Source of the DNA: Halomicronema sp. | GTDB taxonomy: Bacteria > Cyanobacteriota > Cyanobacteriia > Cyanobacteriales > Oscillatoriaceae | Direction of reading: 5' to 3' | Assembly (NCBI GenBank): GCA_036704045.1 | Contig: DATNQM010000011.1 | Span: 1-56,835 of the forward strand | DNA length: 56,835 nt | Shown: positions 1-56,835 of the stretch, piece by piece | Layout of the letters: every line of letters begins with the position of its first letter | How positions within the stretch are numbered: position 1 is the stretch's first letter | Made by a program: the position numbers and the translations under genes | Notes under the pieces: generated by a model | The model's input: only the letters and a program-made list of their open reading frames with translations | Databases searched by the model: none | What the model was told of the DNA's origin: nothing

Positions 1-1
1 A

Positions 2-163
2 CTTGATGCACGAGGTGTTATTGCTGTTACGGAGCGTACTCGTTTTATTTCCCGTATTCGCAATCTCGCTCGTGGTGTTGCTCATCTTTATCTTCACCAA
101 CGTGAACAGTTAGAGTTTCCTCTTTTAGGCCACAATAATACATCCCACCCGGCCTCTCTCTAA
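2..163 (+). CDS. 3' end of an unidentified CDS running in from upstream of the window (…[31 protein letters not shown]…HPASL*)
   Basis: Open frame from window position 2 to TAA at 161-163, not in the ORF track because the start lies outside the window. I do not recognise the family. Confidence 0.3.
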
Positions 164-555
164 CCAATGCCTTTATTTCTAGTCAATTCTACTAGGTAAT
201 ATAATTACTTACACTCTTAAGTTAAACTGTCTTAGCCTGATTAGTAACACTCGTATTAATAAACACTCCTCACCGCATGGATCTTAACCAACTTCTTGAA
301 GATTTGTTGAGTTAAAATCTGAGAAATGCCTAATTTTTGATTACCTATATATAGGATCATTGCGTAAGCCTTGCCAAATTTTGATTTCCCTAGTTTGCCA
401 ACGAAATTTTACTTGCAACTGATACCGCCATAAATCAGCTAAAAAGCTTTGTCTCAAAACATTCTGCCAGAATTAATATTATTAATTATGGCAACTGAAC
501 TCTGGGTTGCCAATGACCGCATAATATAAAAAGTTATTTAACAATTCTTCAAACT

Positions 556-2064
556 ATGGCCAGAGATTTGCGAGGCTTCTTAAAACTACTAGAAGAACGA
601 GGACAACTACGCCGCATCCAGGCGTTGGTAGATTCTAATTTAGAAATTGCTGAAATTTCTAATCGAATGTTACAAGCTGGGGGGCCGGCGCTGCTTTTTG
701 AAAATGTAAAAGGTGCTGAATTTCCAGTAGCCGTGAATTTGTTAGGAACAGAGGAACGAGTATGCTGGGCAATGAATATGTCAAAACCCCAAGAATTAGA
801 AGAATTGGGTAAAAAATTAGGGATGTTACAACAACCTAAACCACCTAAAAAAATCGCCCAAGCAGTAGAATTTGGCAAAGTTTTATTTGATGTTCTCAAA
901 GCAAAACCAGGCCGTGATTTTTTCCCTGCTTGTCAGCAAATTGTTTTGGAAGGCGAGAATTTGGATTTAAATAAAATCCCCATGATTCGGCCTTATTCAG
1001 GAGATGCTGGCAAGATTATTACTTTGGGCTTAGTAATTACTAAAGATTGTGAAACCGGCACCCCAAATGTTGGCGTTTATCGTTTACAATTGCAGTCAAA
1101 AAATACGATGACTGTGCATTGGTTATCAGTGCGTGGAGGTGCCCGTCATTTACGCAAGGCAGCCGAACGAGGTAAAAATTTAGAAATTGCCATAGCTTTA
1201 GGAGTTGACCCCTTAATAATTATGGCCGCAGCCACTCCAATTCCTGTAGATTTATCCGAATGGTTATTTGCTGGTTTGTATGGCGGTTCGGGTGTAAATT
1301 TAGCCAAATGTAAGACGGTTGATTTAGAGGTACCGGCAGATTCTGAAATTGTTTTAGAAGGCACAATTACCCCTGGGGAAATGTTACCAGATGGGCCCTT
1401 TGGTGACCACATGGGATATTACGGAGGCGTAGAAGATTCGCCTTTAGTTCGGTTCCATTGTATGACGCATCGAAAAGATCCCATTTACTTAACAACTTTT
1501 AGCGGTCGTCCGCCGAAGGAAGAGGCGATGATGGCAATTGCTTTAAATCGCATTTATACGCCGATTTTGAGACAACAAGTTTCGGAAATTGTAGACTTTT
1601 TCTTACCAATGGAGGCGTTAAGTTACAAGGCGGCAATTATTTCGATAGATAAGGCGTATCCAGGTCAGGCGCGGCGTGCTGCTTTAGCATTTTGGAGTGC
1701 TTTGCCACAGTTTACTTACACTAAGTTTGTGATTGTGGTGGATAAGAGTATTAATATTCGAGATCCGCGTCAAGTTGTGTGGGCAATTAGTTCTAAGGTT
1801 GACCCGTCGCGGGATGTTTTTATTCTGCCGAATACGCCTTTTGATACGTTAGATTTTGCCAGCGAAAAGATTGGTTTGGGGGGTCGGATGGGGATTGATG
1901 CGACGACGAAAATTCCGCCGGAAACTGAGCATGAGTGGGGCGAACCTTTAGAGTCTGATCCTGATGTGGCGGCGATGGTTGAGCGCCGGTGGGTGGAGTA
2001 TGGTTTGGGGGATTTAAAGTTAACGGAGGTGGATCCTAATTTGTTTGGATATGATATGAGGTAA
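556..2064 (+). CDS. ubiD: UbiD-family (4-hydroxybenzoate/prenyl-hydroxybenzoate) decarboxylase, probably plastoquinone biosynthesis
   Basis: 502-aa protein with the UbiD N-terminal signature MARDLRGFLKLLEERGQLRRI and typical UbiD length. The family is recognised from the sequence by eye. Confidence 0.85.
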   Translation: MARDLRGFLKLLEERGQLRRIQALVDSNLEIAEISNRMLQAGGPALLFENVKGAEFPVAVNLLGTEERVCWAMNMSKPQELEELGKKLGMLQQPKPPKKIAQAVEFGKVLFDVLKAKPGRDFFPACQQIVLEGENLDLNKIPMIRPYSGDAGKIITLGLVITKDCETGTPNVGVYRLQLQSKNTMTVHWLSVRGGARHLRKAAERGKNLEIAIALGVDPLIIMAAATPIPVDLSEWLFAGLYGGSGVNLAKCKTVDLEVPADSEIVLEGTITPGEMLPDGPFGDHMGYYGGVEDSPLVRFHCMTHRKDPIYLTTFSGRPPKEEAMMAIALNRIYTPILRQQVSEIVDFFLPMEALSYKAAIISIDKAYPGQARRAALAFWSALPQFTYTKFVIVVDKSINIRDPRQVVWAISSKVDPSRDVFILPNTPFDTLDFASEKIGLGGRMGIDATTKIPPETEHEWGEPLESDPDVAAMVERRWVEYGLGDLKLTEVDPNLFGYDMR

Positions 2065-2144
2065 GTGTGTAGAAATTGGCTTTTTAAATCTTCTGTAGGT
2101 TGGGTTTACCCTGTTGGAAACCCAATAGCATTTTAGCAATACTC

Positions 2145-2180
2145 AAAAAAAAAGCTGGGCTATGCCCAGCTTACAAAAAA
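2145..2180. terminator. Hairpin AGCTGGGC-TAT-GCCCAGCT flanked by an A9 run and T-rich DNA, a probable intrinsic terminator for tkt on the minus strand and possibly bidirectional
   Basis: Perfect 8-bp inverted repeat between convergent ubiD (+) and tkt (-). Read on the minus strand the hairpin is followed by T9. Confidence 0.5.
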
Positions 2181-2190
2181 CAAAAAGAAA

Positions 2191-4197
2191 TTAGCCTAAC
2201 AAAGCTTTTGCTTTTGCCACAACATTCTCAACAGTGAAGCCAAATTTCTCCAACAGTACCTCACCAGGAGCCGAAGCACCAAAAGTATCAATACTTACGG
2301 TATCACCTTCACTGCCAACATACCGGCACCAGCCAAAGCTAACAGCAGCTTCCACCGCTAAACGCTTCTTAACAGCCTTCGGCAAAACTGACTCTTTATA
2401 AGCTTCGTCTTGCTCATCAAACAACTCTGAACAAGGCATAGAAACAACGCGAACTTTCTTACCTTCGCTGCGTAATTGTTCAGCTGCTTTGACACAAAGT
2501 TGAACTTCAGAACCGGTTCCAATCAAAATAATATCAGGAGTTTCTTCACCACCAGAAAGAACATAAGCACCCTTGCTTACGATATCAATAGAAGAACCAT
2601 CCAAATTAGGTAAATTTTGACGAGACATCGCCATCAAAGATGGACGTTTACGGTTTTGAATTGCTACCTTATAAGCACCAGAAGACTCATTACCATCGGC
2701 AGGACGGAAAACCAACAAATTAGGAATTACACGCAGAGAAGCCAAGGTTTCAACCGGCTGGTGAGTGGGGCCATCTTCACCTAAACCAATGGAGTCATGG
2801 GTCATTACGTAAATAACGCCAACTTCTGCCAATGCAGACAAGCGAATGGCAGCCCGCATATAGTCAGCAAACACCAAAAACGTAGCGCAATAAGGAATCA
2901 AACCAGAGTTGTGCAAAGCAATACCATTGCAAATTGCACCCATCCCATGTTCCCGTACACCAAAGCGCAAGTTACGGTTTTGGTATTGACCTTTTTGGAA
3001 GCTACCCTCACCCTTAATTTCTGTCAGGTTAGAGTGGGTTAAGTCAGCAGAACCGCCCAATAATTCCGGCATATTTTTTGCCAGAGCATTCAAGCAATTT
3101 TCTGAATGTTTGCGAGTTGCAACGGCCTTATCTGCGGGGGTGTAGCTAGGCAAACCACTATCCCAACCGTCAGGTAGTTTACCGCTCAACATCCGCTCAA
3201 ACAATGCGGCTTCTTCAGCGTACTTGGTGCGATAGGTAGCATAGGTTTCTTCCCACTCAGCTTGATAGCTTGCACCGCGCTCAACGGCTTTACGGAAGTG
3301 AGCCAGCACATCATCGGGAATCACAAATGGCTCATAGTTCCAGCCAAGGTTTTCACGGGTTGCTTTTACTTCATCGCCACCTAAAGCAGCACCGTGAACA
3401 CCGGCAGTATTTTGCTTATTGGGAGAACCATAACCGATTGTGGTTGTCACCTTAATCATGGAAGGCTTATCGGTTACAGATTTAGCTTCGGCAATGGCGG
3501 CTGCAATCGCATCTAAATCAGTGTTACCATTTTCGACGTGCAGAACGTGCCAGCCGTAAGCTTCAAAGCGTTTGCTTACATCTTCGGTGAAAGAAATATC
3601 AGTACAACCATCAATAGAGATGTGGTTGTCATCGTAGAGGGCGATCAGTTTACCAAGTCCAAGGTGACCTGCCAAAGAACAAGCTTCACCAGAAACGCCT
3701 TCCATATTGCAACCATCACCCAAAATCACATAGGTGTAATGGTCAACAATTTTGCAATCGGGTTTGTTGAATTTGGCAGCCAGGTGAGCTTCTGCCATTG
3801 CTAAACCAACGGCGTTAGCAATACCTTGACCAAGGGGGCCGGTGGTAACTTCCACGCCTTCAGTTTCAAAGTTTTCGGGGTGTCCAGGTGTTTTTGAACC
3901 CCACTGACGGAAGTTTTTAATTTCTTCTAGGGGAACGCTGTCATAGCCGGTGAGGTGCAGCAAAGCGTACTGCAACATACAACCATGACCGGCAGACAAA
4001 ACAAAACGGTCGCGGTTAAACCACTGAGGATTTTTTGGGTTAAACCGCATGAACTGATCCCACAGCACAAACGCCATTGGCGCGGCACCCATCGGTAGAC
4101 CGGGGTGGCCAGATTTCGCTTTTTCTACGGCATCAATAGCCAGAAAGCGGATTGAATTTATACAAAGTTCTTGTAGAGTTTGGGTTGCGACTGCCAT
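2191..4197 (-). CDS. tktA: transketolase
   Basis: 668 aa with the SGHPG…[12 protein letters not shown] ThDP motif, GDGCNMEG, and a C-terminal transketolase domain. It lies downstream of acpP-fabF as in other cyanobacteria. Confidence 0.95.
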
Positions 4198-4391
4198 GTT
4201 CGTTATTTTGTGTGAGAACGGTGCGGGTTTGAAGGTTGAGACTTGCTACAGACACGACATCTCGCGTCTTTAAAAATTCGTCCCAAAATTTTTATACCCA
4301 TCATCCCATTAGGGGGATTGATGGACAAGAGGGAATCGGGTATTTGTCCTTTGTCCTTTGTCAAGGCTAAGTAGTAACGACAAATAACCTA

Positions 4392-5645
4392 TTACCCAAC
4401 ATACTTTTTAAAGGCCAAGGTAACGTTATGACCGCCAAAGCCAAAGGAGTTGGATAAGGCGACATTCACGATTTGGCTACGGCTCGTATGGGGCACATAG
4501 TCCAAATCACAGCCCTCATCTGGATTTTCTAAATTAATAGTCGGTGGGATGCGGTCATTAGCAATGGCCATAGCCGTTGCCACCGCTTCGATGCCGCCCG
4601 AACCTCCTAAGAGGTGGCCAGTCATCGATTTGGTAGAACTCACAGCTACTTTATAAGCTGCTTCTCCCAAGGCTTTTTTAATGGCGGCAGTTTCTGTGGG
4701 GTCGTTGGCTCCGGTGCTAGTACCGTGAGCGTTAATGTAGCTGACTTGATCAGGAGTAATTCCGCCATCTTTCATAGCGAGTTGAATTGCTCTGGCTGCA
4801 CCTTCACCTCCCGGCACCGGCGAGGTCATGTGATAGGCATCGCAGGTCATGCCATAGCCAACAATTTCTGCATAGATTTTTGCGCCGCGAGCTTTGGCGT
4901 GTTCGAGTTCTTCGAGCAGCAAAATACCTGCCCCTTCTCCCATCACAAACCCATCGCGGTCTTTATCAAAAGGCCGGCAGGCTTTGGTGGGTTCATCGTT
5001 ACGGGTTGAAAGTGCTCTGGCTGCTGCAAACCCTGCTACCGATAAAGGTGTAACTGCTGCTTCACATCCCCCGCAAATCATTGCTTGCGCTAAACCTTGC
5101 TGGATAATGCGAAATGCTTCACCTACTGCATTTGACCCTGCTGCACAGGCAGTTACGGTGCAGTTATTTGGCCCTTTTGCACCGGTCTGGATTGCCGTTA
5201 AACCGGCAGCCATGTTAGCAATCATCATCGGAATCATAAAAGGGCTGCATTTATTTGGCCCTTTTGTCAGGTAGATTTCTTGTTGGTCTTCCAACACTTT
5301 TAGACCGCCGATGCCGGTGCCGATGATCACGCCTACCTGTTCTGCGTTTAGCTCGTTGATTTCAAAGCCGGCATCTGCAATAGCCTGCTTACTGGCTGCT
5401 ACCCCAAACTGAGCAAAACGATCCATCCGTTTCGCTTCTTTGCGTTCTAGGTACTCATGGGGGTCAAATCCCTTTACTTCACCGGCAATGCGACAATCAT
5501 GCCGCGATGGATCAAATAAGGTAATCGGCCCTATTCCATTTTTGCCTGCCATCAACCCTTCCCAATATTCGGTTAGGGTATTTCCTATCGGTGTAATTGC
5601 ACCGAGTCCTGTTACAACAACTCGTTTTTTTTCAAAGTTCGACAT
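4392..5645 (-). CDS. fabF: 3-oxoacyl-ACP synthase II
   Basis: 417 aa with the KAS-II motifs (active-site Cys in [25 protein letters not shown]) and the C-terminal NSFGFGGHN. Confidence 0.95.
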
Positions 5646-5786
5646 AATTCAGTTTCGAGGAATTCAACGCCCAAAACGCAGAACAGATTGGTCAATAGTC
5701 TTTATGTCAATAGTCTTTTGTCATCTGCTCTTAAAAATCACTAATGACTAATGACCATTGACTTTTGATGATTGACTAATGAATTT

Positions 5787-6038
5787 TTAGGCTGCGGTTG
5801 CTGCTTTACTTTTGATATATTCGACCGCAGATCCCACTGTCGATAGTTGTTCGGCAGCTTCGTCTGGAATTTCAATGTCAAATTCTTCTTCTAAAGCCAT
5901 CACCAATTCAACCTGATCTAAAGAATCTGCTTCTAGATCGTTTTGAAAGCTTGCTTCTGGGGTGATTTTACTTTCGTCTACTTCTAGTTGCTCGGCAACA
6001 ATTTTTTTGACTTTGGCAAAAATGTCTTCTTGACTCAT
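5787..6038 (-). CDS. acpP: acyl carrier protein
   Basis: MSQEDIF…[19 protein letters not shown] contains the DSLD phosphopantetheine attachment motif. The ORF-track entry 5787..6188 begins at a TTG and adds about 50 aa I judge non-native; ATG at 6036-6038 gives a canonical ~83-aa ACP. Confidence 0.9.
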
Positions 6039-6401
6039 ATATATTTCCTCGTAGGCCGCAGCTATTCGATGAATTGGTGTTTTTTTGTTGGGTTTGTCAA
6101 AACCTGACCATCCCGTTTGCCTGCGATTGGGTTGTCTATCCTCGGTAGCCGATCTTGGTATTAAGTGGGCCGGTTGGGATGACTCCAATGCTGGTCATTT
6201 GTCCATCTTATCGGAAAGGGGGTCAACCCGATTATTTTCACTAAGGGTTTTAGTATTGGCTGCGCTTTTGTTTATAGGAGGTTGTCTTAAGGGATTGTAA
6301 TAAATTTCCTAATTTTCTCACAAAAAAGCGATGATAATACAACATCGTTCAAATTTTTGTATTAAGTATTCTCTTAACTAAGCGGCTTAAAAGGAACTAC
6401 T

Positions 6402-7307
6402 ATGTCATTTTCAAGGCTTCGATATGCTTATTTTCCGGGTTGTGTGGCTCAGAGTGCCTGCCGGGAGTTAGACCAGTCTACAAAAGTCCTCTCTAAATCT
6501 TTGGGTATTGAGTTAATTGAGCTAAAAAAGGCTTCTTGTTGTGGTTCTGGGACTTTTAAGGAAGATTCCCAGCTTTTGGAAGATACGGTGAATGCTCGTA
6601 ATATTTCTCTGGCTGAGGAATTAAATTTGCCTCTGCTGACTCATTGCAGCACTTGTCAAGGGGTTATTGGTCATGTGGATGAACGTCTTAAGGCTTCTCG
6701 GTCAGACAATCCGGCTTATCTGGAAAAGGTGAATAATTTACTTAAAGAACAAAGCTGTTCTCCGTATCAGGGGACGACGGAGGTTAAACATTTACTTTGG
6801 GCGCTTGTTAGTGATTATGGTTTGGAGGAAGTTAAACGCCGGGTAACTCGTAATCTGGCCGGTCTCAAGTGTGCTGCGTTTTATGGTTGTTATCTTTTGC
6901 GTGCTCAAAATCATTTAATTTATGATGACCCGTTTCAACCGGAATCGATGGAAAATGTTTTCCGGGCTATTGGTGCTGAACCTATTTATTATCGGGGTCG
7001 TACTCAGTGTTGTGGTTGGCCGCTTTCTAGTTATGCTACAACTGAATCTTTTAAAATGGCCGGTGCTCATCTTCAAGAGGCTCTTGACAAAGGGGCTGAC
7101 TGTATGGTAACACCTTGTCCGTTATGTCATTTGAATTTGGATTCGCGTCAGCCAGATGTTGAAAAGGCTCTGGGTAAGAAGTTGGGGTTGCCCGTTTTAC
7201 ATTTATCGCAGTTAATAGCTTTGGCTTTGGGGGCTGATCCAAAGTCTTTGGGTGTTGACCGGCACATGATTTCGACTAAGCCGATTTTGCAAAAATTAGG
7301 TTTGTAA
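6402..7307 (+). CDS. HdrB/GlpC-like cysteine-rich (CCG-domain) iron-sulfur protein, of the kind proposed as a cyanobacterial succinate dehydrogenase third subunit
   Basis: Two CCG-type cysteine clusters (CCGSG…CSTCQG and CAAFYGC…CCGWP…CPLCH) in a ~300-aa heterodisulfide-reductase-B-like protein. Confidence 0.6.
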   Translation: MSFSRLRYAYFPGCVAQSACRELDQSTKVLSKSLGIELIELKKASCCGSGTFKEDSQLLEDTVNARNISLAEELNLPLLTHCSTCQGVIGHVDERLKASRSDNPAYLEKVNNLLKEQSCSPYQGTTEVKHLLWALVSDYGLEEVKRRVTRNLAGLKCAAFYGCYLLRAQNHLIYDDPFQPESMENVFRAIGAEPIYYRGRTQCCGWPLSSYATTESFKMAGAHLQEALDKGADCMVTPCPLCHLNLDSRQPDVEKALGKKLGLPVLHLSQLIALALGADPKSLGVDRHMISTKPILQKLGL

Positions 7308-7323
7308 TTGTGGGTTAGGAGTC

Positions 7324-7358
7324 GGTTGGGTTAACACAAAAACCCAACCGCCTATTTT
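7324..7358 (+). terminator. Intrinsic terminator after the HdrB-like gene (GGTTGGGTT-loop-AACCCAACC then TTTT)
   Basis: 9-bp perfect stem starting 17 nt after the stop codon, followed by a T run. Confidence 0.5.
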
Positions 7359-7826
7359 CGACTTTGTGCTAGAATTTAATGCTTTTGTATTTAGGGAAAT
7401 CTTAGAAACTAGGCCGATTTAAAAACGAAAAAAATAATAAATTTCTAGGTAAACCATTGGTTTTGTCCAAACCCTAAAAATTATTCGTTGGCCCTTAATC
7501 AATTGAAATAAATGCGGATTCCGCTAAACAAAGTTACTTAATACTAAGTAACAATAACAAAAAATTATGGAATATCAAGGGTTTGAGTAGATGAGATGGG
7601 GCGAAAATCTTGAAATTTCAAAGGAAAAGTAGAGAAAATAAGCCCGGTAATTATTAAGCTATTTAAACTTTTGCTGCCTTTTGTGGGATGAGGGATCGAG
7701 GCTAGGATAAACTAAGCCTTGATCTAAAGCCAGCCGTCAATACCTCAGCGTGGCCCAGGGCCATTGCTAATTGCGGCAAATTATAGACTACCAAAGCGTT
7801 TAATACTCATTTGGAGCCTTAATTAA

Positions 7827-8072
<246 letters not shown>

Positions 8073-8197
8073 GTTTCAGAAGCCCGGTTTCTTTAAAGTT
8101 ACCGGGTTTCTCTGCAAATTGACGTTTTCCTGATCCACAATTAGTTTTTAACAAGTATTTGTGCAGGATCGTTACAAGAGCAGGAGCAGTATCCTAG

Positions 8198-10069
8198 ATG
8201 TGTGGAATTGTTGGTTATATTGGCCCTCGCGCTGCCAGTGAGATTTTATTGGCGGGTTTGGAGAAGTTAGAATACCGGGGTTATGATTCTGCCGGTCTTG
8301 CGACGGTGTGGGAAGGAGAGATTCACTGTGTGCGGGCTAAGGGCAAGTTACATAATTTGCGAGAAAAGCTTTCTGGGATAGAAACACCGGCCCAAATTGG
8401 TATCGGTCATACGCGGTGGGCTACTCATGGAAAGCCAGAGGAGTATAATGCTCACCCCCATATGGATACTCACAAGCGGGTGGCTGTTGTACAAAATGGA
8501 ATTATTGAAAATTATCGTGAGTTGCGGGAACAGTTGAAGGCGAAGGGGCATATTTTTCGCTCGGATACGGATACTGAGGTTATCCCGAATTTGATTGCTG
8601 AGTTTATGGCAAGCGAGGTTTGTTCTTTGGTTGAGGCAGTTCGCTTGGCTGTGAATGAATTGGAAGGTGGTTTTGCAATTGCGGTTTTGTCTGCTGATTA
8701 TCCTGATGAGTTAATTGTGGCAAAACAGCAGGCTCCGATTGTGTTGGGTTTTGGGGAAGGGGAGTTTTTCTGTGCTTCGGATACTCCGGCTTTGGTGCCT
8801 CATACTCGTGCGGTTTTGCCTTTGGAAAATGGCGAGTTGGCGCGGTTAACGCCTTTGGGGATTGAGGTTTATAGTTTTGCTGGGGAACGGTTGAAGAAGT
8901 TTCCTCGGACTTTGAATTGGAATCCGGTTTTGGTAGAGAAGCAGGGCTTTAAGCATTTTATGCTTAAGGAGATTTACGAGCAGCCTGGCGTGGTGCGGGC
9001 TAATTTGGAGGCTTATTTTAATGATGGTTGGCATCCTGGGGGTGAGGGGTTGCCGGTTAAGTTGGGTTTGCCGGATCATTTGTTGGAGGGTTTGGAACAC
9101 GTCCAGGTTTTGGCTTGTGGCACTTCTTGGCACGCTGGTTTGGTTGGTAAGTATTTGATTGAGCAGTTGGCGGGTATTCCGACGATGGTTCAGTATGCGT
9201 CGGAGTTTCGTTATGCACCGTCACCTCTGACTCCTAATACTCTCACAATTGGTATTAGTCAGTCTGGAGAAACGGCGGATACTTTGGCGGCGTTGTCGAT
9301 GGAACAGCAGCGCCGGTTGGGTCAGGATGAGCGGTTTTTGCCTCGTTTACTTGGTATAACAAATCGCACTGAGTCTTCGATGGGTCACTTAGTATCAAAT
9401 ATTATTGATACTTGTGCGGGGATTGAGATCGGGGTGGCGGCGACGAAGACTTTTGTGGCGCAGTTGATGGCATTTTATTGTTTGGCGTTGGATTTGGCGG
9501 CGCGGCGTGGCAGTTTGACGGAAGATAAGATTGCGGAGGTTGTGGAGGGTTTACGGCAGTTGCCGGCTTTGATGGAGCAGGTTTTGGAGAGTCAGGAGCG
9601 CTATATTGAGGAGTTGGCGCATGAGTTTGCGGAGACGAAGGATTTTATTTTTGTGGGGAGGGGGATTAATTTTCCGATTGCTTTGGAGGGTGCTCTGAAG
9701 TTGAAGGAGATTAGTTATATTCATGCGGAGGGGTATCCAGCGGGCGAGATGAAGCATGGGCCGATTGCTTTGTTGGATGCGAAGGTGCCGGTGGTGGCGA
9801 TTGCGATGCCGGGCTGTGTTTATGAGAAGGTGATATCAAATGCTCAGGAGGCTAAGGCGCGGGATTCGATTTTGATTGGGGTGACGCCGGTGGGTGATCA
9901 TGCGGCGGAGATTTTTGATAAGTTGTTGCCGGTGCCGGTGGTGGATGAGGTTTTGTCGCCGGTGTTATCGGTGATTCCGTTACAGTTGTTGGCGTATCAT
10001 ATTGCGGCGCGGCGTGGTTTGGATGTGGATCAGCCGCGTAATTTGGCGAAGTCTGTAACGGTTGAGTAA
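8198..10069 (+). CDS. glmS: glutamine--fructose-6-phosphate aminotransferase (isomerising)
   Basis: MCGIVGY N-terminal amidotransferase nucleophile and two SIS domains, ending …KSVTVE. Confidence 0.95.
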   Translation: MCGIVGYIGPRAASEILLAGLEKLEYRGYDSAGLATVWEGEIHCVRAKGKLHNLREKLSGIETPAQIGIGHTRWATHGKPEEYNAHPHMDTHKRVAVVQNGIIENYRELREQLKAKGHIFRSDTDTEVIPNLIAEFMASEVCSLVEAVRLAVNELEGGFAIAVLSADYPDELIVAKQQAPIVLGFGEGEFFCASDTPALVPHTRAVLPLENGELARLTPLGIEVYSFAGERLKKFPRTLNWNPVLVEKQGFKHFMLKEIYEQPGVVRANLEAYFNDGWHPGGEGLPVKLGLPDHLLEGLEHVQVLACGTSWHAGLVGKYLIEQLAGIPTMVQYASEFRYAPSPLTPNTLTIGISQSGETADTLAALSMEQQRRLGQDERFLPRLLGITNRTESSMGHLVSNIIDTCAGIEIGVAATKTFVAQLMAFYCLALDLAARRGSLTEDKIAEVVEGLRQLPALMEQVLESQERYIEELAHEFAETKDFIFVGRGINFPIALEGALKLKEISYIHAEGYPAGEMKHGPIALLDAKVPVVAIAMPGCVYEKVISNAQEAKARDSILIGVTPVGDHAAEIFDKLLPVPVVDEVLSPVLSVIPLQLLAYHIAARRGLDVDQPRNLAKSVTVE

Positions 10070-10207
10070 GGTGGGGTGGGATGCAGCCCACTTTTAATTA
10101 TGGGCGAGAAGCCGGCTTTTTGAGTAGATATCTCGTTAAGAAACCAGAGATTTCTATCAAAGTCGGTTTCTTTTCCTCTGTCTTGTTATAAGGGCAAATA
10201 GTAATAT

Positions 10208-10918
10208 TTAACGATTTCGCTGCAAGGCAAGCTGCTTTTCTGCTTCTTTGAGGTTATTTTGAGCTTCTACAAAGTTGGGTTCAATTTTAAGGGCTTGTTG
10301 GAATTCTGCAATAGCTTCCTCAAATTTTTCTTGTTTAACAAGCACCATTCCGAGATTGTTGTAAGCGAAGGCATTTTGAGGATCAAGAGAAATAGCTTGC
10401 CGTAAGCTACTGATAGCTTCATCGAGTTTTTCTTGAGCACGCAATGCCATTCCTAGATCGATATAAGCACGGACATTTTCAGGCTCAAGGGAAATAGCTT
10501 GCCGATGGTTGCTAATCGCTTCATCAAGTTTTCCTTGCTGATATAGCGCCACTCCCAAATAGTTGTAAGTTGGAGAATATTTAGGATCGAGTAAAATAGC
10601 TTGCTGGTAGTTGCTAATAGCTTCATCGAGTTTTCCTTGCTGTGATAACACAATTCCCAGATTACTGTAAGCTACCGAATTTTTAGGATATAGTTTAATA
10701 GCCTCTCTCAAAATTTGTTCAGCTTGAGAAACGTTACCGAGATTGTAGGCATCATAGGCTTGATTTATTAGTTCCTCAATAGTTTGAGATACTGCTACTC
10801 CTGATGTAGCGATAACTGACAGACTTAACACTAAAGCAAATAATTGGCTATAACTTTTTGTTTTGCTAGATTTTTGTTTAGAAGGATAGAATAGTTTTTT
10901 CATGGAAACGCCTACCAT
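10208..10918 (-). CDS. secreted tetratricopeptide-repeat protein
   Basis: Signal-peptide-like N-terminus followed by roughly five 34-aa TPR units (AYxNLGxxLxxQGKLDEAIxxYxQAIxLDP repeated). Confidence 0.8.
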   Translation of the reverse strand: MVGVSMKKLFYPSKQKSSKTKSYSQLFALVLSLSVIATSGVAVSQTIEELINQAYDAYNLGNVSQAEQILREAIKLYPKNSVAYSNLGIVLSQQGKLDEAISNYQQAILLDPKYSPTYNYLGVALYQQGKLDEAISNHRQAISLEPENVRAYIDLGMALRAQEKLDEAISSLRQAISLDPQNAFAYNNLGMVLVKQEKFEEAIAEFQQALKIEPNFVEAQNNLKEAEKQLALQRNR

Positions 10919-11046
10919 AGTTTAAATGATTATGCCGGCCTAAAATCTAATTTTAATTATTTTAAATTGAGTTAAGTGCGATTATAAAAGCTGGTAATAT
11001 CGGCCTAAGAAAAAGGCCGATTTTAAAAAACCCAGCCTCAAAAACC

Positions 11047-12993
11047 TTATCTTTTTCCAGCAACTTGTTGAGAATTTAACCTCTCTGGTAAACTTTCCCA
11101 AAAAGGCTTTTCTACCCCATCACGGCGCGTATTTGTGGCACAGTGTGTATTTCCCCGCAATTCTTGATAATATCGGTCATTCAAAAAATACACAGTTAAA
11201 GCACTCGCAGCCACCCGCCGACGAAATTCTTCCTGAGTAAAATCTTTGCCATTAATAATAGCCCCACGAGGATTAGAAACCATTAACCGGCCATTAACCA
11301 CCACCGAATTTACCATATTCGGCCACCAAGAAGACCCACCAAAATCAAACATCGCTGGAACACGAATAATCTGATCATTGGTAAGATTAAATTCTCGCTT
11401 TACTTTCTCTTCAATAGCATTAATATTTTTTGCTTGCAGACGCAAATTATACTCAATTAGGTTTTTGTTTTGGAGGGCAGAACTAACTGTTGTTTGACTA
11501 CTTAAACCACGATTAATCAATTCATTTTTATGACCTTTTTTATCCAAGCTTTTTAACAGCTTAACTCCTTCTTCTGGACTAACAATCATCATTAAAGGTT
11601 TACCTGAAGGTGTAGGAATAAAACTAATAATTTCATCAACGTGACGAATGGCTAACCAAGAAGTATCAATATCAAGGGGTGGCCCTTGAATTTCTTGGGC
11701 TTTTAGAAAGTCTATAACGTCTGGATGAAAAGCAACACTGCCGGCATTTCCGTAATAAATTCTTCCTAAAGAATATCCGGGAATAGGAGGAGTAACTTCT
11801 AAATTTCCAAACCAATCTGTCCACTGATTAAGGGCATCTAAACGACGTGGTTTACCAACTTGAAACCACCCGAAATCTTTACTTAAAAGTGAACGAGGAT
11901 AAAAATCAGAAGCTTGTGGGCGTAGTCCATTTAAAACCACATTAAATTCCCTCATTTTTCCATCTTTTGGAAACTGTACATAACCGATTTCCATTGTGTC
12001 TTGTTTCCAAGTTGTTCCACCGGGAACGACATTAACTTTTGCGCCGGTGGGTGTAATACCGGCCCTGAGTTGGGAAACAAATTCGCGGTTCGCCATACCT
12101 ACATCACTAACATAAAGTTCCTTAACTTTTGCAGTATTAGGTACCATTAACCAAGGAGAAACTCGCATTTCTATAGTATCTTGAGAAACAATTTTATTTT
12201 TTTCTTTGGCAACTGCTTGCAGAGTAACCAAACCGTTCCAGTTACGGTTAGCAAATTGTTTAGCTTCTACGCCTAAAATAAGTTGTTTGGTGTAGGGAAG
12301 TGGTTGGGAACCATCCAGGGTAACGGGAACCCAGCCGCGTGTTGTTTTTTGAAAAACATTAATATAAGGACGGGATTTTGGATCAGCAATTAATGTAACA
12401 ATATTTTTTTGAAATTGTGGTGCAAGTTGGAGGGTAATTTTAGATAAATCTTCTTCATCTTTAGGGCCGTTTACTATTCTATCTTGCCAATCTGGCCGGC
12501 CTTTTTTATCATCATCATCCATGTTAAAAAGGATAAAGGGGCCGGTTTGCCATGTCCAAGTTTTGGTGTCTGTAAAATCGTTATCATCAATTTTGCCATC
12601 ACGGTTGCTGTCGCCAACAAGGGCAAAGTTTTTAGGTTGGATGCGTTGTTTTTCTTGGGTGGGGGTTCGATAGGGTTGGAGGGCGTTTTTTGATGTTGGG
12701 ATGCTGGTGTATTTGGCATAGTCAGCCGCTGTTATGCAACGGTTTTGTGGGATGCCGATTTTGGGGGAAAGGGTTACGCAGGTGGTGGGTGGGGTAACGG
12801 AAAGGGGAGTGTCGGAAAATTCCATACCGGCAAGGGTACCAAAAGCGGTGGTGAGGGCGATCAGAAACCCGCGAAGGTTTTGCCGTAAATTACGGGTGGG
12901 AGGGAGTTTTGGGGGTTGGGGAAATTTGCTTGCATAGATTGGCACGAGGGTGCGGGTTGGGGGTAGAATTGCTTGGGGCCATTGCCGTTGCAT
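11047..12993 (-). CDS. protein-arginine deiminase (vertebrate-type PAD family) homologue with a predicted secretion signal
   Basis: The C-terminal catalytic block aligns by eye with human PAD4: HVDEIISFIP vs HVDEFLSFVP, WPNMVN vs FPNMVN, and RGNTHCATNTRRDGVEKPF vs HGEVHCGTNVRRKPF (catalytic Cys). Asp-rich Ca-site-like segments (DSNRDGKIDDNDFTD, DDDDKKGRPDW) and an Arg-flanked hydrophobic segment (LRGFLIALTTAFGTLAG) ~40 aa into the ORF are also present. Confidence 0.8.
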   Translation of the reverse strand: MQRQWPQAILPPTRTLVPIYASKFPQPPKLPPTRNLRQNLRGFLIALTTAFGTLAGMEFSDTPLSVTPPTTCVTLSPKIGIPQNRCITAADYAKYTSIPTSKNALQPYRTPTQEKQRIQPKNFALVGDSNRDGKIDDNDFTDTKTWTWQTGPFILFNMDDDDKKGRPDWQDRIVNGPKDEEDLSKITLQLAPQFQKNIVTLIADPKSRPYINVFQKTTRGWVPVTLDGSQPLPYTKQLILGVEAKQFANRNWNGLVTLQAVAKEKNKIVSQDTIEMRVSPWLMVPNTAKVKELYVSDVGMANREFVSQLRAGITPTGAKVNVVPGGTTWKQDTMEIGYVQFPKDGKMREFNVVLNGLRPQASDFYPRSLLSKDFGWFQVGKPRRLDALNQWTDWFGNLEVTPPIPGYSLGRIYYGNAGSVAFHPDVIDFLKAQEIQGPPLDIDTSWLAIRHVDEIISFIPTPSGKPLMMIVSPEEGVKLLKSLDKKGHKNELINRGLSSQTTVSSALQNKNLIEYNLRLQAKNINAIEEKVKREFNLTNDQIIRVPAMFDFGGSSWWPNMVNSVVVNGRLMVSNPRGAIINGKDFTQEEFRRRVAASALTVYFLNDRYYQELRGNTHCATNTRRDGVEKPFWESLPERLNSQQVAGKR

Positions 12994-13647
12994 AGATTGT
13001 CCTCACACACAGATACTCAAGGAGTGAATTTAACTCAATCCTTGGTTAGTTTAGGAGAATTTAGGCCGTTTGTGCTGGGGTTGGGGGCGACAAAGTTTTT
13101 AAAACACCCGCTTCTTTGGATGGGTAAGGTATTGATTGGTTAATAATTGAGTATTGACTTTTTAGGATTTAGATGATATGAAAAAACTGCCTAAGTAAGA
13201 AAATATTTAAGAGCAAAAATGCAAAATTTGTTTTGTGGCTGGCCAAAAACAAGCTTAAAGTTAACTTATGGCGGGGTTAGTTGCCGGTGGGTGTGGTAAT
13301 AAAGGTTTTTTTGAGAAGGTGATGGTAGCTGGATTATGAAGCTTTTAATGGTCATCTTACGCTGTTTAACTACAGTTTTTGCTGTCAGTGGTTAAGCTAT
13401 TTATAGTTGTAATGTTTTCTGGGTTTGTTGTCGGTCGAAAGTTGGCCAGCCAAAAAGGTCTAGCTATTGTAAGTTACAAAAATTTTTTGAAGAAAAATTT
13501 AGATGTTGAGCAAAAATTGTGAATTTGTGTTATTGCACTTGACAATTAGGCCGGCAGAAGCTTTGCAGCAAAAGTCTGTGTCGTAGGTACGACTTGACCG
13601 CTATATTTGCTAAGGGGCTAATAAATTGAAATCATAAAGGTACAAGC

Positions 13648-15108
13648 ATGGTATCCATCCGCGAGTTACACAAACAACTAATCCGTAAAGACCGCTCGGC
13701 TGTTGAAATTACTAAAGAAGCGCTCGAACGTATTGAAAAATTAGAGCCAAAACTCCGCAGTTTCTTGTGTGTGACGGCTGATTTGGCTCTTGAGCAAGCC
13801 CGTCAGGTGGATGCTAAAATTGCTGCGGGCGAAGAAATTGGTATTATGGCAGGAATACCTATTGCAATTAAAGACAATATGTGCACTAAGGGAATCCCAA
13901 CAACTTGTGGTTCTCGAATTTTGGAAAATTTTATACCACCCTATGAGTCTACGGTTTCGCAAAAGCTAATGGATGCTGGTGCGGTAGTTTTGGGTAAGAC
14001 GAATATGGATGAGTTTGCGATGGGTAGTTCTACAGAAACTTCTGCCTATCAACTTACTGCAAATCCTTGGGACTTGGAACGGGTGCCGGGGGGGTCTTCT
14101 GGGGGTTCGGCTGCGGCGGTGGCGGCGAATGAGTGTGTGGTGGCTACGGGTAGTGATACTGGTGGATCAATTCGTCAACCGGCCTCTTTTTGCGGTGTGG
14201 TGGGGATGAAACCTACTTATGGGTTGGTTTCTCGCTATGGCTTGGTGGCTTATGCGTCTTCTTTGGATCAAATTGGGCCCTTTGGCCGGTCGGTAGAGGA
14301 TACGGCGATTATGTTAAGTGCAATGGCCGGTTATGATCCTAAAGATTCGACGAGTTTAAATGTAAAAATTCCTGATTATGCAAAGGCTTTGCAACCAAGT
14401 TTAAGGCCAAAAGGTCAGCGCCGAATAGGGGTAATTCAAGAAACTTTTGGGGCTGGTATTGATCCGGCGGTGGAAAAAGCGGTTACAAAAGCTATTGAAA
14501 AGTTACAAGAGTTAGGGGCAGAAATTCAGGTTGTTTCTTGTCCGCGTTTTCGCTATGGTTTGCCGACTTATTATATTATTGCTCCTTCTGAGGCGTCGGC
14601 AAATTTGGCTCGTTATGATGGGGTTAAATATGGTTTGCGTTCACCGGATGCAGAGAATTTAATTGATATGTATGCTAAGACTCGTGCTGAGGGTTTTGGC
14701 GCTGAAGTGAAGCGGAGGATTATGATTGGAACTTATACTCTTTCTGCTGGTTATTATGATGCGTATTATTTGAAGGCGCAAAAGGTACGGACGCTGATTA
14801 AACAGGATTTTGATAAGGCTTTTGCTCAAGTAGATGTTTTGGTTTGTCCAACGGCACCAACTACGGCTTTTAAGGCTGGTGAAAAGACGGATAATCCCTT
14901 AAGTATGTATTTGTCAGATTTGATGACAATTCCTGTTAATTTGGCTGGGTTGCCTTCTTTGAGTCTGCCATGTGGTTTTGATGAAAATGGGTTGCCAATT
15001 GGGTTACAAATGATTAGCAATGTGTTACAAGAACAGTTGCTTTTTGAGGTGGCTTATGCTTATGAACAAAGTACGGATTGGCATTTCCGTAAGCCTGTTT
15101 TGATGTAG
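13648..15108 (+). CDS. gatA: Asp-tRNA(Asn)/Glu-tRNA(Gln) amidotransferase subunit A
   Basis: Amidase signature [12 protein letters not shown]…[12 protein letters not shown] and GatA length of 486 aa. Confidence 0.95.
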
Positions 15109-15173
15109 TTTTATGAGAGGCTTTTTTCGCTAATTTTAAAGTTGGTGGGGAGAGTTGAGAGTATCACAAGGCT

Positions 15174-15194
15174 GGTGGGCATAGCCCACCTTAC
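15174..15194. repeat. Palindromic element GGTGGGC-ATA-GCCCACC-TTAC, 3 nt upstream of the hydrolase start codon
   Basis: Perfect 7-bp stem with a 3-nt loop. The same 21-mer with one loop change recurs at 22097-22117 and a related AGCTGGGCTATGCCCAGCTTAC at 2153-2174. Confidence 0.6.
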
Positions 15195-15196
15195 TT

Positions 15197-16060
15197 ATGC
15201 TTAAAATTGTGGTTTGGGCTTTAATGGCGGTTTATAGTTCGGCGTGCTTGTATTTGTGGGTTCGCCAACCAAGTTTTATTTTTTTCCCTTCTAAGGTGAT
15301 AGAAAAAACTCCTGATGCTGTGGGGGTTGTTTATGAGGATGTTTGGGTGGAGGTTGAGAATGGTGAACGTTTGCATGGCTGGTGGTTGCCGGCGAGTTCT
15401 CCTAGTTCTGATGTTTTGTTATATTTGCATGGGAATGGGATTAATATTGGGGGAAATGTAAATCATGCTTATCGATTTTCTCAGTTGGGATTGAATGTTT
15501 TTGTAATAGATTATCGGGGATATGGGCTTAGTGAAGGTGGTTTTCCTACGGAACAAAATGTTTACGAAGATGCTTCGGCTGCTTGGAATTATTTGGTAAA
15601 TAATCGCCGGTTGGCTGGGAAAAAAATTTTTGTTTATGGACATTCTTTGGGGGGGGCAATTGCAATTGAGTTGGCTACTCGTCATCCTGAAGTTGCCGGT
15701 TTAATTATTGAGGGTTCTTTTACTTCTATGCAGGATATGGTGAGTGAAGTTTACCCAGGTTTTGCTATTTTTCCGATTGGTTTGTTGCTGCATCAGCGTT
15801 TTAATTCTATGGAAAAGATTGGGAAATTAAAGATGCCGGTTTTGTTTATTCATGGAACTGCTGATCAGACTGTGCCGGCTTTTATGAGTCAACAGTTATT
15901 TGATTTGGCTAATGAACCAAAGGATTTATATTTTGTTGAGGGCGGGGATCATAATAATTTGGCAACGGTGGCTGGTAAACGTTATTTGGAGATTGTGGGG
16001 AAGTTTATTCGGGATGTCAACAATCGTAAGGTTTCTGCTAATTCTTTTCCTCAGCTTTAG
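15197..16060 (+). CDS. alpha/beta-fold hydrolase with an N-terminal membrane anchor
   Basis: GHSLGG nucleophile elbow, downstream Asp/His (HGTADQTVP, GGDHNN), and an N-terminal hydrophobic helix. Confidence 0.8.
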   Translation: MLKIVVWALMAVYSSACLYLWVRQPSFIFFPSKVIEKTPDAVGVVYEDVWVEVENGERLHGWWLPASSPSSDVLLYLHGNGINIGGNVNHAYRFSQLGLNVFVIDYRGYGLSEGGFPTEQNVYEDASAAWNYLVNNRRLAGKKIFVYGHSLGGAIAIELATRHPEVAGLIIEGSFTSMQDMVSEVYPGFAIFPIGLLLHQRFNSMEKIGKLKMPVLFIHGTADQTVPAFMSQQLFDLANEPKDLYFVEGGDHNNLATVAGKRYLEIVGKFIRDVNNRKVSANSFPQL

Positions 16061-16347
16061 TTAGATTAGGCGGTTGAGATGTTTTTGGTTTTTAAAAACC
16101 GAAAATGTGGTTTTTTTAAGCAAGAATTAAACTTTAAAAAGTATCAATATTACAAATTTTTATTACTTAAATTTTAATTTTTTAATGTAATTTTGAAAAG
16201 CTTTAAAAATTAATTTAGCACTTGTTTGATTAGTTTATACTAGTCTACAAATTAACGGTTAATTATGTTTTAACAAGTGTTATTAACAATGTCAAAAAAT
16301 TGTGTTATAATTAAAGTTCAATAATAATTAAAATCTAAAATAAAATT

Positions 16348-19300
16348 ATGTCTTTTGTGGGCTTACATATTCATAGCGATTATAGTTTGCTGGATGGGGC
16401 AAGTCAATTACCGCAATTAATTGATAGGGCTGTGGAATTGGATATGCCAGCAATTGCTCTTACAGATCACGGGGTTATGTATGGGGCAATTGAGTTAATT
16501 AAAGTGTGTCGTAGTAAAAATATTAAGCCGATTATTGGTAATGAAATGTATGTAGAAAATACTACACTTATTACAACGAAAAAAGGCAAAAAAGGGCCCC
16601 ATCATCAGGTGGTTTTAGCAAAGAATACTCAAGGTTACAAAAACTTGGTGAAGCTGACAACAAAGGCTCATTTAGAAGGTATGCAAGGGTCGGGTATTTT
16701 TCAGCGTCCTTGTATTAAAAAAGATTGGCTTGAGACATACCATGAGGGGTTAATTGTGACGAGTGGTTGTTTAGCCGGTGAGGTGCCGAGATTGCTTTTG
16801 CGTGAACAACTAGATGAGGCAAAAAATGTCGCCAAGTGGTATAAAAACTTGTTTGGGGATGATTATTATTTAGAAATTCAAGATCATGGCAATTGGGAAG
16901 ACAGAATTGTTAATGTAGGAATTGTAAAAATTGCCAAAGAGTTGAATATTAAAGTCGTTGCAACGAATGATTCTCACTTTACTTATTGTACTGATGTAGA
17001 GGCCCATGATGCGTTGCTTTGTGTTCAAACTCAGCAACTTATTTTTGATGAAAAACGGATGCGTTATAGCGGCACAGAGTATCTAAAATCTGCCGAAGAA
17101 ATGGCACAGTTATTCCGCGATCATTTGACCGATGATGTTATTAAAGAGGCGATTGAAAATACCTTAGAAGTGGCAGATAAGGTAACGAAGTATGACCTTT
17201 TTAATGAGCCTCGGTTGCCTAATTATCCTATTCCTTCTGGTTATACGGCAGATACTTATGTGGAGGAGGAAACTTGGAAGGGATTAATGGAAAGGTTAAA
17301 TGCTAAACAGAAAAGTGAAATTAAAACCGAATATAAGGAACGGCTGGAATATGAGTTAAAAATGATTCAAAAAATGGGTTTTTCGACTTATTTTTTGGTG
17401 GTATGGGATTATATTAAATTTGCGAGAGAGCAGGGTATTCCTGTGGGCCCTGGACGGGGTTCGGCGGCGGGTTCTTTGGTGGCGTATGCGTTAAGAATTA
17501 CGAATATTGATCCGGTGCATCATGGGTTATTATTTGAACGGTTTTTGAATCCAGAACGTAAGTCTATGCCGGATATTGATACAGATTTTTGTATTGAACG
17601 GCGGGATGAGGTTATTGATTATGTTGCTGATAAGTATGGGAAAGATCGTGTCGCGCAAATTATTACTTTTAACCGCATGACTTCTAAGGCGGTTTTAAAG
17701 GATGTGGCGAGGGTTTTAGGTATTCCTTATTCCGAGTCGGATAGAATGGCGAAAATGATTCCGGTGGCGCGAGGAAAACCGGAAAAATTAAAGAATATGA
17801 TTTCGGATAGTACGCCGGAACCGGAGTTTAAAACGACTTATGAAACTAAAGATTATGAGATAAAAGATGCCGGTGGAAATACAGTTGCAACGGTGACGGC
17901 GCGACAATGGATTGATATGGCACTCCGCATTGAGGGAACGAATAAAACCTATGGGGTTCATGCGGCGGGAGTGGTGATTTCTGCTGATCCTTTGGATGAA
18001 ATTGTGCCGCTACAAAAGAATAATGAGGGGGCGGTTATTACTCAGTATTTTATGGAGGATTTGGAGTCTTTGGGTTTGCTGAAAATGGATTTTTTGGGTC
18101 TGAAAAATTTAACGATGATTCAGAAGACTTTGGAGTTGATTAAGCAGACTCAAAATAAGGATATTGATCCTTATCAATTGCCGGCGGAAGAAAGGAAGTT
18201 TCAGGAAATTGCGGCGAAGGGAAAAACAAATAAAATTCCAGAGGATATTAAGAAAACCTATGCAACTTTAGCTGAGGGAGAGTTGGAGGGTATTTTTCAG
18301 TTGGAGTCATCGGGAATGCGTCAGGTTGTTAGAGATTTGAAGCCTTCTTGTATTGAAGATATTTCTTCTATTTTGGCTTTATACCGGCCTGGGCCTTTGG
18401 ATGCAGGTTTGATTCCTTTGTTTATTAATCGTAAGCATGGGAGAGAGGAAATTAGATACGATCACCAACTTTTAGAACCGATTTTGCAAGAGACGTATGC
18501 TGTTCTTGTTTATCAAGAACAAATTATGAAATTAGCTCAAGATTTGGCGGGATATACGTTAGGTCAAGCTGATTTACTGCGTAGAGCAATGGGGAAAAAG
18601 AAGGCTGATGAAATGAAGAAACAGCGAGAGTTTTTTATTGATGGTGCTACTAAAAATGGCGTACATCAAAAAATTGCTGAAGATTTGTTTGATCAAATGG
18701 TGAAATTTGCTGAATATTGTTTTAACAAATCCCATTCCACCGCCTACGCCTATGTGACCTACCAAACAGCTTATTTAAAGGCTAATTACACTACGGAATA
18801 TATGGCGGCTTTATTGACAGCAAATAGTGGCGACCAAGATAAAATTAAAAAGTATCTTGCCAATTGTCAAAGTATGGGAATTGAAGTTCAACCACCTGAT
18901 ATTAATCGCTCTCAAGTGGAGTTTACACCGTTAGATAAGAAAATTTTGTTTGGTCTTTCGGCAATTAAAACAGTAGGAGAAGAGGCGATTAAGTGTATTT
19001 TGCGCGCTAGAGAAAAAGATGGGCCTTTTAAATCTTTGCCGGATTTGTGTCAGCGAATTGATTTACGGGCTGTCAATACTCGGCCTTTAGAATCGTTAAT
19101 TAAATGTGGGGCTTTGGATAATATTAATCCCAATCGTAAACAATTAATGGAAGATTTGGATTTAGTAATTAAATGGGCGCAAAAAAAAGATAAAGACCGC
19201 GAAAGTGGACAAACTAATTTGTTTGATTTGCTTGGAGTGGCCGGTGATAAAAACGGCTTTGAAGAAGCGCCAAAAGGCAAGAAAGTTGATGATTTTCCTC

Positions 19301-20019
19301 AGAAAGAAAAATTACAATTTGAGAAAGAACTGCTGGGTTTATATGTGTCTGCTCATCCACTAAAGAATGCTGTGGCGATGGCAAAAAATCTTGATCCTGC
19401 ACCAATAACTCTTAGCGAATTGCAAGACAAAAAAAAGAAGAATAAAGTTAATGTGATTGTGTTGCTGACAGAGGTAAAAAAAATAACAACTAAAAAAGAT
19501 AATAGGCAAATGGCTTTTCTACAAATGGAAGATTTAGAAGGCCAAGCTGAGGCGGTAGTTTTTCCTGATACTTACGAGCAAATTAAGGATTTGCTTTTGC
19601 TAGAACAGCCTTTAATTGTTTCAGGAAAAGTGGAAATTAAGGAGGATAAGGCGCAAATTATTGTTGATAAAGTAGAGGAGGTTAAGGATGAGCCACTTAT
19701 GGCTATATATGAAGTAGCATCCCTACCTATTGAAGAGGAAGAAGAGTTAGAAAAAAATGTTAATATTGTGGTATTAGAACTCACGCCGCAAGAAGTACAA
19801 AATGTGGAAAAAATGGAAAATTTAAAAGTTATTTTTGGGGATTATACTGGCAATGGAAATAGTGTAAAAGTGCCGGTGGTTGCTATGATTGTTTCAGACG
19901 AACAACAGCGTTTTATTGAGTTTGGCTTAAACTATCGTGTACAGCAATATGATGAATTTGTGAGCCGATTAAAAGATTTGGGTTTTAAGGCGAATGTTTC
20001 TGCACTTGTGGCTGTATAA
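16348..20019 (+). CDS. dnaE: DNA polymerase III alpha subunit, contiguous (not intein-split)
   Basis: PHP domain ([13 protein letters not shown]), polymerase core, and a C-terminal OB region. There is no intein-like insertion, and a Lys-rich low-complexity stretch lies near the C-terminus. Confidence 0.95.
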
Positions 20020-20282
20020 AATAAAGATAGGAGTTTTCTAGCTAATTAAGGGATACTTAAAGTAAGGGCTTACGCAAAGGTGCTAAAAATAGTTTTTATA
20101 AGTAAATATTTAATTCAAAAAATTAACTATTTTGATAAGGTTTTTGCGTAAGTCATGTAAAGTTTATCTTACTTACAGATCAACTGTTGCGTTTTATATC
20201 ATAAATCAAAAAACGCCATCAAAAAAAGGATTTTAGGTGTTTTCAACCGCTTATGTCTATCAAAAAAATAGAGTTTATTCTT

Positions 20283-22112
20283 TTAATTTTCACCCTTACC
20301 GGCCCGCAATTTATCAGTCAATTTATGCCAAATATTCACTGTTTTATCCTTACTTCCGCTTACAATAATTTCCGATAAACTACTGGCTGCTACCGCACAA
20401 ATTGAATCCGAATGCCTGCTCAAATTATCCAATTCTTCCCCCGTGTTTACTTGCCATAACTTCACTGTTTTATCCCAACTTCCGCTAATTAAAATTTCAC
20501 TATTTCCCATAAAAGCGAGCGAAACTACCGTCCAAGAATGACCAGAAATAGTCCGTATTAAATTGCCTGATTCTACATCCCATAACTTAATGGTTTTATC
20601 ATCACTGCCGGTTGCCAAAATCTTACTATCACTACTAAAAGCTACTGCAAAAACCGGCCAAATATGATCTCTTAAAACATACCGCAACTCTCCCTTCATA
20701 TCCCATATCCGAATTGTCCTATCAAAACTCCCACTTGCTAACCATTTCCCATTCGGTGAAAACGCCACAGCCGTCACCTGTAAATTATGCTTTAAAATAC
20801 CAATTTCTGCCTTTTTATTAATATCCCAAAGTCTAATTGTTTTATCCCAACTCCCACTAGCCAAAATCTCTCCTTGTGGATGAAAGGCAACACTTTTGAC
20901 TGCATGAGAATGTCCTGTAAAAGAATGCAATTCTTCCCAGGTTTCCAAGTCGTAAATCTTTACGGTTTTATCATCACTTCCCGAAGCCATCAACCGGCCA
21001 TCAAGACTAAACGCAACTGTCTTAACAAAATTACTATGAGAATGTATTATATTCAATAATTCATAAGAATTTAAATCCCACAAACGAATCTTATTATCAT
21101 CACTTACAACCGCCAAAATAACACCCTTTGTATCAATCGCAACCCCATTAACCGGCCCAGAAAAATCGCCCAAAGTTTGTCGGCATTCCCAGAGAGAATT
21201 TTTAACCCCAGATAAACTCTTATCAACAAATATAGAATACTCTTCATTTGTATTTATCTGCTTCCATTTGTGGTTTTTCTTAACCTCTTCTATTACCGCA
21301 TCCACCGACAAAAACCGGTTCTTCAAAGAGTTTTCTACCAACTTATCCAAAACCTCCCCCAAACCCTCACTTACTTTTGTGAGCAAATAATATCTCCACA
21401 CCCAACAATTGCTTCCCACATCAAATAATTGAAACGGAGAAATACCCGTCAAAAAATATAGACAACACGCGCCCAAACTATAAAGATCGCTATAAAAAGC
21501 AAGACTTCCTTTTACCTGTTCAGGGGCCATAAATTCTGCACTTCCCCCCAAAAAGTTTTTTTGCCCACATCGCACCAAACCATCAACCAAAACCACATCA
21601 ATATCTCCCCCTAGACTCCTTAGTGTAGACTCACTACCGCTGCATTTCTCAACACTAGAGAGTGAGCTAAAAATCAAATTTTCCGGCTTAATATCCCCAT
21701 GAATCAATCCCTGATCATGAAGAACTTTTAATTGAGGCAGAACCTCCGTTAACAACTGCCAAATATCATCCTCATTAAAATTTCCCTCCTCCTTCATTAC
21801 CTCCGCTAAATTTCTGCCCGCAATAAATTCCTCAACCCAATAAAAACACTGCTCATCATAGAAAAAATCTAAAAACTGCGGTTTATTTCTATACCTTTTT
21901 AAACTTTTTAGCCGTAAAGATTTTTCCAAAAAACCATTTCTTTCTTTCTCAAAATCATCTCCAGATAAACCTTGACAATTTAATTCTTTAATCACACAAA
22001 AAAGCGCCGGATATTTACTTTCATCCCGCGCTAAAAACGTCCGAATTTCAAAAAACATAACATTATAAGGTGAGCTATTCTCAACATTTAGAAGTCGGTG
22101 GGCATTGCCCAC
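20283..22112 (-). CDS. Ser/Thr protein kinase (divergent, non-RD) fused to a seven-bladed WD40 repeat domain
   Basis: Catalytic loop HGDIKPENL and APE motif, with about seven WD repeats (GH…WD units) at the C-terminus. No GxGxxG glycine loop is recognisable. The ORF-track start is a GTG inside a hairpin. Confidence 0.85.
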   Translation of the reverse strand: MGNAHRLLNVENSSPYNVMFFEIRTFLARDESKYPALFCVIKELNCQGLSGDDFEKERNGFLEKSLRLKSLKRYRNKPQFLDFFYDEQCFYWVEEFIAGRNLAEVMKEEGNFNEDDIWQLLTEVLPQLKVLHDQGLIHGDIKPENLIFSSLSSVEKCSGSESTLRSLGGDIDVVLVDGLVRCGQKNFLGGSAEFMAPEQVKGSLAFYSDLYSLGACCLYFLTGISPFQLFDVGSNCWVWRYYLLTKVSEGLGEVLDKLVENSLKNRFLSVDAVIEEVKKNHKWKQINTNEEYSIFVDKSLSGVKNSLWECRQTLGDFSGPVNGVAIDTKGVILAVVSDDNKIRLWDLNSYELLNIIHSHSNFVKTVAFSLDGRLMASGSDDKTVKIYDLETWEELHSFTGHSHAVKSVAFHPQGEILASGSWDKTIRLWDINKKAEIGILKHNLQVTAVAFSPNGKWLASGSFDRTIRIWDMKGELRYVLRDHIWPVFAVAFSSDSKILATGSDDKTIKLWDVESGNLIRTISGHSWTVVSLAFMGNSEILISGSWDKTVKLWQVNTGEELDNLSRHSDSICAVAASSLSEIIVSGSKDKTVNIWHKLTDKLRAGKGEN

Positions 22113-22117
22113 CTTAC
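22097..22117. repeat. Palindromic element GGTGGGC-ATT-GCCCACC-TTAC overlapping the annotated GTG start of the kinase gene
   Basis: Second copy of the 21-nt element seen at 15174. The stem covers the GTG at 22110-22112 and sits immediately after the flotillin stop codon. Confidence 0.6.
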
Positions 22118-22120
22118 ATT

Positions 22121-24298
22121 TTACACAATGCCATTTTGACTGAGAGGCGTTTTAACGAAATTCCCAGAAATGGGCGGAATAACTGGCGGCAAATTGCTAT
22201 CAGAAACTACAGACTCAACAACAGAGTTTTCTGTTTCTTTTTGAGGTGTTGGAATTTGTTTACCGGCTTGGTTCCATAAAATCATCGCCAATAAACCATC
22301 AACTAAACCATTACTCGAACCATTATTTCCCCCCACCAAAACATCAGGAATTAAACGCACATTGCGCTCACCAATAATCTGCATAATTTGCATCGCCGTG
22401 TACGCATTTTCACCCAAAGCTTCAACACCTGCACGATAAGTTTCTGCCTTAGCATTCCCCGTAGCGCGGATACCTTCAGCCTCACCTGTTGCCCGCAACT
22501 TAATACCTTCAGCCTCACCTGTTGCCTGTTGAATTTGCGCCGATGCCTTCAATTCAGCAATTTTCACACTTTGTTCAGACTTCACCATTTCCTGCTGAAT
22601 TTCTGCTAAAGCTGTCTCCCTCACAAGTTGCTGCCGTTGTGTTTGAGCCATTTGTTGAACTTCAAAAGTTTTGCGTTGTTCCTCCGCAATTTTTCGCTCA
22701 GTTTGTGTTTTCATTAACTCTGGCGGCGGTTCAATTTCGCCAATCAAAGTATCAATTGCTTGGACATCATAACAACGTAGTGCCGCCTTAATATATTCTG
22801 CCGCCTCCGCCTGACGTTCACTGCGAGCACTTAAGAAATCTAAAACCGTATAATCTTGAGCAGAATTACGGAAATAATTGCCAATTGTAGGCTCTAAAAC
22901 ATGATCTACCAAATTTTGCATCGCCCCTACTCGCGAAATCACTTTTGGTGCATCCAAAGCCCCCACATGAATAATTTGTGCCACCTGCAAATCAAAAGCA
23001 AAACCATCTTTTGAACGCACCACCAAAGACGCTAATTTAGTATCATAATTATGTCTCTCTGTACGCCCTGACCAATTTAAAACAATATTTGTTGTCGGCA
23101 CTAATTCTATTTTCATTACACGGGTATTAATAGGATGTTTGCCGGGATAAAGTGGCTCTGTCCACACTCCTTTATGTCCTGGCTTAACCAAATCTCCATG
23201 AGTAAAAGAAGCCCCACTTACGTCTTCATGGGGTTTGCCTACATAAGATATAACTACACCCACATAACCAATCGGAATTTCTGTCATTGCCACTTGCTCA
23301 ACTTGAGCAAACCAAGGATTTAAATTCCAAGAACCTGACAGTAAAACCTGTTGTTGTAAACCTCGGCTACCACAATTTTGAATAAACTTTTGCCCATTTT
23401 GAAAATTATCATGATTCCCAATTACCGCTCCAGCAATTTCTCCAGCTTCAATAGAAACCCCATCTAAAGTTGTTACAATTCCAACCTTATCTGGTGCCAC
23501 CGTATAAACTTGTAATCTTTCGGGAGAAATTCCACTTTTTGTAGCATTACTAGCGGTTATTACGGTAAATAATGCTGTATTAATTCGATAAGTTCCTGCT
23601 GTTAAAAACCCAATTTGCCGGCCTTTTTCTCCCCCATTAGTCAAAAATTTTCTGGCATCTTGAAAATTTTCACAATCAACTACTTTGCCCAGAATTCTTT
23701 CGGCAGGAATTGAATCACCATCTGCGGCCACAAGCAAAGCAATTTCTCCCTGGGGAACTACAATTACCGGCTCTTTTTTAACTTCATATTGCCAAGGCCA
23801 ATAACCCCAATGCCACCCAGGTGCTAAGGTATCTGCTTGATAACCAGCTTCGCCATTTAAAGCAATTAATCTACCGGCCGGTAAACTACGAGTTGAGAAT
23901 TTTTTAGCAACAATTCCCACCTCTCTTTCACTAATAATCACAAGGCCGGTTGCTGAAGCAAAAATCAAAATTCCCCCACCTAAAACTAAGGGAACCAATA
24001 ACCATCCCCAGTTATTTCCCATTTCCACCACTTGATATGGAGAAGTGAAATTTTGCAGTTGAGCCACTTCAACCGCTGTTAATTTTTTTTGAGGTTGCTG
24101 TTTAGACAATAAATTTTCAATTCTCGTTTCAACTTTTGCTGAAGTCTTTTTTCCTTCACCAGCAACCGCCGGCATTGTCGTTAATACAGCTATGGTTGCT
24201 ACCAGGCTGGCAGCAAAGCTTACTCTTTTAAGATCCCGACCTTTATTTTCCTTCTTCCGTAAATTTTTCATAAAATAATTTATTCCTTTCAGACCCAT
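22121..24298 (-). CDS. long flotillin/SPFH (band 7) family membrane protein
   Basis: Two N-terminal hydrophobic segments, an SPFH-type start (ISEREVGIVAKKF), and a flotillin-like Glu/Ala-rich C-terminal coiled coil with ATGEAEGIKLRATGEAEGIRATGNA repeats. Its 725-aa length is comparable to long cyanobacterial flotillins. Confidence 0.55.
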   Translation of the reverse strand: MGLKGINYFMKNLRKKENKGRDLKRVSFAASLVATIAVLTTMPAVAGEGKKTSAKVETRIENLLSKQQPQKKLTAVEVAQLQNFTSPYQVVEMGNNWGWLLVPLVLGGGILIFASATGLVIISEREVGIVAKKFSTRSLPAGRLIALNGEAGYQADTLAPGWHWGYWPWQYEVKKEPVIVVPQGEIALLVAADGDSIPAERILGKVVDCENFQDARKFLTNGGEKGRQIGFLTAGTYRINTALFTVITASNATKSGISPERLQVYTVAPDKVGIVTTLDGVSIEAGEIAGAVIGNHDNFQNGQKFIQNCGSRGLQQQVLLSGSWNLNPWFAQVEQVAMTEIPIGYVGVVISYVGKPHEDVSGASFTHGDLVKPGHKGVWTEPLYPGKHPINTRVMKIELVPTTNIVLNWSGRTERHNYDTKLASLVVRSKDGFAFDLQVAQIIHVGALDAPKVISRVGAMQNLVDHVLEPTIGNYFRNSAQDYTVLDFLSARSERQAEAAEYIKAALRCYDVQAIDTLIGEIEPPPELMKTQTERKIAEEQRKTFEVQQMAQTQRQQLVRETALAEIQQEMVKSEQSVKIAELKASAQIQQATGEAEGIKLRATGEAEGIRATGNAKAETYRAGVEALGENAYTAMQIMQIIGERNVRLIPDVLVGGNNGSSNGLVDGLLAMILWNQAGKQIPTPQKETENSVVESVVSDSNLPPVIPPISGNFVKTPLSQNGIV

Positions 24299-24558
24299 AG
24301 GACAACACTAACATTTTTGCAACTAACTTTAGAGGTATTTATAATTTTTTAATCTAGGTATAAAAGTTGCCAAACTATCATAATTAAAAGAGAAAGTCTT
24401 AAAAAGCAACAAAAACGGACTCCTAACGTCTCTAAATAAACCTTCTTTGACAAATTTCCTTACTACCAGCAATATTTTTGCTATAGGTACGGTAGTTGCG
24501 AAATCTTACCGCAAATTAGTGTATTTTCTCAGTGTGTCATTCTAACCACCAAAAAACT

Positions 24559-24900
24559 ATGAGTCATCGAGTAAAAGTCCTAGAGCCATCAGGAATATTA
24601 GACGCTACACAAGCAGAAAATTTTGACCAACAAATTATTAATGTCATTCAAGAGGGAGCCGATATTGTTTTAATTGATTTGCAAGATGTTAAATTTATGG
24701 ATAGTTCTGGTTTGCGACTAATAGTTTCTGCCTATAAAACTGTCAAAGCCGCTAACCTAAAATTTTTTCTGTGTTCGTTAAATCACCAAGCAAAAATGAT
24801 TTGCGAACTATCGGGAATTAATAAACTTTTAGACATATTCCCTGACCGGCAATCCTTTAGTCAAGCCATAAATTCTGTAGAACAACTGGCTCAAGAATAG
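24559..24900 (+). CDS. STAS-domain anti-sigma-factor antagonist (SpoIIAA/RsbV-like)
   Basis: ~113-aa single STAS fold with the conserved phosphorylatable serine in FMDSSGL. The ATG at 24559 is preferred over the upstream GTG of the ORF track (24532). Confidence 0.85.
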   Translation: MSHRVKVLEPSGILDATQAENFDQQIINVIQEGADIVLIDLQDVKFMDSSGLRLIVSAYKTVKAANLKFFLCSLNHQAKMICELSGINKLLDIFPDRQSFSQAINSVEQLAQE

Positions 24901-25066
24901 TTAGGATAGGGACGGGTTTACTATAAAGGTTTGTAACAGTATAAGCTCTGTAACTTTATAAAAAACGTGTATAAACCCGCCCCTACAAAATATTTATTTC
25001 CTCCAAGCCTTCATCGATATTTATATATTTTTGATTTTAAAAAACTCAGCTATAGCAAACAATTAT

Positions 25067-27463
25067 CTAAAAACTAATCTGAAGCCAAGATACATCATCA
25101 TCAAAAGTTTCTTTAGTATTATCATTTTGCACTTCAGTTAAAAACTCATTCAGAGTAATTTCTTTTTCTAAACTCCGACTTTGTAGCCAATTGATAAAAA
25201 TATCAAAACTCCAAACCACTCCATCTGGGTGTTCAAATTCATAAATTCCATCACTAAAAATGTAAAGACTACTTCCAGGTGCGACTTCACACTCCGCATT
25301 AGTATAATTAACATTTGGTAACAGCCCAATCGGTAGACATCCAGGGATTCTTAGTTCTTGCAAACCTGTAAAATTGCCGTTATCTTTAGCAATTAAAACT
25401 GCCGGTGGATGGCCAGCACTTGAATAAATAAGCCGATTAGTTAAACGATTATAAACACCATACCAAATTGTAAAATACATATTACCATGCTTATCCATTT
25501 GAAAAGTCTGGTTAAGCGCTTCTAAAACATCACTAGGCGAATAATAATTAGTTTGTAAACCCGAACCTGATCGCAACAAATTTAATACAGATACGGACAA
25601 CAAAGCTGAACCTAAACCATGACCAGAAACATCAATTAAATAAACTGCTAAATGATCCCGGTCTAACCAATCATAACCAAAACTATCACCGCCCAACTTT
25701 TTAGAAGGAATAAACAACCAATCAATCGCCACCGGCCCGCGCATAGGACGAGGTAAAAGCGAACGCACATATTTCGCAGCTTCCTCCAACTCAGCCTCTA
25801 GTGCCGCCTGGATAAGCTGTCTTTGCTGCAACTCGGCTTGCAAAGCCGCCTCAGCACGCTTGCGCTGAGTAATATCAATTCCTACAAAAACTGCCGCTTC
25901 ATCCCCCAACCAATTCCACTTTTTAGCCAACACAGCATGACTAGGAGAACCCTCCACTTCTGCATCAATTTCTAAAGAAGCTTCACTGGCAGAACTTGCA
26001 AAAAATTCTTTTACAAATTGACCAAATTTTGATTGATGAAACCCTACTTCTCGATTTACAAAAGCCTCTTGAGGCATATTATAAATTGTCGCTAAATGTC
26101 GGTTAACACCCAAATAGCGCATATTAGAACTAATCAAAGAAACTGCCCCAGGTACAGCATCCAAAACCGTTTGCAGCAATTCCTTTGCCATTTGAATTGT
26201 TGCTTCCGACTGCTTCCGAGTTGTTACATCTCTGACAAATCCTTCAACACCCACAGGCCGGCCAGATGAATCTAGCCGCAAAATTAAAGTTTGAGACACC
26301 CAAATTTCACAACCATTGCGCCAAGCCAAAACCTCTTGCTGCCGCAATTCTCCTTCAATTTCTAACTGTTTAATACAGTTTTGCCAGAAACTTGTCTCCG
26401 CATAAAGTTGGCTAATATTTTCCACACATTCTAAAAATTGTTTTGGCGACTCATAACCAAAAATTCGTGACAAAGCAGTATTCGCGGTACAAAATTGACC
26501 ATCCAAAGTCACTTGAAATAAACCTTCATCAGTCCGTTCTAAAATTTGCCGGTATTTGCGAGAAGTCACGTTACGAAAAATCCACCGACTCAATCTTTCA
26601 CCGGCTTCAACACGGCAATCAATATTCCCTTCTACCCACACTGCATCGCCATTTTTGCTAACAAAAATTAACTCAATACCCTCTATGGTTTTGCCCTGGC
26701 GCAACTTTTCTAACAGCCAAAGTTGACGACTTTCAGGATGCAGTACATCCCACAACCACATTTTTTCAATTTCGGCATCATCGTAACCCAAAGTGGAACG
26801 CCAAGTTTGATTAACCGACATTAATTTGCCATCAGATAACCGCACACTTTGAATCACCACATTAGCCCGATCCAAAAAATTGTGTAAATGCGCTTGGGTT
26901 GTTTCCATTTGTCGCAATTGCCGGCGTGAATCCATCAACGCCATCACCTGACGCCCCAACATTTTTAACATTTCTTGCTGTTGTGAACCTAACTCACGGG
27001 GTTTGTAATCTATTACACACAACATCCCCAGCGATAAACCATCCCCCGTAATCAAAGGTACACCGGCATAAAACCGCACATAAGGAGGGCCAATAACCAA
27101 AGGATGCTCCGCAAACACACTATCCTGCAAAGCATCCCTAATAATAAATAAATCATTAGACAAAATTCCATGAGAGCAAAAAGCCAATTGTCGGCGCATG
27201 GAACCCTTAGACCAGCCAAACTTTGCCTTTAACCATTGACGCTCAGTATCGATCAAACTCATCAAAGCTGTAGGAGTAGCGCATATTTGGGCTGCTAACC
27301 TCACCAAATCATCAAAACTCGATTCTGGGGCTGTATCCAAAATATGATACTGCCTCAGTGTTTCAATTCTCAAAGCTTCGTTAGACGGCAATGGTGCTTG
27401 GCTCATTGCGACACGAGCGGTTGTCACGGAGTTTACCATTTTTATAGTCACACCAGCAGCCAA
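25067..27463 (-). CDS. GAF-PAS sensor fused to a PP2C/SpoIIE-type serine phosphatase (RsbU/IcfG-like)
   Basis: N-terminal GAF (…YHILDTAPESSFDDLVRLAA…GVPLITGDG…), central PAS-like repeats, and a C-terminal SpoIIE/PP2C domain (GGDSFGYDWL…YLIDVSGHGLGSALLS…IFSDGIYE). Confidence 0.85.
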   Translation of the reverse strand: MAAGVTIKMVNSVTTARVAMSQAPLPSNEALRIETLRQYHILDTAPESSFDDLVRLAAQICATPTALMSLIDTERQWLKAKFGWSKGSMRRQLAFCSHGILSNDLFIIRDALQDSVFAEHPLVIGPPYVRFYAGVPLITGDGLSLGMLCVIDYKPRELGSQQQEMLKMLGRQVMALMDSRRQLRQMETTQAHLHNFLDRANVVIQSVRLSDGKLMSVNQTWRSTLGYDDAEIEKMWLWDVLHPESRQLWLLEKLRQGKTIEGIELIFVSKNGDAVWVEGNIDCRVEAGERLSRWIFRNVTSRKYRQILERTDEGLFQVTLDGQFCTANTALSRIFGYESPKQFLECVENISQLYAETSFWQNCIKQLEIEGELRQQEVLAWRNGCEIWVSQTLILRLDSSGRPVGVEGFVRDVTTRKQSEATIQMAKELLQTVLDAVPGAVSLISSNMRYLGVNRHLATIYNMPQEAFVNREVGFHQSKFGQFVKEFFASSASEASLEIDAEVEGSPSHAVLAKKWNWLGDEAAVFVGIDITQRKRAEAALQAELQQRQLIQAALEAELEEAAKYVRSLLPRPMRGPVAIDWLFIPSKKLGGDSFGYDWLDRDHLAVYLIDVSGHGLGSALLSVSVLNLLRSGSGLQTNYYSPSDVLEALNQTFQMDKHGNMYFTIWYGVYNRLTNRLIYSSAGHPPAVLIAKDNGNFTGLQELRIPGCLPIGLLPNVNYTNAECEVAPGSSLYIFSDGIYEFEHPDGVVWSFDIFINWLQSRSLEKEITLNEFLTEVQNDNTKETFDDDVSWLQISF

Positions 27464-27596
27464 TTTTAAAATAAAAGTAGATGCTTTTATACATCTAAAT
27501 TTATATCATGAGCTTACCAAATCCCCCTGTAGGAATATTTTATTGTTAGCAAAGAAAAAGATATTTTTATTTGTCAAATAACCCTTACTTTTGGGT

Positions 27597-28106
27597 TTAC
27601 TCACAATCAAAATTCTTTCGCATAAGCAAACAATTACGCTCATCAGCCCCTCGACTATATTCAAGGTGATCAGTCAATTTTTTCATAAAAATAAGTCCTC
27701 GACCACCTTCTTTTTGAAGCGGATCCATAGGAGGATTATCCAAAATCTCTTGAAGTTTGGCCGAAAAATCAAAGGGCTGACCGTAATCCCAAATGCGTAT
27801 TTCTAAATACTTAGCAAAAACTTTGACCTCTAATTCAATAGGCGTATGGGACGGCAAGTTTTTGTGGGCGTGGCGGACAGCATTAGTGAATCCTTCCACC
27901 AAAGCTGTTTGACACTTCCACCAAACATTGGCCTCCATAGGAGACTGATTGAATTGTTCAAACCACTCCAAAACCTTCTCGACATCTTTAATATTTGTCG
28001 AAACCTTAAGCTGTGATTGCTTAAAGTGTGGCTGAGTTTCAGGCGTTTGTTTTTTTTCTGGTGAGGTCTTGTCTTTCCACCAACTGCCAAAATTTTCTAA
28101 CATCAT
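27597..28106 (-). CDS. HATPase_c anti-sigma regulatory factor-type Ser kinase (RsbW/SpoIIAB-like)
   Basis: 169 aa with an N-box-like ALVEGFTNAVRHAH and a G-box GGRGLIFMKKL, the size and order typical of RsbW-class kinases. It is adjacent and co-oriented with the STAS-fusion and PP2C genes. Confidence 0.75.
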   Translation of the reverse strand: MMLENFGSWWKDKTSPEKKQTPETQPHFKQSQLKVSTNIKDVEKVLEWFEQFNQSPMEANVWWKCQTALVEGFTNAVRHAHKNLPSHTPIELEVKVFAKYLEIRIWDYGQPFDFSAKLQEILDNPPMDPLQKEGGRGLIFMKKLTDHLEYSRGADERNCLLMRKNFDCE

Positions 28107-28210
28107 CTTCTATGTAGGAGAAGAATGAAATTGCCGTTCATCAAGTCCACCCTGCATCAAAAAGCAGATTACCAATGCTTTGAGAAAGTGTGTACTTTTC
28201 CAGTATCCAC

Positions 28211-29212
28211 TTACATTGCACCGCTATTTTTGCGGAACAAAACCAAAATAGTTTTAACTATTAGCTTTAAGTCATAAATTAAACTCCAATTTTTTTGATA
28301 TTGCAGATCCATTTTGATGACATCTTCAAATTTGGTGATTTTTGACCGGCCATTGACCTGCCACTCACCAGTCATCCCTGGTTTAACATCCAAGCGCTGC
28401 CACTCAGGAACCTCGTAACGCTCTACCTCATCGGGAGTAGGGGGTCGAGTACCCACTAAACTCATATCACCTTTGAGAACGTTTAAAAATTGGGGTAATT
28501 CATCCAAACTTGTCCGCCGTAAAAACCGGCCAACTTTAGTAATTCGGGGGTCATTATCATTTTTAAACAAAGGCCCTTCAACTTTGTTCTCAACTTGAGA
28601 TTTCAAAGCCTCGGCATTGGTACACATTGATCGCAACTTCCACAGCCGAAAACGGCGGCCCATCCAACCGCAGCGAATTTGACTGAAAAAAATCGGCCCC
28701 GGACTATCAAGTTTAATTGCAATACCAATAGGGATCAAGAGTATCGCAGTGATCCCCAACCCTACGATAGCCCCGATTACATCAAGGAATCGTTTTACCC
28801 AAGACCTTACTGAGGGGTGGGTGGTGGGCAATTGATTTTCGACGCGATTTTTCCGGTCAGTCGCTAGGGGTGGAGACCCGGATCTTTCGACTGTTAGTAC
28901 CTGATCTAGGCCGGTGATCGATAGCACAGCCATCACTTGCGGTTGCACGTTTCGCAACACGAGATCAATGCCTTTTTGTTGGGCTGTCCGCACGTTGTTA
29001 ACCAACGCACCCACAGCACTGCTGTCCATAAAAACCGTCTGACTGAAATCTAGCACCAGCTTAGTAGGTGGCGGAACGGCCACAAAAAGCTGTTGACAAG
29101 TTTCCTTAAATGCTACTGCTTCCAGAACACTCAGACGGGTCGGTAGTTGTACCACTGGCATTTCTTCAGAAAAAGAAACCCGAAAGTTGGCATCTTGGGG
29201 TTGGCTAACCAT
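28211..29212 (-). CDS. STAS domain fused to a monotopic phosphoglycosyl transferase (PglC/WbaP-C-type bacterial sugar transferase)
   Basis: aa ~15-110 form a STAS fold with the conserved FMDSSAVGAL serine. aa ~140-333 carry one re-entrant hydrophobic helix (VIGAIVGLGITAILLIPIGIAIKL), PIFFSQIRCG, KLRSM, the catalytic DE dyad in RRTSLDELPQFLNVLKGDMSLVGTRPP, and VKPGMTGEWQV. Confidence 0.8.
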   Translation of the reverse strand: MVSQPQDANFRVSFSEEMPVVQLPTRLSVLEAVAFKETCQQLFVAVPPPTKLVLDFSQTVFMDSSAVGALVNNVRTAQQKGIDLVLRNVQPQVMAVLSITGLDQVLTVERSGSPPLATDRKNRVENQLPTTHPSVRSWVKRFLDVIGAIVGLGITAILLIPIGIAIKLDSPGPIFFSQIRCGWMGRRFRLWKLRSMCTNAEALKSQVENKVEGPLFKNDNDPRITKVGRFLRRTSLDELPQFLNVLKGDMSLVGTRPPTPDEVERYEVPEWQRLDVKPGMTGEWQVNGRSKITKFEDVIKMDLQYQKNWSLIYDLKLIVKTILVLFRKNSGAM

Positions 29213-29448
29213 ATAACCCTGATACTTTTCGTTACTGTTGAAGGAGAAAAAAATTTTAAACGGAAAATATTAGTGATGTTTGTTTGGCAATCGTAACTTA
29301 TTTAAGAACCTTTGAGCAATGATACTTTCGTGTATTTACACAAACTTGTTTATTTTAGAACCTTCAGGCACTCTTAATCCTATACACCAAGGCTGTCAGG
29401 TACGAATAATGGGAACTTGGCTTGCTTAACATAATTTAAAATTTACCT

Positions 29449-29474
29449 AAAAAAAGCCAGCCAGTAAAGGCTGG
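29449..29474 (-). terminator. Intrinsic terminator downstream of the 143-aa gene (minus-strand CCAGCC-loop-GGCTGG then T7)
   Basis: 6-bp stem followed, on the minus strand, by a T7 run about 50 nt after the stop codon at 29526. Confidence 0.45.
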
Positions 29475-29525
29475 AGACAATCAGGTTTCACTACCCTATC
29501 TGTTAAGAGTTGGGGCGTGAAGACA

Positions 29526-29957
29526 CTAATCGAGCATTTCGTCTTCTACTGGCGGGTGGGGAAAAATTTTACCCATCATAAATTGAGGAGTGTTTTGATC
29601 AGATTGTTCGGTTGAATCAGAACAATCTACGGGTTCATGCTTTGGCCCTACACAAATCGCCGTTTGGCCTACACCGGCCATTATTTCTGTAACTTGGCCA
29701 ATAATAGTTTCAATGCGTTCGATCAATTGTTCCGCCACTTCTAAATTAGGCGCAACAATAAAAAAAGTTTTCAACCCCAAAGGACTAGGAGCAAAACCAA
29801 AATTACAATCTTCTAACAGCCGTTGTGTTGAATTGTCAAAAGAATCACACAATCGCTGCAATAAAGTTTGATAGAAGCTCTCAGCTAGTCTGCGGTCATC
29901 AAATCCAGGTTTAAACAACATGGCAAGTCCCTCCTCGGACTTTTTTTGCCATAACAA
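29526..29957 (-). CDS. hypothetical protein
   Basis: 143-aa ORF, co-oriented and immediately upstream of the STAS-sugar-transferase operon but separated from it by its own terminator. I recognise no domain. Confidence 0.5.
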   Translation of the reverse strand: MLWQKKSEEGLAMLFKPGFDDRRLAESFYQTLLQRLCDSFDNSTQRLLEDCNFGFAPSPLGLKTFFIVAPNLEVAEQLIERIETIIGQVTEIMAGVGQTAICVGPKHEPVDCSDSTEQSDQNTPQFMMGKIFPHPPVEDEMLD

Positions 29958-30313
29958 ATTCTTGTATTCTTAGTGTGAGCCCTAAAACTAGCCCAGACAG
30001 TGATGAAAGTCGATGTGGCAATGTGATAATCATCTTCTTTCCCAGTGATGAGTCTATAGCAAAAGCTGTGACTGTTGGTGACCATTTTTGTGATCTGGAT
30101 CGCCATCACTTTTAGCCATCAGTTAGCGGTTATTTTGTGTAGTAAACTACAATAAATACCGCCAAAGTTGTCACTACAAGAGATTATACCCATTTAAACC
30201 TCCAAAAATACAACTTTGGATAGATGTCAGAGAACTATTATTAAACTAACCAAAAAAACACAGAACTTGTTTGCTTGGTTCTTTTATATATTAACTTGAT
30301 AACTACCCTAAAA

Positions 30314-31771
30314 TTACAAACGGCGCCACAGAAAAAAAAACCTTTCTAAGAACCCCTGCAAACCCAGATTCCTAGCATAATTTTGTTTGGTTAACTGCAA
30401 AGCTGCCTTAGAACTAACCTCAGAAAGAGTAGGGTAAACGTGAATCATACTAGTCAAAGCAGAAACCTTTAATTTATGGGTCATTGCCAAAACAATCTCA
30501 TGCAATAACTCACCCGCCCTCGTTCCTACCAAATGGGCCCCTAAAATTTCTCCATTTTTGCGGGTAATAATCTTGACAAAACCCTCTTTATGTGATTCTG
30601 CTATAGCCCGGTCTACACCGGCAAACTCTTGTTTAAGCACACAAACCTGATCCCTATACAAAACACGCGCCTCAGCCTCTGTCATCCCCACACTTGCTAA
30701 TTCAGGCTGTGTAAACGTTGCCCTTGGCATGACGCGATAATTTCTGCGCCACACCGGCAAAAACAAAGCATTTTTCAACACCACTTGGGCTTCATAGCTG
30801 GCAGCATGAGTAAAACGATACCCGCCAATCACATCCCCACAAGCATAAATTTTTCGATTACTCGTTTGTAATTTATCATTAACAACAATTCCATCCCTGC
30901 CCACATCCACCCCCGCTGCTGGCAAATTTAGCAATTCTACATTAGGAAGCCGACCGGCAGCGACGAGAATTTCCTCAACTTTTGCCAATTGATTTTGCCC
31001 ACTCCAAATAACTTTTTCTCCCCGCTTTTCTTTAACCCGATTAACTTGCGTATTTTTGAAAATCTCAATACCTTCTGCTTGTAATTGAGTTTCCACAACT
31101 TCGGCTGCTTCCCAATCTTCTTTAGCTAAAATTTGCTTAGTTTTAGCAATTAAAGTAACCTGAGAACCTAAACGAGCAAAAGCTTGTCCCAATTCACAGC
31201 CCATCGGCCCCGCCCCAATCACAGTAATACTTTTCGGGAGTTTATTTAATGAAAAAACTTCCTTATTTGTCAAATATCCACACTCTTTTAATCCTTCAAT
31301 TTCAGGAATAAAAGGACGGGAACCGGTGGCAATTACAAAAGCACGCGCCGTGAGAATTTTATTATTAACAGTAAATTGGTGAGGGCTAATAAACTCTCCC
31401 TGACCAAAAATAACTTCTACGCCTAAACTTTCAAAACGTGTTGGTGAATCGTGGGGTTCAATAGTAGCAATAGCTTGTTCAATATGGCCGATAACTTTGG
31501 CAAAATCAATCTCTAAATTTTGGTAATTTATGCCAAACTGGCCGCTATTTTTCACCTTATAAGCAATATCGGCAGCGTGTAGTAAAGATTTACTTGGCAC
31601 ACAACCGTACCACAAACAGTCGCCTCCCAGTCGTTCGCTTTCCACCAAAGCAACTTTTGCTTTCAGTTGAGCCGCAGCGCTTGCTACTACTAAACCGCCA
31701 GATCCGCCACCAATAATTACTAAATCATATTCTTTAGCCACGAGTTCACCTATTCGCGATAGAGGATACAA
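30314..31771 (-). CDS. class I pyridine nucleotide-disulfide oxidoreductase (dihydrolipoamide dehydrogenase / MerA-like family)
   Basis: FAD-binding GGGSGG, redox-active disulfide GGDCLWYGCVPSK, an NAD-binding GAGPMGCE, and a C-terminal dimerisation domain with the HxxxxE region (HVYPTLSE). Confidence 0.8.
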   Translation of the reverse strand: MYPLSRIGELVAKEYDLVIIGGGSGGLVVASAAAQLKAKVALVESERLGGDCLWYGCVPSKSLLHAADIAYKVKNSGQFGINYQNLEIDFAKVIGHIEQAIATIEPHDSPTRFESLGVEVIFGQGEFISPHQFTVNNKILTARAFVIATGSRPFIPEIEGLKECGYLTNKEVFSLNKLPKSITVIGAGPMGCELGQAFARLGSQVTLIAKTKQILAKEDWEAAEVVETQLQAEGIEIFKNTQVNRVKEKRGEKVIWSGQNQLAKVEEILVAAGRLPNVELLNLPAAGVDVGRDGIVVNDKLQTSNRKIYACGDVIGGYRFTHAASYEAQVVLKNALFLPVWRRNYRVMPRATFTQPELASVGMTEAEARVLYRDQVCVLKQEFAGVDRAIAESHKEGFVKIITRKNGEILGAHLVGTRAGELLHEIVLAMTHKLKVSALTSMIHVYPTLSEVSSKAALQLTKQNYARNLGLQGFLERFFFLWRRL

Positions 31772-31910
31772 AATTGAGAAACGGCACTGCGGTATTCCCT
31801 TTGACGGGAACTAGAGAGGGATTGAAGATTAGGAATTGAAGATTAGGACGCACGGATCAGACAGAGAAGCTTAGTAGTATCTGTTGCAGCGTTTTAATTT
31901 TACCTTGTCT

Positions 31911-32519
31911 ATGGAAAGTCGGGATTGGTTGGTTACTGATAATGGTGAGTGTCAAGCGTGTATATTTTCGGGCAATGTTAAATACGATTCAAATACTTAT
32001 CGTCTCTATCGATTTTTAACCGATATTGAGGATATTATCTTCACGGTTAAAGAAAATCGCAGACGTCTGCAAATGATTCGGCCTTTAGTCCGTCGGTTAG
32101 TGACAAGTTCTTATTGGCTACAATCAGAATTTTTAGAACCTTCTCCTGAGAGGGGATTTTCAGTTTTAAAGCTTTATGAGGAACCTCAATTTGGGATTTC
32201 TGTTGAAATTGTTTCTGCTGTTCCAGGGATTGTTTCCCAGATTCATAATCATGGTAGTTGGGCAGTAATTTTGTTGCTACAAGGTAGTTATAAGTACACG
32301 TTTTGGCAACCAATTAAAGATAAAGATTTTCCTCACAAAATTGAACCTGTGTCTCAAAAAATTATAAAAGCCGGCGATTTAATTAGCTTTTTACCAAATG
32401 CTATCCACAGAGTGGAATCTTTGGGTGAGGAAGTTACGGTGACTATCTGTGTGTATGGAACTCAGGAAACCCAACGACTTGAATTTGATCCGCTTTTGCA
32501 TACGGCTGAGGCTTTTTAA
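31911..32519 (+). CDS. cupin-fold protein, cysteine-dioxygenase type I-like
   Basis: Cupin metal-site-like IHNHGSWAVILLLQG … IHRVE. ATG at 31911 (MESRDWL) is preferred over the longer ORF-track start. Confidence 0.45.
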   Translation: MESRDWLVTDNGECQACIFSGNVKYDSNTYRLYRFLTDIEDIIFTVKENRRRLQMIRPLVRRLVTSSYWLQSEFLEPSPERGFSVLKLYEEPQFGISVEIVSAVPGIVSQIHNHGSWAVILLLQGSYKYTFWQPIKDKDFPHKIEPVSQKIIKAGDLISFLPNAIHRVESLGEEVTVTICVYGTQETQRLEFDPLLHTAEAF

Positions 32520-32582
32520 AGCTTTTTTACTTCAATAGTTTCTATCAAATTTAAGACTGAAAACTCCCTCAATTTATTTTGA

Positions 32583-33035
32583 TTATGTCGAGGGAGTGGG
32601 TTCGGTTTCTGTTTTAGTAAGAAATTTTTCGGTAATCCAATTTGTGACAATGTGTGATAATAGTCCCAAAGGGCCGGCAAACAAACATAAAATTAAGGAA
32701 TGAATTGTCCAAATTCCTGTCCGTTGTCCTTCTAAATAAATCCACCGACCTACAAATAAATCCATTACTAGAAAATGTACCCAGCCGGTGGCTGTGGCTC
32801 TTTCTTCTGCAAAAAATTTAGCAATGTCTGTTAAGGTAGGATTGGCTAAAGCTTGGGCGGTTTCATCGTTAATAGTCCCGCTGATTAAAAAGATATAAAG
32901 CCCTGCCAAAATTACAAAGGGAATATAAGAGCCTATAATTTTTTTTGTGACTCCCCAGTTTGGTAATAAAATCATTAAAGTCCAAAAGGGTAAGACAAAT
33001 ATATTGGCACCGCTGAAAATTTGTTCTATATTCAT
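32583..33035 (-). CDS. DUF4281 (ABA4-like) membrane protein
   Basis: Four hydrophobic helices with the pattern seen in plastid ABA4/DUF4281 proteins (FWTLMILLPNWG…WVHFLVMDLFVGRW). Family assignment is from memory. Confidence 0.55.
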   Translation of the reverse strand: MNIEQIFSGANIFVLPFWTLMILLPNWGVTKKIIGSYIPFVILAGLYIFLISGTINDETAQALANPTLTDIAKFFAEERATATGWVHFLVMDLFVGRWIYLEGQRTGIWTIHSLILCLFAGPLGLLSHIVTNWITEKFLTKTETEPTPST

Positions 33036-33072
33036 GGTTTTTTGTTGTGTTTTGGTTATGATAAGGTTTTAA

Positions 33073-34146
33073 ATGTTTCTTGGCAAGAGGTTTGTAAATT
33101 TCACTACTAAAAAATCAATGCTGAGTACAATAAAGGCTAGTTTTAGGGTTTGGTTGGTTTGTTGGTTATTAGTTTTGGGCTTGGTGATTAGCCGGCCGGT
33201 TTTTGCAGCAAATGAAGTTAGAAGTTTTGCTGATTTTTGTTTAAATCAAGATCAACTTACGCCCCAAGCTAAATTAACGGTTAGTTTAATGTTAGAAGGG
33301 GCGGGTACGGAAGATTGTCAAGAGGCTAAGGAGATATTTTCTTCAACTTTTGAACTTAATTTTAGCCGGGCGGGAATTTCTGATCTTTCTCCTCTTTCGA
33401 GTTTGACAAATTTAAGAGTTCTTTATCTGGATGTTAATAATATTTCGGATCTTTCTCCTTTGGGTTCTTTAGTCAATTTGACTTCGCTTTTTTTGGATAG
33501 CAATCAAATTTCTGATATAACTCCTTTAGAAAATTTGCAAAATTTAACTTTGCTTAGTCTTTTTAATAACCAAGTGTCTGATATTACTCCTTTAAAATCT
33601 TTGAAAGAACTTAGAAAATTGTCTTTGTATAGCAATCAAATTACTGATTTAAATGCTTTACAAGGGTTAACTAATTTAGAGTTTGTTTCTATTTCAGAAA
33701 ATCAAGTTTCTGATTTAAGTCCCCTAAGTAATTTAACTAAACTTACTTTTTTATCTCTTTATGGTAACAGAATTTCTAATTTAAGTGCTTTGGAAAGTTT
33801 GCAAAATTTAGTTTATTTGAATCTTCATAGTAATCAAATTTTTGATTTACATCCTCTCGCATCTTTACAAAATCTAAAGGATTTAAATTTAGGCAATAAT
33901 TACATTTCTGATGTTTTACCACTGGGGTCTTTAGTTAATTTAACAGAGTTGATTTTGTTTGGGAATAAAGTTAGTAATTTGAAGGGCTTAGAGTTTTTAA
34001 AAACCTTAAGTTATTTAGATTTGTATAATAACCAAGTTACGGATATTAATCTTTTGAATTCTCTGCAAAATTTAAGAATGTTGGATTTACGAGAAAATCC
34101 TTTAAACGAAAAACAATGTCCTGTAGAAGGGATATGTAGGTTTTGA
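33073..34146 (+). CDS. secreted leucine-rich-repeat protein (internalin-like 22-aa repeats)
   Basis: Signal peptide followed by about twelve tandem 22-residue units of the form NLxxLxLxxNQIsDIsPLxsLx. Confidence 0.85.
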   Translation: MFLGKRFVNFTTKKSMLSTIKASFRVWLVCWLLVLGLVISRPVFAANEVRSFADFCLNQDQLTPQAKLTVSLMLEGAGTEDCQEAKEIFSSTFELNFSRAGISDLSPLSSLTNLRVLYLDVNNISDLSPLGSLVNLTSLFLDSNQISDITPLENLQNLTLLSLFNNQVSDITPLKSLKELRKLSLYSNQITDLNALQGLTNLEFVSISENQVSDLSPLSNLTKLTFLSLYGNRISNLSALESLQNLVYLNLHSNQIFDLHPLASLQNLKDLNLGNNYISDVLPLGSLVNLTELILFGNKVSNLKGLEFLKTLSYLDLYNNQVTDINLLNSLQNLRMLDLRENPLNEKQCPVEGICRF

Positions 34147-34482
34147 GTTTCTCTTACAATATAAATATTTTAAGGGCAAAACCAAAGCAATTACAGGCTT
34201 TTTTAAGGGTGGAAAGCACAAAAAATATCCCCCCCTTCTCTCCCATCTTTCACAAAGAAAGAGAGGCAATAAATCGCACCTATCAGAAATAAAAATGCTA
34301 TAAATAAAGATGAAAAATTGGATTTTTTTTGTTTTACTAATTTATAGAAATAACGAAGATAAATAAGAAGTAAGACAGAAGTTAAAGATTTTGCTTGGAG
34401 TTTTTCACAGATTGGTATTAGAATGCTAAAATAATTGGCAAATCAAGGGTTTGATAACATACCATTACAAGGAGACTTTGTT

Positions 34483-34578
34483 ATGAATTCTCACGATCTT
34501 TTAATGTTAGGAATTTTGCTACTTCCAGGCTTAGCACTTTCGATAGCTATTATGGCTTCTTTTGCTGCTGGCGGTTAA
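34483..34578 (+). CDS. unannotated 31-aa single-helix membrane peptide (MNSHDLLMLGILLLPGLALSIAIMASFAAGG)
   Basis: AAGGAG at 34469-34474 lies 8 nt upstream of the ATG. The ORF has a hydrophobic core and sits in an otherwise empty 780-bp intergenic gap. It is below the ORF-track length cut-off. Confidence 0.35.
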   Translation: MNSHDLLMLGILLLPGLALSIAIMASFAAGG

Positions 34579-34925
34579 TTTTTCTAAGTATTCTGCCGTT
34601 TGCTGTGGACTAAAAAACTTTTGACAGATAAAATACCAGACACAGCAGCGGCGGAGACTTAATTTATAGCTAGGGTTTGAAAAATTTTTGAATTTATTAA
34701 GTTTTTAAGAAAATTTAAGACTATTTTTATACAGCAATATAAGAGAGAAAGCATAGCACCGGCAGTTAACTTTACCCAGGGCTATGCTATTTATCTAAGG
34801 TACGGTAAACGAGTTCAAATTTAGATCAAAATTTGCTATTTTTGGAATTGCTTAAAACATTGAAAGTAACTGCAAAAGAGTCTTTTTTTTATTAAAAACT
34901 CTTAATCCAAAACTTTCAAAAATTT

Positions 34926-36119
34926 TTATCCTCGTTTAGCATTGGCTTCCATATTTTCTAGCATTTCTAGGTATTGGGAAGATTTGGCCTGAACATCTCT
35001 AATAAACTGGCGTAGACTTTGATATTTTAAAGGGGCATTTCCACCTTTTTGAGAGTCTTCTATATGTTTATCCAGTTCTGCTTCTAATTCGTGAATATGC
35101 TTTTCAAGAACCGTCATTACAGCATTAACTCGAACATCAACAAAAGGTCTTAAAGCATTTTCTACCTCTCGCTGTTTTTTGATAACTTCCCCAATTTTTG
35201 CATCAGATTCATCAGTGAGAATAAAATCAGGAATATTCAAATCATCGCTGCTATTATAGCTATCATCTTCATCATCATCATCTTTTTTGCTTTGGGCAGC
35301 TAATTGGATATCGGAAGGACGATGATAACTAGCTTTAAAGCTGATTTCTGTAATTTCATCTTCATCAGCATCCAAAGTAATATCGCGCCCTCTTTGGATT
35401 TCTTGATAGTAGGGCAACATCGACTCTACGATGATATTAGCTGTTTTAATTTGTTTGTCGGGTTCTTCTAAACAAGTTGCAGTACCATAGAGACGAAACT
35501 CTAAATCTTCTGGAGTTTCACAAGCATAAAATAAAGCCCGTACTAACTCATCAAATTCTAAAGAATCGAGAGTTGCCCAATCTTGAGTGCTATAACCAAA
35601 CTTATAGTTTAGGGCAGAAAAAACCAAAACTTTCGCCCGACGGACTGTAGATTCTCGTGATACAGTAAACTTTAAATCCGACAAATCGTAAGGATATTTA
35701 ACACCTTTTTTAAGTTGTTTTAATTGGGTGCGAATCCGTTTACGTTTAGCTTGATTTTCAGGATAAAGTTTACTTAGTTTTTGAACCAAGGTACTAGCGA
35801 GCAAAAAATACTGGACTTTTTTATTCAGTTTTTTAATAACCTGAAGAATAAGAGACTCCAGATGGCCAAAAGTAGTCGCAACCTTATAAGTATCTGTGAC
35901 TAAATCAGATAAATCCAAAGCATCGAGTGTGTCTTGGTTATTTTCCCACCGATTTTTAGTAGCACATAAAAGTAATTTTTTGATTTTGCTAACGTTATCA
36001 CTGCGTTCTAAGTCTTTGAGGACTTCATCAAAACCCGGTATTAGTTCCATTTTTTTTCTCCTGTCAAATGCACAGCAAACCAGTCCTGTTAGGGTAAAGG
36101 TGATGTCGGCGATTCGCAC
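34926..36119 (-). CDS. hypothetical acidic coiled-coil protein
   Basis: Long ORF with a poly-acidic tract (KKDDDDEDDSYNSSDD) and no recognised domain. ATG at MELIPGF (36050) is a possible alternative start. Confidence 0.5.
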   Translation of the reverse strand: MRIADITFTLTGLVCCAFDRRKKMELIPGFDEVLKDLERSDNVSKIKKLLLCATKNRWENNQDTLDALDLSDLVTDTYKVATTFGHLESLILQVIKKLNKKVQYFLLASTLVQKLSKLYPENQAKRKRIRTQLKQLKKGVKYPYDLSDLKFTVSRESTVRRAKVLVFSALNYKFGYSTQDWATLDSLEFDELVRALFYACETPEDLEFRLYGTATCLEEPDKQIKTANIIVESMLPYYQEIQRGRDITLDADEDEITEISFKASYHRPSDIQLAAQSKKDDDDEDDSYNSSDDLNIPDFILTDESDAKIGEVIKKQREVENALRPFVDVRVNAVMTVLEKHIHELEAELDKHIEDSQKGGNAPLKYQSLRQFIRDVQAKSSQYLEMLENMEANAKRG

Positions 36120-36492
36120 CTCTATAAGTAGAAAAGTTTTTTAGGGGGTGCTTGCTGAAAACCAGACACAAACTAAGATCAATATTACTATGGTTTAGAA
36201 AAAGTATCCGTATATCACAGAGCAAAGCAACTAGATAACCCCTTAACATACGCCGCAATGTTTCCTCAACAGCCACTAAAACCAAAAAGCCACAAAAAGT
36301 AAGAAAAAATGTATTCTCAGTAGGAATTTTATTTGCACTGTTTTTGTCAGTCGAAGCGAGTGTGGTGTTTAACCGCAAAAGACGATCAAAAACTACGAGC
36401 CACACTCACCTGTTTTGCCCTAAACAGCCCATAGAAAATAACAATCTACTGCTTTGATATGGCAACTGACATCCGAGAAAATGCGGAAGCGC

Positions 36493-37659
36493 TCAAACAG
36501 ACTCAAGATTAGTAATTGGCAAAGCCAAACAATCTTTGAGACACCAAACGACTTGAGTTTGCTCATCGGCGGTAAGTTCTGGGAACATGGGCAACGATAA
36601 CACCTCATTAGCCAATTGTTCACAAACCGGCAAAGCGCCTGGTTTGTAGCCCAAGGATTCATAAACCGGCTGTAGGTGTAATGGCATTGGATAATAAACC
36701 ATTGTACTCACCCCCCTATCTTGTAGCCGATCCCGTAGCCAGTTGCGGTAATCACCGCTATTCATAGGGTTATGACTTTGGTTCTGAACTCGGATTGTAT
36801 ATTGGTTCCAAACACTGGTACCACCGGCAATTTCTTGAGGACGAATTACACATTTAACCGGCAATAATAACTCATCATAAAACCTCTGCACTTTCCGCCG
36901 TTGATTGTTCCAGCTATCGAGATGACGAAGTTTGATTTGTAAAATTGCTGCTTGTAGGGCATCTAGGCGGCTGTTAACACCAATTTCTTCATAGTGGTAG
37001 CGCTTACTTTGACCATGTTCTTTCAAAACGCGCACACGGGCTGCAATGGCTGGATCGTTGGTTGTCACTGCGCCACCGTCACCACAGGCACCTAAGTTTT
37101 TAGTAGGGAAAAAGCTAAAACAACCAATATGACCGATACTACCAACTCTACGTCCTTGCCAAACAGCACCGGTGGCTTGGGCGCAATCTTCAATGACTGC
37201 CAAATTATAGCGACCGGCAATTTCTGTTAACCGCGTCATATCCACCGGCTGACCAAACAAATGCACTGGAATAATGGCTTTTGTTTTTTCTGTGCAGGCA
37301 GCCGCAACCGCATCCAGGTCAAGATTGTAGGTATGCTTGTCAATATCGACAAAAACCGGTGTTGCTCCTACTGCGGAAATTACCTCAGCAGTAGCAAAAA
37401 AAGTAAAAGAGGTTGTAATGACTTCATCACCTGGGCCAATATCTAAGGCTCGCAGGGCCAAATAAAGCGCATCGGTGCCGGAGTTGCAAGCAATACATTC
37501 ACTTACTCCAACAAATTCTCCAAATTGCTGTTCAAATTCTGCCACAACTGGCCCGCCAATATAGCGTCCAGAGGCCAACAGTTCCAGCACAGCTTGACCA
37601 ACTTCGGAGGAGATGGTCTGGTATTGTTGGGCTAGGTCAAGGGGGGGGATCTTCTTCAC
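36493..37659 (-). CDS. DegT/DnrJ/EryC1/StrS-family PLP-dependent sugar aminotransferase
   Basis: ACNSGTDALYLAL, FSFFPTKNLGACGDGG (PLP lysine region), and the family-typical ~380-aa length. Confidence 0.9.
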   Translation of the reverse strand: MKKIPPLDLAQQYQTISSEVGQAVLELLASGRYIGGPVVAEFEQQFGEFVGVSECIACNSGTDALYLALRALDIGPGDEVITTSFTFFATAEVISAVGATPVFVDIDKHTYNLDLDAVAAACTEKTKAIIPVHLFGQPVDMTRLTEIAGRYNLAVIEDCAQATGAVWQGRRVGSIGHIGCFSFFPTKNLGACGDGGAVTTNDPAIAARVRVLKEHGQSKRYHYEEIGVNSRLDALQAAILQIKLRHLDSWNNQRRKVQRFYDELLLPVKCVIRPQEIAGGTSVWNQYTIRVQNQSHNPMNSGDYRNWLRDRLQDRGVSTMVYYPMPLHLQPVYESLGYKPGALPVCEQLANEVLSLPMFPELTADEQTQVVWCLKDCLALPITNLESV

Positions 37660-37890
37660 GCGCTTTTACCACAAGGTCGTAATTTTTTGAGATTATCGCA
37701 AAATTGTCAAAAATCCAGTTTCTTTTTAAGGCTGTACTGTTGAGACGTTTTTAAGGTAATAGTGTTTTTGATATAACATCATACTTTTAAAAGCCTATTT
37801 TTTACATTGATTTTCTCTTTTTGCAAAAATTTTGACTTGGCGGTTTGGTTGCTATGGTGCCGGTGTGTGGAGGCTCAAACGAAATTAAAT

Positions 37891-39627
37891 TTAAAAGGGA
37901 GAAGCTAAAATGGAAAAATATAAACCGTTATCTTGCCAAGTTCTTTCTTCTCGTGGGGAATTAATTAAAGGTATTCCATAATTTAAATAGGCTGTAAAAC
38001 TTTCTCCTAATTCTAGTCGTAAACCTAAGCCAACGGAAATTAAGGGACTGGTTGCTGTTGTGGGTATTGGTGAACTATTCCAACCGGCCCCAAGGTCAAG
38101 AAAAGGTGTTAAATATAAAATATTTTCTTCATGGGAAAAACGATAAATTGGCAGTCTAACTTCTGCGGAAGTAAACACTCCATTATCACTGATAATTGAG
38201 TCTTGGGGGTAGCCTCGGACGTTTTGTAATCCACCGATAGTAAATTGTTCTAAGGGTAATAAAGCACGGGAGGCAAGTTGGATATCTCCGCGAATAACTA
38301 TTAAGGTATCTGGGGCAATTTCACGCAACCATTGTGTTTGACCTCTCCATGCAAAAAAACGGCTATCTGGCGGTTCTATATTGCGGGTTCCTCCCCATCC
38401 TAAGCCTAAAGAAAATTGAGATCGGGCGGCAAAAACTTGTTGGGAATCGCGCTCGGTCCAGTCTTGATAAAAGCGTAAAATGTTAAGGGTAGTTTCGCCT
38501 TGTTCGTTAGCACCGGCAGACAGAGGGAAAGGTTCACCGAGTAAGCTGGTAGAATTTTCGCGGCGGATAGCACTTAAACCTAGGGCAAATTCTTGGGTAG
38601 GTTTTTGAATAATTGGTTGACGAAAGTTAATTTCATAATTTTGAGATTTGGCTTTAATATCTACTTGATCAAATGGTGGTTGAATGATTACGCTATTGCT
38701 ACGATTATAGGATAAGTTAAGGGTGCCGTTGCGAGAATTAACCGGCAAACTGTAGACAAAATCAAGGCTGTTACTTCCGTCGGTGTTGGCGTAGGTGATA
38801 CTGAGGCTATCTCCGAGTCCTAGTAAGTTTAATTCGGTGCCAGAAATTTGCCTTAAAAAACTGCCGGTGCTGGGGGTTCGGCTGTTATCTAATAATATTT
38901 GAGTTTTTAAAGAGGGGGCTTCTGTGATGATGACTTCTAAGATGCTATTGCCTGGTTTTGTGCCGGCAGTAAGTTCTGCGGATATGGTAGCAATAAGAGG
39001 GTTGAGTTGTAGGTTTTGTAAGGCTTCTAAGAGTGTAGATGTATTTAAAGCTTTTTCTGTGACAAGTTCTATTCTGGAGCGAATATAATTAGAATTAAGG
39101 CGATTTGTGCCGGTGATTTTAATTTGTTGTAGTTTTCCTTCTAGGATTTTAATTAGGATAATTCCATTTTCTAATGTTTGGGGTGTAATGAAAGCGCCAC
39201 TGGTTATATATCCTTGATCAATATAGTATTTTGTAATGAGGCTACGGGCTTGTAAAAGTTCATTGAATGTGATTTCTTTGCCTATATAAAAGTTAAGAAG
39301 TTTTTGGAGTTCTTCATCGCTAAAGGCTGTATTTCCTTCAAAAGTAAATTTTTGAACTGTTATTTTTCCGGGTATATTTTCTGGAGATGAAAATGGCGGT
39401 GGGGGTGGTGTGCTGAAGGGTTGTAAAAGTTCTTCTGGTGGTGGTAATAAGGCCGGTGGGTGTGGGGGGGTTGATTCCCTAGCCGGTGGGTTGGGAATGA
39501 GTGGATTTTGGGCGTTTAGGTAGGGTTCTTCTGAAAGGATAGGTTCCGAGAAAGTTAACAATTCTATTGATAAAAATATTAAGATTTTAAAAATCTTTTT
39601 TGGTTTATTTTTGAGATATTTTTTCAT
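37891..39627 (-). CDS. ShlB/FhaC/HecB-family two-partner-secretion outer-membrane transporter (TpsB)
   Basis: Signal peptide, a Pro-rich linker, a ShlB-type POTRA (ITVQKFTFEGNTAFSDEELQKLL…YYIDQGYITS), and a C-terminal beta-barrel ending in an aromatic residue (…SPF). Confidence 0.8.
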   Translation of the reverse strand: MKKYLKNKPKKIFKILIFLSIELLTFSEPILSEEPYLNAQNPLIPNPPARESTPPHPPALLPPPEELLQPFSTPPPPPFSSPENIPGKITVQKFTFEGNTAFSDEELQKLLNFYIGKEITFNELLQARSLITKYYIDQGYITSGAFITPQTLENGIILIKILEGKLQQIKITGTNRLNSNYIRSRIELVTEKALNTSTLLEALQNLQLNPLIATISAELTAGTKPGNSILEVIITEAPSLKTQILLDNSRTPSTGSFLRQISGTELNLLGLGDSLSITYANTDGSNSLDFVYSLPVNSRNGTLNLSYNRSNSVIIQPPFDQVDIKAKSQNYEINFRQPIIQKPTQEFALGLSAIRRENSTSLLGEPFPLSAGANEQGETTLNILRFYQDWTERDSQQVFAARSQFSLGLGWGGTRNIEPPDSRFFAWRGQTQWLREIAPDTLIVIRGDIQLASRALLPLEQFTIGGLQNVRGYPQDSIISDNGVFTSAEVRLPIYRFSHEENILYLTPFLDLGAGWNSSPIPTTATSPLISVGLGLRLELGESFTAYLNYGIPLINSPREERTWQDNGLYFSILASPF

Positions 39628-39792
39628 TGATTTATGAAGTTTTTCAATAAAATTATAAAGATAAATATAAATATTTTAATTAAGCGCAGAAAATGTTTCT
39701 ACAATTAACGATTTTTTAAAAACATTTTCTGAAGGTTCTAAAATTTACATACATTGAACTTTTACATTTAAAGGGTTTAACCTTTTATGTGG

Positions 39793-40989
39793 TTAAAAAT
39801 TCCACTTCAAAATTACTCCAATAACTGCCGCAACTGCTACAATAATCGGTTCAGGTAGCTTATTTTTAAATTTAAAAAGCAAACCTAAAGTTACAGCGGC
39901 AATTAAAATTGTTGGAATATCTATTAAGGAACGCCGACCCAAGACAATTACAGCGCCGGTAATTGCGCCAATTGCAGCCGTAGTCACTCCATCTACAAAA
40001 GCTGCAATTCCTGGTAATTTGCCGTACTTTTTGAAATAAGGAGCAGGCAAAATGGTAAATAAATAACAGGGAAAAAAGGTTGCAAAGGCAGCTACACAAG
40101 CACCAGAAAATCCCGCGACTAAATAGCCAATAAAGGCCGTAGTAATGACCACCGGCCCTGGTGTAATCATTGCCACTGCGACAGCATCTAAGAATTGCTG
40201 AGTAGTTAACCAACCGTACTCTTTTACCACACCACCATAAAGAAAAGGAACAATTGCCAAACCGCTACCAAAAACAAAAGCACCGGCTTCAGCAAAAAAC
40301 CAAAAAATCTTCCATAAAGTGCCGGTGGTAGCAACTGGCGCTACAGCAAACAATGGCAAAATAGGCACAATACTAAGAGTATTTTTTTTACTCCACCATT
40401 TTTTCGGAGGTGCTTTCACTAACCAGACTAAAATTCCCGCAGCCAAAAATAATTTTACATCTTCGGTTTCTGTCACAATTGTACTAATTGCTGCGACTAA
40501 ATAAATTGCCCAAAGTAACCAATCTTTACCAATACTTTTACGGGTGAGACGGTAAGCACTAAAAGTAATAATGCCAATAACACTTGCCCCGACTCCATAA
40601 AAGACAGCTTGCATTCCAGCAATTCCTTCAAATTTTGTGTAAGCCCACCCCAGAGTAACTACCATTAAAAAAGATGGAATGACAAAGGCAAGCCCTACTA
40701 AAGTTGCGCCTAAAATACTGTAGTCTACATAACCAAGATATATTGCTAATTGTGCGGCTAATGGCCCTGGAGCAAGTTGAGAAAGGGCTAGTCCTTGGTT
40801 GTAGTCTTCTTCAGAAATCCACTTTTTTTTCTCCACTAAATCTCTGTGCATATAACCAACTAAAGCCACCGGCCCGCCAAAGCCAATAGTGCCTAATTTC
40901 AGGGTGTATAAAACCATTTCCCATAGGGTGTATGGTAATTTTTCTGTCGTGGTTGTTTCGTGATTTTCAGAAGGTGTTAATTCTGTCAT
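39793..40989 (-). CDS. chrA: chromate transporter
   Basis: Duplicated CHR domains (GFGGPVALVGYMHRDLVEKKKWI… and …GAFVFGSGLAIVPFLYGGVV…) in a 398-aa polytopic protein. Confidence 0.9.
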   Translation of the reverse strand: MTELTPSENHETTTTEKLPYTLWEMVLYTLKLGTIGFGGPVALVGYMHRDLVEKKKWISEEDYNQGLALSQLAPGPLAAQLAIYLGYVDYSILGATLVGLAFVIPSFLMVVTLGWAYTKFEGIAGMQAVFYGVGASVIGIITFSAYRLTRKSIGKDWLLWAIYLVAAISTIVTETEDVKLFLAAGILVWLVKAPPKKWWSKKNTLSIVPILPLFAVAPVATTGTLWKIFWFFAEAGAFVFGSGLAIVPFLYGGVVKEYGWLTTQQFLDAVAVAMITPGPVVITTAFIGYLVAGFSGACVAAFATFFPCYLFTILPAPYFKKYGKLPGIAAFVDGVTTAAIGAITGAVIVLGRRSLIDIPTILIAAVTLGLLFKFKNKLPEPIIVAVAAVIGVILKWNF

Positions 40990-41356
40990 AAGTTTTTATG
41001 TCTGTGTTGCCCAATACACACTTTTAGCTGACTTTAGTTATTTTTCATGAAAAAAATAACACTTATTTTTTATGAATGCAATATTACCATTTTTGCTTAA
41101 TTAGGATACTTTTGAGATTTTAGTTAAAAAATTTTTAAAGCAAATTTCTCCAGCCAAAGTTTTTGAGCTAATTATATTAAGCCAAATTCTAAAGAAGCTA
41201 GGTTTTTAAAAATCTTTTGATTACTTTAGCTAACTGCAAAGCCCTACAATTATGCGTAATAACTTTCTCCAAAATTGATAAGATGTTTGGGAATAGAATT
41301 AACCTATTTATAGTTAATTCTATTTTCTGAAAGTTTAAATAAACTAATTGTTATAG

Positions 41357-42235
41357 TTATTCCCAGCCTCTCACTCTTTGAGGTTGAATTTGTTGCGTTT
41401 GTCTCTCCGGTAAATTTTCTGATATTTTAGCAAGGGATAATTGCAAAGATTGAATTTTTTGCGGGTCAATGTTTTTTTCTAGTTCTTGTGCCAAGGTTTC
41501 TAGTTGGCTAATGAGGGGAATAAGTGTGTTAGTAATTTCTACACTATTGGACTGTTTTTGAAGCTTTTTAACTTGAAAAACTAAACGTTTAAGGAACGGT
41601 TTAATAATTTTTTGATTTTTTTGTTCTAGTTGCTGAATACGTCCTTCGAGTTGTTGAATTTGTAGTTGAATAGCCTCGTTTTGAGAGGTTGGAATTTCCG
41701 AATTAATTCCAGCAACGGGTAAAGTTTGGCGCAAAGTTTCAATTTCGTTTTGTAAACTATTGCGAATTTCGCTTAAATGTGCATTACTGCTATCTCGAAG
41801 ACGGAGAATAGCGCGCCGCAAAATGATAAATTCTTCTTGAATTTTTGCCTCGTTTAAGGTTGCATTTTGTTGCTCCATTTTTTCTTGTATTTGAGACCAC
41901 AATAAAGCTAATCTCACCATTGATTCTTCCATTTCTCGCAGGCGTTCTACGGCCGGTAGGCGACGCATTTGCACTCTGACCGATTCTACATCACTTCGTA
42001 ATTGACGCTCTACATAACTAATGGCAGCGTTAGTGTTTTTTGTATTGAGTTTAGTTTGGGCTTGTAGGCGTTGCCTGTTAATAAAATTTAACGAAAGTGC
42101 TAGGGTTAAAGGTGCGGCTGCAAACACTGCTTGGTTGAATAGGGCGGCACAGATTGTTCCTGCTGCTGAGGCAATCAAAGAAGCTGATTCTGCTATTTCG
42201 AGCCGGTTTAGTGGCTGGTTTTTGAGGTTGCTCAC
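41357..42235 (-). CDS. hypothetical membrane-anchored coiled-coil protein
   Basis: N-terminal hydrophobic segment followed by a Q/L/E-rich heptad region (IQQLEGRIQQLEQKNQ). Confidence 0.5.
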   Translation of the reverse strand: MSNLKNQPLNRLEIAESASLIASAAGTICAALFNQAVFAAAPLTLALSLNFINRQRLQAQTKLNTKNTNAAISYVERQLRSDVESVRVQMRRLPAVERLREMEESMVRLALLWSQIQEKMEQQNATLNEAKIQEEFIILRRAILRLRDSSNAHLSEIRNSLQNEIETLRQTLPVAGINSEIPTSQNEAIQLQIQQLEGRIQQLEQKNQKIIKPFLKRLVFQVKKLQKQSNSVEITNTLIPLISQLETLAQELEKNIDPQKIQSLQLSLAKISENLPERQTQQIQPQRVRGWE

Positions 42236-42589
42236 GGCGTTAAGGGGCTAGAGGTAGAGCATCATAGCTGTAGTTTAGTGCAATTTAGGCCGCCTCGCGT
42301 TTATTGAGCAAGTTGTTATGTGTTGTGACAGTTTCGCTGCTGTCTACGGGCTAGACAGTTATTTGTTGTCTGTTGATGTGGTATAAAAGCTTACGAGTCA
42401 AGGGTTTTAGGTTTTAATACTGATTTGGGCCTAGAGGCGGCAGTAAGAGTGGCACATTTTACTTACAGTAATCTTAGAATTTTTTTTAGCTTAGATACAG
42501 AAACAAAAAAGGTCAAGATTTAATTTATCTGAGACTTGTTTACAGTGTTGTGTCTATTTAATCCGCTAAATTTAGGAAAGGAGAAGGTC

Positions 42590-42802
42590 ATGTATAACAA
42601 CGATTATTTACCAATGTGTTCTGTAATTAATGATTTGGATGCTTTAATTTCGGAAATGGATAATAACCCTGCTTTGTCTCCTTGGGTGGTTCGTTTGGTT
42701 CTGAAGTCTATTAAGGATAAAGCAAAAAAAATGGCCACTGGAGAAGAAGAAGCTTTGCTTTATTTTGAGGAAGATTTTAATATTAAGGCTTTACTAAATT
42801 AA
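42590..42802 (+). CDS. small hypothetical protein (70 aa)
   Basis: ATG preceded by AGGAGAAGG, and the only substantial ORF in this gap. ORF-track entry 42536..42802 with an internal ATG chosen. Confidence 0.35.
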   Translation: MYNNDYLPMCSVINDLDALISEMDNNPALSPWVVRLVLKSIKDKAKKMATGEEEALLYFEEDFNIKALLN

Positions 42803-42900
42803 TATCAAGTTTTCCAGTGTGGAGATGGTTTTTTTCTCTACTCTGGATATAAAAATATCGCAAATTTTGATTTGCACAATTTGTTTTAGTTTGACAACAC

Positions 42901-43017
42901 TAGACCTCTTGCACCCCCCTTAATCCCCCCTTGCACCCCACCCGTTCCCTCCCTAAGAAGAAGGGGAGGGCTGGGGTGAGGTCAGAAATATTTTCGCGCA
43001 TAGGTCTACTTTTTTAG
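42901..43017. repeat. MITE-like ~117-bp palindromic unit with 7-bp termini TAGACCT…AGGTCTA and internal C-tract/G-tract hairpins
   Basis: CCCTCCC-taagaagaa-GGGGAGGG hairpin and CCCCCCTTAATCCCCCC related to the C6/G6 repeat family at 53.8-55.4 kb. Confidence 0.4.
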
Positions 43018-43036
43018 CACTAAAAGATTAGTTAGA

Positions 43037-43489
43037 TTAGGCGATTTTGTTGGAAATTTTGCTACTTTTTGTGGTTTTTTGTTTGGCTGTGTTTAAGTTT
43101 TTTTGATATTCGGCAAGTTTTTTCTTAATTTCTGCTTTTTTGGGATGATCTGCCGGGGCTTGTTTCATTAGTGCAATGGCTTCTTCCCACCGGCTGACTA
43201 CGAGTTTCCAGTCATCAGGAGTTGCAGATGACTGGGAGAGACTTGTGGCGCTGGCGGCTTTGTCTTCTGCGAGTTCAAAGGGGTCTTTCCCTGGGGGGAA
43301 GGTGATGGCTGGGGTGGTTGGTTTTGCTGGGGTTGCCGGTTTTGCTGGGGCGGCTGGGGCGGCTGGAGTTGCCGGTTTGGCTGCTTGAGGCGTTGGGGCC
43401 GGTGGGGGTGGGGTTTCGCCTCCGCAGCCGCTTAGGGTGGCTAAAAGTAAAACTAGGGGTAGGAAAAGGCTGGTTTTTTTGGTTTTCAT
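43037..43489 (-). CDS. lipoprotein with a Pro/Ala/Thr-rich linker
   Basis: Signal peptide with the lipobox LSGC, a PATPAAPAAPAKPATPAKPTTPA low-complexity linker, and a short C-terminal helical domain. Confidence 0.6.
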   Translation of the reverse strand: MKTKKTSLFLPLVLLLATLSGCGGETPPPPAPTPQAAKPATPAAPAAPAKPATPAKPTTPAITFPPGKDPFELAEDKAASATSLSQSSATPDDWKLVVSRWEEAIALMKQAPADHPKKAEIKKKLAEYQKNLNTAKQKTTKSSKISNKIA

Positions 43490-43575
43490 TGGTGCTTTAA
43501 AAGGCTTTTTTTGTGTTTGACGATCAATAGTAGTTTTTTAATCTGAAATTATCTTACAACTTTAGGGTTTGTGTC

Positions 43576-46500
43576 TTGATTCTTTTAAAACTGCTATTAC
43601 AATCAAAGTTAAAGAAATATTTCCGGGTTTGGGCCATGAAACGGATCGTCTTGATTGCTGGGTTTGAAACATTCAATGCAGACTTATACCGCAAAGCTGC
43701 ACAGATGGCGAGTTCTGGCTGTTTTGATTTAGATATTTGCATATTTAGCGATAAAGATATTTCTAGTCAACCGGCTACTATTGCTTCTGCATTGCAAAAT
43801 GCTGATGTGTTTTTTGCTAGTTTAATTTTTGATTATGACCAGGTTTTATGGTTGCGAGAAAAGGTAAAAAATATTCCTATTCGTTTAGTGTTTGAGTCGG
43901 CTTTAGAGTTGATGAGTTTAACGCAAATTGGGGCTTTTAAAATTGGTGATAAACCGAAGGGTATGCCGAAGCCGGTGAAGTTTATTTTAGATAAATTTGG
44001 TAATGGAAAAGAGGAAGATAAGCTGGCGGGGTATATTAGTTTTTTGAAAATTGGGCCGAAGTTGCTTAAATATGTGCCGGTGCAAAAAGTCCAAGATTTA
44101 CGAAATTGGTTAATTATTTATGGTTATTGGAATGCCGGTGGTGTAGAAAATGTAGCGGCGATGTTTTGGTTTTTGGCGGAAAGATATCTTGGTTTAAAGG
44201 TTGGGGAAATACCAACTGTAATTGAAACGCCTAATATGGGATTATTACATCCAAATTATAATGGTTATTTTGAATCTCCTCACGCTTATTTGGAATGGTA
44301 TCAAAAAAATCAAGAAAAAAAGCAAAATCCGACAGTGGGAATTTTGCTTTATCGCAAACACGTTATTACAAAACAAAGTTATATTTGGCAATTAATTAGA
44401 TATTTTGAAGAGGCGGGTTTAACTCCTTTGCCTATATTTATTAATGGTGTTGAAGGTCATGTGGCGGTGAGAGATTGGATGACCACAACCTATGAAATTG
44501 AACAACGTCAAAGGGGGAATATTGAAACACCGTCTCTTTCAAAAGATGCAGTTAAAGTTGATGCAATTGTTTCTACGATTGGGTTTCCGTTGGTAGGAGG
44601 GCCGGCCGGTTCAATGGAAGCTGGCCGACAAATTGAGGTTGCTAAACGTATTTTATCTACAAAAAATGTTCCTTATTTTGTGGCAGCGCCCTTATTAATT
44701 CAAGATATCCATTCATGGACTCGTCAAGGCATTGGTGGTTTACAAAGTGTGGTTTTATATGCTTTACCAGAATTGGATGGTGCCATTGACACTATTCCAT
44801 TAGGAGGTTTAGTAGGAGAAGATATTTATTTAATTCCTGAACGAGTTAAACGTTTAACAGGACGCTTAAAAAGTTGGATTAATTTACGCCAAACAGCGCC
44901 AGAAAATCGTAAAATTGCTGTTATGTTATATGGCTTTCCTCCTGGGTATGGGGCCACCGGCACCGCAGCTTTATTAAATGTGCCTCGTTCCTTAATTAAT
45001 TTCTTAAAAGCCCTCAAAAAACAAGGTTATAACGTGGGAGAATTTCCAGAAGACGGTGAGGAAATTATTCGTTTAGTAAAACAAGCAGATGAAGAAATAG
45101 AAGAACCGGGAAAAGTCAATTCACAAACCTTAGAAAAATGGTTAGGCTATCTATTAACTAACCGCATTGAAAAACAATGGAAATCTTTAACCAAAACCGC
45201 TATCAAAACTAACGGCGATGAATATCAAATTGGCGGCATAGAGTTAGGAAATGTTTGGATAGGTGTACAACCGCCTTTGGGAATTTCTGGCGACCCTATG
45301 CGGTTAATGTTTGAAAGAGATATGACGCCTCATCCCCAATATGCAGCCTTTTATAAATGGCTACAAAATGAATATCAACCCCATGCAGTTGTGCATTTTG
45401 GAATGCACGGAACTGTTGAATGGTTGCCCGGATCTCCGCTTGGTAACACCGGCTATTCTTGGTCAGATATTTTATTAGGAAATATGCCAAATTTATATAT
45501 TTATGCCGCTAATAATCCTTCAGAATCAATTTTAGCTAAACGGCGGGGTTATGGCTTATTAATTTCCCATAATGTGCCGCCCTATGGTCGGGCCGGTCTT
45601 TATAAAGAATTAATGATTTTACGAGACTTAATTGCAGAATATAGGGAAGATCCACAAAAAAATTCGGCGTTGCAAGAAGCTATTTGTAAGAAAATTGTCG
45701 ATACCGGTTTAGATACAGACTGTGCTTTTGAAGAAGCCAAAAAATTAGGTATTACTTTTTCGCCAGAAAATGCCAGAATGTTCAGCAAAGATGCCCTAAA
45801 TCATTATTTTGTCAAAGTTTATGAATACTTACAAATTGTTGAACAGCGTTTATTTTCTTCTGGGTTGCATACCTTTGGAGAATGCCCAACAGATGAACAA
45901 ATAACATCTTATTTAGATGCTTACTTTGGAGAAAACGCAGTTGTTAATGAAGAAGCCGAACAAATTAAAAAATTATTAATGCAAACAACTGATGAATTAA
46001 CTAACCTTTTACGCGGTTTAAATGGCGAATATATCCCCCCAGCCCCCGGTGGAGACTTGTTAAGAGATGGCCCCGGAGTCTTGCCCACCGGCCGCAATAT
46101 TCACGCCTTAGATCCCTATCGAATGCCATCACCAGCAGCCTATGAAAGAGGTAGAGAAATTGCGAAAAAACTCATTTTTCAACACTTAGAAGAAACCGCT
46201 GCATATCCTGAAACTATCGCTGTCATGTTGTGGGGTTTAGATGCTATTAAAACCAAAGGAGAATCGTTAGGAATTTTATTAGAATTGGTAGGGGCTGAAC
46301 CTGTAAAAGAAGGAACCGGCCGTATCGTTCGCTATGAACTAAAACCCCTCCCGGAAGTAGGACATCCTCGCATTGATGTCTTAGCTAATTTGTCAGGAAT
46401 TTTCCGTGATAGTTTTGTCAATATTATTGAATTATTGGATGATTTGTTTTTGCGGGCATCCGAAATTAATGAACCAGAAAATCAAAACTTTATCCGCAAA

Positions 46501-47265
46501 CACGCTTTACAATTAAAAAATCAAGGTGTAGAAAATGTTTCCGCGCGCTTATTTTCTAACCCAGCAGGTGATTTTGGTTCCCTTGTTAATGACCAAGTAG
46601 TTGATAGTAGTTGGGAAAATGGCGAAGAATTAGCAGATACTTGGCGCAGTCGCAATGTATTTAGTTATGGCCGTAAAGATAAAGGCACAGCCCGTCCAGA
46701 CATCTTAAATCAACTATTAGAAACCAGTGAAAGAATCGTTCAAGAAATTGATTCTGTAGAATATGGTTTAACAGATATTCAAGAATATTATGCCAACACC
46801 GGCGCCCTCAAAAAAGCAGCCGAAAAACAAAGCGGTAAAAAAGTTAAAGCCAGTTTTGTTGAAAGTTTTTCTAATGACACCACACCCCGTCAATTAGAAG
46901 AGGTATTAAGAATGGAATATCGTAGCAAATTACTTAACCCTAAATGGGCAGAAGCAATGGCAAATCAAGGAAGTGGTGGTGCCTACGAAATATCCCAACG
47001 TATGACAGCATTGATCGGATGGGGTGGAACAGTAGATTTTACCGATAATTGGGTTTATGAACAAGCAGCAAATACCTATGCTTTTGATACAGAAATGGCA
47101 AAAAAAATCCAGCAAGCAAACCCCGAAGCCTTCCGTAATATTCTGGCCAGAATGTTAGAAGCAAATGGACGTGGTTTTTGGCAAGCCGACGAAGAAAAAT
47201 TAAACAAACTACGCAAATTGTATGATAGTATAGATGATAAAATTGAAGGCGTAACGTTAAATTAA
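43576..47265 (+). CDS. cobN: CobN-family chelatase large subunit (cobaltochelatase CobN-like), probable start at ATG 43636
   Basis: ~1200 aa of the CobN/Mg-chelatase-H family (ASLIFDYDQV…, NLYIYAANNPSE, GRAGLYKEL). The size and absence of a ChlH-specific N-terminal extension favour CobN. Confidence 0.75.
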   Translation: MILLKLLLQSKLKKYFRVWAMKRIVLIAGFETFNADLYRKAAQMASSGCFDLDICIFSDKDISSQPATIASALQNADVFFASLIFDYDQVLWLREKVKNIPIRLVFESALELMSLTQIGAFKIGDKPKGMPKPVKFILDKFGNGKEEDKLAGYISFLKIGPKLLKYVPVQKVQDLRNWLIIYGYWNAGGVENVAAMFWFLAERYLGLKVGEIPTVIETPNMGLLHPNYNGYFESPHAYLEWYQKNQEKKQNPTVGILLYRKHVITKQSYIWQLIRYFEEAGLTPLPIFINGVEGHVAVRDWMTTTYEIEQRQRGNIETPSLSKDAVKVDAIVSTIGFPLVGGPAGSMEAGRQIEVAKRILSTKNVPYFVAAPLLIQDIHSWTRQGIGGLQSVVLYALPELDGAIDTIPLGGLVGEDIYLIPERVKRLTGRLKSWINLRQTAPENRKIAVMLYGFPPGYGATGTAALLNVPRSLINFLKALKKQGYNVGEFPEDGEEIIRLVKQADEEIEEPGKVNSQTLEKWLGYLLTNRIEKQWKSLTKTAIKTNGDEYQIGGIELGNVWIGVQPPLGISGDPMRLMFERDMTPHPQYAAFYKWLQNEYQPHAVVHFGMHGTVEWLPGSPLGNTGYSWSDILLGNMPNLYIYAANNPSESILAKRRGYGLLISHNVPPYGRAGLYKELMILRDLIAEYREDPQKNSALQEAICKKIVDTGLDTDCAFEEAKKLGITFSPENARMFSKDALNHYFVKVYEYLQIVEQRLFSSGLHTFGECPTDEQITSYLDAYFGENAVVNEEAEQIKKLLMQTTDELTNLLRGLNGEYIPPAPGGDLLRDGPGVLPTGRNIHALDPYRMPSPAAYERGREIAKKLIFQHLEETAAYPETIAVMLWGLDAIKTKGESLGILLELVGAEPVKEGTGRIVRYELKPLPEVGHPRIDVLANLSGIFRDSFVNIIELLDDLFLRASEINEPENQNFIRKHALQLKNQGVENVSARLFSNPAGDFGSLVNDQVVDSSWENGEELADTWRSRNVFSYGRKDKGTARPDILNQLLETSERIVQEIDSVEYGLTDIQEYYANTGALKKAAEKQSGKKVKASFVESFSNDTTPRQLEEVLRMEYRSKLLNPKWAEAMANQGSGGAYEISQRMTALIGWGGTVDFTDNWVYEQAANTYAFDTEMAKKIQQANPEAFRNILARMLEANGRGFWQADEEKLNKLRKLYDSIDDKIEGVTLN

Positions 47266-47277
47266 AACAACATAAAA

Positions 47278-47616
47278 ATGGATTACAAAACCGCTCGTAA
47301 CTTCCTCATCGACCAAGGAACTGCTTTAATAACTCAAAAAAATCCTGATGCTTTTCTGCTATTACTTAAAAACAAAAAAATACCTATTCCTGGCCAAATG
47401 ACCTCCCTTTTACTCGCCCTAAAACTTATTCAAGATACCCTAGTTGAAGAAACCACAATAGATAGAACCCTGGGCGGTGCCATCTATTTATTAGCCATAG
47501 AAAGTTATAGACTATTTGAAGAAGGAAAACGGGCCGGTGTTGATTGGCCTCCCCTTTTAAAAGAAGACCTCAAACGCCTTTCTGATACCGTTGCTGAAAT
47601 CTTTTTAGGCAATTAA
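47278..47616 (+). CDS. hypothetical protein (112 aa), probably co-transcribed with cobN
   Basis: Starts 12 nt after the cobN stop. No domain recognised. Confidence 0.45.
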   Translation: MDYKTARNFLIDQGTALITQKNPDAFLLLLKNKKIPIPGQMTSLLLALKLIQDTLVEETTIDRTLGGAIYLLAIESYRLFEEGKRAGVDWPPLLKEDLKRLSDTVAEIFLGN

Positions 47617-47698
47617 CTATGACTCTTTTTTTAACCTAATTTCTCTAGGGTAAAGTGGCATTTAATCTTTAACTTTCAACACCTAATTTTCAACTACC

Positions 47699-48565
47699 AT
47701 GATTACAGGAAAAACACAACTTTTAGGCATAATTGGCAACCCGGTTGAACACTCGCTTTCACCCGTCATGCACAATGCAGCCATCGCCGAATTAGGCGTT
47801 AATTATGTTTATATTCCCATGCCAGTTAAACCCGAAAATTTAGCCGATGCTATTAAGGGATTTTCTGCCATTAATCTAGCCGGTTTTAACATCACAATTC
47901 CCCATAAACAAGCCATATTACCTTTTTTATCCGAAGTTTCACCCGCTGCAAAAGCAGTCGGGGCAGTTAATACAGTTTGGAAAACTTCTAACGGTTGGGC
48001 CGGCACTAATACCGATGTAGAAGGTTTCCTTGCCCCCCTCAAAACCTATGACTATAACTGGCAACAAACCTCCGCAATTGTATTAGGAATTGGCGGCGCA
48101 GCGCGTGCCGTAGTGGCCGGTTTATCTCAATTAGGCATAGCCGAAATTCACTGCATAGGAAGAGATGCCAATAAACTTGAAACCTTTAAAGAAAGCTGGC
48201 AAAATATACCCCTATCAACTAACTTAATTACTCATCCTTGGGAACAATTAAAATCTTTAATTCCTAACTGTGGTTTAGTTGTAAATACCACTCCCGTCGG
48301 AATGTATCCAAAAATTGAAGAAATCCCCCTTACTCCTGAAATAATACAATTATTAAAACCTAATACCATTGCCTACGACTTAATCTACACACCTAATCCC
48401 ACAAAGTTTTTAAAAACCGCAAAACAAGCCGGTGCTATTCCCATAGACGGCTTAGAAATGCTTGTGCAACAAGGTGCAGCAGCCCTACAAATTTGGTTAA
48501 AACAATCAGTGTCCGTAGACACAATGCGCGCTTCTTTAAAAATTGCCCTTGGCTTAAAAAATTAA
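47699..48565 (+). CDS. aroE: shikimate 5-dehydrogenase
   Basis: LLGIIGNPVEHSLSPVMHNAA N-terminal substrate site and a GGAARAV NADP Rossmann motif. Confidence 0.9.
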   Translation: MITGKTQLLGIIGNPVEHSLSPVMHNAAIAELGVNYVYIPMPVKPENLADAIKGFSAINLAGFNITIPHKQAILPFLSEVSPAAKAVGAVNTVWKTSNGWAGTNTDVEGFLAPLKTYDYNWQQTSAIVLGIGGAARAVVAGLSQLGIAEIHCIGRDANKLETFKESWQNIPLSTNLITHPWEQLKSLIPNCGLVVNTTPVGMYPKIEEIPLTPEIIQLLKPNTIAYDLIYTPNPTKFLKTAKQAGAIPIDGLEMLVQQGAAALQIWLKQSVSVDTMRASLKIALGLKN

Positions 48566-48723
48566 ATTTAGACTTGGTTATGTCCAACATTTAGAAGTAA
48601 AAATTTCCCTCTGATCATCAAAAAATTATTTCTAAATGTGTCCTCAACCCCCATAGAGGACTATAACAAGGTTAAATAGTAGAATAATCCCAAAACTTGT
48701 TTAAATTTTAAGGAGTTCAATCC

Positions 48724-49158
48724 GTGTACAAATTGATTCGACAGATATTTACCCTTAGCATTGTTTCTGTGATATTGCTAATAGGCTTTTGTACCAACCC
48801 CGCCCTAGCTTTAACCCAAATTCAACTCACAAATATTTCCTACAAAGAATGCCCTGCCGAAATGGCAAAAGGCAGCGTTACCAGTGGCGACATCACCCCA
48901 GCCAACTGCTTTTTAATCACAGGTACCGCCGTAAACCCCACCGGCAAAAGCGTCTTTGATGCAGATGTTTTTGGTCGTATTTATGACGCCAACAACGACA
49001 ACGTAATGCCAAACCGTACCCGCATTGGCAACCTCGAAGAAATTCCCCCTGGCGAAAGTTCTTTTGAATTCAGAATTTCTGTACCGGCAAACCAACCAAC
49101 CCCCTTAAAACTCGAAAAACTAAAAGCAGCCGGTTTTACTCGTCAAGTCCGCCGGTAA
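48724..49158 (+). CDS. secreted hypothetical protein (GTG start)
   Basis: Signal peptide ending ALALT; no domain recognised. Confidence 0.5.
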   Translation: MYKLIRQIFTLSIVSVILLIGFCTNPALALTQIQLTNISYKECPAEMAKGSVTSGDITPANCFLITGTAVNPTGKSVFDADVFGRIYDANNDNVMPNRTRIGNLEEIPPGESSFEFRISVPANQPTPLKLEKLKAAGFTRQVRR

Positions 49159-49260
49159 TAGTTATCTTTCATAAAAATACACAAACCCGACTTCTTTAAA
49201 GAAACCGGGTTTGTAAAAATTGTCGCCAAAAGCAACTGCTGATTTTTAATAACCTTTACC

Positions 49261-49557
49261 CTAAAAACCGGCCGTTGGAAATGATAACAAAGCAGGAATT
49301 TGACCAAGCACAGATTGAAGTACATTCAGCAAAATAAATGCCAAAAAAGGAGAAAAATCTAACCCACCAATAGGGGGAATAAGCGAACGAAAAAGATTCA
49401 AATAAGGGTCAGTTAACTGACTCAAAATTGAAAAAGGTGGATTGGAAAAATCGATATTCGGAAACCAACTCAAAAGAATACGCACCACCAGAAGGACGTT
49501 GTAAATCGCCAAAAACTGGATAAGGGCGTTAACCAATAAAAGAACAGCAGAATTCAT
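49261..49557 (-). CDS. YggT-family membrane protein (Ycf19)
   Basis: YggT signature LVVRILLSWFP…PYLNLFRSLIPPIGGLDFSPFLA. Confidence 0.8.
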   Translation of the reverse strand: MNSAVLLLVNALIQFLAIYNVLLVVRILLSWFPNIDFSNPPFSILSQLTDPYLNLFRSLIPPIGGLDFSPFLAFILLNVLQSVLGQIPALLSFPTAGF

Positions 49558-49682
49558 AGACTTTAACTTTTTGTTTCCAAAAGTGAACAGGCACTAAAAA
49601 CCTTGCCTTAGTTTAATCTATTGCGGCGGCTCCTACAGATCGGCTTCGCCCTACCATAGGTGATCGGCAAACCACCCCTTTG

Positions 49683-50009
49683 CTAAATATCTTCAGCCGG
49701 CAAGCGTTCAGTTTCCATTCCCCCACTGCCATTCACACTTTGTAAGCCGTGACGAACATCATCAATAGCATCATTCAGTTGAGCAATTTTATCTTCCAAG
49801 CTCCGCCGCGCCGACTCCATGCTATCGTCTTTAAACTGCCGAGTTTTTCCGCGCATTGTTTGACGTTCCATTCGGGGATTTAAACGGCCATCATCGCCCG
49901 CAGTACCAAGAGTGCGACGCGACAGCACAACCCCCAAAACACCACCAACTACACCGCCAAAAACTGCCCCGGCAATAAACCCACCCGCAAAACCATCTTT
50001 ATTACTCAT
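49683..50009 (-). CDS. YtxH-like (DUF948-type) small membrane protein
   Basis: N-terminal glycine-zipper helix GFAGGFIAGAVFGGVVGGVLGVVL followed by a charged helical tail. Confidence 0.45.
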   Translation of the reverse strand: MSNKDGFAGGFIAGAVFGGVVGGVLGVVLSRRTLGTAGDDGRLNPRMERQTMRGKTRQFKDDSMESARRSLEDKIAQLNDAIDDVRHGLQSVNGSGGMETERLPAEDI

Positions 50010-50150
50010 CGTTTACCCTCAAAAACAAACCTCAATTTCAGCCTAACTCAAAATTATCCCCAGCCCCTTTCCCTATGTAGGGGCAATTCCCCTGTGGTTG
50101 GCTACCAGCGAGGAGCTCAGCAGGGGCATTTGACGCAGAAAAGTTAAATT

Positions 50151-50801
50151 TTAAGTTCCAAATGTTCTATCACCAGCATCGCCCAAACCAGGCACGATAA
50201 AGCCTTGTTCATTGACATTTTCATCAATGGTTGCTGTATAAATATTCAAACTTGGATAAGCCACACTCAACTTTTGCAGAGCCGGTGGCGCTACTACCAC
50301 CGAAATAATCCGCACCAAAGCCGGATCAACTCCCCGTTTCGTCAACTCTGCCATCACTGCCATAATTGTGCCACCAGTAGCCAGCATCGGCTCACTAATC
50401 AGTACCCGTGTCTGGGGGGCAAATTCTTCTGGCAATTTATTCAAATAACAGCTAACTTCTAGGGTTTCTTCATTTCGCACCATGCCAACGTGATAAATTC
50501 CCGCCAATGGTAAAACCGCCTGAGCCCCTTCTAGGAGGGCTAAACCGGCCCGTAAAATCGGCACCACCACCACCGGCACCTCCGGCGAAATCATCTCTGC
50601 TGGGCAAGGAGCCAAAGGCGTTTGGACGGCTGTTTGCTCTGTTGGCAACCAATCTCTACTAGCTTCATAGGTCAACCACCGGCCCAACTCCGTCATTGCA
50701 CTCCGAAACAAAGGTGTCGGTGTCAGCGCATCGCGGGCCACAGCCAGCCAGTGCTTAATCAACGGATGGGGAGGAACGTAGACCCGCATTTGAATACTCA
50801 T
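50151..50801 (-). CDS. upp: uracil phosphoribosyltransferase
   Basis: PRPP-binding VLISEPMLATGGT motif and C-terminal uracil-binding YIVPGLGDAGDR-like motif (here FIVPGLGDAGDR). Confidence 0.9.
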   Translation of the reverse strand: MSIQMRVYVPPHPLIKHWLAVARDALTPTPLFRSAMTELGRWLTYEASRDWLPTEQTAVQTPLAPCPAEMISPEVPVVVVPILRAGLALLEGAQAVLPLAGIYHVGMVRNEETLEVSCYLNKLPEEFAPQTRVLISEPMLATGGTIMAVMAELTKRGVDPALVRIISVVVAPPALQKLSVAYPSLNIYTATIDENVNEQGFIVPGLGDAGDRTFGT

Positions 50802-50900
50802 ACCAACTAAGTCACCGCGCGTGATACAGACGTGAATATCATACCTCGCCTACTCCCCTCTAGTGCCGCCTTCGCTTCTTGAAAATTTTTTCCAAGAGTA

Positions 50901-51008
50901 TTGACAAAGATTTTCAATAACCGTTATAGTTATTTTCAGTGTTCTCCTCTCTAAGGATCGGCAGGCGGGATCGGTGAGTCATCGTTGACAGATCCCGTGC
51001 TTTTTTTT
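50901..51008 (+). promoter_or_regulatory. candidate sigma70-type promoter (TTGACA-18-TATAGT) driving a ~70-nt hairpin+T8 unit 80 nt upstream of crtH: either an sRNA or a leader attenuator
   Basis: TTGACA at 50901-50906 and TATAGT at 50925-50930. GGGATC…GATCCC stem at 50967-50996 followed by T8 at 51001-51008. Confidence 0.3.
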
Positions 51009-51087
51009 CGGGTAGGCTTCTCTAATCGTGGCAAAGCTGTACACTCAAAAATAATTCACGCACTTCTTTAAAATTTCAGATTTCCCC

Positions 51088-52653
51088 ATGCCAGCTTCTG
51101 CTCAAAATAAAGCCACCCTCAACCCCATCCCCTCCCAGGGGCCGGCGGAGGGTCAATCTGATCAAACCTTTGATGTTATCGTTATTGGGTCTGGAATTGG
51201 CGGCTTAGTAACTGCAACCCAACTGGCCAGCAAAGGTGCAAAAGTCCTCGTTTTGGAAAGTTATCTTATCCCTGGTGGTAGCGCCGGCTACTTTGACCGT
51301 GAAGGGTATCGTTTTGATGTTGGTGCCTCAATGATTTTTGGTTTTGGTAGTAAAGGCACCACTAATTTACTGACCAGAGCGCTTTCAGCGGTCAACGTCA
51401 GCCTTGAAACAATTCCTGATCCTGTTCAAATTCACTATCATTTACCCAATGACTTAGAGCTACAAGTACATCGGGATTATGAGAAGTTTTTGCAAGAACT
51501 AATAGAACGCTTTCCCCATGAACGGCAAGGCATCCGTCAGTTTTATGATGAGTGTTGGAAAGTGTTTAACTGCCTCAACGCTATGGAACTTCTATCGTTA
51601 GAGGAACCTCGCTATTTAATGAGGGCATTTTTCCAGCATCCGCTGGCTTGCTTGGGTTTGGTAAAATATTTGCCGGTGAATGCTGGAGATATTGCCCGTA
51701 AATTCATTAGTGACCCAGAGTTGTTGAGGTTTATTGACATTGAGTGTTACTGTTGGTCGGTGGTACCGGCAGATATGACACCAATGATTAATGCCGGTAT
51801 GGTATTTTCTGACCGGCACTATGGCGGAATTAATTATCCTAAAGGCGGAGTCGGCCAAATTGCTCAAAAACTGGCAGATGGTTTAGAAAAAGCCGGTTCA
51901 CAAATCCGCTATAAATCAAAAGTCACTAAAATTATCACCGAAAAAGGCCGTGCTGTTGGTGTGCAATTAACGAGTGGGGAAGTGTACAAAGCCAAGCGAA
52001 TTGTTTCTAATGCAACTCGTTGGGATACCTTTGAAAAACTTTTGCCGGCTACAGAAATACCTTTTGCTGAGCAGAAATGGCAAGAACGTTATAAAAAGTC
52101 ACCAAGTTTTTTAAGTTTGCATTTGGGGGTGAAGGAAGATTTAATACCGGCCGGTACTGCTTGCCATCATATTCTGCTGGAAAAATGGGAAAAAATGGAA
52201 CAGCCAGAAGGCACCATTTTTGTTTCAATTCCTACATTGCTTGATCCAGATTTAGCACCAAAAGGTTATCACATCATCCATGCTTTTACACCAAGTTGGA
52301 TGAATGACTGGGAAGATTTATCAATGAGTGAATATGAAGATAAAAAAGAGGAGGCTGGGTGGCGTGTAATTGACAGCCTAGAGAAGATTTTTCCGGGGTT
52401 AGATAAACAATTAGACTTTATGGAAATAGGGACTGCGCGCTCACACCGGCGCTTTTTAGGACGGGAAGATGGAACCTACGGGCCCATTCCTCAACGCAAA
52501 CTTAAGGGGTTATTAGGAATGCCTTTTAACCGCACATCAATTCCCGGTTTATATTGTGTTGGAGATAGCACATTTCCGGGGCAAGGATTAAACGCTGTGG
52601 CATTTTCTGGCTTTGCTTGTGCTCATCGCATTGCTGTTGATTTAGGATTGTAA
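51088..52653 (+). CDS. crtH: carotenoid cis-trans isomerase (prolycopene isomerase)
   Basis: Near-colinear with Synechocystis CrtH as I recall it ([19 protein letters not shown]…GASMIFGFG…[12 protein letters not shown]…[11 protein letters not shown]…[24 protein letters not shown]). Confidence 0.9.
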
Positions 52654-52718
52654 TTTTTTGCCCAGGCAATACGCTTGTCTGGGTTTTTTGTTCCAATACT
52701 TAACCTGAAAATATCAAC

Positions 52719-53771
52719 ATGAATACAACAGAACCAATACAAAAAGAACCTTGGCTGGCAGTTAATTTATCCAAAATATTCCCTGGAGTTGGACAAATTT
52801 ATGCCGGCAATGTATTGAGGGGAATTTTTTGGATAATTGCTAATATTGGTTTGTTAATTTTTTTAATTTATTCCTTAATCAATCCTCAAATAAATTTGGG
52901 AATAACTTTAATATTTACAGGGATTTATTTATTCTTGACTGTAGCAAACTTTTTTGATGCTTATCGCTGTGCAAAAAAAGCAAATCAGCCGCACTTTGAA
53001 AGTCAAAGAAAAAGCAGCAAAGACCCCTGGCTGGCTGTATTTTGGACATCTTTTATTTTAGGGGCCGGTCATCTTTATATCAAAAAAACATTAATAGGTT
53101 GTGCTTTGTTATTTTTTTGGGTCTTAGGATTAATTATTCCCCCGCTAGGAGTGTTGCAAATTTTATTAACTCCCTTTATTGCTTATCACGCCTATAAAGC
53201 TACTCCTACCAATCGGCCAAAATCCCAAAAATATCTTAAAAGTTTGATAGCATTAGTAATAATTTTGCCATTGATAATTTCTGTGGTTACGAGTATATGC
53301 CTCAGATTGTATATCGCTGAAGGCCGCTATATTCCTGCGGGTTCTATGCAGCCAACACTAGAAATCAATGACCGCTTAATCATTGATAAAACAATCTATC
53401 AATTCCAAGAACCAAAACGGGGAGATATAGTAGTTTTTGATCCTACAGAAAGCCTCATTCAGCAAAATTTTACAGATGCTTTTATCAAGCGTGTAATAGG
53501 TCTAGGCGGAGAAAAAATTGAGGTAAAACAAGGCCAAGTTTATATCAATAATCAGCCTTTAAAAGAAAGCTATATTGCAGATAAACCCAATTACCAATAC
53601 GGCCCAATAACAGTACCCCAAAACGAGTATTTTGTTCTAGGAGATAACCGAAATAATTCTTATGATAGCCATTATTGGGGATTTGTACCAAGGCAAAATA
53701 TTATTGGAAAGGCAGTTAAAAAGTTTTGGCCTCCTGAGAGCATTGGGCCTATTGAAGAAGTGAACTATTAA
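52719..53771 (+). CDS. lepB: signal peptidase I with a ~190-aa N-terminal duplicated transmembrane module
   Basis: C-terminal S26 domain (GSMQPTL…RGDIVVF…IKRVIGLGGE…VLGDNRNNSYDSHYWGFVP). The N-terminal half contains two related units, EPWLAVNLSKIFPGVGQIYAGNVLRG and DPWLAVFWTSFILGAGHLYIKKTLIG. Confidence 0.85.
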   Translation: MNTTEPIQKEPWLAVNLSKIFPGVGQIYAGNVLRGIFWIIANIGLLIFLIYSLINPQINLGITLIFTGIYLFLTVANFFDAYRCAKKANQPHFESQRKSSKDPWLAVFWTSFILGAGHLYIKKTLIGCALLFFWVLGLIIPPLGVLQILLTPFIAYHAYKATPTNRPKSQKYLKSLIALVIILPLIISVVTSICLRLYIAEGRYIPAGSMQPTLEINDRLIIDKTIYQFQEPKRGDIVVFDPTESLIQQNFTDAFIKRVIGLGGEKIEVKQGQVYINNQPLKESYIADKPNYQYGPITVPQNEYFVLGDNRNNSYDSHYWGFVPRQNIIGKAVKKFWPPESIGPIEEVNY

Positions 53772-53865
53772 TTGGATAATCGAAAAAACACGGCTTGAAA
53801 TAACTAGCAAGCTTGTGGTTTCAAGAATTTTTTAATTAAGCAAGGTGGCTACGGCATTGTAAGGA

Positions 53866-53948
53866 GGGTGCATTCTTTCCCCCAGCCCCCTGTACCAAGG
53901 CATTCCCTCTCTTACTCCCCCCTTACCAAGGGGGGCTGGGGGGGTTAA
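53866..53948. repeat. C6/G6-stem palindromic repeat block (…TTTCCCCCAGCCCCC…CCCCCCTTACCAAGGGGGGCTGGGGGGG)
   Basis: First block of the same family found at 54343-54443 and 55323-55445. It contains the palindrome CCCCCCTTACCAAGGGGGG. Confidence 0.7.
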
Positions 53949-53979
53949 CCTAAGAAAATACTAAAATTCAACCACACCG

Positions 53980-54333
53980 ATGACTCAACTTTATAACAAA
54001 ACATCCGAGAAAGCGAAACGGCAACAGCTTCGACGGAATATGACAAAAGCTGAATTGATCATGTGGCAAAAACTCAAAGGTAAGCAGCTTGAAGGATATA
54101 AGTTTCGCCGTCAATACAGTGTCAGTTCATTTGTCATCGATTTTTATTGCACCGAACTTAAACTAGCAATAGAAATTGATGGAGACAGTCATTTTGAAGA
54201 TGGTGCCCAAGAATATGACCGGCAGAGGCAGGCTTTTATTGAGTCTGTTGGGATTAGATTTTTAAGGTTTACTAATGATGAGGTGTATGGGAATTTGGAG
54301 GGGATTATTCAAAAGATTGGGGAATTAAGGTGA
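53980..54333 (+). CDS. DUF559 endonuclease-domain protein (Vsr-like fold)
   Basis: 117 aa with the DUF559 pattern (…YKFRRQ…FVIDFYC…LAIEIDGDSHFE…DRQRQAFIESVGIRFLRF). Confidence 0.8.
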   Translation: MTQLYNKTSEKAKRQQLRRNMTKAELIMWQKLKGKQLEGYKFRRQYSVSSFVIDFYCTELKLAIEIDGDSHFEDGAQEYDRQRQAFIESVGIRFLRFTNDEVYGNLEGIIQKIGELR

Positions 54334-54342
54334 GTGATGAGT

Positions 54343-54443
54343 TGTTGATTTTACCCCTCCAGAGCCCCAAGACTACCCCCCTAGCCCCCCTTGGTAAGGG
54401 GGGAGTATTCTTTCCCCCCAGAGCCCCAAGACTACCCCCCTAG
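54343..54443. repeat. Two tandem ~60-bp units of the C6/G6 repeat family (GAGTATTCTTTCCCCCCAGAGCCCCAAGACTACCCCCCTAGCCCCCCTTGGTAAGGGGGG), the second interrupted by the IS
   Basis: Direct sequence identity between the two units and with the units at 55323-55445. Confidence 0.7.
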
Positions 54444-54499
54444 GGTGTGTTTTCAAACTCGCTGTATCCTAGAAAATAGAAAATGGCAAACACTTAAAA

Positions 54500-54871
54500 G
54501 TGATGAACCGAGGAGACTTAAGTAACGAACAGTGGGAGAGGTTAACACCCCTACTTCCTCTACTCAAACCCCGAACAGGTAAACCAAATCACGACCACCG
54601 ACAAGTGGTGAACGGCATTCTCTGGATACTCAGAACTGGGGCTCCCTGGCGAGATCTGCCAGAACGTTATGGAAAATGGCAAAGTGTGGCCACAAGATTC
54701 TATCGCTGGCAAAAAGCTAATATTTGGCAGCAAATCTTAGAACATCTCCAAGCCGATGCTGATCTCCAAGGAAACTTAGATTGGGAGGTTCATTATGTCG
54801 ATGGCACAGTAATTCGCGCACACCAGCACGCAGCGGGTGGAAAAAAGGGGGCCAAGTTGAGGAGAAACTAG
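54500..54871 (+). CDS. IS5-family transposase OrfA (DNA-binding N-terminal part)
   Basis: DUF4096-like N-terminus (LSNEQWERLTPLLP…GAPWRDLPERYGKW), ending just after the A7G slippery site. Confidence 0.8.
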   Translation: MMNRGDLSNEQWERLTPLLPLLKPRTGKPNHDHRQVVNGILWILRTGAPWRDLPERYGKWQSVATRFYRWQKANIWQQILEHLQADADLQGNLDWEVHYVDGTVIRAHQHAAGGKKGAKLRRN

Positions 54872-55308
54872 GTCGTTCTCCTGGTGGGTTTAGTACAAAA
54901 ATACATATACGTTGTGAAGGTCAAGGTAAACCGCTTACTTTTTTACTCAGTCCAGGTCAACGTAACGAATCAATATTTTTGGAACCGTTAATGGAACAAG
55001 GAGCCGTCAAACGTTCCGGGCCAGGTCGTCCCCGTATCCGTCCACAAAGGGTCGTAGGAGACAAAGGCTACACAGGTCGTCGCATCCGTAGTTATCTACG
55101 CCGTAGAGGTATCCGTTTTACCATCCCACGACTTTCAAATGAACCACGTCGGGGTTCAGAGAGCCGTGAAATCTATCGTCAACGCAATATTGTTGAACGT
55201 GCTATCAACCGACTCAAGCAATTTCGTCGCCTCGCTACTCGATATGAGAAGCTAGCTGCAAATTATACAGCCATGATTACGGTTGCCTGCATTCTGCTGT
55301 GGTTGTAG
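54781..55308 (+). CDS. IS5-family transposase OrfB (DDE catalytic part, expressed by -1 frameshift from OrfA)
   Basis: DDE_Tnp_1-like C-terminus (VVGDKGYTG…NIVERAINRLKQFRRLATRYEKLAANYTAMITVACI). Frame is -1 relative to OrfA, overlapping it at the A7G motif. Confidence 0.8.
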   Translation: MGGSLCRWHSNSRTPARSGWKKGGQVEEKLGRSPGGFSTKIHIRCEGQGKPLTFLLSPGQRNESIFLEPLMEQGAVKRSGPGRPRIRPQRVVGDKGYTGRRIRSYLRRRGIRFTIPRLSNEPRRGSESREIYRQRNIVERAINRLKQFRRLATRYEKLAANYTAMITVACILLWL

Positions 55309-55322
55309 TTTGAAAACACGCC

Positions 55323-55445
55323 CTAGCCCCCCTTGGTAAGGGGGGTGCATTCTTTCCCCCCAGTCCCCCTTGGTAAGGGGGGAGTATTCTTTCCCCCCAG
55401 CGCCCCAAGACTACCCCCCCAGCCCCCCTTATTAAGGGGGGAGTA
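55323..55445. repeat. Two further tandem units of the C6/G6 repeat family, including the palindromes CCCCCCTTGGTAAGGGGGG and CCCCCCTTATTAAGGGGGG
   Basis: Direct identity with the units at 54343-54443. Confidence 0.7.
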
Positions 55446-55762
55446 AGATGTTAATTTCAGGTATCGACTAGAACTGCGTGGGTTCCTCCCCACACAAAAG
55501 CGAATCGCATACAGTGGGCGCTTCACCATCGCTCATCTCTCGACAAAAAGCGATCACTCTGGCGTAAAGAAAAAGCGAGCGCTTTTGTGCCATCACTAAG
55601 ACGTGCGATCTGCTTGCAGCAGCGCTTCGCTATCGCACTCAATCTCCCATCATCTACCGTGATCACAATAAAACGTAGGGTGGGTTAGCGACAGCGTAAC
55701 CCACCGAGTTTAATGATAGGGATGGTGCGTTACTTCGTTAACGCACCCTACAAGATAGGTGA

Positions 55763-55933
55763 TCGCACTTTATCGCTTCTGTCCCTCAGTTGGCAGGATG
55801 TCATACACAAGCCAAATCTTTAGATGAGTTGATGGAACGTATCCGAGAAGCTATCGAGCTCTGTTTGGAATTTCAAGAGGAACAGGATTCATTGGATTTT
55901 GTGGGTGTGCAACGAATTGCAGTTGAAGTATGA
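55763..55933 (+). pseudogene. N-terminally truncated hicB-family antitoxin remnant (…VPQLAGCHTQAKSLDELMERIREAIELCLEF…)
   Basis: Open frame without a start codon until an internal ATG at 55832. It matches the HicB core (VPxLPGCxSQG…EAIELYLE pattern) but lacks the first beta-strand region, and its stop overlaps the hicA ATG (ATGA). Confidence 0.5.
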
Positions 55934-56031
55934 GCCAACTGCCAAGTTTAACAGGACGCGAAGTTATAGCATCACTTGGTAAAATAGGTTTTAAAGTTGC
56001 TAGGGTGCGTGGAAGTCATCATCAGCGATAA
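55930..56031 (+). pseudogene. C-terminally truncated hicA-family toxin remnant (MSQLPSLTGREVIASLGKIGFKVARVRGSHHQR*)
   Basis: HicA N-terminal motif (…G…RxxGSHH) followed by a premature stop. The missing C-terminal ~25 aa region is overlapped by the convergent ORF 56022..56453. Confidence 0.5.
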
Positions 56032-56453
56032 ATTACACGTACACGAATAGATTGACTGATGGTATCATTTGGAGTTACCGAATTTATTACGATTATCGGA
56101 TATCTATTAAAGTCTCTAGATATACATGTTTTCGTCTTGGGGCCAGGAAAGAATCTTTCCTGTTTTAGTTCAGAAGTGCTCGTGTCTACTACAATTACGG
56201 TACCGAAAAAGTTATCACTTGTCTCGAAACAAATTAATGTCTGCCCATAACCGGGTGGTGTAAACTCCAATTGCTCTTCAGGACCGAGAGTCTTGTTGTC
56301 TACTAAAATCGTTTCTGCTAAGGCTGTACCAACGACACCAAAAGAAATTCCAACAGTAGTGATTAAAACTGCCGGTAGTTTTTTGACAATAATCATACGA
56401 CAATACCTTTTTTGTGTAAATTTACGTTGAATAGGGGTTTTTTCTTCCTCCAT
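56022..56453 (-). CDS. hypothetical secreted/membrane-anchored protein
   Basis: Hydrophobic signal/anchor (LPAVLITTVGISFGVVGTALA) then a ~100-aa beta-rich-looking domain; no family recognised. Its 3' end overlaps the hicA remnant. Confidence 0.4.
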   Translation of the reverse strand: MEEEKTPIQRKFTQKRYCRMIIVKKLPAVLITTVGISFGVVGTALAETILVDNKTLGPEEQLEFTPPGYGQTLICFETSDNFFGTVIVVDTSTSELKQERFFPGPKTKTCISRDFNRYPIIVINSVTPNDTISQSIRVRVIYR

Positions 56454-56527
56454 TAATTAGACGTTGCCCAACCCCAATTTGGGAATTTTTCGAGTTACGA
56501 GCAACTTTTCTCCCCACAAATTCACTG

Positions 56528-56835
56528 TCAAACCCTAGAACCTTTCGCCTTCTTACCCTTCAACCGGCGCAAACTCTTCTCAACTTCCCCACGCGCTGGA
56601 TACAACAACTGCTGACTCAACGCACTTTCATACGCCTGTATCGCCCCCAACTTATCCCTCAACCCCACCAAAGCTCTCCCTAACCAGTAATCAGCCATAG
56701 CCGGGTTAAACTTTCTCAATTCCTGACATCCCTCACCGGCAACTTTCCACCAGCGCTGACTAGCCTCAACATCCCCCAACACCTCGTAACTCTCCGCCAA
56801 CCACACCGCCGCCGGCACGAATTGCAGAGAAATTC
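56528..56835 (-). CDS. TPR-like protein, 5' end beyond the window edge
   Basis: Helical repeat pattern (WLAESYEVLGDVEASQRWWKVA…YWLGRALVGLRDKLGAIQAYESAL). The ORF is open to the last base of the window. Confidence 0.4.
   Translation of the reverse strand, partial: ISLQFVPAAVWLAESYEVLGDVEASQRWWKVAGEGCQELRKFNPAMADYWLGRALVGLRDKLGAIQAYESALSQQLLYPARGEVEKSLRRLKGKKAKGSRV

Follow-up and report, generated by a model that had tools for sequence, protein, structure and literature searches.

A two-domain protein-arginine deiminase gene from a filamentous cyanobacterium and its probable export from the cytoplasm

A complete deiminase gene

We analyzed a 56,835-nucleotide stretch of Halomicronema sp. DNA (contig DATNQM010000011.1, positions 1 to 56,835), referred to here as the window. 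In the list of open reading frames (ORFs), an ATG-to-stop frame fills positions 11047 to 12993 of the minus strand exactly. Its product is 100% identical to a protein (P0001) that NCBI names [quoted passage not shown], and a scan of the window for further protein-arginine deiminase (PAD)-like sequences returned none besides this ORF. The gene and its conserved domains are as follows.

11047..12993, minus strand: complete PAD gene, 648 amino acids plus stop
12217..12621, minus strand: PAD_M (middle, Ig-like) domain, residues 125-259 (Pfam PF08527, 31.0 bits, E = 2.4e-7)
12577-12612, minus strand: DxNxDGxID loop within PAD_M, residues 128-139
12448-12525, minus strand: acidic cluster of calcium sites 3-5 within PAD_M, residues 157-182, from alignment to the PAD4 ligands
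11095..12189, minus strand: PAD_C catalytic domain, residues 269-633 (Pfam PAD, PF03068, 228.1 bits, E = 2.3e-67, profile positions 2-395 of 395)

The Pfam cutoffs for these families are 25 bits for PAD and 24.8 bits for PAD_M. An NCBIfam search with the same protein produced no match. Among proteins of solved structure, human PAD4 is the closest match, with an E value of 5e-58 across query residues 119-636. An earlier note on this DNA had aligned the C-terminal ~200 amino acids with mammalian PADs; the homology is real, but it covers about 520 residues and takes in PAD_M as well as PAD_C. Similarity of this extent is far beyond chance, and on these matches we regard the ORF as a real gene for a calcium-type PAD in a filamentous cyanobacterium. 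The gene adds no new family; its bacterial branch has already been described and annotated. PADs occur in 0.76% of bacterial species, compared with 11% in cyanobacteria (PMC8826395), which agrees with the earlier remark that they are rare in bacteria and enriched in this phylum; the wider taxonomic picture rests on a genome scan.

An intact catalytic tetrad and four of five calcium sites

Residues were mapped onto PAD4 in a MAFFT alignment, in which the catalytic tetrad (D332, H451, D453, and C618) is intact.

11998-12000, minus strand: D332, aligned to PAD4 D350
11635-11643, minus strand: H451 and D453, aligned to PAD4 H471/D473
11140-11142, minus strand: C618, aligned to PAD4 C645

The motifs named in the earlier note are all present, namely IRHVDEIISFIP at residues 449-460, GNTHCATNTRRD at residues 614-625, and the acidic clusters DSNRDGKIDDND (128-139) and NMDDDDKKGRPDWQDRIVNGPKDEED (157-182). 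With the Asp/His/Asp/Cys positions conserved against PAD4, the identification of a PAD-family enzyme with its catalytic set stands. The remark that the upstream Asp clusters resemble calcium-binding sites is also borne out: PAD4 residues N153/D155/D157/D165/D168/D176/D179, which form calcium sites 3-5, align with N157/D159/D161/D168/D171/D179/D182. The ligands of calcium site 1 are retained as Q331/E335/E399, the PAD4 Asp388 switch residue is D373, and W347 and R372 are kept along with the tetrad and the ligands of sites 1 and 3-5, both here and in the orthologues nearest to this protein.

Calcium site 2 is absent from the window protein, in which PAD4 E351/D369/S370/N373 are replaced in the alignment by T333/N355/G356/P359; Clade Ai and animal sequences read E-D-S-(N/D) at these positions. 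The position of Arg374, a residue that contacts the substrate backbone in PAD4, is occupied by Gln. Because neither the site 2 ligands nor Arg374 are kept, calcium control and substrate binding may differ from those of the animal enzymes. No Pfam match to PAD_N was obtained for the window protein at E <= 0.1, and the PAD4 alignment begins only at PAD4 residue 111.

The AlphaFold (AF2) model is confident over the PAD_M/PAD_C body, with a beta-sandwich that aligns to the PAD4 middle domain. For residues 1-120, modelled as a single helix and a linker, pLDDT is under 50, and confidence is also low in two active-site loops, 327-334 and 356-371. A Foldseek search of the PDB with the model retrieved PAD4/PAD3/PAD1/PAD2 at a TM score of about 0.67 and a probability of 1.0.

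An exported protein could instead act on another guanidino substrate, such as free arginine, small peptides, or arginine-containing metabolites, or serve mainly as a noncatalytic binder. Loss of Arg374 and of the entire calcium site 2 would fit such a role, as would the retention of catalytically degenerate homologues: at least one catalytic residue has been lost in 98 of the 120 nearest homologues and at 71 of 80 species-representative loci, which indicates that the clade tolerates loss of activity. Literature searches also found no assayed member of the Oscillatoriales-type clade to which the window protein belongs. We nevertheless consider this reading unlikely. Selection for catalysis is implied by the retention, here and in the closest orthologues, of the D-H-D-C tetrad together with W347, R372, and every ligand of calcium sites 1 and 3-5, and the overall fold and active-site architecture in the Foldseek comparison and AF2 model are of the PAD type.

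Translation start and gene neighborhood

The region upstream of the gene was compared with L001, a contig from an 88%-identical relative.

13000..13004, minus strand: GAGGA resembling a Shine-Dalgarno sequence, 6 nt ahead of the ATG at 12993, read from the sequence and identical in L001
12994..13083, minus strand: conserved 5' leader or promoter-proximal block of about 90 nt, near-identical in the window and L001

Upstream of this block the two sequences diverge, with indels. Rfam returned no match over positions 10900-13700, which include the 5' leader, and promoter and terminator scans were uninformative because their counts did not exceed those in shuffled sequence.

From the hydrophobic segment described below, the earlier note had suggested export with an alternative start. 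Reading in frame from codon 1 to Met57, we found a single further ATG, GTG, or TTG, namely the GTG of codon 17, where the 88%-identical relative has GCC. Given that no canonical start codon lies near the segment and that the codon-17 GTG is not conserved, we rejected the alternative start. The conserved GAGGA and ATG and the comparisons given below place the start at 12993, ahead of the hydrophobic segment, and the first 41 residues of the protein therefore make up a basic tail rich in proline.

Synteny is limited to the divergent upstream genes gatA, abhydrolase, and dnaE, which are housekeeping genes. A gene for a TPR protein lies downstream in the window and was considered as a conserved operon partner, but this idea was rejected because the downstream gene differs in every locus (pyrG in L001, OYE in L002, and patX in L003).

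A conserved hydrophobic segment ahead of the PAD body

Three features precede the first Pfam domain.

12871..12993, minus strand: N-terminal tail, residues 1-41, basic (7 K/R, 0 D/E), with 9 Pro
12823..12870, minus strand: hydrophobic segment GFLIALTTAFGTLAGM, residues 42-57, a candidate signal-peptide h-region or short signal-anchor
12634..12822, minus strand: Pro/Ser/Thr-rich linker, residues 58-120, with a conserved (S/T)PLSxxPPxxC motif

The first ~36 residues are a lineage-specific extension, found only in the window protein and P0002 and free of indels relative to L001. Other orthologues begin with MHR(L/F)R at the position of window residue 37 and carry a matching hydrophobic segment at their own residues 6-21. 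In the window protein, RQNLRGFLIALTTAFGTLAG, another of the sequences first noted, spans residues 37-56, and AF2 predicts a single helix over residues 37-54. The segment itself consists of 16 uncharged residues (KD15 1.73), and its best 19-residue Kyte-Doolittle window, at 1.26, falls below the transmembrane threshold. The 7 K/R and 0 D/E before it are followed by E58 and D61.

Across codons 37-59 of nine orthologues, differences at codon positions 1, 2, and 3 were 0.285, 0.158, and 0.518 (third > first > second), and four of the five substitutions separating the segment from that of L001 are synonymous. This pattern shows that the segment is translated and under purifying selection. Of the 120 closest homologues, all those of full length carry such a segment. 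Its first description as a possible export signal is thus upheld to the extent that it is genuine, conserved, translated, and consistent with export.

These data also bear on a start at Met57, which would make the enzyme cytoplasmic and the upstream codons an artefact of ORF extension. Met57 is kept in all short-form orthologues, within a GME[LF] motif, and a hydrophobic N terminus is missing from the characterized Cyanothece enzyme and the animal PADs, which are cytoplasmic. The upstream codons, however, change as translated sequence does, which led us to reject this start; the hydrophobic pattern is kept clade-wide at the protein level, even in long forms that have no Met after the segment, and the conserved GAGGA lies ahead of the ATG at 12993. 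A cytoplasmic enzyme starting at Met57 is therefore very improbable.

Around Met57, the window protein reads L-A-G|M-E and its orthologues (V/L)-x-(G/S)|M-E, a site that appears by eye to be compatible with signal peptidase I. The linker contains two of the protein's three cysteines, C72 and C86 (the third is the catalytic C618), and this pair is kept in all short-form orthologues. Two other export signals were considered and rejected. There is no Tat motif, (S/T)-R-R-x-F-L-K, ahead of the h-region, the relevant stretch (TRNLRQNLRGFLIAL) having no adjacent arginines; a related subgroup does bear W(R/Q)RR. Nor does the h-region end in a lipobox, L-[AS]-[GA]-C, as the first cysteine (C72) lies 15 residues past the segment in the context P-T-T-C; lipoboxes are present in several distant relatives. 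About half of the non-animal PAD representatives have Sec- or lipoprotein-type N termini, which are absent from the three-domain Clade Ai and animal enzymes.

Proposed location and activity

Given that the segment is translated, under purifying selection, and universal in full-length relatives, that orthologues start at it, and that a cysteine pair follows, we consider export or membrane anchoring of the window protein to be well supported by sequence comparison. The enzyme would then probably work outside the cytoplasm. Counting against export is the length of the n-region, 41 residues, which would be unusual in a Sec signal.

The explanation we favor, and hold to be reasonably probable, is that the gene encodes a calcium-binding, two-domain (PAD_M plus PAD_C) peptidyl-arginine deiminase of the Oscillatoriales-type clade that is exported by Sec, is then cleaved or anchored, and citrullinates outside the cytoplasm. 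The basic, proline-rich tail would remain in the cytoplasm while residues 42-57 direct the rest of the chain into the Sec pathway and across a membrane, either cytoplasmic or thylakoid. Cleavage could follow at the conserved site, (V/L)-x-(G/S)|M-E, or the segment could stay in place and anchor the protein in the membrane. The PAD_M-PAD_C body would sit on a flexible linker of Pro, Ser, and Thr in which C72 and C86 probably form a disulfide, and calcium sites 1 and 3-5 would be filled because calcium is plentiful outside the cytoplasm. The Asp332/His451/Asp453/Cys618 center would convert arginine side chains to citrulline and ammonia, and its targets may be envelope, periplasmic or lumenal, or external proteins or peptides.

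In a variant of this explanation, differing in whether the enzyme is tethered or soluble, the segment is an uncleaved signal-anchor, so that a type II membrane protein keeps its tail in the cytoplasm and its PAD body outside the plasma or thylakoid membrane on the linker. A long basic tail ahead of the segment obeys the positive-inside rule, and AF2 draws helix 37-54 in one piece. In an independent subgroup that retains the catalytic Cys (P0019, P0025, P0037, P0059, P0070, and P0080), a basic tail of ~40 amino acids is likewise conserved ahead of the segment, suggesting that the tail stays on the protein and is not discarded. Against this, the 16 uncharged residues between R41 and E58, with their 19-residue value of 1.26, would make a short, weak span, and the small-residue site compatible with signal peptidase I is kept in orthologues. 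We regard permanent anchoring as possible but distinctly the less probable outcome.

If two-domain forms are exported, protein citrullination in bacteria would take place mostly in the envelope or outside the cell; the sole tested cyanobacterial PAD is a cytoplasmic-looking three-domain form. Export would also bear on the origin of the intracellular, calcium-switched animal enzymes, which would have gained PAD_N and calcium site 2 and lost the export signal. As a catalytically intact representative, the window gene is a convenient one for testing whether two-domain PADs are exported.

More surprising, though incidental here, is the loss of the catalytic Cys from most close relatives, and the radiation of these Cys-less paralogues merits separate study. 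We speculate, while judging it improbable as a whole, that filamentous cyanobacteria possess an undescribed extracytoplasmic citrullination system. An exported, constitutively calcium-loaded two-domain PAD would modify envelope, sheath, pilus, or foreign cationic proteins, or scavenge their nitrogen, and the membrane-anchored Cys-less paralogues, which are far more widespread, would act, by analogy with mammalian PADI6, as noncatalytic arginine- or citrulline-binding partners. A search of the literature on export, pseudoenzymes, and later cyanoPADI work found nothing beyond Cummings et al.

Relation to known deiminases

In a neighbor-joining (NJ) tree, the window protein fell within a two-domain, Oscillatoriales-type clade in 200 of 200 bootstraps, and animals, Clade Ai, and Limnoraphis formed a separate group (179/200). 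This topology places it outside the lineage from which the animal enzymes arose. It is 29.8% identical to human PAD4 and 29.8% identical to the enzyme of Cyanothece 8801, whereas those two share 45% identity. The label "vertebrate-type" given in the earlier note must therefore be dropped, as these identities of about 30%, the missing PAD_N and site 2 ligands, and the separate two-domain clade all speak against it.

The published trees of Cummings et al. (2021) contain the same grouping, with Oscillatoria sp. PCC 10802, Trichodesmium erythraeum, Arthrospira PCC 8005, Lyngbya PCC 8106, Planktothrix, O. nigro-viridis PCC 7112, and PCC 6506 as members. The orthologue of Oscillatoria sp. PCC 10802 is 62% identical to the window protein and shares its upstream gatA linkage, and the Arthrospira protein is 48% identical. 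The clade and the window protein have a common architecture of hydrophobic N terminus, linker, PAD_M, and PAD_C. The window protein and P0002 differ from the rest in their extra extension of ~36 residues, and the window protein differs from most members in keeping the full catalytic tetrad.

The enzyme of Cyanothece sp. PCC 8801 (cyanoPADI), a three-domain Clade Ai form, is the only cyanobacterial PAD that has been assayed; it is active, is strictly calcium dependent, and citrullinates proteins (PMC8826395). By analogy with this 30%-identical enzyme, we propose that the window protein is also active. The two share PAD_M and PAD_C, identical catalytic residues, the ligands of calcium sites 1 and 3-5, and the D388 equivalent. 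Unlike the window protein, cyanoPADI has a PAD_N region, an intact calcium site 2 (WMQDEIE...VVLDSPRNRG), and Arg374, and it begins with MSRRLDIRRIEGR, without a hydrophobic N terminus.

Human PAD4 and PAD2 (1WD8, 1WDA, and 4N2x) are the best sequence and fold matches among solved structures. PAD4 Asp350/His471/Asp473/Cys645 and the ligands of calcium sites 1 and 3-5 are identical residues in the window protein, which differs from PAD4 in the absence of PAD_N and calcium site 2, the change of Arg374 to Gln, and an additional N-terminal export or anchor segment. The human PAD enzymes are cytosolic or nuclear. The PPAD of Porphyromonas gingivalis is secreted and calcium independent. It is of another family, an extended agmatine-deiminase type that has no PAD_M and is phyletically distinct from PADIs (PMC8826395), and it thus offers a functional analogy only, that of a bacterial enzyme deiminating peptidyl-arginine outside the cytoplasm (PMC8826395).

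A two-domain protein-arginine deiminase gene with intact catalytic residues

The protein-arginine deiminase (PAD) gene is a 648-codon open reading frame, ATG to stop, at 11047..12993 on the minus strand, and we found no second PAD-like sequence elsewhere in the window. Base composition near the gene is unremarkable. The earlier note had identified a PAD homologue from several motifs, and all of these were present in the translated frame, together with Pfam matches to the middle (PAD_M) and catalytic domains.

Features of the 648-residue window protein
Residues 37-56, n-region and hydrophobic stretch, RQNLRGFLIALTTAFGTLAG
Residues 125-259, PAD_M (PF08527), 31 bits, cut-off 24.8
Residues 128-139 and 157-182, two acidic clusters
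Residues 269-633, PAD (PF03068), 228 bits, cut-off 25
Residues 449-460, catalytic-domain motif, IRHVDEIISFIP
Residues 614-625, terminal Cys motif, GNTHCATNTRRD

When all PDB sequences were searched, the sole matches were mammalian PAD1-4 and PAD6, the best being PAD4 (5e-58; query residues 119-636 against PAD4 residues 111-663). An AlphaFold2 model built from 25 relatives reached a mean pLDDT of 70.8; its PAD_M/PAD_C body was confident, and residues 1-120 fell below 50. Foldseek matched the model to PAD4, PAD3, PAD1 and PAD2 at TM ~0.67 (probability 1.0). The model loops of low confidence at 327-334 and 356-371 are those bearing Ca1/Ca2 and active-site residues.

PAD4 numbering was transferred through a HMMER alignment and a MAFFT alignment with 120 homologues, and then checked on the DNA. 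The catalytic tetrad was complete, PAD4 W347 and R372 were likewise kept, and the departures fell at the Ca2 site and at R374.

PAD4 residues and their counterparts in the window protein
Catalytic: D350/H471/D473/C645, D332/H451/D453/C618, all kept
Ca1 ligands: Q349/E353/E411, Q331/E335/E399
Ca3-5 ligands: N153/D155/D157/D165/D168/D176/D179, N157/D159/D161/D168/D171/D179/D182
Switch residue: D388, D373
Ca2 ligands: E351/D369/S370/N373, T333/N355/G356/P359, not kept
R374, Q360

The absence of the Ca2 site and of Arg374, which we take to be a substrate-backbone binding residue in PAD4, argues that calcium control and substrate-backbone binding would differ from those of PAD4. The loop DSNRDGKIDDND (residues 128-139) has EF-hand-like spacing and shows the Asp-to-Asn and Glu-to-Asp variants reported by Cummings et al. 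for calcium site 6, in their numbering, of two-domain PADs (PMC8826395).

The start codon lies upstream of a conserved hydrophobic segment

On the minus strand, a GAGGA motif with a 6-nt spacer precedes the ATG at 12993, and both are nearly identical in L001, the contig encoding an 88%-identical relative, as is the leader of ~90 nt (12994-13083, minus strand). Beyond this leader the upstream sequence diverges with indels, while downstream of the ATG there are none. The leader, which is more conserved between the two contigs than the first 30 codons, belongs to a 654-bp intergenic region (12994-13647); it matched no Rfam family and could be a promoter or regulatory leader.

The earlier note had suggested export with an alternative start. 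A start immediately ahead of the segment was not supported, because codon 17 (GTG) is the sole other ATG, GTG or TTG before Met57 and reads GCC in L001, and because the ATG and GAGGA are conserved. We also examined a start beyond the segment, at Met57, which the same note had said would refute its reading. Such a start is very unlikely, given that four of the five substitutions relative to L001 in codons 37-57 are synonymous and that mean pairwise differences at codon positions 1/2/3 of the segment across nine orthologues are 0.285/0.158/0.518; these patterns indicate that the segment is translated.

The other short-form orthologues (P0003-P0013, L005-L010) open with MHR(L/F)R where residue 37 of the window protein lies and lead directly into the segment, and the first ~36 residues of the window protein are therefore a lineage-specific extension. 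Residues 1-41 contain seven K/R, no D/E and nine Pro. In short-form orthologues the segment is followed by (V/L)-x-(G/S)-M-E-x-x-x-(S/T)-P-L-S-x-x-P-P-x-x-C and then a second conserved Cys; apart from the catalytic C618, C72 and C86 are the window protein's only cysteines.

The segment comprises 16 uncharged residues, and the highest Kyte-Doolittle mean over a 19-residue window is 1.26; these values fit the h-region of a signal peptide better than they fit a complete membrane span. The basic tail, being long, instead fits a signal-anchor. Motif inspection of the N-terminus found no Tat motif and no lipobox. A hydrophobic segment occurs at the N-terminus of all full-length proteins among the 120 closest homologues, and a strong one in 50 of the 105 non-animal-type representatives with an initial Met; in many of these 50 it ends in a recognisable Sec-type (AxA) or lipoprotein-type (L-x-[AG]-C) site. 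Three-domain cyanobacterial and animal PADs are without such an N-terminus. Taken together, the translation and conservation of the segment, the start upstream of it and this wider-family precedent make export or membrane anchoring, and hence an extracytoplasmic location, the best reading, a well-supported though unproven one.

Among distant bacterial two-domain PADs (50%-identity representatives P0122-P0177), many have an N-terminus of lipoprotein type (e.g., LIATGC, LLSLAACG, LILAGC) or Sec type (e.g., TFAQV, LSAQA), and some PAD domains form the C-terminal end of giant proteins of 1,200-2,860 aa. A long-form subgroup keeping D-H-D-C (P0019, P0025, P0027, P0037, P0059, P0070, P0080; locus L050, Zarconia navalis) has a conserved basic tail of ~40 residues ending in W(R/Q)RR, then a weakly hydrophobic Gly/Ala-rich segment; from its sequence, a twin-arginine (Tat) signal looks possible. 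The published Arthrospira PCC 8005 sequence begins mid-segment (MVGIILVPAP), and the open reading frame of Arthrospira platensis PCC 7345 (L071) reaches further upstream, to MGWMRYIAMALVNTLGVVVGIILVPAPHAVAQ; truncated gene models can therefore hide an export signal in this family. We found no mention in the searchable literature of export signals on cyanobacterial PADs.

On the established footing of family membership, intact catalytic and calcium ligands, start codon, and segment translation and conservation, the most likely picture is of a two-domain calcium-binding PAD that would be targeted by the Sec pathway to act outside the cytoplasm. The segment may be cleaved and C72 and C86 may form a disulfide. 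The catalytic body would be active in the periplasm, the thylakoid lumen or the extracellular space, where sites 1 and 3-5 would stay occupied because ambient calcium is high, and its deiminase activity would target arginine side chains in proteins or peptides. We can only speculate about its role: altering the charge of envelope or sheath proteins, neutralising cationic peptides, or scavenging nitrogen through the ammonia released.

Genomic neighbourhood

Genes flanking the PAD gene
10208-10918, minus strand, TPR-repeat gene (236 aa), 128 nt downstream
13648-15108, divergent, gatA, upstream
15197-16060 and 16348-20019, further upstream genes

The divergent upstream gatA is common to four of the genomes with relatives, which supports orthology. 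No conserved gene lies downstream of PAD across the compared loci, where the TPR-repeat gene was not found beside PAD either; its product has its own signal-like N-terminus (KSYSQLFALVLSLSVIATSGVAVSQ). The gene order gatA-abhydrolase-dnaE is shared with Microcoleus. Window GatA is 85-87% identical to Microcoleus and Oscillatoria proteins, despite the label Halomicronema, a cyanobacterium with thin filaments that is placed in the order Nodosilineales; the label of this metagenome-assembled genome may be imprecise.

Most members of the clade have lost catalytic residues

A scan of species-representative genomes found relatives at 396 loci, the best 80 of which all belong to filamentous non-heterocystous cyanobacteria. 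At six of those 80 the relative is a short-form orthologue; the one from Oscillatoria sp. PCC 10802 shows 62% identity. The D-H-D-C tetrad is kept in only nine of the best 80 loci and in 22 of the 120 closest homologues, and is almost universal among more distant representatives. According to Cummings et al., every PAD homologue conserves the full set of catalytic residues (PMC8826395).

The catalytic Cys, and often the His or Asp too, is lost in most clade members (L011-L084; P0009, P0011-P0120), with the tetrad reading DQDS in Microcoleus, GHDS in Planktothrix, DHDD in Trichodesmium/Okeania/Dapis, DHST in Lyngbya/Limnoraphis, ENDS in Kamptonema and DQDA in Arthrospira. All Cys-less members retain the hydrophobic segment at the N-terminus, as well as a ~200-aa helical linker; Microcoleus forms have lost the Ca3-5 ligands as well. 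The searchable literature yielded no mention of catalytic degeneracy in most of this clade, and the pseudo-enzyme radiation around the window PAD is a more novel lead than the gene itself.

Placement among known PADs

PADs are of two kinds (Cummings et al. 2021, PMC8826395): three-domain forms, with PAD_N and calcium sites 2 and 4, in animals and late-diverging cyanobacteria ("Clade Ai"), and two-domain forms in other bacteria and fungi. The Clade Ai enzyme of Cyanothece sp. 8801 was assayed and found active and strictly calcium dependent, and the published trees hold, with 100% support, an Oscillatoriales clade of Arthrospira, Lyngbya, Planktothrix, Trichodesmium, O. nigro-viridis PCC 7112, PCC 6506 and Oscillatoria PCC 10802 (PMC8826395). 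We took the Cyanothece 8801 and further comparison sequences from their supplementary alignment and built a neighbor-joining tree (60 sequences, 501 columns, 200 bootstraps), in which animals, Clade Ai and Limnoraphis formed a separate group (179/200).

The description "vertebrate-type" was not borne out: the window protein lacks the Ca2 site, groups with Arthrospira and other Oscillatoriales proteins in 200/200 bootstraps, and is equally distant from human PAD4 and the Cyanothece 8801 enzyme (29.8% identity to each), which share 45.4% with each other. The earlier observation is thus confirmed, and its interpretation holds in part: a PAD with intact catalytic residues and a hydrophobic segment, without the vertebrate affinity or the alternative start. 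Cyanobacterial PADs and this clade were already published, and the automatic annotation is correct: the protein is 100% identical to the NCBI entry [quoted passage not shown], so the gene was already annotated as a PAD. It is an ordinary member of the known two-domain cyanobacterial clade, with 48.5% identity to the protein from Arthrospira PCC 8005 and a lineage-specific N-terminal tail.

Follow-up and report, generated by a model that had tools for sequence, protein, structure and literature searches.

A predicted phospho-switch acting on a polysaccharide-priming transferase in a compact four-gene locus of Halomicronema sp.

A four-gene locus of Halomicronema sp. probably encodes a self-contained phospho-switch, similar to partner switching, whose direct target is a polysaccharide-priming enzyme, a reading that draws on analogy with the All4160 system of Anabaena sp. 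PCC 7120. The locus lies in the window, by which we mean the whole 56.8-kb stretch of DNA analyzed (56,835 nucleotides), and brings together a STAS domain fused to a phosphoglycosyl transferase (PGT), an RsbW-like serine kinase, a GAF/PAS sensor phosphatase, and a free STAS protein. The kinase, whose gene lies 104 bp downstream of the fusion gene, would phosphorylate Ser64 in the fused STAS domain and, if the enzyme behaves as All4160 does, keep the transferase inactive. The GAF and PAS domains of the PP2C phosphatase would sense an intracellular signal, and the active phosphatase would remove the phosphate, turning on sugar-1-phosphate transfer to undecaprenyl phosphate. The kinase would have the free STAS protein as a further substrate or binding partner, and the unphosphorylated form of that protein would sequester the kinase and thereby sharpen the switch. 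In many bacterial polysaccharide pathways, the committed step uses the scarce carrier undecaprenyl phosphate. Its post-translational gating has begun to be worked out only recently, for EpsW-EpsZ in 2025 and for All4160 in 2026.

The precedent for such a mechanism is the work of Harada, Matsuoka, and Ehira (bioRxiv April 2026; Mol Microbiol June 2026) on the STAS-glycosyltransferase All4160 (PMC13555669). In vitro, the RsbW-like kinases Alr3423 and All2284 phosphorylate Ser74 in its STAS domain. Genetic evidence shows that All4160 requires the SpoIIE phosphatase HenR: the S74A variant bypasses HenR, so that a henR mutant regains its envelope polysaccharide, and deletion of alr3423 suppresses the henR defect. 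By the authors' own account, the phosphorylation evidence is in vitro (PMC13555669). The view in the original prediction that wiring of this kind was uncharacterized is out of date, given this publication and given that the architecture of all4160 had already been pointed out in 2007 and in a 2021 review. A literature search combining STAS with "phosphoglycosyl transferase" retrieved nothing relevant.

All4160 and the window protein have in common the STAS-Bac_transf architecture, a phosphorylatable STAS serine, and regulation exerted, or in our case predicted to be exerted, on the enzyme itself; both systems also comprise an RsbW-like kinase and a SpoIIE phosphatase, with no sigma factor. They differ in that the three Anabaena genes are dispersed whereas those of the window are contiguous, in that HenR senses through a receiver domain whereas the window phosphatase would do so through GAF and PAS domains, and in that the published model contains no free STAS protein whereas the window block has one. 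The product of All4160 is heterocyst envelope polysaccharide, and since to our knowledge neither Halomicronema nor Ancylothrix, the genus named for the closest relative, forms heterocysts, the glycan made here must differ. The carry-over of the All4160 mechanism to the window protein, including the sign of regulation and the role of the free STAS protein, is one that we infer by analogy.

The gene order and the 166-bp convergent gap that had been read from the sequence are borne out by the ORF listing. An ORF on the forward strand (24532-24900; 122 aa) encodes the free STAS protein, and it converges across the gap between 24900 and 25067 on three reverse-strand ORFs for the phosphatase (25067-27463; 798 aa), the kinase (27597-28106; 169 aa), and the fusion (28211-29212; 333 aa). 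Gene calls on an identical contig shorten three of the proteins: the free STAS protein to 113 aa, starting at an internal ATG (24559), the kinase to 168 aa (start at 28103), and the phosphatase to 790 aa (start at 27439). The STAS, HATPase_c, SpoIIE, and Bac_transf assignments were upheld by Pfam and NCBIfam profile searches. Also in agreement with the original reading, no sigma factor is encoded among the ORFs of at least 150 aa in the window, and neither Wzx nor Wzy nor other glycosyltransferase genes adjoin the module within it. Because promoter-like and terminator-like sites between 24200 and 30100 are not enriched over shuffled sequences, the transcription units are drawn from gene spacing only. 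An Rfam scan of 24000-30400, which includes the 313-bp leader, gave no match.

The fusion (28211-29212, reverse strand) has a cytoplasmic STAS domain at its N-terminus, followed by a linker of low conservation, one predicted re-entrant membrane helix, and a monotopic PGT catalytic domain. Pfam detects STAS at 3e-15 (aa 16-109; 28886-29167, reverse strand) and Bac_transf at 1e-65 (aa 140-326), and NCBIfam classifies the protein with EPS_sugtrans (1e-84) as an EPS/WcaJ/WbaP-type polyprenyl glycosylphosphotransferase. Three independent assemblies, two of them from Logan runs and the third from a JGI metagenome, encode the identical 333-aa protein, and the STAS plus Bac_transf architecture recurs in over 200 cyanobacterial cluster representatives among the matches listed; together, these observations exclude a sequencing or assembly artefact and establish the fusion as genuine.

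The fused STAS domain aligns to the STAS protein TM1442. Its FMDSSAV segment aligns with FMDSSGL of SpoIIAA and YMDSTGL of RsbV, where the phospho-acceptor column is the first serine after the aspartate; this column, that of the D-S-S-G serine, contains Ser64 of the fusion (D-S64-S-A; AGC codon at 29021-29023, reverse strand), the predicted phospho-acceptor. The acceptor serines proposed originally, in FMDSSAV of the fusion and in the DSSG of FMDSSGL in the free STAS protein, are thus both present. Asp63, Ser64, and Ser65 are invariant among 50 aligned homologues, and the D-S-[S/C/A]-[G/A] loop is kept, together with the catalytic D-E dyad, in all 44 STAS-PGTs aligned, XssP included. The residue two positions after Ser64 is alanine, not glycine; DSSA occurs in the window protein and in Ancylothrix, and DSSG in 41 of the 42 remaining aligned sequences.

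The predicted re-entrant membrane helix, VKRFLDVIG...LLIPIGIAIKLD (aa 139-168; 28709-28798, reverse strand), contains the helix-breaking Pro161 and aligns to the N-terminal helix of the catalytic domains of WbaP and PglC; more specifically, the stretch KRxxD...LLIP161I...SPGPIFF aligns to the re-entrant helix of these two enzymes, and Lys140, Arg141, Asp144, and Pro161 are invariant among the aligned STAS-PGT homologues. An AF2 model of the fusion also has a helix at 138-169. The model is otherwise poor, with a mean pLDDT of 64.9, a pTM of 0.44, and values below 50 for linker residues 112-136, and at this pTM it gives no confident placement of the STAS domain relative to the catalytic domain. 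The catalytic Asp237-Glu238 dyad (SLDELPQF; 28499-28504, reverse strand) matches the LDELPQ motif of WbaP, is aligned both with WbaP (9s7s/8t53, 1e-39) and with PglC (8e37/8g1n, 4e-29), and is invariant in every STAS-PGT homologue aligned, the set of 50 included. The original assignment as a PglC-type PGT holds at the superfamily level, but the catalytic domain itself is nearer to WbaP/WcaJ-type enzymes (140 bits) than to PglC (105 bits). The best family scores are those of the hexose-1-phosphate transferases WcaJ and WbaP, all of them below the curated cut-offs.

The kinase (168-169 aa; 27597-28106, reverse strand) is matched by Pfam HATPase_c_2 (1e-24 for the 169-aa protein) and by the NCBIfam RsbW model. 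It aligns to Bacillus subtilis RsbW (6m36) with intact N (EGFTNAVRHAH), G1 (WDYGQPFDF), and G2 (GGRGL) boxes, and its gene adjoins that of the fusion, whose STAS domain it is predicted to phosphorylate. Its relatives were picked by a subfamily signature and their neighborhoods scanned from the kinase outward; a PGT lies directly upstream of the kinase, on the same strand and often with overlapping ORFs, in 60 of 69 informative metagenome loci (37 of 45 after dereplication at 90%), and in most of those 60 the STAS domain of the PGT is also on the contig. This kinase subfamily is largely dedicated to STAS-PGTs. Such dedication, along with the Anabaena homologue by analogy, supports the proposal that reversible STAS-serine phosphorylation may gate polysaccharide initiation.

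The sensor phosphatase (798 aa; 25067-27463, reverse strand) comprises a GAF domain (26942-27325, aa 47-174; Pfam 7e-11), two to three PAS domains (about 25844-26836, aa 210-413; Pfam PAS_9/PAS, 2e-16 and 3e-15), a coiled linker, and a SpoIIE/PP2C domain (25076-25660, aa 602-796; Pfam SpoIIE 8e-37), all on the reverse strand. The REC-PP2C structures 3es2/3eq2 from P. aeruginosa, as well as Rv1364c, can be aligned with its catalytic part, the GGD, DVSGHG, and SDG motifs being matched; a C-terminal DDD motif was read from the translation. The metal-binding motifs are intact, and activation of the fused enzyme is its predicted role. The free single-domain STAS protein (113 aa; 24559-24900, forward strand, within the ORF that opens at 24532) is convergent with the operon and is detected by Pfam STAS at 3e-20. 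It aligns to SpoIIAA (1th8/1auz) and RsbV (6m36_B), FMDSSGL falling on FMDSSGL, and the codon for its predicted phospho-serine is at 24703-24705 on the forward strand (Ser58 in the numbering of the 122-aa ORF). Its gene keeps the same position and orientation in five related loci (L084, L085, L087, L091, and L097).

The block of STAS-PGT, kinase, GAF/PAS-PP2C, and convergent STAS genes is kept down to 71% PGT identity, while the flanking genes vary between the genomes that share it. The full four-gene block is restricted to a small Oscillatoriales subclade. Many close relatives have no adjoining phosphatase or free STAS gene, and the commonest conserved unit is the PGT and kinase alone, with no free STAS gene nearby; the PGT-kinase pair is the widespread core. 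In a midpoint-rooted NJ tree, the window protein shares a clade with solitary Nostocales copies to which it is 64-70% identical. These copies are probably orthologues of All4160. In Nostoc sp. FACHB-280, one copy (P0238) is solitary and another (L030) is linked to a kinase, which fits the description of all4160 and all2285.

The kinase-linked copy belongs to a second STAS-PGT clade, in which Nostoc sp. FACHB-280 (L030) and Richelia sinica (L028) have the same four parts as the window in one locus, with the kinase gene immediately downstream of the STAS-PGT gene. These loci differ from the window in the clade of their PGT, in the G2 box of their kinase, in having a REC-PP2C phosphatase with a hybrid histidine kinase beside it rather than a GAF-PAS-PP2C, and in a tandem STAS-STAS protein, each repeat of which is 34-36% identical to the free STAS protein of the window. 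The PP2C domain of the window phosphatase is 45% identical to the REC-PP2C of this clade; the same catalytic module is combined with differing sensor domains, either receiver or GAF-PAS. The L030 module sits within a complete Wzx-type polysaccharide cluster. The AGY serine codon is common to both STAS-PGT clades and does not discriminate between them. [quoted passage not shown]

The canonical parts of a partner switch, namely a free STAS antagonist, a HATPase_c_2 kinase, and a PP2C phosphatase, are present in the window, and a more ambitious version of the proposal would have the enzyme take the place of a sigma factor, with the kinase choosing between two very different partners, the free and the fused STAS domain, and with the free STAS protein, once the GAF/PAS phosphatase has dephosphorylated it, trapping the kinase. 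We put this forward tentatively and consider it somewhat doubtful; the role of the free STAS protein as a competitor, which was part of the original prediction, is a plausible proposal, and its gene is conserved in the block. If such a true partner switch operates, trapping of the kinase would free the enzyme and polysaccharide synthesis would start in an all-or-none manner, and the locus would be the first case of a whole circuit, from signal to enzyme, encoded in one place. The published Anabaena work addresses neither a free STAS protein nor a one-component GAF/PAS sensor phosphatase (PMC13555669).

Information could in principle also flow in the opposite direction, with the transferase as the sensor, for example of undecaprenyl-phosphate availability, altering the binding between its STAS domain and the kinase, and with the free STAS protein or an unlinked partner in transcription or motility as the true target. 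STAS domains fused to SLC26 transporters and in stressosome proteins are signal-relay modules, the outputs of the cyanobacterial HmpUVW and HcyABC systems are non-sigma, the free STAS gene is conserved within the block, and in 9 of the 69 kinase loci the kinase occurs with only a free STAS gene and a REC-PP2C gene, with no PGT within 4 kb. We nevertheless regard this reading as unlikely: rescue of polysaccharide in the phosphatase mutant by the non-phosphorylatable S74A form of All4160 places the enzyme downstream of the switch, and the predominance of PGT-kinase units with no free STAS gene nearby also argues against it.

Slightly less likely again, the fused STAS domain might, like that of SLC26 transporters, serve to bind a ligand, to dimerize the protein, or to target it to the membrane, with the kinase, phosphatase, and free STAS protein working independently of it. 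Three points are in keeping with this idea: the acceptor loop is DSSA instead of DSSG; the free and fused STAS domains have no significant pairwise similarity and so need not share a kinase; and control of PGT dimerization by a signaling protein is known from EpsW-EpsZ (PMC12802240). The invariance of Asp63 and Ser64, however, is at odds with it, as are the kinase gene that follows the fusion gene in most loci and in two clades, often with overlapping reading frames, and the phosphorylation of the fused STAS domain of All4160 by All2284 in vitro (PMC13555669). Least probable of all is a canonical switch in which the kinase is the anti-sigma factor for a sigma factor encoded outside the locus, both STAS domains are antagonists, and the transferase is a membrane anchor. 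In its favor, the alignment of the kinase to RsbW covers all of the nucleotide-binding motifs, and both STAS domains match the NCBIfam anti-sigma factor antagonist superfamily model. Against it, neither the window nor any related locus inspected contained a sigma factor gene that might be a partner of the kinase, HcyC and (as cited) HmpW showed no sigma-factor binding in two-hybrid tests, the genetic data on All4160 indicate that the enzyme is the target, and the strictly conserved catalytic residues would be needless in a mere anchor.

Comparison with other known systems places the favored phospho-switch on the enzyme among several partial parallels. The RsbU/RsbV/RsbW-SigB and SpoIIE/SpoIIAA/SpoIIAB-SigF systems of Bacillus subtilis have three protein families in common with the window, and their acceptor loop and kinase motifs align residue for residue with ours, but in them the kinase holds a sigma factor, which is the output, whereas in the window none is linked and one STAS domain is fused to an enzyme. 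In the SypE/SypA system of Vibrio fischeri, STAS serine phosphorylation controls the Syp polysaccharide post-transcriptionally and no sigma factor takes part, as we propose here. SypA, however, is a free STAS protein in a system with no STAS-enzyme fusion, and SypE carries kinase and PP2C at the two ends of one response regulator, whereas the window encodes them as separate proteins: a phosphatase with GAF and PAS domains and no receiver, and a kinase on its own. No glycosyltransferase belongs to Hcy, a four-gene partner-switching system found in Nostoc punctiforme. The initiating PGT of Myxococcus xanthus, EpsZ, is under post-translational control by a phospho-dependent signaling domain; unlike in the window, this is a separate single-domain response regulator, EpsW, acting on a large monoPGT and proposed to work through dimerization, with no STAS domain, serine kinase, or PP2C involved (PMC12802240). 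In Synechocystis sp. PCC 6803, XssP (sll5052 region, pSYSM) is a STAS-PGT with 50.6% identity to the window protein over 95% of the query, and it has been described as the glycosyltransferase that primes synechan synthesis in a Wzx/Wzy pathway (PMC8205485). It differs in having a DSAA loop and in falling outside the two main STAS-PGT clades of the tree; its known control is transcriptional, through XssS/R/Q, and kinase, phosphatase, and free STAS genes are absent within 9 kb of its locus.

The locus introduces no new principle and is best seen as a neat, naturally occurring form of the All4160 circuit. With the enzyme, kinase, sensor phosphatase, and free STAS protein encoded side by side, it offers a convenient system for reconstitution, in which the function of the free STAS protein and the signal perceived by the GAF and PAS domains can be addressed. 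The dedication of the kinase subfamily, the PGT-kinase core, and the swapped sensors of the phosphatase extend the 2026 paper.

A 131-aa gene upstream of the fusion (29526-29921) was considered as a fifth member of the module and rejected. It is present beside the block in L084, L085, and L087, and its product has no Pfam or NCBIfam match; it belongs to a small family of 22 clusters in the Oscillatoriales, and its relatives in Laspinema, Okeania, and a Microcoleaceae MAG are not near any STAS-PGT. It is also separated from the PGT operon by a terminator-like hairpin at 29457-29474 on the reverse strand (CCAGCC-TTTACT-GGCTGG followed by a T-run), a weak indication, as terminator-like sites in the region do not exceed shuffles, of a boundary lying outside the module.

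Four open reading frames lie at 24532–29212, exactly where the original prediction had placed them, and profile searches against Pfam, with which the NCBIfam assignments agree, bear out the STAS, HATPase_c, SpoIIE, and Bac_transf domains that it had given to their products. The free STAS protein (24532–24900, + strand; 122 aa) matches Pfam STAS (3e-20), and its gene converges, across 166 bp, with that of the sensor phosphatase (25067–27463, − strand; 798 aa), which contains GAF (7e-11), PAS/PAS_9 (about 1e-16), and SpoIIE (8e-37) domains. The RsbW-like kinase (27597–28106, − strand; 169 aa; HATPase_c_2, 1e-24) and the STAS-PGT fusion (28211–29212, − strand; 333 aa), in which a STAS domain (3e-15) precedes a phosphoglycosyl transferase (PGT) domain (Bac_transf, 1e-65), complete the module. 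Gene calls of the identical contig use shorter starts for the free STAS (113 aa from 24559), the kinase (168 aa), and the phosphatase (790 aa). The fusion is genuine: an assembly artefact is ruled out by three independent assemblies encoding the same 333-aa protein and by the co-occurrence of STAS and Bac_transf in more than 200 cluster representatives, nearly all from filamentous cyanobacteria, among the matches listed in two protein searches. The next relative in the protein search, at 94%, is the fusion of Ancylothrix sp. C2.

The transferase domain aligns to the solved structures of WbaP (1e-39) and PglC (4e-29). Its catalytic Asp-Glu dyad, D237-E238 (SLDELPQF), is intact in the structure-based alignment, and it retains the N-terminal helix (KRxxD...LLIPI...SPGPIFF) whose counterpart in WbaP and PglC is the re-entrant membrane helix; the dyad and the helix residues are invariant among 50 aligned homologues. 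Because the catalytic domain is closer to the hexose-1-P transferases WbaP and WcaJ than to PglC, the earlier label "PglC-type" holds for the monotopic PGT superfamily but not at any finer level. The STAS half matches TM1442 in a structure alignment. In SpoIIAA (Ser58) and RsbV (Ser56), the phospho-acceptor is the first Ser after Asp, and by this position the predicted acceptor of the fusion is Ser64. The acceptor loop reads DSSA in the window fusion and its Ancylothrix orthologue, DSSG in 41 of the 42 others in the STAS-PGT alignment, and DSAA in XssP, the Synechocystis STAS-PGT. An AlphaFold2 model of the fusion is poor (pLDDT 64.9, pTM 0.44, disordered linker at 112–136), and no route from the STAS domain to the active site can be read from it.

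The three putative regulators retain the motifs of their families. In an alignment to Bacillus subtilis RsbW, the kinase shows the N-box, G1, and G2 motifs; the phosphatase can be aligned to structures of REC-PP2C proteins, which it matches at its GGD, DVSGHG, and SDG motifs, and a C-terminal DDD motif could be read off the translation. The free STAS protein aligns to SpoIIAA and RsbV (FMDSSGL over FMDSSGL/YMDSTGL), making Ser58 in the numbering of the 122-aa ORF, or Ser49 in that of the 113-aa gene call, its predicted acceptor. No significant pairwise similarity was found between the fused and the free STAS domains of the window, which are therefore old, separately conserved partners rather than products of a recent duplication.

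Loci were sampled from species-representative genomes and from contigs of selected homologues, their ORFs were searched with the window proteins, and a neighbor-joining tree was built from 44 STAS-PGTs. The tree contains one large clade of four groups and a second clade. Group (a), the window's subclade, comprises Ancylothrix (94%) and three more lineages (77, 74, and 71%), and all its members have the STAS-PGT, the kinase, a (GAF-)PAS-PP2C, and the convergent STAS gene, even where the flanking genes differ. Group (b) consists of solitary copies from Nostocales and some Oscillatoriales, with no kinase within the flanks at hand (up to 10 kb); at Fischerella, the only one of these loci for which genes had been called, the STAS-PGT is followed by a GT4 glycosyltransferase. 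PGT, kinase, and GT4 are found in group (c), Kamptonema, and PGT and kinase in the basal group (d) of Microcystis, Spirulina, and Limnothrix. In the second clade (Richelia sinica, Nostoc sp. FACHB-280, and others), PGT and kinase are directly adjacent, followed in its two Nostocales members by a free STAS and a convergent PP2C. The Nostoc sp. FACHB-280 module (locus L030) lies inside a complete polysaccharide cluster with a pyruvyl transferase, a Wzx-like flippase, GT1, two GT2, and Alg14/Alg13-like genes. Its phosphatase is a REC-PP2C, 45% identical to the window's in the catalytic domain and encoded beside a PAS/GAF/HNOBA hybrid histidine kinase with an Hpt domain, and its free STAS (11482–12168) is a tandem STAS-STAS protein with FMDSAG in each repeat, each repeat being 34–36% identical to the window's free STAS. 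The same genome holds a solitary first-clade copy, P0238.

A metagenome scan was made with an alignment of STAS-PGT-linked kinases from both clades. Among its best 80 matches, a PGT lies directly upstream on the same strand in 60 of the 69 loci with enough upstream sequence (37 of 45 after 90% dereplication), fractions that are indicative rather than a census; most have the STAS domain on the contig, and the PGT and kinase reading frames often overlap. Seven of the nine exceptions have a REC-type PP2C beside the kinase and no PGT within 4 kb, and five of these seven additionally have a free STAS. A GAF/PAS phosphatase like the window's was found in only two loci among these matches, L097 and L105. 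This leaves the PGT-kinase pair as the widespread core and limits the full four-gene block to a subclade. The STAS-Bac_transf architecture is widely conserved in cyanobacteria, but the four-gene neighborhood is not. STAS-PGT-linked kinases of both clades share the signature EGFTN[AV]VRHAH, IWDxG, and RNCL. In the kinase alignment, those of the window's subclade stand apart by an N-terminal extension (M[MI]LENFxSWWK) that other STAS-PGT-linked kinases lack, and in those of the second clade HWGC/S replaces the GGRGL G2 box. Five metagenome loci (L147, L152, L163, L165, and L167) represent a related module: they have no PGT within 4 kb but encode same-subfamily kinases, duplicated in tandem at some of them, together with a free STAS and a convergently oriented PP2C, whose receiver domain Pfam confirmed for L147 only.

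Within the Bac_transf family at large, few proteins cover the STAS region: about a dozen among the best 150 representatives (50% identity) of 65,952 relatives. Some of these are longer single-ORF fusions, such as WecG-STAS-PGT and Alg13-Alg14-STAS-PGT, the latter with GT28_C as its Alg13-like part, and in them STAS sits between a second-step glycosyltransferase and the priming transferase; the examples are a Pseudanabaena locus (L036, 8894–11167) and the proteins P0285, P0289, and P0284.

The original prediction knew of no characterisation of this wiring, but one was published in 2026 by Harada, Matsuoka and Ehira (bioRxiv, April; Mol Microbiol, June; PMC13555669). In Anabaena sp. [quoted passage not shown] The same study reports that another STAS-glycosyltransferase gene, all2285, adjoins all2284, that XssP is an All4160 homologue, and that the architecture is widespread in cyanobacteria (PMC13555669). 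A passage in a 2021 review mentions the all4160 architecture and credits it to a 2007 paper. The proposed mechanism is therefore not new, and the type of system has been known since 2007 in its architecture and since 2026 in its mechanism; the window's module is a further member with a different sensor phosphatase and all its parts in cis. Because the two Nostoc sp. FACHB-280 paralogues, solitary P0238 and kinase-linked L030, match all4160 (no kinase nearby) and all2285-all2284, we infer that the window protein is probably a member of the All4160 group and that second-clade proteins form the All2285 group. XssP, 50.6% identical to the window fusion, falls outside both clades; its gene is part of the xss Wzx/Wzy cluster, and no kinase gene lies close to it.

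The evidence best supports a phospho-switch that works directly on the priming enzyme. In this reading, the kinase would phosphorylate the cytoplasmic STAS domain at Ser64 and so hold the enzyme off, a sign borrowed from All4160, and the GAF/PAS phosphatase would strip the phosphate once its signal is present. The free STAS would be a second partner of the kinase and, if SpoIIAA-SpoIIAB is a guide, could in its unphosphorylated form tie up the kinase and make the response sharper. It is unlikely that the enzyme is instead a sensor while the kinase acts on something else, and more doubtful still that the fused STAS escapes phosphorylation and the neighboring genes form an independent system; the suppressor genetics in Anabaena argue against both, as do the strictly conserved catalytic and acceptor residues and the close linkage to the kinase. 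A canonical anti-sigma system whose sigma factor is unlinked, against which the same evidence speaks, is the least probable of the alternatives. The observation behind the original prediction is confirmed and its interpretation supported, and STAS phosphorylation as the mechanism appears right by analogy with All4160 (PMC13555669).

As the original prediction also stated, no sigma factor is present among window ORFs of at least 150 aa. Unlike at the second-clade locus, no other polysaccharide genes adjoin the module in the window, the nearest candidate being a DegT-type aminotransferase 7 kb away. Rfam gave no family match in or around the operon, and promoter and terminator scans yielded chance-level hits only. 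A 131-aa gene upstream (29526–29921, − strand) was rejected as a module member, since its synteny with the module does not extend beyond close relatives; its product has no Pfam or NCBIfam match and belongs to a family of 22 clusters found in Oscillatoriales only. The window further encodes a 648-aa protein-arginine deiminase homologue at 11047–12993 (− strand; Pfam PAD 2e-67 and PAD_M), which is unrelated to the module, and, close to the contig end, a 175-aa DDE transposase fragment (54781–55308, + strand). The window's dnaE (16348–20019) is a single intact ORF of 1223 aa; that of Ancylothrix sp. C2 (locus L084, 13384–17002) appears in two pieces with a LAGLIDADG-type ORF between them, an arrangement suggestive of either an intein or a split gene.

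Follow-up and report, generated by a model that had tools for sequence, protein, structure and literature searches.

The window, by which we mean the whole 56,835-nucleotide stretch of DNA analysed here, carries on its reverse strand (28211..29212) a gene in which an N-terminal STAS domain is fused to a phosphoglycosyl transferase (PGT). We consider it very probable that the product, STAS-PGT, is a membrane-associated initiating PGT with a tethered cytoplasmic STAS phospho-switch, run by a kinase and a phosphatase encoded next to it. That a STAS phospho-switch directly controls an initiating transferase had been proposed in a sequence-only reading of this DNA, and the proposal is supported by an invariant acceptor serine, by the adjacent kinase and PP2C genes, and by published experiments on the orthologue All4160 of Anabaena/Nostoc sp. 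PCC 7120. Because All4160, 68% identical to STAS-PGT, was shown in 2026 to work in this way, the idea is no longer new; the evidence supports the view that it is right but already published, and that the window protein adds a member to the All4160 type. New at this locus are the position of the regulators beside the enzyme, a different phosphatase sensor input, a second STAS protein, and an argument for a cytoplasmic location of the STAS domain.

To begin a polysaccharide repeat unit, a cell has to commit polyprenyl phosphate and nucleotide sugars, both of them scarce (PMC12802240). The post-translational gating of this step is only beginning to be understood, and the STAS-PGT fusion represents one answer.

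The STAS-PGT fusion gene

The gene is a single open reading frame of 333 residues beginning with ATG, and Pfam recognises both STAS and Bac_transf in its product, as expected of an All4160-type enzyme. Reading from the N-terminus, with all coordinates on the reverse strand, it encodes the STAS domain (residues 11-110; 28883..29182), a flexible linker (residues 113-136; 28805..28876), the sole hydrophobic, membrane-associated helix (residues 138-169; 28706..28801) and the Bac_transf, or monotopic PGT (monoPGT), catalytic domain (residues 140-326; 28235..28795). The motifs quoted in the sequence-only reading are all present: FMDSSAVGAL at residues 61-70, KLRSM at 192-196, SLDELPQ at 235-241, TRPP at 255-258 and VKPGMTGEWQV at 276-286.

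The two-domain architecture is common to all 235 full-length matches retained for alignment (315-356 residues), which are 63-81% identical to STAS-PGT in the non-redundant set and up to 98% identical for the closest matches. Given that 235 orthologues share this architecture, we conclude that the fusion is genuine, and an assembly or gene-calling artefact is ruled out. The closest relatives come from Ancylothrix, Microcoleus and Oscillatoria, genera that to our knowledge form no heterocysts. A survey for the STAS and Bac_transf pair had been suggested alongside the original proposal; besides the 235 orthologues found here, the pair has been published as widespread in cyanobacteria (PMC13555669).

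The linker differs in length and sequence among the orthologues, with P129, T131, H132, S134 and S137 invariant and a conserved T-H-P-S-V-R-S motif at its end. In the full-length AlphaFold2 model (pTM 0.47) the linker has a pLDDT below 50, and no interface between the STAS and PGT domains, through which the proposed allosteric or occlusive control might act, is predicted with confidence.

Consensus scans for promoters and terminators gave results at background level, save for one terminator-like hairpin followed by a T run (29457..29474, reverse strand), which lies between an upstream 143-residue open reading frame and the PGT gene and weakly suggests that the PGT gene may start its own transcription unit. 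Rfam recognised no riboswitch and no other RNA element upstream of the gene when 24300..30400 was scanned, even at E values up to 1.

The STAS domain and its predicted phospho-acceptor

The assignment of a STAS fold to the N-terminal part is borne out at several levels. Residues 16-109 score 56.2 bits on the Pfam STAS profile PF01740 (cut-off 22.6; E 3.4e-15), and the protein scores 60 bits on the anti-sigma-factor antagonist profile TIGR00377, whose cut-off is 53.45. In the AlphaFold2 model, residues 11-110 take up a STAS fold (pLDDT 86-96), for which Foldseek finds TM1442 (1VC1), SpoIIAA (1TH8) and RsbV (6M36), with TM scores of 0.73-0.85 and rmsd values of 1.9-2.7 Å.

The original proposal depended on the serine of the DSS motif being homologous to the phosphorylated serine of SpoIIAA, and it is. 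In phmmer alignments against the PDB, the FMD-S64-S of the query pairs with FMD-S58-S of SpoIIAA; the variant chain of 1TID, which reads FMD-A-S, is also aligned, with alanine replacing serine opposite S64. Furthermore, the AlphaFold2 model begins a helix at residue 64, in agreement with SpoIIAA, where Ser58 opens helix 2. Profile, fold and the serine at the Ser58 position are thus all of the SpoIIAA/RsbV type. Residues D63, S64 and G68, together with the D237-E238 dyad of the catalytic domain, are invariant in 235 of 235 orthologues, and Ser64 is kept in XssP of Synechocystis and in the divergent cluster representatives that were aligned. From these alignments, which include that with Ser74 of All4160, we predict Ser64 (codon 29021..29023, reverse strand), in D63-S64-S65, to be the phospho-acceptor.

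The orthologue All4160

STAS-PGT and All4160 (BAB75859.1) align over their full length (343 aligned columns, E 8e-178). Residue 74 of the 351-residue All4160 sequence is the first serine of its FMDSS motif; it aligns with Ser64 and matches the published S74. Harada, Matsuoka and Ehira (Mol Microbiol, June 2026; PMC13555669) report that Ser74 is phosphorylated in vitro by the kinases Alr3423 and All2284, that an S74A substitution bypasses the loss of the PP2C phosphatase HenR, and that deletion of alr3423 suppresses the henR defect. Their genetics indicate that phosphorylation turns the enzyme off and that the PP2C phosphatase is needed to turn it on. In the henR mutant, hepA and hepB are still induced and their transcription is not lowered (PMC13555669).

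The likeness between the two systems lies in the same two domains and in regulation by a serine kinase of the HATPase_c_2 family and a PP2C phosphatase of SpoIIE type. They differ in several respects. The heterocyst envelope polysaccharide cannot be made without All4160, whereas the loci closest to the window come from non-heterocyst genera; the Anabaena regulators are unlinked to the enzyme gene, whereas the window has one cassette with an extra stand-alone STAS gene; and HenR, a receiver-PP2C protein, senses through its receiver domain, whereas the window phosphatase is of GAF-PAS-PAS type. The two systems may thus share their regulatory logic but differ in input and product. The same switch is probably present in non-heterocystous filamentous cyanobacteria with all four genes side by side. 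The locus suggests a common origin for the heterocyst-envelope enzyme and a polysaccharide switch of more general use. In Anabaena a screen was required to find the in vivo kinase, and expression of HenR failed (PMC13555669); the present locus is a cleaner system for reconstitution.

STAS domains are also found in transporters, where they are not phosphorylated, and the PGT STAS domain could in principle be a ligand-binding or assembly domain of the SulP/SLC26 kind, serving targeting, oligomerisation or nucleotide binding. A weak match to sulP (TIGR00815, E 0.0016) and the appearance of SLC26 STAS domains among the Foldseek results are in keeping with such a role. However, the best matches in both sequence and fold are phosphorylatable anti-sigma antagonists, D-S-S-x-x-G is kept without exception, genes for a kinase and a phosphatase lie alongside, and the orthologue All4160 is phosphorylated in vitro. 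We therefore regard a non-phosphorylated domain as very unlikely.

The catalytic domain and the hydrophobic helix

Residues 140-326 score 220.7 bits on Bac_transf (PF02397; cut-off 27, E 1.3e-65), over positions 1-178 of the 179 in the profile, and Foldseek matches the C-terminal part to both PglC and WbaP. The catalytic residues listed for monoPGTs, which in PglC are D93-E94, K59, R88 and R111 (PMC12802240), have their equivalents in D237-E238 (28499..28504, reverse strand), K192, R232 and R256 of STAS-PGT; these are invariant in sets of 84 to 235 orthologues and align with WbaP. Profile threshold and catalytic residues together place the protein, as far as sequence can predict, in the monotopic PGT superfamily.

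The hydropathy profile shows only one hydrophobic segment, residues 142-166, and thus the four-helix membrane bundle usual at the N-terminus of WbaP-type enzymes is absent, as the sequence-only reading had it. The same reading went on to describe a PglC-type core with a re-entrant helix, and here it stands only in part. The catalytic residues are those expected; in sequence, the catalytic domain lies closer to WbaP (phmmer E 3.6e-40) than to PglC (E 1.2e-29), and the D-X12-P spacing that is canonical for the re-entrant kink is not found. Instead, the helix, which bears K140-R141, D144 and an invariant P161, has the spacing D144-X16-P161. This D-X16-P spacing is invariant in 234 orthologues and present in 15 of 16 STAS-bearing cluster representatives, and D-X12-P occurs in only about 25 of the 150 nearest cluster representatives, so that the whole branch departs from the quoted rule. 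AlphaFold2 draws one unbroken helix of 32-35 residues in both the full-length and the catalytic-domain-only models (135-169 or 138-169), with no break at P161. A re-entrant helix in STAS-PGT would accordingly be an expectation from homology only.

[quoted passage not shown] Residues 142-166 do have the length and hydrophobicity needed to span a bilayer, the D-X12-P spacing is lost, and the helix is straight in both models. Phosphorylation, however, requires ATP, a cytoplasmic compound; the kinase and the stand-alone STAS protein have no hydrophobic segment, and the top hydropathy window of the phosphatase is borderline only and falls inside its GAF domain. By inspection the N-terminus of STAS-PGT is unlike a signal peptide, strongly basic stretches flank the helix on both sides (+3/0 on the N-terminal side, +7/-1 on the C-terminal side), and P161 is invariant. 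A further argument comes from the relative P0122, a fusion of a WecG-type glycosyltransferase, a STAS domain and a PGT, in which no hydrophobic segment other than this helix lies between the two enzyme domains. Both of these domains are taken to act at the cytoplasmic face and to need cytoplasmic nucleotide sugars. We infer that the STAS and PGT domains of STAS-PGT are both cytoplasmic, and therefore that the hydrophobic helix does not cross the membrane; an external STAS domain seems to us highly improbable.

Kinase, phosphatase and second STAS genes beside the enzyme gene

The neighbouring genes, which the sequence-only reading passed over, give the proposal its strongest support. The gene that follows STAS-PGT, 104 nt downstream on the same strand (27597..28106, reverse strand), encodes a 169-residue serine protein kinase of the RsbW/SpoIIAB kind (HATPase_c_2, E 1.2e-24). 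Alignment with RsbW in 6M36 identifies its N box (EGFTNAVRHA, starting at residue 71), its G1 box (DYGQPFD, starting at 107) and its G2 box (EGGRGL, starting at 133). The names Alr3423, All2284 and HmpW were absent from the best 120 matches obtained when the identity of this kinase was sought. After a gap of about 130-160 nt comes a 798-residue open reading frame (25067..27463, reverse strand; the true start is probably the ATG at 27439) for a sensor phosphatase in which Pfam finds GAF, PAS and SpoIIE domains, in the order GAF-PAS-PAS-PP2C (SpoIIE/RsbU type), and no receiver domain. Its phosphatase motifs are GGD from residue 591, DVSGHG from 611, SDG from 737 and DDDV from 788. Convergent with the phosphatase gene, on the forward strand at 24559..24900, lies a gene for a stand-alone STAS protein of 113 residues from its ATG, with its own acceptor motif, FMD-S49-S-G (Pfam STAS, E 4.4e-20, 71.9 bits; TIGR00377, 72.8 bits). 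The two STAS domains of the locus were considered as recent duplicates, which was rejected when BLASTP showed no significant similarity between them.

As the kinase and phosphatase genes follow the PGT gene directly downstream, the two proteins are presumably the cognate pair of the PGT STAS domain. No polysaccharide cluster (Wzx/Wzy/PCP or other glycosyltransferases) was found around the PGT gene in the window; the nearest sugar-related genes are those for a DegT aminotransferase (36493..37659) and GlmS (8198..10069).

A classical transcriptional partner switch would read the same genes in another way. The kinase would be an anti-sigma factor for a sigma factor with its gene elsewhere, the PGT STAS domain and the stand-alone STAS protein would together serve mainly as its antagonist, and gene expression would be the output, with PGT activity unaffected. 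The combination of STAS, HATPase_c_2 kinase and PP2C is the composition of RsbV/RsbW/RsbU and SpoIIAA/AB/E, databases annotate the protein as 'anti-sigma factor antagonist', and a conventional stand-alone STAS protein is present in the same cassette. Against this, a sigma-70-family domain is found in none of the 43 window open reading frames scanned against Pfam, allowing that such a gene may lie elsewhere. In Anabaena, moreover, hepA and hepB are induced in the henR mutant, and the non-phosphorylatable enzyme alone rescues its defect. The STAS-PGT fusion is also kept across many subfamilies, some of them fused to another glycosyltransferase as well, which points to coupling at the level of the enzyme. 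We think a transcriptional output unlikely.

Conservation of the cassette

Among 80 genome loci, the kinase gene directly follows the PGT gene in 14, all of them labelled as non-heterocystous genera or as unclassified metagenome bins (Microcoleus, Oscillatoria, Laspinema, Phormidium, Coleofasciculus); one further locus, L082, brings the total with this adjacency to 15. A GAF/PAS-PP2C gene comes next after the kinase in 12 of the 14, and 11 related loci also have the convergent stand-alone STAS gene, placed and oriented as in the window. The cassette is conserved in Oscillatoriales genomes. Kinase and phosphatase genes never adjoin the PGT gene in those of the 80 loci that are named as Nostocales genera. 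A second variant of the gene order has the PGT-kinase pair followed by a GT4 glycosyltransferase, and because the pair is kept there too, we take it to be the conserved core.

These comparisons also speak to the possibility that kinase and phosphatase serve mainly the stand-alone STAS protein, with the PGT STAS domain as a bystander or as a docking site that brings them to the membrane, its own phosphorylation having no regulatory part. The stand-alone protein has the higher STAS score (71.9 bits against 56.2) and a textbook FMDSSG motif, and it is syntenic with the phosphatase in those 11 loci. Yet the PGT-kinase pair persists in L009, L010 and L082, all of which are without both the phosphatase and the stand-alone STAS gene; Ser64 of the PGT is invariant in every one of the 235 orthologues; and the equivalent serine of All4160 is an in vitro kinase substrate whose mutation gives a phenotype. 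Such a role for the PGT STAS domain is, in our judgement, improbable.

A model for the switch

We return, then, to STAS-PGT as the enzyme that would be switched. A flexible linker would tether the cytoplasmic STAS domain, acting as a phospho-switch, to the N-terminus of the PGT. The downstream RsbW-like kinase would phosphorylate Ser64 and so turn the enzyme off, and the GAF-PAS-PAS-PP2C phosphatase, upon a signal sensed by its GAF and PAS domains, would remove the phosphate and turn it on again. Polysaccharide synthesis would in this way be gated post-translationally, at the step that first commits the cell to it, and no sigma factor would be involved. It is important to note that the sign of the switch at this locus, with the phosphorylated form off, is borrowed from the orthologue All4160, an enzyme of the heterocyst-forming lineage.

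A more elaborate version, which we entertain as possible but doubtful, makes the cassette a partner switch with the enzyme as the switched partner, in which one kinase chooses between two STAS clients and the stand-alone STAS protein serves as a decoy. The phosphatase would keep the stand-alone protein unphosphorylated, the kinase would be sequestered by it, and the PGT would be protected from inactivation, such that polysaccharide initiation would respond to the GAF/PAS signal sharply, in a threshold-like manner. This circuit would have been dismantled in heterocyst-forming cyanobacteria and rewired to HenR. A related possibility is that the tethered phospho-Ser64 might plug the basic, phosphate-binding active site as a pseudo-substrate.

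Relation to other systems

Two other cyanobacterial proteins with STAS and Bac_transf domains belong to paralogous subfamilies. All2285 of Anabaena resembles STAS-PGT in gene order also, for all2285 adjoins the candidate kinase gene all2284 as the PGT gene here adjoins its kinase gene. XssP (a gene of the sll5052 region of plasmid pSYSM in Synechocystis PCC 6803), the priming transferase for the sulfated polysaccharide synechan, is 51% identical and keeps the acceptor serine. It differs in sitting in a complete Wzx/Wzy cluster under two-component control, whereas the window gene is without such a cluster, and no kinase was found among the genes within 4 kb on either side of the XssP gene. The Hmp system of Nostoc punctiforme (HmpU/HmpV/HmpW) is likewise a cyanobacterial STAS/kinase/PP2C system tied to polysaccharide secretion and to motility, but its HmpV is a stand-alone STAS protein.

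With the small PglC of Campylobacter and the large WbaP/WcaJ enzymes, STAS-PGT shares the catalytic fold, the catalytic residues and the single membrane-associated N-terminal helix of the catalytic domain. Unlike the WbaP type it has neither the four-helix bundle nor the DUF domain, and unlike the PglC type it is not a bare catalytic domain; it differs from both in its prepended STAS domain and in a helix motif of D-X16-P in place of D-X12-P. STAS does not figure in the 2024 PNAS survey of the monoPGT superfamily.

SpoIIAA-SpoIIAB-SpoIIE and RsbV-RsbW-RsbU of Bacillus have in common with the window the same three kinds of protein, an acceptor serine at the same place and the kinase boxes, whereas the window is without a sigma factor, has two STAS-bearing proteins, and has as its output an enzyme fused to the STAS domain. 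Finally, post-translational control of an initiating monoPGT by a phosphorylation-dependent signalling protein is known from Myxococcus xanthus (EpsW-EpsZ) and Staphylococcus aureus (CapB-CapM). EpsW, which has a receiver domain and is not fused to the PGT, activates a large dimeric PGT in its phosphorylated form (PMC12802240), and CapM is itself tyrosine-phosphorylated and activated; the window switch would differ from both in its fused STAS domain, in phosphorylation on serine and, judging by orthology, in a phosphorylated form that is inactive.

Architecture and fold of the STAS-PGT protein

The gene at 28211..29212 (- strand) is a single 333-residue open reading frame with an ATG start, and every motif cited by the sequence-only reading is found in it. 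Pfam assigns residues 16-109 to STAS (E 3.4e-15) and residues 140-326 to Bac_transf (E 1.3e-65). NCBIfam gives a match above cut-off to the TIGR00377 anti-sigma-factor-antagonist superfamily and also matches, in part, the polyprenyl glycosylphosphotransferase families for exopolysaccharide, WcaJ and WbaP. The serine proposed as phospho-acceptor is in register with SpoIIAA: in a phmmer search of PDB sequences, S64 in FMD-S64-S aligned with Ser58 in FMD-S58-S, and a 1TID variant chain reading FMD-A-S also aligned, with Ala in place of the Ser matching S64. The STAS fold proposed for the N-terminus is borne out by AlphaFold2 (84-sequence alignment), which modelled residues 11-110 at pLDDT 86-96; in Foldseek, this part resembled TM1442, SpoIIAA, RsbV and RsbS (TM 0.7-0.85, rmsd about 2 A). 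PglC and WbaP were the matches for the C-terminal part. The linker (residues 113-136) is modelled with low confidence and differs in length between orthologues, and at a pTM of 0.47 the geometry of STAS relative to PGT domain carries no confidence.

Hydropathy identifies residues 142-166 as the sole hydrophobic segment, so the extra N-terminal membrane bundle is indeed missing. The suggestion of a PglC-type core holds for the quoted catalytic motifs but not for the D-X12-P motif of the membrane helix, which here is D-X16-P, and the catalytic domain is nearer to WbaP and WcaJ, which transfer hexose-1-phosphate, than to PglC. The architecture is common to all 235 full-length matches kept for alignment, in which D63, S64, G68, P161, D237-E238 and other catalytic residues are invariant. 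Judged by conserved residues, we conclude that the monoPGT domain is catalytically complete, and that the predicted phospho-acceptor serine is canonical and invariant, on a STAS domain modelled as well folded. The nearest relatives are an identical protein whose label is that of a 'Halomicronema sp.' metagenome bin and a 94%-identical protein of Ancylothrix sp. C2 (Microcoleaceae).

A characterised orthologue in a heterocystous cyanobacterium

This architecture has already been studied by Harada, Matsuoka and Ehira (bioRxiv April 2026; Mol Microbiol June 2026) in All4160 of Anabaena sp. PCC 7120. Its Ser74 is phosphorylated in vitro by the kinases Alr3423 and All2284, both of which bind the STAS domain; the defect of a mutant without the PP2C phosphatase HenR is rescued by S74A All4160 and suppressed by deletion of alr3423, and induction of hepA and hepB persists in the henR mutant (Harada et al. 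2026). The same authors name XssP of Synechocystis and All2285, which adjoins the kinase All2284. As to the spread of the domain pair, raised by the sequence-only reading, STAS+Bac_transf proteins occur widely in cyanobacteria but only rarely in other organisms (InterPro; Harada et al. 2026). One STAS-PGT at 68% identity (P0067) carries the label of an Actinomycetota metagenome bin; its resemblance to cyanobacterial proteins suggests a binning error and not a true occurrence outside the cyanobacteria.

In the PCC 7120 counterpart (P0523, BAB75859.1, 351 aa), residue 74 is the leading Ser of FMDSS. Over the full length this protein shares 68% identity with the window protein, and Ser74 aligns with Ser64; XssP, encoded on plasmid pSYSM, has 51% identity to the window protein and retains the acceptor Ser. 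Thus, by sequence, the window gene is All4160's nearest equivalent in a non-heterocystous lineage; to our knowledge, the window lineage forms no heterocysts. The finding is real, and its interpretation as phospho-switch control of the PGT is supported by the experiments on All4160 (Ser74 phosphorylation in vitro and genetics). The idea itself, including the breadth of the domain pair in cyanobacteria, was published in 2026 for this orthologue.

Kinase, phosphatase and a second STAS protein beside the PGT gene

What the locus adds is the enzyme, kinase, sensor phosphatase and second STAS protein as a side-by-side cassette in Oscillatoriales; the three neighbours are absent from the sequence-only reading. 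A 169-residue HATPase_c_2 kinase (27597..28106, - strand), in which the N, G1 and G2 boxes can be aligned with those of RsbW from B. subtilis, lies 104 nt downstream of the PGT gene. It is followed by a 798-residue GAF-PAS-PAS-SpoIIE (PP2C) phosphatase (25067..27463, start probably 27439) with GGD, DVSGHG, SDG and DDDV motifs, whose sensory input is unlike that of HenR. Facing the phosphatase gene is a 113-residue stand-alone STAS protein (24559..24900, + strand) with its own FMDSSG acceptor motif, showing no recent duplication relative to the PGT's STAS domain.

A genome scan (one genome per species) gave 396 relatives, of which the best 80, all labelled cyanobacteria or unclassified metagenome bins, were kept for neighbourhoods. 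The kinase follows the PGT gene in 14 of these loci, labelled Microcoleus, Oscillatoria, Oscillatoriaceae, Laspinema, Phormidium, Coleofasciculus or unclassified; 12 of the 14 continue with a GAF/PAS-PP2C phosphatase, and 11 of the 12 with the convergent stand-alone STAS gene. Every locus among the 80 named as a Nostocales genus has none of the three within 8 kb. The adjacent kinase and phosphatase thus have their catalytic motifs and a conserved position. Since the stand-alone STAS protein has its own acceptor motif and keeps its position in 11 loci, one kinase/phosphatase pair may serve two STAS clients, which may compete for the kinase. In a second variant, in another Microcoleus (locus L082, 4456-7868) and in Coleofasciculus (locus L009, 8001-10904), a PGT with 69% identity to the window protein precedes first a 145-residue kinase and then a GT4 glycosyltransferase; neither a phosphatase gene nor a stand-alone STAS gene lies nearby. 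This marks the PGT-kinase pair as the conserved core, and its retention in two different downstream contexts argues for a functional link.

None of the 43 window ORFs scanned against Pfam encodes a sigma factor, and no cluster for polysaccharide export or polymerase functions appears among them; the remaining surroundings are ordinary chromosomal genes. No Rfam element was found around the locus, and a terminator-like hairpin separates the PGT gene from an upstream 143-residue ORF (29526..29957, - strand). This ORF, which has no family match, keeps its place in six Microcoleus/Oscillatoria-type loci, even where the adjacent genes encoding Band 7 and WD40 proteins have moved. The latter (20283..24298, - strand; a 725-residue SPFH/Band 7 protein, then a 609-residue WD40-repeat protein) lie on the opposite side of the cassette in three of these loci, and hence move as a unit. 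Further away, 11047..12993 (- strand) encodes a 648-residue protein matching protein-arginine deiminase (PAD + PAD_M, E 2e-67), a family best known from animals.

Topology of the membrane helix

The All4160 preprint raised the concern that STAS might lie outside the cell, given a transmembrane helix predicted between the domains; the words 'topology' and 'transmembrane' are absent from the published version. We argue instead for a cytoplasmic STAS domain. By hydropathy, the kinase and stand-alone STAS have no hydrophobic segment, and the top window of the phosphatase is borderline and inside its GAF domain. The helix is flanked by basic residues (+3/0 N-terminally, +7/-1 C-terminally), and P161 is invariant. 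P0122, a three-domain relative, has no hydrophobic segment other than this helix, with the same motif, between its WecG-type glycosyltransferase and its PGT domain, both of which we take to act at the cytoplasmic face. Counting against this placement, however, are the D-X16-P spacing (D144 to P161; 28730..28783, - strand) and the unbroken helix of 32-35 residues in both AlphaFold2 models. D-X12-P has been described as strictly conserved in monoPGTs (PMC12802240), yet the window protein and 15 of 16 cluster representatives with a STAS domain have D-X16-P, and spacings among the 150 nearest 50%-identity representatives are mixed (X19, 58; X16, 28; X15, 26; X12, about 25), so the rule fails in this branch. 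We consider it very likely that the helix does not span the membrane.

Proposed mechanism

Carrying over the in vitro result on All4160 Ser74, we propose that Ser64 would be phosphorylated, with the adjacent kinase and phosphatase as the probable cognate pair. All4160 genetics would set the sign of the switch, phospho-Ser being inactive and the dephosphorylated form active. Phospho-STAS may block the PGT by occluding the active site, by loss of an activating contact, by controlling oligomerisation, or through its phosphoserine acting in the basic active site as a pseudo-substrate. The phosphatase, through its GAF/PAS region, would determine when polysaccharide initiation is allowed.

Wider STAS-PGT subfamilies and fusions

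Together with the topology argument and the D-X16-P variant, triple fusions are a further modest addition. Of the 150 nearest representatives of 50%-identity clusters, at least 16 bear a STAS domain, and the acceptor Ser is kept in those aligned over that region. In three cluster representatives (P0122, P0123 and P0127) a WecG/TagA-type or Alg13/Alg14-like glycosyltransferase precedes the STAS-PGT, placing STAS between two consecutive pathway enzymes. Three divergent STAS-PGTs (P0126, P0130 and P0131) have lost the Asp-Glu dyad (D-A, H-K and E-A) and keep the acceptor Ser; they may be inactive, purely regulatory relatives.

What the first reader, a model, noticed from the sequence alone, without database searches (positions are those of the whole stretch)
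34147..34925. 780-bp gene-poor gap containing an unannotated 31-codon transmembrane ORF with a strong Shine-Dalgarno sequence
ORF 34483-34578 (MNSHDLLMLGILLLPGLALSIAIMASFAAGG) has AAGGAG 8 nt upstream of the ATG, which is unusually canonical for cyanobacteria. It encodes a single hydrophobic helix, and small single-helix peptides are well-known subunits of photosynthetic and respiratory complexes. It matches none of the named small subunits I can recall (PetG/M/N, PsbJ/X/Y/30, PsaM).
Basis: seen in the sequence. Interest (0 to 1): 0.5.

Follow-up and report, generated by a model that had tools for sequence, protein, structure and literature searches.

The report
Unannotated copy of cyanobacterial micropeptide Norf4/SniP3
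The 31-codon ORF is a real gene under strong purifying selection, but it is not new: it is this genome's copy of Norf4 (now SniP3), a 31-residue hydrophobic peptide found across cyanobacteria, shown to be translated in Synechocystis in 2016 and recently reported to regulate the enzyme Gap2.

Summary
ORF 34483-34578 (+) has AAGGAG 8 nt before its ATG and sits in a 779-bp gap between an LRR-protein gene and a convergent 397-aa gene.

The SD-plus-ATG motif alone occurs at chance frequency in the window (3 found, 2.55 expected). Conservation is what makes the ORF real:
- Homologues are always exactly 31 codons, with consensus MxxHDLLMLxxLLxPGxLLSxxIMxTFAAGG-stop.
- They occur in Oscillatoriales, Nostocales, Chroococcidiopsidales, Pleurocapsales, Leptolyngbyaceae, Chamaesiphon and Prochlorococcus (about 600 clusters at 90% identity).
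- Synonymous sites are saturated (pS 0.73) while pN is 0.20.
- AlphaFold2 predicts one helix, residues 3-28, at pLDDT 94.5.

There is no Pfam, NCBIfam or PDB match. The literature identifies the family as Norf4 of Synechocystis 6803 (31 aa, one TM helix, "extremely conserved", FLAG-detected; Baumgartner 2016). [quoted passage not shown]

The link to Synechocystis Norf4 rests on 15 of 31 residues reconstructed from published primers (MTADQLL...MGSFAKGG), plus length, topology and phyletic pattern.

Verdict: a correct catch of an unannotated gene from an already known family. One minor new point is that homologues exist in alpha-cyanobacteria, which the 2016 paper reported as lacking them.

The parts
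34404..34432 (+). Promoter-like site: TTCACA, 17-nt spacer, TAAAAT, with a TG-extended -10 (TGCTAAAAT). The predicted TSS is near 34439-34441.
   Evidence: The consensus scan scores 10 of 12 with a TG extension. The -10 box and everything downstream to the ATG are nearly identical in the close relative L006, while sequence further upstream is not alignable. The TSS is inferred, not measured.
34440..34482 (+). Predicted 5' UTR of about 43 nt, carrying the Shine-Dalgarno sequence AAGGAG at 34469-34474, 8 nt before the ATG.
   Evidence: Read directly from the sequence. It is conserved with 3 mismatches in L006. SD-like purine runs occur at the same position in most Oscillatoriales homologues but not in several Nostocales or picocyanobacterial ones.
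34483..34578 (+). Coding sequence of the 31-aa peptide MNSHDLLMLGILLLPGLALSIAIMASFAAGG plus TAA stop. It is the orthologue of Norf4/SniP3.
   Evidence: All homologues have exactly 31 codons. Mean pS is 0.73 against pN 0.20; 30 of 30 third positions vary against 13 of 30 second positions. AF2 predicts a helix at residues 3-28 with pLDDT 94.5. GRAVY is 1.47 and mass 3112 Da.
34585..34661 (+). Long-stemmed 3' hairpin (21 pairs, 33-nt loop) starting 7 nt after the stop codon. It is probably the transcript 3' end or a stabiliser, and would give an mRNA of about 220 nt.
   Evidence: RNA fold gives -28.1 kcal/mol, z = -2.9, with 0 of 200 shuffles folding as well. Unrelated but equally strong hairpins follow the stop codon in L001, L002, L013 and L019 (z -4 to -5.9). 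No U-tract was found by the terminator scan. The predicted size agrees with the roughly 200-nt norf4 transcript seen in Synechocystis.

Best explanation
The ORF is this cyanobacterium's single-copy orthologue of Norf4 (renamed SniP3), a 31-residue peptide found across the cyanobacterial phylum. It appears to be made from its own short monocistronic mRNA of about 220 nt. That mRNA would run from an extended -10 promoter at 34404-34432, through a 43-nt leader with a strong SD and 31 codons, to a 3' hairpin at 34585-34661. The product is one hydrophobic alpha-helix (residues 3-28). It has a short acidic N-terminus (xxHD), an invariant Pro15-Gly16 and Ser20 in mid-helix, and an invariant C-terminal F-A-A-G-G ending exactly at the stop codon. 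By orthology it most likely acts as a regulatory micropeptide. It would bind and modulate partner enzymes, as reported for Gap2 of the Calvin cycle in Synechocystis, where expression rises under nitrogen depletion. It is unlikely to be a stoichiometric subunit of a photosystem, cytochrome b6f or NDH-1. Shown here: the gene is real, under purifying selection, helical and hydrophobic, single-copy and phylum-wide. Inferred: the TSS and transcript ends, membrane insertion, and the Gap2-regulating function, which is taken second-hand from the literature on Synechocystis.
For: The sequence and SD are confirmed.

Conservation:
- 14 species-level genome loci carry an ORF of exactly 31 codons with identical register.
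- 30 representatives at 50% identity have E <= 1e-3.
- 599-602 clusters at 90% identity were found, all named 'hypothetical protein' where named.
- Invariant residues L13, P15, G16, L19, S20, F27, G30 and G31 hold across 134 distinct cores, and only 1 of 134 cores contains K or R.

Coding selection: mean pS is 0.73 against pN 0.20, and third positions vary in 30 of 30 codons.

Structure: AF2 predicts a single helix at residues 3-28 with pLDDT 94.5.

Transcript features: a promoter-like site, a leader conserved with L006, and 3' hairpins in several lineages.

Identity with Norf4:
- PMC5126843 describes a 31-aa, one-TMR, 3.16-kDa, 'extremely conserved' peptide in 51 genomes of all five subsections, including Fischerella, detected by FLAG tag.
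- Its cloning primers encode N-terminal MTADQLL and C-terminal MGSFAKGG.
- 13 of these 15 residues are residues seen at the same columns of my family. These include the diagnostic M-x-x-F-A-x-G-G-stop, and FAKGG itself occurs in L020 and P0149.

Translation and function in Synechocystis:
- Ribo-seq TE is 3.06 and TIS TE 2.28; the gene is listed as SniP3 and has no RefSeq id.
- It was used as a validated benchmark translon.
Against: - I could not obtain the full Synechocystis Norf4 sequence. Only 15 of 31 residues were recovered from primers, and at positions 4-5 Synechocystis has D-Q where the family has H/Q/N-D/E.
- The primary SniP3 paper (Alvarenga-Lucius et al. 2026) is not in the searchable library, so the Gap2 function is second-hand and its mechanism is unknown to me.
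- How a peptide that is almost entirely a hydrophobic helix regulates a soluble stromal-type enzyme is not explained by anything I computed.
- No expression data exist for this organism.
- No canonical NtcA box (GTA-N8-TAC) lies within 200 nt upstream in any of 20 loci, so nitrogen control may not be conserved.
- Gene neighbourhoods differ between lineages and give no functional support.
- The antisense overlap with gap1 seen in Synechocystis is absent here (no GAPDH motif anywhere in the window).
Confidence: 0.82

Rival explanations
1. It is an undiscovered stoichiometric small subunit of a thylakoid or plasma-membrane complex (PSI, PSII, cytochrome b6f, NDH-1, a terminal oxidase).
For: It has a single hydrophobic helix of typical subunit size. 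It shows phylum-wide single-copy conservation that includes streamlined Prochlorococcus and, according to PMC5126843, UCYN-A. Its Ribo-seq TE is comparable to petN, petM and ycf12 in Synechocystis.
Against: The family profile matches no chain in 177,635 distinct PDB sequences; the best hit has E = 0.71 and is a tRNA-modifying enzyme. From my own knowledge, many cryo-EM and crystal structures of these complexes come from Synechocystis and other cyanobacteria. It is not related to PsaM (hhalign probability 3%). It lacks the flanking K/R residues usual in such subunits (1 of 134 cores has any). No MS peptides were found in the Synechocystis proteogenomic table. The literature assigns it a regulatory role on Gap2.
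Confidence: 0.1
2. The transcript works mainly as a regulatory RNA (a dual-function sRNA or antisense RNA), and the peptide is secondary. This follows the proposal for the long norf4 transcript that overlaps gap1 in Synechocystis.
For: PMC5126843 reports a 600-800-nt norf4 transcript antisense to gap1 that accumulates under nitrogen stress. In the window the downstream gene (34926-36119) is convergent, so read-through past the hairpin would be antisense to it.
Against: Conservation is at the protein level, not the RNA level. Synonymous sites are saturated and every third position varies. The flanks are unalignable beyond close relatives. The downstream partner differs in every lineage. There is no Rfam hit. 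A strong hairpin directly follows the stop codon.
Confidence: 0.05
3. It is a type I toxin-like or otherwise selfish membrane-damaging peptide, or a chance ORF.
For: It is short, very hydrophobic and has a strong SD, as many type I toxins do (from my own knowledge). A weak fstAT-like Rfam hit lies in the gap (17 bits against a gathering score of 72, E 5.7).
Against: It is single-copy in the window. It is orthologous across the whole phylum with invariant length and 8 invariant residues. It is under strong purifying selection. It has no phage copies. It is constitutively translated in Synechocystis without toxicity. The Rfam hit is far below threshold and lies 240 nt upstream on the other strand.
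Confidence: 0.02

Closest known systems
Norf4 / SniP3 of Synechocystis sp. PCC 6803 (Baumgartner et al. 2016, BMC Microbiol 16:285, PMC5126843; 'SniP3' in bioRxiv 10.64898/2025.12.20.695498 Table S2 and bioRxiv 10.64898/2026.08.10.743958)
   Same: Both are 31 aa with one predicted TM helix and a mass of about 3.1 kDa (3112 Da here, 3.16 kDa there) and an acidic pI. The N-terminus is M-x-x-x-x-L-L and the C-terminus is M-x-S-F-A-x-G-G-stop. Both are unannotated or 'hypothetical' in most genomes. Both are extremely conserved across all morphological subsections. The predicted transcript of about 220 nt compares with the observed one of about 200 nt.
   Different: The window peptide has H4-D5 and A29 where Synechocystis has D4-Q5 and K29. 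Here there is no gap1 on the opposite strand, so the antisense overlap proposed for Synechocystis cannot apply. The strong AAGGAG SD is a feature of this lineage and not of the family. Only 15 of 31 Synechocystis residues could be compared.
SliP4 (HliR1), AtpTheta (Norf1), NblD, AcnSP: other small regulatory proteins found by the same Synechocystis transcriptome-based screens
   Same: They are short ORFs in apparently empty intergenic regions. They are monocistronic, missed by annotation, and act by binding larger proteins or complexes.
   Different: There is no sequence relationship. AtpTheta, NblD and AcnSP are soluble. Norf4/SniP3 is almost entirely one hydrophobic helix and is far more widely and strictly conserved.
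PsaM (31 aa, PSI subunit XII) and the other one-helix subunits PetN, PetL, PetM, PetG, PsbT, PsbM, Psb30
   Same: They have the same size class, a single hydrophobic helix and cyanobacterial distribution. PsaM also has D5 and an LLP motif.
   Different: The profile comparison to PsaM gives probability 3%. No PDB chain of any complex matches. There are no basic residues flanking the helix.

Membership tests
Norf4 / SniP3 | ORF of exactly 31 codons with a conserved start codon | tested here: met
   The window ORF is 31 codons. All 24 loci examined have 31 codons from the aligned ATG to the stop. Longer database entries are upstream extensions of the same core, as the 2016 paper also concluded.
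Norf4 / SniP3 | Sequence similarity to the Synechocystis 6803 Norf4 peptide | tested here: met
   This is a partial test. 15 of 31 Synechocystis residues were reconstructed from published primers (MTADQLL...MGSFAKGG). 9 of 15 are identical to the window peptide. 13 of 15 are residues observed at those columns in 134 family cores, including F27, A28, G30, G31 and the stop. Residues 8-23 of Synechocystis Norf4 could not be obtained.
Norf4 / SniP3 | One predicted transmembrane helix; mass about 3.1-3.2 kDa; acidic pI | tested here: met
   AF2 predicts a helix at residues 3-28 with pLDDT 94.5. GRAVY is 1.47, mass 3112 Da and pI 5.06, against 3.16 kDa, pI 5.59 and 1 TMR in Table 3 of PMC5126843.
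Norf4 / SniP3 | Extreme conservation across cyanobacteria of all morphological subsections | tested here: met
   Homologues occur in Oscillatoria, Microcoleus, Tychonema, Nostoc, Scytonema, Fischerella, Calothrix, Gloeocapsa PCC 7428, Xenococcaceae, Chamaesiphon and Leptolyngbyaceae. 8 columns are invariant.
Norf4 / SniP3 | Translated in vivo | not testable with these tools
   This cannot be tested for this organism. For Synechocystis there is FLAG-tag detection, Ribo-seq TE of 3.06, and use as a validated benchmark translon.
Norf4 / SniP3 | Regulates Gap2 (glyceraldehyde-3-phosphate dehydrogenase 2) activity; induced on nitrogen removal | not testable with these tools
   Only a second-hand citation is available, plus expression data for Synechocystis. 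No GTA-N8-TAC NtcA box lies within 200 nt upstream in 20 loci.
Norf4 / SniP3 | mRNA overlaps gap1 in antisense (Synechocystis arrangement) | tested here: not met
   No GAPDH active-site motif (SCTTN) appears in any frame of the window. The downstream gene is an unrelated 397-aa ORF. Neighbourhoods differ in every lineage, so this is a strain-specific arrangement and not a family-defining one.
Small one-helix subunits of photosynthetic or respiratory complexes (PsaM, PetN/L/M/G, PsbT/M/30, NdhP/Q, CydX) | Sequence match to a subunit present in a solved complex or in a curated family | tested here: not met
   The PDB profile search found no relevant hit at E <= 10. Pfam and NCBIfam gave no hit for the peptide or for 70 members. 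The PsaM hhalign probability is 3%.
Type I toxin peptides | Narrow, patchy, often multi-copy distribution with a cognate antisense RNA | tested here: not met
   There is a single copy in the window. The gene has phylum-wide orthology under purifying selection. No Rfam antitoxin reaches threshold.

The most novel reading that the evidence does not exclude
Norf4/SniP3 may be a universal cyanobacterial component, including the alpha-cyanobacteria where it was reported absent. Its invariant features would form a specific docking or processing handle that recruits soluble carbon-metabolism enzymes such as Gap2 to a membrane surface. Those features are the lack of basic residues, the mid-helix Pro-Gly and Ser, and a free C-terminal Gly-Gly placed exactly at the stop codon in all 134 distinct cores. 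This would be a mode of enzyme control not described for other bacterial micropeptides. The conserved DUF3082-sniP3-pdhB-secDF arrangement in picocyanobacteria could then point to a wider role at the pyruvate/triose-phosphate node.
Probability: 0.1. Interest if true: 0.6.

Novelty: already known. Interest (0 to 1): 0.22.

Why it matters
For this genome, the result adds one real protein-coding gene to a stretch that looks empty. It also shows that the first-pass reader can pick out genuine micropeptide genes from sequence alone.

For the field, the family is already described and experimentally validated, so there is no discovery here. Two points are of modest value:
- Curated resources still lack a model. 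There is no Pfam or NCBIfam family and no RefSeq id in Synechocystis, so the gene keeps being missed or mis-extended in annotation. Many database entries carry spurious N-terminal extensions.
- Clear homologues exist in Prochlorococcus MIT 9211 and in a second contig with the same DUF3082-ORF-pdhB arrangement, apparently picocyanobacterial, which widens the published distribution.

Tried and rejected
1. Rfam search of the whole window at gathering threshold and of the gap at E <= 10 found only sub-threshold chance hits such as snoRNAs and miRNAs. There are no tRNA or tmRNA genes.
2. Pfam and NCBIfam scans of the peptide and of 70 family members found nothing.
3. A PDB sequence-profile search found nothing relevant.
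4. Literature searches for peptide fragments (HDLLML, TFAAGG, PGILLSV and others) gave no relevant hits. The link to Norf4 came from reading Baumgartner 2016.
5. Guilt by association did not work because the neighbours are not conserved. They are ABA4-like/DUF4281 in Oscillatoria, a CrtH-like carotenoid-isomerase paralogue in Tychonema, Microcoleus and L001, a roughly 390-430-aa protein with no NCBIfam match (my reading of its sequence: MidA/DUF185-like methyltransferase, not tested) plus a HIBADH-like reductase in Nostocales, and DUF3082/pdhB in Prochlorococcus. I rejected the tempting carotenoid link as lineage-specific.
6. Cyanophage carriage was tested with a viral-contig scan and tblastn against phages; there is none.
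7. I tried to recover the full Synechocystis norf4 sequence by scanning metagenome contigs with the primer sequences. This gave 0 hits, then 2 hits of no use: one lies in an unrelated ORF and the other at the cut end of a contig. Supplementary tables store the row without the sequence columns.
8. NtcA-box search upstream of 20 homologues found no GTA-N8-TAC. The looser GT-N10-AC occurs at about chance rate and lies inside the predicted leader.
9. The SD as evidence was rejected because the motif count is at chance level.
10. I did not run a fold search on the AF2 model, because a single helix gives meaningless matches.

Full report
**1. The observation**

Reading the window confirms every stated detail. 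The ATG is at 34483 and AAGGAG is at 34469-34474, exactly 8 nt upstream. There are 31 sense codons encoding MNSHDLLMLGILLLPGLALSIAIMASFAAGG, followed by TAA at 34576-34578.

The ORF table shows the gap is bounded by two genes. One is a 357-aa leucine-rich-repeat protein gene ending at 34146 (Pfam LRR_4, E 3e-60). The other is a convergent 397-aa ORF of unknown family whose stop lies at 34926. The gap is therefore 34147-34925.

The window has 40.5% G+C. There is no tRNA, tmRNA or Rfam family anywhere in the window, and only chance-level Rfam matches in the gap.

The SD-plus-ATG signal by itself is not informative. AAGGAG-N5-10-ATG occurs three times in the window against 2.55 expected, and the other two occurrences are not at gene starts.

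**2. Is it a gene?**

Yes. A search with the 47-codon TTG-extended version of the ORF found four proteins that are 83-97% identical over the 31-residue core. A pattern scan of one genome per GTDB species recovered 14 loci. These came from Oscillatoria, Microcoleus, Tychonema, Nostoc, Scytonema, Cyanomargarita and a Synechococcaceae MAG.

In every locus the aligned ATG is followed by exactly 31 codons and a stop. An exhaustive HMMER search of 1.84 billion representatives gave 30 clusters at E <= 1e-3. Profile searches of the 90%-identity collection gave about 600 clusters. Where a source names them, they are all called "hypothetical protein".

Named sources include Gloeocapsa PCC 7428, Nostoc PCC 7107, Calothrix PCC 7507, Fischerella thermalis JSC-11, Tolypothrix PCC 7101, Leptolyngbyaceae JSC-12, Chamaesiphon, Xenococcaceae and Prochlorococcus marinus. 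Many entries carry different N-terminal extensions, but the core always begins at the same Met.

Across 134 distinct cores, L13, P15, G16, L19, S20, F27, G30 and G31 are invariant. M1, L9 and A28 are nearly so (at most two exceptions), and A29 is replaced in only five cores. Only one core contains any Lys or Arg.

Codon statistics on 19 distinct coding sequences show protein-level selection:
- Mean pS is 0.73 (saturated) against pN 0.20.
- All 30 third positions vary, against 13 of 30 second positions.
- Against the close relative L006, dS is 0.32 and dN is 0.03.

The window holds a single copy. No cyanophage copy was found.

**3. Anatomy**

- **Promoter.** A promoter-like site (TTCACA, 17 nt, TAAAAT, with a TG extension) lies at 34404-34432.
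- **Leader.** From the -10 box to the ATG the sequence is almost identical in the close relative L006, whereas sequence further upstream does not align. The window carries about 200 bp of extra sequence there.
- **3' hairpin.** Seven nucleotides after the stop, a 21-pair stem (34585-34661) folds at -28.1 kcal/mol with z = -2.9.
- **Analogous hairpins.** Non-homologous but equally strong hairpins follow the stop codon in L001, L002, L013 and L019.

Together these features predict a monocistronic mRNA of roughly 220 nt. The transcript ends are inferred, not measured.

AlphaFold2 with a 70-sequence alignment predicts one continuous helix, residues 3-28, with mean pLDDT 94.5. The peptide is very hydrophobic (GRAVY 1.47, mass 3112 Da, pI 5.06).

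**4. What it is not**

- No Pfam or NCBIfam model matches the peptide or any of 70 relatives.
- A family profile matches no chain among 177,635 distinct PDB sequences.
- PsaM has the same length and a superficially similar D5/LLP pattern, but it is unrelated (hhalign probability 3%).
- Gene neighbourhoods differ by lineage and give no functional clue.

**5. What it is**

Baumgartner et al. 2016 (PMC5126843) describe Norf4 of Synechocystis 6803. They report a 31-aa peptide of 3.16 kDa and pI 5.59 with one predicted TM helix. It is "extremely conserved", with homologues in 51 genomes from all five morphological subsections, including Fischerella, Microcystis, Crocosphaera and UCYN-A. It has a prominent transcript of about 200 nt and was detected as a FLAG-tagged protein.

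The paper's figure with the alignment is not held as text. Its cloning primers, however, encode the N-terminus M-T-A-D-Q-L-L and the C-terminus M-G-S-F-A-K-G-G. These 15 residues fit my family:
- 9 are identical to the window peptide.
- 13 are residues seen at the same columns.
- The diagnostic ending F-A-x-G-G-stop is present.
- FAKGG itself occurs in L020 and in P0149 from a Xenococcaceae genome.

With identical length, topology, mass and phyletic pattern, I consider the identification secure. It is not formally complete, because residues 8-23 of the Synechocystis peptide could not be retrieved.

**6. Current knowledge of the family**

A 2026 riboproteogenomic re-annotation of Synechocystis lists Norf4 among 15 independently validated small translons. 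Its Table S2 gives the gene name SniP3, a Ribo-seq translation efficiency of 3.06, a TIS efficiency of 2.28, no RefSeq identifier and no detected MS peptide.

[quoted passage not shown] The primary paper is not in the searchable library, so the function is second-hand.

In Synechocystis, expression rises on nitrogen removal, and a longer transcript overlaps gap1 in antisense. The window contains no GAPDH gene. None of 20 homologous loci has a canonical NtcA box within 200 nt upstream. Those two features are therefore not shown to be general.

**7. Mechanism and rivals**

The best-supported reading is that the window encodes the SniP3/Norf4 orthologue: a hydrophobic one-helix regulatory micropeptide that acts by binding partner enzymes.

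It is disfavoured by three points: absence from all solved structures, the lack of flanking basic residues, and the reported soluble-enzyme target.

An RNA-level function is disfavoured by saturated synonymous sites and non-conserved flanks. A toxin or chance ORF is excluded by phylum-wide purifying selection.

**8. New relative to the 2016 description**

That paper states that homologues are lacking in alpha-cyanobacteria. I find a clear member in Prochlorococcus marinus MIT 9211: MTLHDLGLLVLLLSPGMLLSVLILSTFAAGG. It has all eight invariant residues and a profile E-value of 8e-13. It lies between a DUF3082 gene and pdhB-secD-secF.

A second contig shows the same arrangement, with the small ORF directly upstream of pdhB (L028). 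A further database entry (P0148) carries a Pfam transketolase/pyruvate-dehydrogenase (PF02779) annotation, which may reflect a read-through gene call into pdhB; its sequence was not inspected. This is a modest extension, not a new kind of object.

**9. Verdict**

The finding is a correct detection of a real, unannotated gene. The gene belongs to an already described and experimentally validated family. Interest is low to modest.

Noticed in passing
L024 4073-4168 (Prochlorococcus marinus MIT 9211, CP000878.1); L028 about 386-481: Clear Norf4/SniP3 homologues occur in alpha-cyanobacteria, always between a DUF3082 gene and pdhB (followed by secD-secF in MIT 9211). The 2016 paper states that alpha-cyanobacteria lack homologues. 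The database gene calls are over-extended at the N-terminus and overlap the DUF3082 gene.
   Followed up: partly
window 34149-34375: About 200 bp of the gap upstream of the norf4 promoter has no counterpart in the close relative L006, where the LRR gene ends only 128 bp before the ATG. This stretch contains a C7 run and a CT-rich/AG-rich imperfect inverted repeat (about 34219-34258). It could be an insertion remnant, or L006 may have a deletion.
   Followed up: no
window about 34735-34905: Two blocks are conserved with L006 (GAGAAAGCA..GCACCGGC, and ATCAAAAT..ATTTTTGGAA.TGCTTAAAAC..AAAGAG) downstream of the norf4 hairpin. On the minus strand there is an AT-rich hairpin (AAGAGT...ACTCTT followed by TTTTG) just after the stop of the 397-aa gene. 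This is probably that gene's 3' UTR or terminator, but a small RNA is not excluded. Only sub-threshold Rfam hits occur here.
   Followed up: no
L010 about 3958-4538 (minus strand), next to its norf4 copy: A degraded ORF here resembles only the C-terminal third of the CrtH-like carotenoid-isomerase paralogue that lies convergent to norf4 in Tychonema, Microcoleus, L001 and L011. It is apparently a pseudogene remnant that preserves the old synteny.
   Followed up: no
window 32583-33035 (-) and L002-L005, L022, L023: An ABA4-like (DUF4281, PF14108) membrane protein gene is the direct divergent neighbour of norf4 in the Oscillatoria PCC 10802 group. It lies 1.4 kb upstream in the window, separated by the LRR gene. 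The recurrence is lineage-limited and no functional link was shown.
   Followed up: partly
window 34926-36119 (-): The convergent 397-aa ORF has no significant Pfam or NCBIfam match (best E about 0.01). It contains an acidic DDDDEDD stretch. It is conserved, at about 374 aa, next to norf4 in L006-L009 and near it in L001.
   Followed up: no
L019 about 4130-4180: The 3' flank of the Nostoc sp. C117 norf4 copy carries a near-perfect long inverted repeat built from GACTGTTGACGGT-type units (fold -47 kcal/mol, z -5.4). It looks like one of the short dispersed repeats common in Nostoc and here serves as the post-stop hairpin.
   Followed up: no

What the first reader, a model, noticed from the sequence alone, without database searches (positions are those of the whole stretch)
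55446..56031. GC-richer foreign-looking segment with two covarying 9-bp hairpins upstream of decayed hicB-hicA remnants
Downstream of the last repeat block the composition shifts toward GC, with frequent GATC and GCGC. Two hairpins, GGTGGGTTA-gcgacagcg-TAACCCACC (55685-55711) and GGTGCGTTA-cttcgt-TAACGCACC (55726-55749), differ by a compensatory G:C to C:G swap in the stem. That pattern indicates selection for structure or for a dyad-symmetric binding site, for example a HicB operator pair. They are followed by a hicB fragment lacking its N-terminus and a hicA truncated after GSHH, the latter overlapped by a convergent ORF. This looks like the eroded edge of an integrated element.
Basis: partly seen in the sequence, partly recalled or inferred. 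Interest (0 to 1): 0.5.

Follow-up and report, generated by a model that had tools for sequence, protein, structure and literature searches.

The report
REP hairpin pair beside truncated hicBA
The two matching hairpins are an ordinary copy of a widespread bacterial mini-repeat (a REP doublet, or REPIN, of the kind moved by RAYT transposases), not a control site for the neighbouring toxin-antitoxin genes, which are just an internal fragment of a hicBA operon cut off at both ends.

Summary
The hairpins are real. Their true coordinates are 55679-55705 and 55724-55747, with outward GTAG/CTAC tags at 55675 and 55751. They are not chance: 0 matches in 100 shuffles, and the DNA fold has z = -5.2.

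They are a head-to-head doublet of GTAG-tagged REP elements (a REPIN).
- The same GTAG-GGTG[C/G]GTTA…TAAC[G/C]CACC hairpin fills intergenic DNA of many cyanobacteria and proteobacteria.
- In 161 copies the C:G/G:C stem position is always complementary.
- The same REPs flank bona fide RAYT genes in Floridanema and Dolichospermum.
- The Dolichospermum REPIN is collinear with the window's, including the loop GCGACAGCG.

None of 86 intact hicB loci carries this hairpin, so the HicB-operator idea fails.

hicB lacks its first 14-15 codons and hicA keeps 31 of 74. The retained 256 nt is otherwise clean, with substitutions mainly at third codon positions.

Two close relatives (Ancylothrix and an ENA contig) have the second REP and its flank at the same chromosomal site but an avidin-like gene instead of hicBA. 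The region is therefore a 2.6-kb variable islet between conserved genes.

The GC, GATC and GCGC excess comes from REPs and broken HIP1-like octamers.

Verdict: ordinary and already known. Low interest.

The parts
55675..55705 (+). REP-a (hairpin 1). GTAG tag 55675-55678; stem arms 55679-55687 and 55697-55705 (GGTGGGTTA/TAACCCACC); loop GCGACAGCG, which adds a 2-bp GC extension after a 1-nt bulge.
   Evidence: The loop is identical to REPs in Dolichospermum L133, Aphanizomenon L026, L088 and L097.
55706..55723 (.). 18-nt spacer between the two REPs (GAGTTTAATGATAGGGAT).
   Evidence: Comparable spacers of roughly 10-45 nt are seen in the inverted pairs listed.
55724..55751 (-). REP-b (hairpin 2), read on the minus strand as GTAG-GGTGCGTTA-acgaag-TAACGCACC. 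Stem arms 55724-55732 and 55739-55747; tag CTAC 55748-55751 on the + strand.
   Evidence: An exact 24-nt copy occurs in L058. A REP of the same type (same stem arms, different loop) sits at the orthologous site in L127 13070-13097 and in L214.
55752..55769 (+). Right flank AAGATAGGTGATCGCACT, with the HIP1-like octamer GTGATCGC at 55759-55766. It is shared with the REP flank in L127/L214 and with the REPIN next to the Dolichospermum RAYT. The hicB fragment begins directly after it.
55640..55674 (+). Native backbone left of the REPIN. caatctcccatcatct is shared with L127 12999-13014 and L214. The HIP1-like GTGATCAC at 55659-55666 lies 8 nt before GTAG.
55466..55639 (+). About 172-174 nt absent from both relatives, rich in AGCG/CGCT palindromes and broken HIP1 octamers. 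Its last 30 nt (55610-55639, CTGCTTGCAGCAGCGCTTCGCTATCGCACT) are a dispersed cyanobacterial repeat.
   Evidence: There is no Rfam match.
55763..55933 (+). hicB remnant, codons about 15/16 to 70 plus the stop. No start codon, and a TGA at 55760 in frame.
   Evidence: Pfam HicB_lk_antitox 27.1 bits. 86% aa identity to the 70-aa P0001. 89-90% nt identity to L001/L005 from 55767.
55930..56031 (+). hicA remnant. Codons 1-31 of 74 (homology ends at 56022), then Q-R-stop. The ATGA overlap with the hicB stop is retained.
   Evidence: Pfam HicA_toxin 26 bits, profile positions 1-24 of 58..
56022..56453 (-). Complete 143-aa small secreted-protein gene (annotated in NCBI as hypothetical protein V6D13_03570). 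Its stop codon sits exactly at the hicA break.
   Evidence: A 140-aa orthologue with the same C-terminal SQSIRV is in L214. Ten homologues cover residues 2/20-140.
55319..55445 (.). Context: CCCCCCTTGGTAAGGGGGG repeat block, also present in L127/L214 just before the REP.
54440..55326 (+). Context: IS5-family insertion sequence (DUF4096 + DDE ORFs, out of frame with each other) with 16-nt inverted repeats and CTAG on both sides, inserted in the repeat block. Absent from the relatives.

Best explanation
The two hairpins are a REPIN. This is a head-to-head doublet of GTAG-tagged repetitive extragenic palindromes (REPs) of the GTAG-GGTG[C/G]GTTA…TAAC[G/C]CACC family.

Such elements are non-autonomous. 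On single-stranded DNA each REP folds into a hairpin. That hairpin, together with the adjacent 5' GTAG, is what a REP-associated tyrosine (HUH) transposase (RAYT/TnpA_REP) recognises and cuts. The need to keep the hairpin explains why stem changes are always compensated, and the C:G and G:C versions are two standing variants of the family. This mechanism is established for E. coli TnpA_REP and is only inferred here.

At this site the REPIN is old furniture of an intergenic hot spot. Two relatives carry REP-b and its flank at the same position.

The adjacent hicBA is an internal 256-nt fragment of a hicB-hicA operon (hicB codon 16 to hicA codon 31). It has no promoter, no ribosome-binding site and no start codon, and the HicA fold is incomplete, so it is non-functional. 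It lies where the relatives carry an avidin-like gene. Its left end abuts the REPIN's HIP1-like flank (…GTGATCGCAC|TTTATCGC…), and its right end abuts the stop codon of a complete convergent gene. The join most likely arose by illegitimate or microhomology recombination, or by deletion, in a variable islet that also took up an IS and a DUF559 gene. That last step is inferred and its order is unresolved.
For: Anatomy:
- The tags, 9-bp stems, bulged extension and inverted orientation with an 18-nt spacer are read directly from the sequence.

Family:
Hits are in Nostocales, Oscillatoriales, Bradyrhizobium, Pseudomonas and Pasteurellaceae, with several assemblies hit more than once.
- Of 161 copies, 132 are preceded by GTA, which makes the GTAG tag.
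- The variable stem position is C..G in 93 copies, G..C in 68, and non-complementary in 0, although the search pattern allowed non-complementary combinations.
- 74 copies have an inverted partner within 80 nt.
- A mixed C/G doublet also exists elsewhere (L046).

RAYT link:
- 183-aa genes scoring 179-193 bits on NCBIfam NF047646 'REP-associated tyrosine transposase' (cut-off 80) are flanked by this REP in Floridanema L132 and Dolichospermum L133.
- They are flanked by the one-compensated-change variant GTAGGATGCGTTA…TAACGCATC in Kovacikia, Gloeocapsa and Nostoc.
- The L133 REPIN starts at the RAYT stop codon and is collinear with window 55675-55769.

Literature:
- GTAG-REP families, HH dimers and REPtrons in cyanobacteria are described in PMC3733652.
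- Cyanobacterial TnpA_REP subclasses with long GT[AG]G REPs are described in PMC6006769.

hicBA:
- Searches give the details.
- Substitutions against L001 and L005 fall 19/28 and 16/25 on third codon positions.

Site history:
-.
Against: - Only one doublet of this family occurs in the 56.8-kb contig.
- No RAYT gene is on the contig or on the 32 kb fetched from the two relatives. Multi-copy status and a cognate transposase in this genome are therefore unproven, and the copy may be a relic.
- The exact family number in the published GTAG classification (probably GTAG-15, with GTAG-14 in Bradyrhizobium) could not be checked, because the figure holding the consensus sequences is not held.
- The order of events (REPIN, 172-nt insert, hicBA fragment, avidin gene) cannot be resolved from three genomes.
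Confidence: 0.9

Rival explanations
1. The hairpin pair is a dyad-symmetric operator bound by HicB to autoregulate hicBA.
For: The pair lies directly 5' of the hicB remnant, and the two half-sites differ by a compensated change.
Against: - 0 of 86 intact hicB loci have the motif within 300 nt upstream or anywhere in the locus, allowing one mismatch per arm.
- The motif is a dispersed repeat in hundreds of unrelated intergenic sites and in phyla beyond cyanobacteria.
- REP-b with its flank is present at the same site in L127 and L214, which have no hicBA.
- The promoter, ribosome-binding site and start codon of hicB are absent here.
Confidence: 0.02
2. The 77-nt unit is a MITE with 13-nt terminal inverted repeats (GTAGGGTGSGTTA), moved by a DDE transposase such as the neighbouring IS5-family element, whose inverted repeat begins (C)TAGGGTGTGTT.
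For: The terminal inverted repeats are read directly from the sequence. The first 11 nt of the IS inverted repeat resemble the REP end.
Against: - No target-site duplication flanks the unit (AAAAC|GTAG … CTAC|AAGAT).
- Single REPs of the family occur alone and each is itself a hairpin.
- The genes found flanked by these REPs are RAYTs, not DDE transposases.
- The IS inverted repeats continue as TTTTCAAACT, which is unrelated to the REP.
Confidence: 0.03
3. The hairpins act at the RNA level at this locus, as a terminator, an mRNA 3'-end stabiliser or a small RNA.
For: REPs in other bacteria are reported to affect termination and mRNA stability (background in PMC3733652). The fold is strong.
Against: - Neither stem is followed by a T-tract, and the terminator scan does not list them.
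- There is no Rfam match.
- No intact gene reads into them. Upstream lie an IS and repeat blocks, and downstream a promoterless gene fragment.
- Any such effect would be a by-product of a REP, not a separate identity.
Confidence: 0.05

Closest known systems
REPINs / GTAG-tagged REPs with RAYT (TnpA_REP) transposases (Bertels & Rainey 2011, PMC3116915; Di Nocera et al. 2013, PMC3733652, cyanobacterial families GTAG-12/15/16 and Bradyrhizobium GTAG-14; Quentin et al. 2018, PMC6006769)
   Same: - A 5' GTAG tag next to a 9-bp basal stem.
- A longer loop with GC termini and a bulged extension.
- A head-to-head (HH) doublet with a short spacer.
- Compensated stem variants.
- An intergenic position.
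- The same REP flanks RAYT genes in other cyanobacteria.
   Different: - Only one doublet is seen on this contig, and no RAYT is visible.
- This copy carries HIP1-like octamers 7-8 nt outside both tags. That is seen at REPtron ends (L128-L133) but at only 1 of 112 ordinary REP ends.
E. coli BIME/REP with RayT (YafM)
   Same: The same class of element. The cyanobacterial RAYTs found here are 42-44% identical to E. coli RayT.
   Different: The stem sequence differs, the loops are longer, and no IHF or gyrase-site architecture is known here.
hicBA type II toxin-antitoxin operons (hicB first, ATGA overlap)
   Same: Gene order, the overlapping stop/start, and 86% aa identity of the retained HicB part to intact 70-aa cyanobacterial HicB.
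   Different: HicB lacks codons 1-15 and all expression signals. HicA lacks codons 32-74. It is a pseudogene fragment, not a working module.
HIP1 (GCGATCGC) highly iterated palindrome of cyanobacteria
   Same: Octamers one mismatch from HIP1 cluster in 55550-55766. The homologous flanks in Nostocales carry perfect HIP1.
   Different: The host has no perfect HIP1 and no CGATCG in about 89 kb examined. Every copy here is broken.

Membership tests
GTAG-REP / REPIN | A GT[AG]G tetranucleotide 0-2 nt 5' of the hairpin | tested here: met
   GTAG at 55675-55678 on the + strand and at 55751-55748 on the - strand, both directly abutting the stems. 132 of 161 family copies carry it.
GTAG-REP / REPIN | A 20-40 nt imperfect palindrome with a fully paired basal stem of 7-20 bp, optionally with a second stem after a 1-3 nt bulge | tested here: met
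   Two 9-bp perfect stems. REP-a adds 2 bp after a 1-nt bulge. ssDNA fold -19.6 kcal/mol, z = -5.16. The criteria are quoted from PMC6006769.
GTAG-REP / REPIN | Two REPs in inverted orientation separated by a short spacer (REPIN / HH dimer) | tested here: met
   Tags face outward with an 18-nt spacer. 74 of 161 family copies have such a partner.
GTAG-REP / REPIN | Many dispersed, mostly extragenic copies within one genome | tested here: inconclusive
   There is one doublet in the 56.8-kb contig and one REP in each of L127 and L214. In other genomes several loci per assembly were hit, although the scan stopped at 120 rows.
GTAG-REP / REPIN | A cognate RAYT gene flanked by the same REP (REPtron) | tested here: inconclusive
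   No RAYT is in the window, L127 or L214. The feature is met in other cyanobacteria: NF047646-positive genes in L132 and L133 are flanked by GTAGGGTGCGTTA REPs.
GTAG-REP / REPIN | Cleavage or transposition by RAYT on single-stranded DNA | not testable with these tools
   This needs biochemistry or population data.
HicB operator | The site is conserved upstream of intact hicBA operons of the same clade | tested here: not met
   0 of 86 loci. The upstream regions of the ten closest loci share no such dyad.
HicB operator | Specific binding by HicB | not testable with these tools
   This needs EMSA or footprinting.
Functional hicBA toxin-antitoxin module | Full-length HicB (about 70 aa) with a start codon and expression signals | tested here: not met
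   Homology starts at codon 15/16, a TGA lies at 55760, and there is no ATG/GTG or ribosome-binding site.
Functional hicBA toxin-antitoxin module | Full-length HicA (about 74 aa, complete HicA_toxin domain) | tested here: not met
   Only profile positions 1-24 of 58 are matched, at 26 bits against a cut-off of 27. Homology ends at codon 31.
MITE (moved by a DDE transposase) | Terminal inverted repeats plus a target-site duplication | tested here: not met
   Terminal inverted repeats are present, but the flanks AAAAC / AAGAT are not duplicated.

The most novel reading that the evidence does not exclude
The window's REPIN is not an ordinary dispersed copy. It may be a REPtron-terminus-type unit: a REP doublet bracketed by HIP1-like octamers, as at the ends of cyanobacterial RAYT loci. 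This could be the footprint of a lost RAYT gene or a larger composite mobile unit. Its HIP1-like flank (GTGATCGCAC) would then have served as the recombination junction at which gene cassettes (hicBA here, an avidin-like gene in the relatives) are swapped. In that reading REPIN flanks act as cassette-exchange hot spots in a HIP1-free cyanobacterium.
Probability: 0.12. Interest if true: 0.4.

Novelty: already known. Interest (0 to 1): 0.12.

Why it matters
It matters little beyond annotation.
- The result shows that a pair of hairpins with a 'compensatory' stem change next to a toxin-antitoxin remnant is a copy of a known selfish repeat family, not a regulatory site.
- It corrects the boundaries of two unannotated pseudogenes.
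- The one mildly useful by-product is a clean three-genome example of a small intergenic islet where an IS, a DUF559 gene, a hicBA fragment or an avidin-like gene are exchanged next to a conserved REP.
- It also gives evidence that this lineage lacks HIP1/CGATCG while retaining broken HIP1 copies inside repeat flanks.

Tried and rejected
1. I first read the hairpin cassette as an in-frame 87-90 nt insertion inside hicB, because the frame upstream reads …IIYRDHNKT*, which resembles VIIERDADG. This was rejected: caatctcccatcatct is native backbone shared with L127 and L214, which have no hicB.

2. I then read 55597-55639 as the hicBA upstream region, because it is 86% identical to L001 2879-2921. 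This was rejected as evidence of shared ancestry: the 30-mer CTGCTTGCAGCAGCGCTTCGCTATCGCACT is a dispersed repeat also present in L133 (twice) and L126.

3. Rfam gave nothing at gathering threshold over the whole window and only chance-level hits at E up to 5 for 55300-56100.

4. The search for a RAYT in the window, in the 120 scan loci and in L127/L214 found nothing. It used tblastn with E. coli RayT and with the Dolichospermum RAYT, plus an HUH…Y..NP regular expression.

5. A general REP-HIP1 association was rejected. Only 1 of 112 REP ends in HIP1-bearing loci has HIP1 within 25 nt, against 2.5% of random 25-mers.

6. A full-text search for the stem sequences returned only unrelated primer hits. 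The supplements of PMC3733652 do not hold the consensus sequences, so the GTAG family number could not be confirmed.

7. An exact look-up of the 143-aa ORF in the look-up of encoding contigs found nothing. The listing of cluster members then identified the contig.

8. The L127 156-aa gene is unrelated to the 143-aa ORF. The true orthologue is the 140-aa gene of L214.

Full report
**What is in the sequence**

The window is a complete 56,835-bp contig of a metagenome-assembled cyanobacterium labelled Halomicronema sp. (proteins HEY9808389-97). Its closest sequenced relative on this stretch is Ancylothrix sp. D3o/C2.

Downstream of a C/G-rich repeat block (55319-45) lie two perfect 9-bp hairpins, at 55679-55705 and 55724-55747.
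- The degenerate pattern GGTGSGTTA-N3-14-TAACSCACC occurs twice in the window and never in 100 shuffles.
- The 87-nt stretch folds as single-stranded DNA at -19.6 kcal/mol (z = -5.16).
- The unit therefore has 13-nt terminal inverted repeats, GTAGGGTG[G/C]GTTA.

**What the hairpins are**

A scan of one genome per species for GGGTGSGTTA-N3-14-TAACSCACC hit its 120-locus limit. Hits were in Nostocales, Oscillatoriales and Chroococcidiopsis, and also in Bradyrhizobium, Pseudomonas, Pasteurellaceae and others. Several assemblies were hit more than once.

Counts over the 161 copies in those loci:
- 132 are preceded by GTA, giving the GTAG tag.
- 74 have an inverted partner ending …CACCCTAC within 80 nt.
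- The stem position that differs between the window's two hairpins is C..G in 93 copies, G..C in 68, and never non-complementary, although the search pattern allowed it.

The 'compensatory swap' is thus a standing dimorphism of a large repeat family. Mixed doublets occur elsewhere (L046).

This is the published definition of GTAG-tagged REPs and their head-to-head dimers, or REPINs. PMC3733652 reports such families in Anabaena, Nostoc and Cyanothece, and notes alternative complementary stem residues and 9-15-nt loops with GC termini. PMC6006769 gives the hairpin rules and describes cyanobacterial TnpA_REP subclasses flanked by long GT[AG]G REPs.

**Link to RAYT**

Neither the window nor 1 Mb of scan loci encodes a RAYT.

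A tblastn search with E. coli RayT on plasmids found cyanobacterial homologues in Kovacikia and Gloeocapsa. Both are flanked on each side by GTAG-GATGCGTTA…TAACGCATC, which is one compensated change away from the window's REP.

The Kovacikia protein retrieves more than 2,700 homologues, mostly 183-aa cyanobacterial proteins named REP-associated tyrosine transposase. They score 179-193 bits on NCBIfam NF047646, whose cut-off is 80.
- In Floridanema aerugineum the gene is flanked by GTAGGGTGCGTTA REPs.
- In Dolichospermum FACHB-1091 a REPIN starts at the RAYT stop codon. It is collinear with window 55675-55769: the same loop GCGACAGCG in the first REP, a short-loop second REP, then CTAC-AAGATnGGyGATCGCACT.

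I therefore file the hairpins as a REPIN with high confidence. Multi-copy status and a cognate RAYT in this particular genome remain untested, because only this contig is available.

**Test of the operator idea**

I fetched 80 further hicB loci from metagenomes plus 6 from assemblies. Of these, 83 have at least 150 nt of upstream sequence. None contains the hairpin, even allowing one mismatch per arm, either upstream or anywhere in the locus. The upstream regions of the ten closest loci share no such dyad.

Some of those loci carry other REP types upstream, as any cyanobacterial intergenic region may.

**The hicBA remnant**

- Intact homologues of HicB are 70-72 aa (MKREFNVIIERDADGYFVASVPQLAGCHTQ…), and the downstream HicA is 74 aa.
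- Window 55767-56022 aligns without gaps to L001 and L005 at 89-90% identity, from hicB codon 16 to hicA codon 31. Homology stops sharply at both ends.
- The retained part has no stop or frameshift and keeps the ATGA stop/start overlap.
- It differs from the intact genes mainly at third codon positions (19 of 28 and 16 of 25). It was therefore cut recently rather than slowly eroded.
- It has no promoter, ribosome-binding site or start codon, and lacks more than half of HicA. It cannot work.

**Site history**

Ancylothrix L127 and a third relative, L214, are syntenic with the window up to the signal-peptidase gene and again from the TPR gene. The window and the relatives differ between these points.

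In both relatives the order is:
- the repeat block;
- gttaatttcaggtatc-ccct-caatctcccatcatct…;
- a single REP identical in type to hairpin 2;
- CTACAAGATTAGTGATCGC;
- an avidin-like gene;
- in L214, a 140-aa orthologue of the window's 143-aa ORF.

The window differs from the relatives as follows:
- a DUF559 gene and an IS5-family IS lie inside the repeat blocks;
- about 172 nt are inserted before caatctccc;
- the first REP is present;
- the hicBA fragment sits in place of the avidin gene.

Conclusions from this comparison:
- The REP predates the junction and did not insert into hicB.
- The fragment's left end lies exactly at the REP's HIP1-like flank.
- Its right end lies at the stop codon of a complete gene, whose homologues cover the ORF to residue 140-142.
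- The segment is a 2.6-kb variable islet (53861-56451), not the edge of a large integrated element.
- The order of events cannot be settled with three genomes.

**Composition**

The GC excess is modest: 0.494 against 0.405, and 7% of windows are as high. GATC and GCGC are enriched (P = 0.005 and 0.03).

The cause is concrete. The REPs, several AGCG/CGCT palindromes and six HIP1-like octamers account for it. Four of the window's nine one-mismatch HIP1 sites fall in 55550-55766.

The host itself has no GCGATCGC and no CGATCG in the window, L127 or L214. The homologous flanks in Nostocales carry perfect HIP1. 'Foreign-looking' is fair for the hicBA fragment and for these repeat flanks.

**Verdict**

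The feature is a known kind of selfish repeat beside an ordinary pseudogene fragment. Interest is low.

The only unexplained detail is that this REPIN, like REPtron ends, is bracketed by HIP1-like octamers, which is rare for ordinary REP ends (1 of 112).

Noticed in passing
whole window; L127; L214: There is no GCGATCGC (HIP1) and no CGATCG in 56.8 + 21.6 + 11 kb, against about 8.5 CGATCG expected in the window from base frequencies. This cyanobacterial lineage appears HIP1-free and avoids the PvuI-type site, which may reflect a restriction system. The nearest hicBA contigs L001/L002 also have none.
   Followed up: partly
window 54440-55326: An IS5-family IS (DUF4096 ORF 54500-54871 and DDE ORF 54781-55308, in different frames) has inverted repeats GGTGTGTTTTCAAACT/AGTTTGAAAACACGCC and CTAG on both sides. 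It is inserted inside a CCCCCCTTGGTAAGGGGGG repeat unit and is absent from both relatives. Its inverted-repeat start (C)TAGGGTGTGTT resembles the REP end (G)TAGGGTGCGTT, which is probably coincidence.
   Followed up: partly
window 53860-53945, 54348-54443, 55319-55445; L127 12891-12994; L214 5314-5417: Blocks of a roughly 37-59-nt repeat built around the hairpin CCCCCCTTGGTAAGGGGGG, followed by T-rich tails that the scan lists as terminator-like (window 55326-55383). They bracket the DUF559 gene and the IS, and they are conserved at this site in the relatives.
   Followed up: no
window 55659-55666 and 55759-55766; L128, L129, L130, L133: The REPIN is bracketed by HIP1-like octamers 8 and 7 nt outside GTAG/CTAC. 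REPs that flank cyanobacterial RAYT genes likewise have a HIP1 nearby outside the tag (about 7-35 nt). Only 1 of 112 ordinary REP ends in the scan loci has HIP1 within 25 nt.
   Followed up: partly
window 55610-55639; L001-L004; L133 1034-1068 and 1855-1884; L126 1753-1777: A dispersed 30-mer, CTGCTTGCAGCAGCGCTTCGCTATCGCACT, made of two mini-palindromes (CTGC..GCAG and AGCG..CGCT) next to a HIP1-like end. It recurs in Nostocales and upstream of intact hicBA in L001. Its nature is unknown.
   Followed up: partly
window 2095-2125: A second GTAG-tagged hairpin of another type (GTAGGTTGGGTTTACCCTGTTGGAAACCCAA) lies between convergent ORFs ending at 2064 and 2191. The related stem GTTGGGTT…AACCCAAC-CTAC occurs upstream of hicB in L135 and L137.
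   Followed up: no
window 56022-56453 (-): The 143-aa protein with an N-terminal signal-like segment belongs to a very rare family: 10 hits at E ≤ 0.001 among 1.8 billion representatives. L214 has a 140-aa orthologue. There is no Pfam match.
   Followed up: partly
genome scan loci L024, L049, L051, L033, L038, L079 and others: The same REP stem (GGGTGGGTTA/TAACCCACCC or the C variant) is shared by Cyanobacteria, Bradyrhizobium/Xanthobacteraceae, Pseudomonas, Pasteurellaceae and Moraxellaceae. This is an unusually wide spread for a single REP stem sequence.
   Followed up: no
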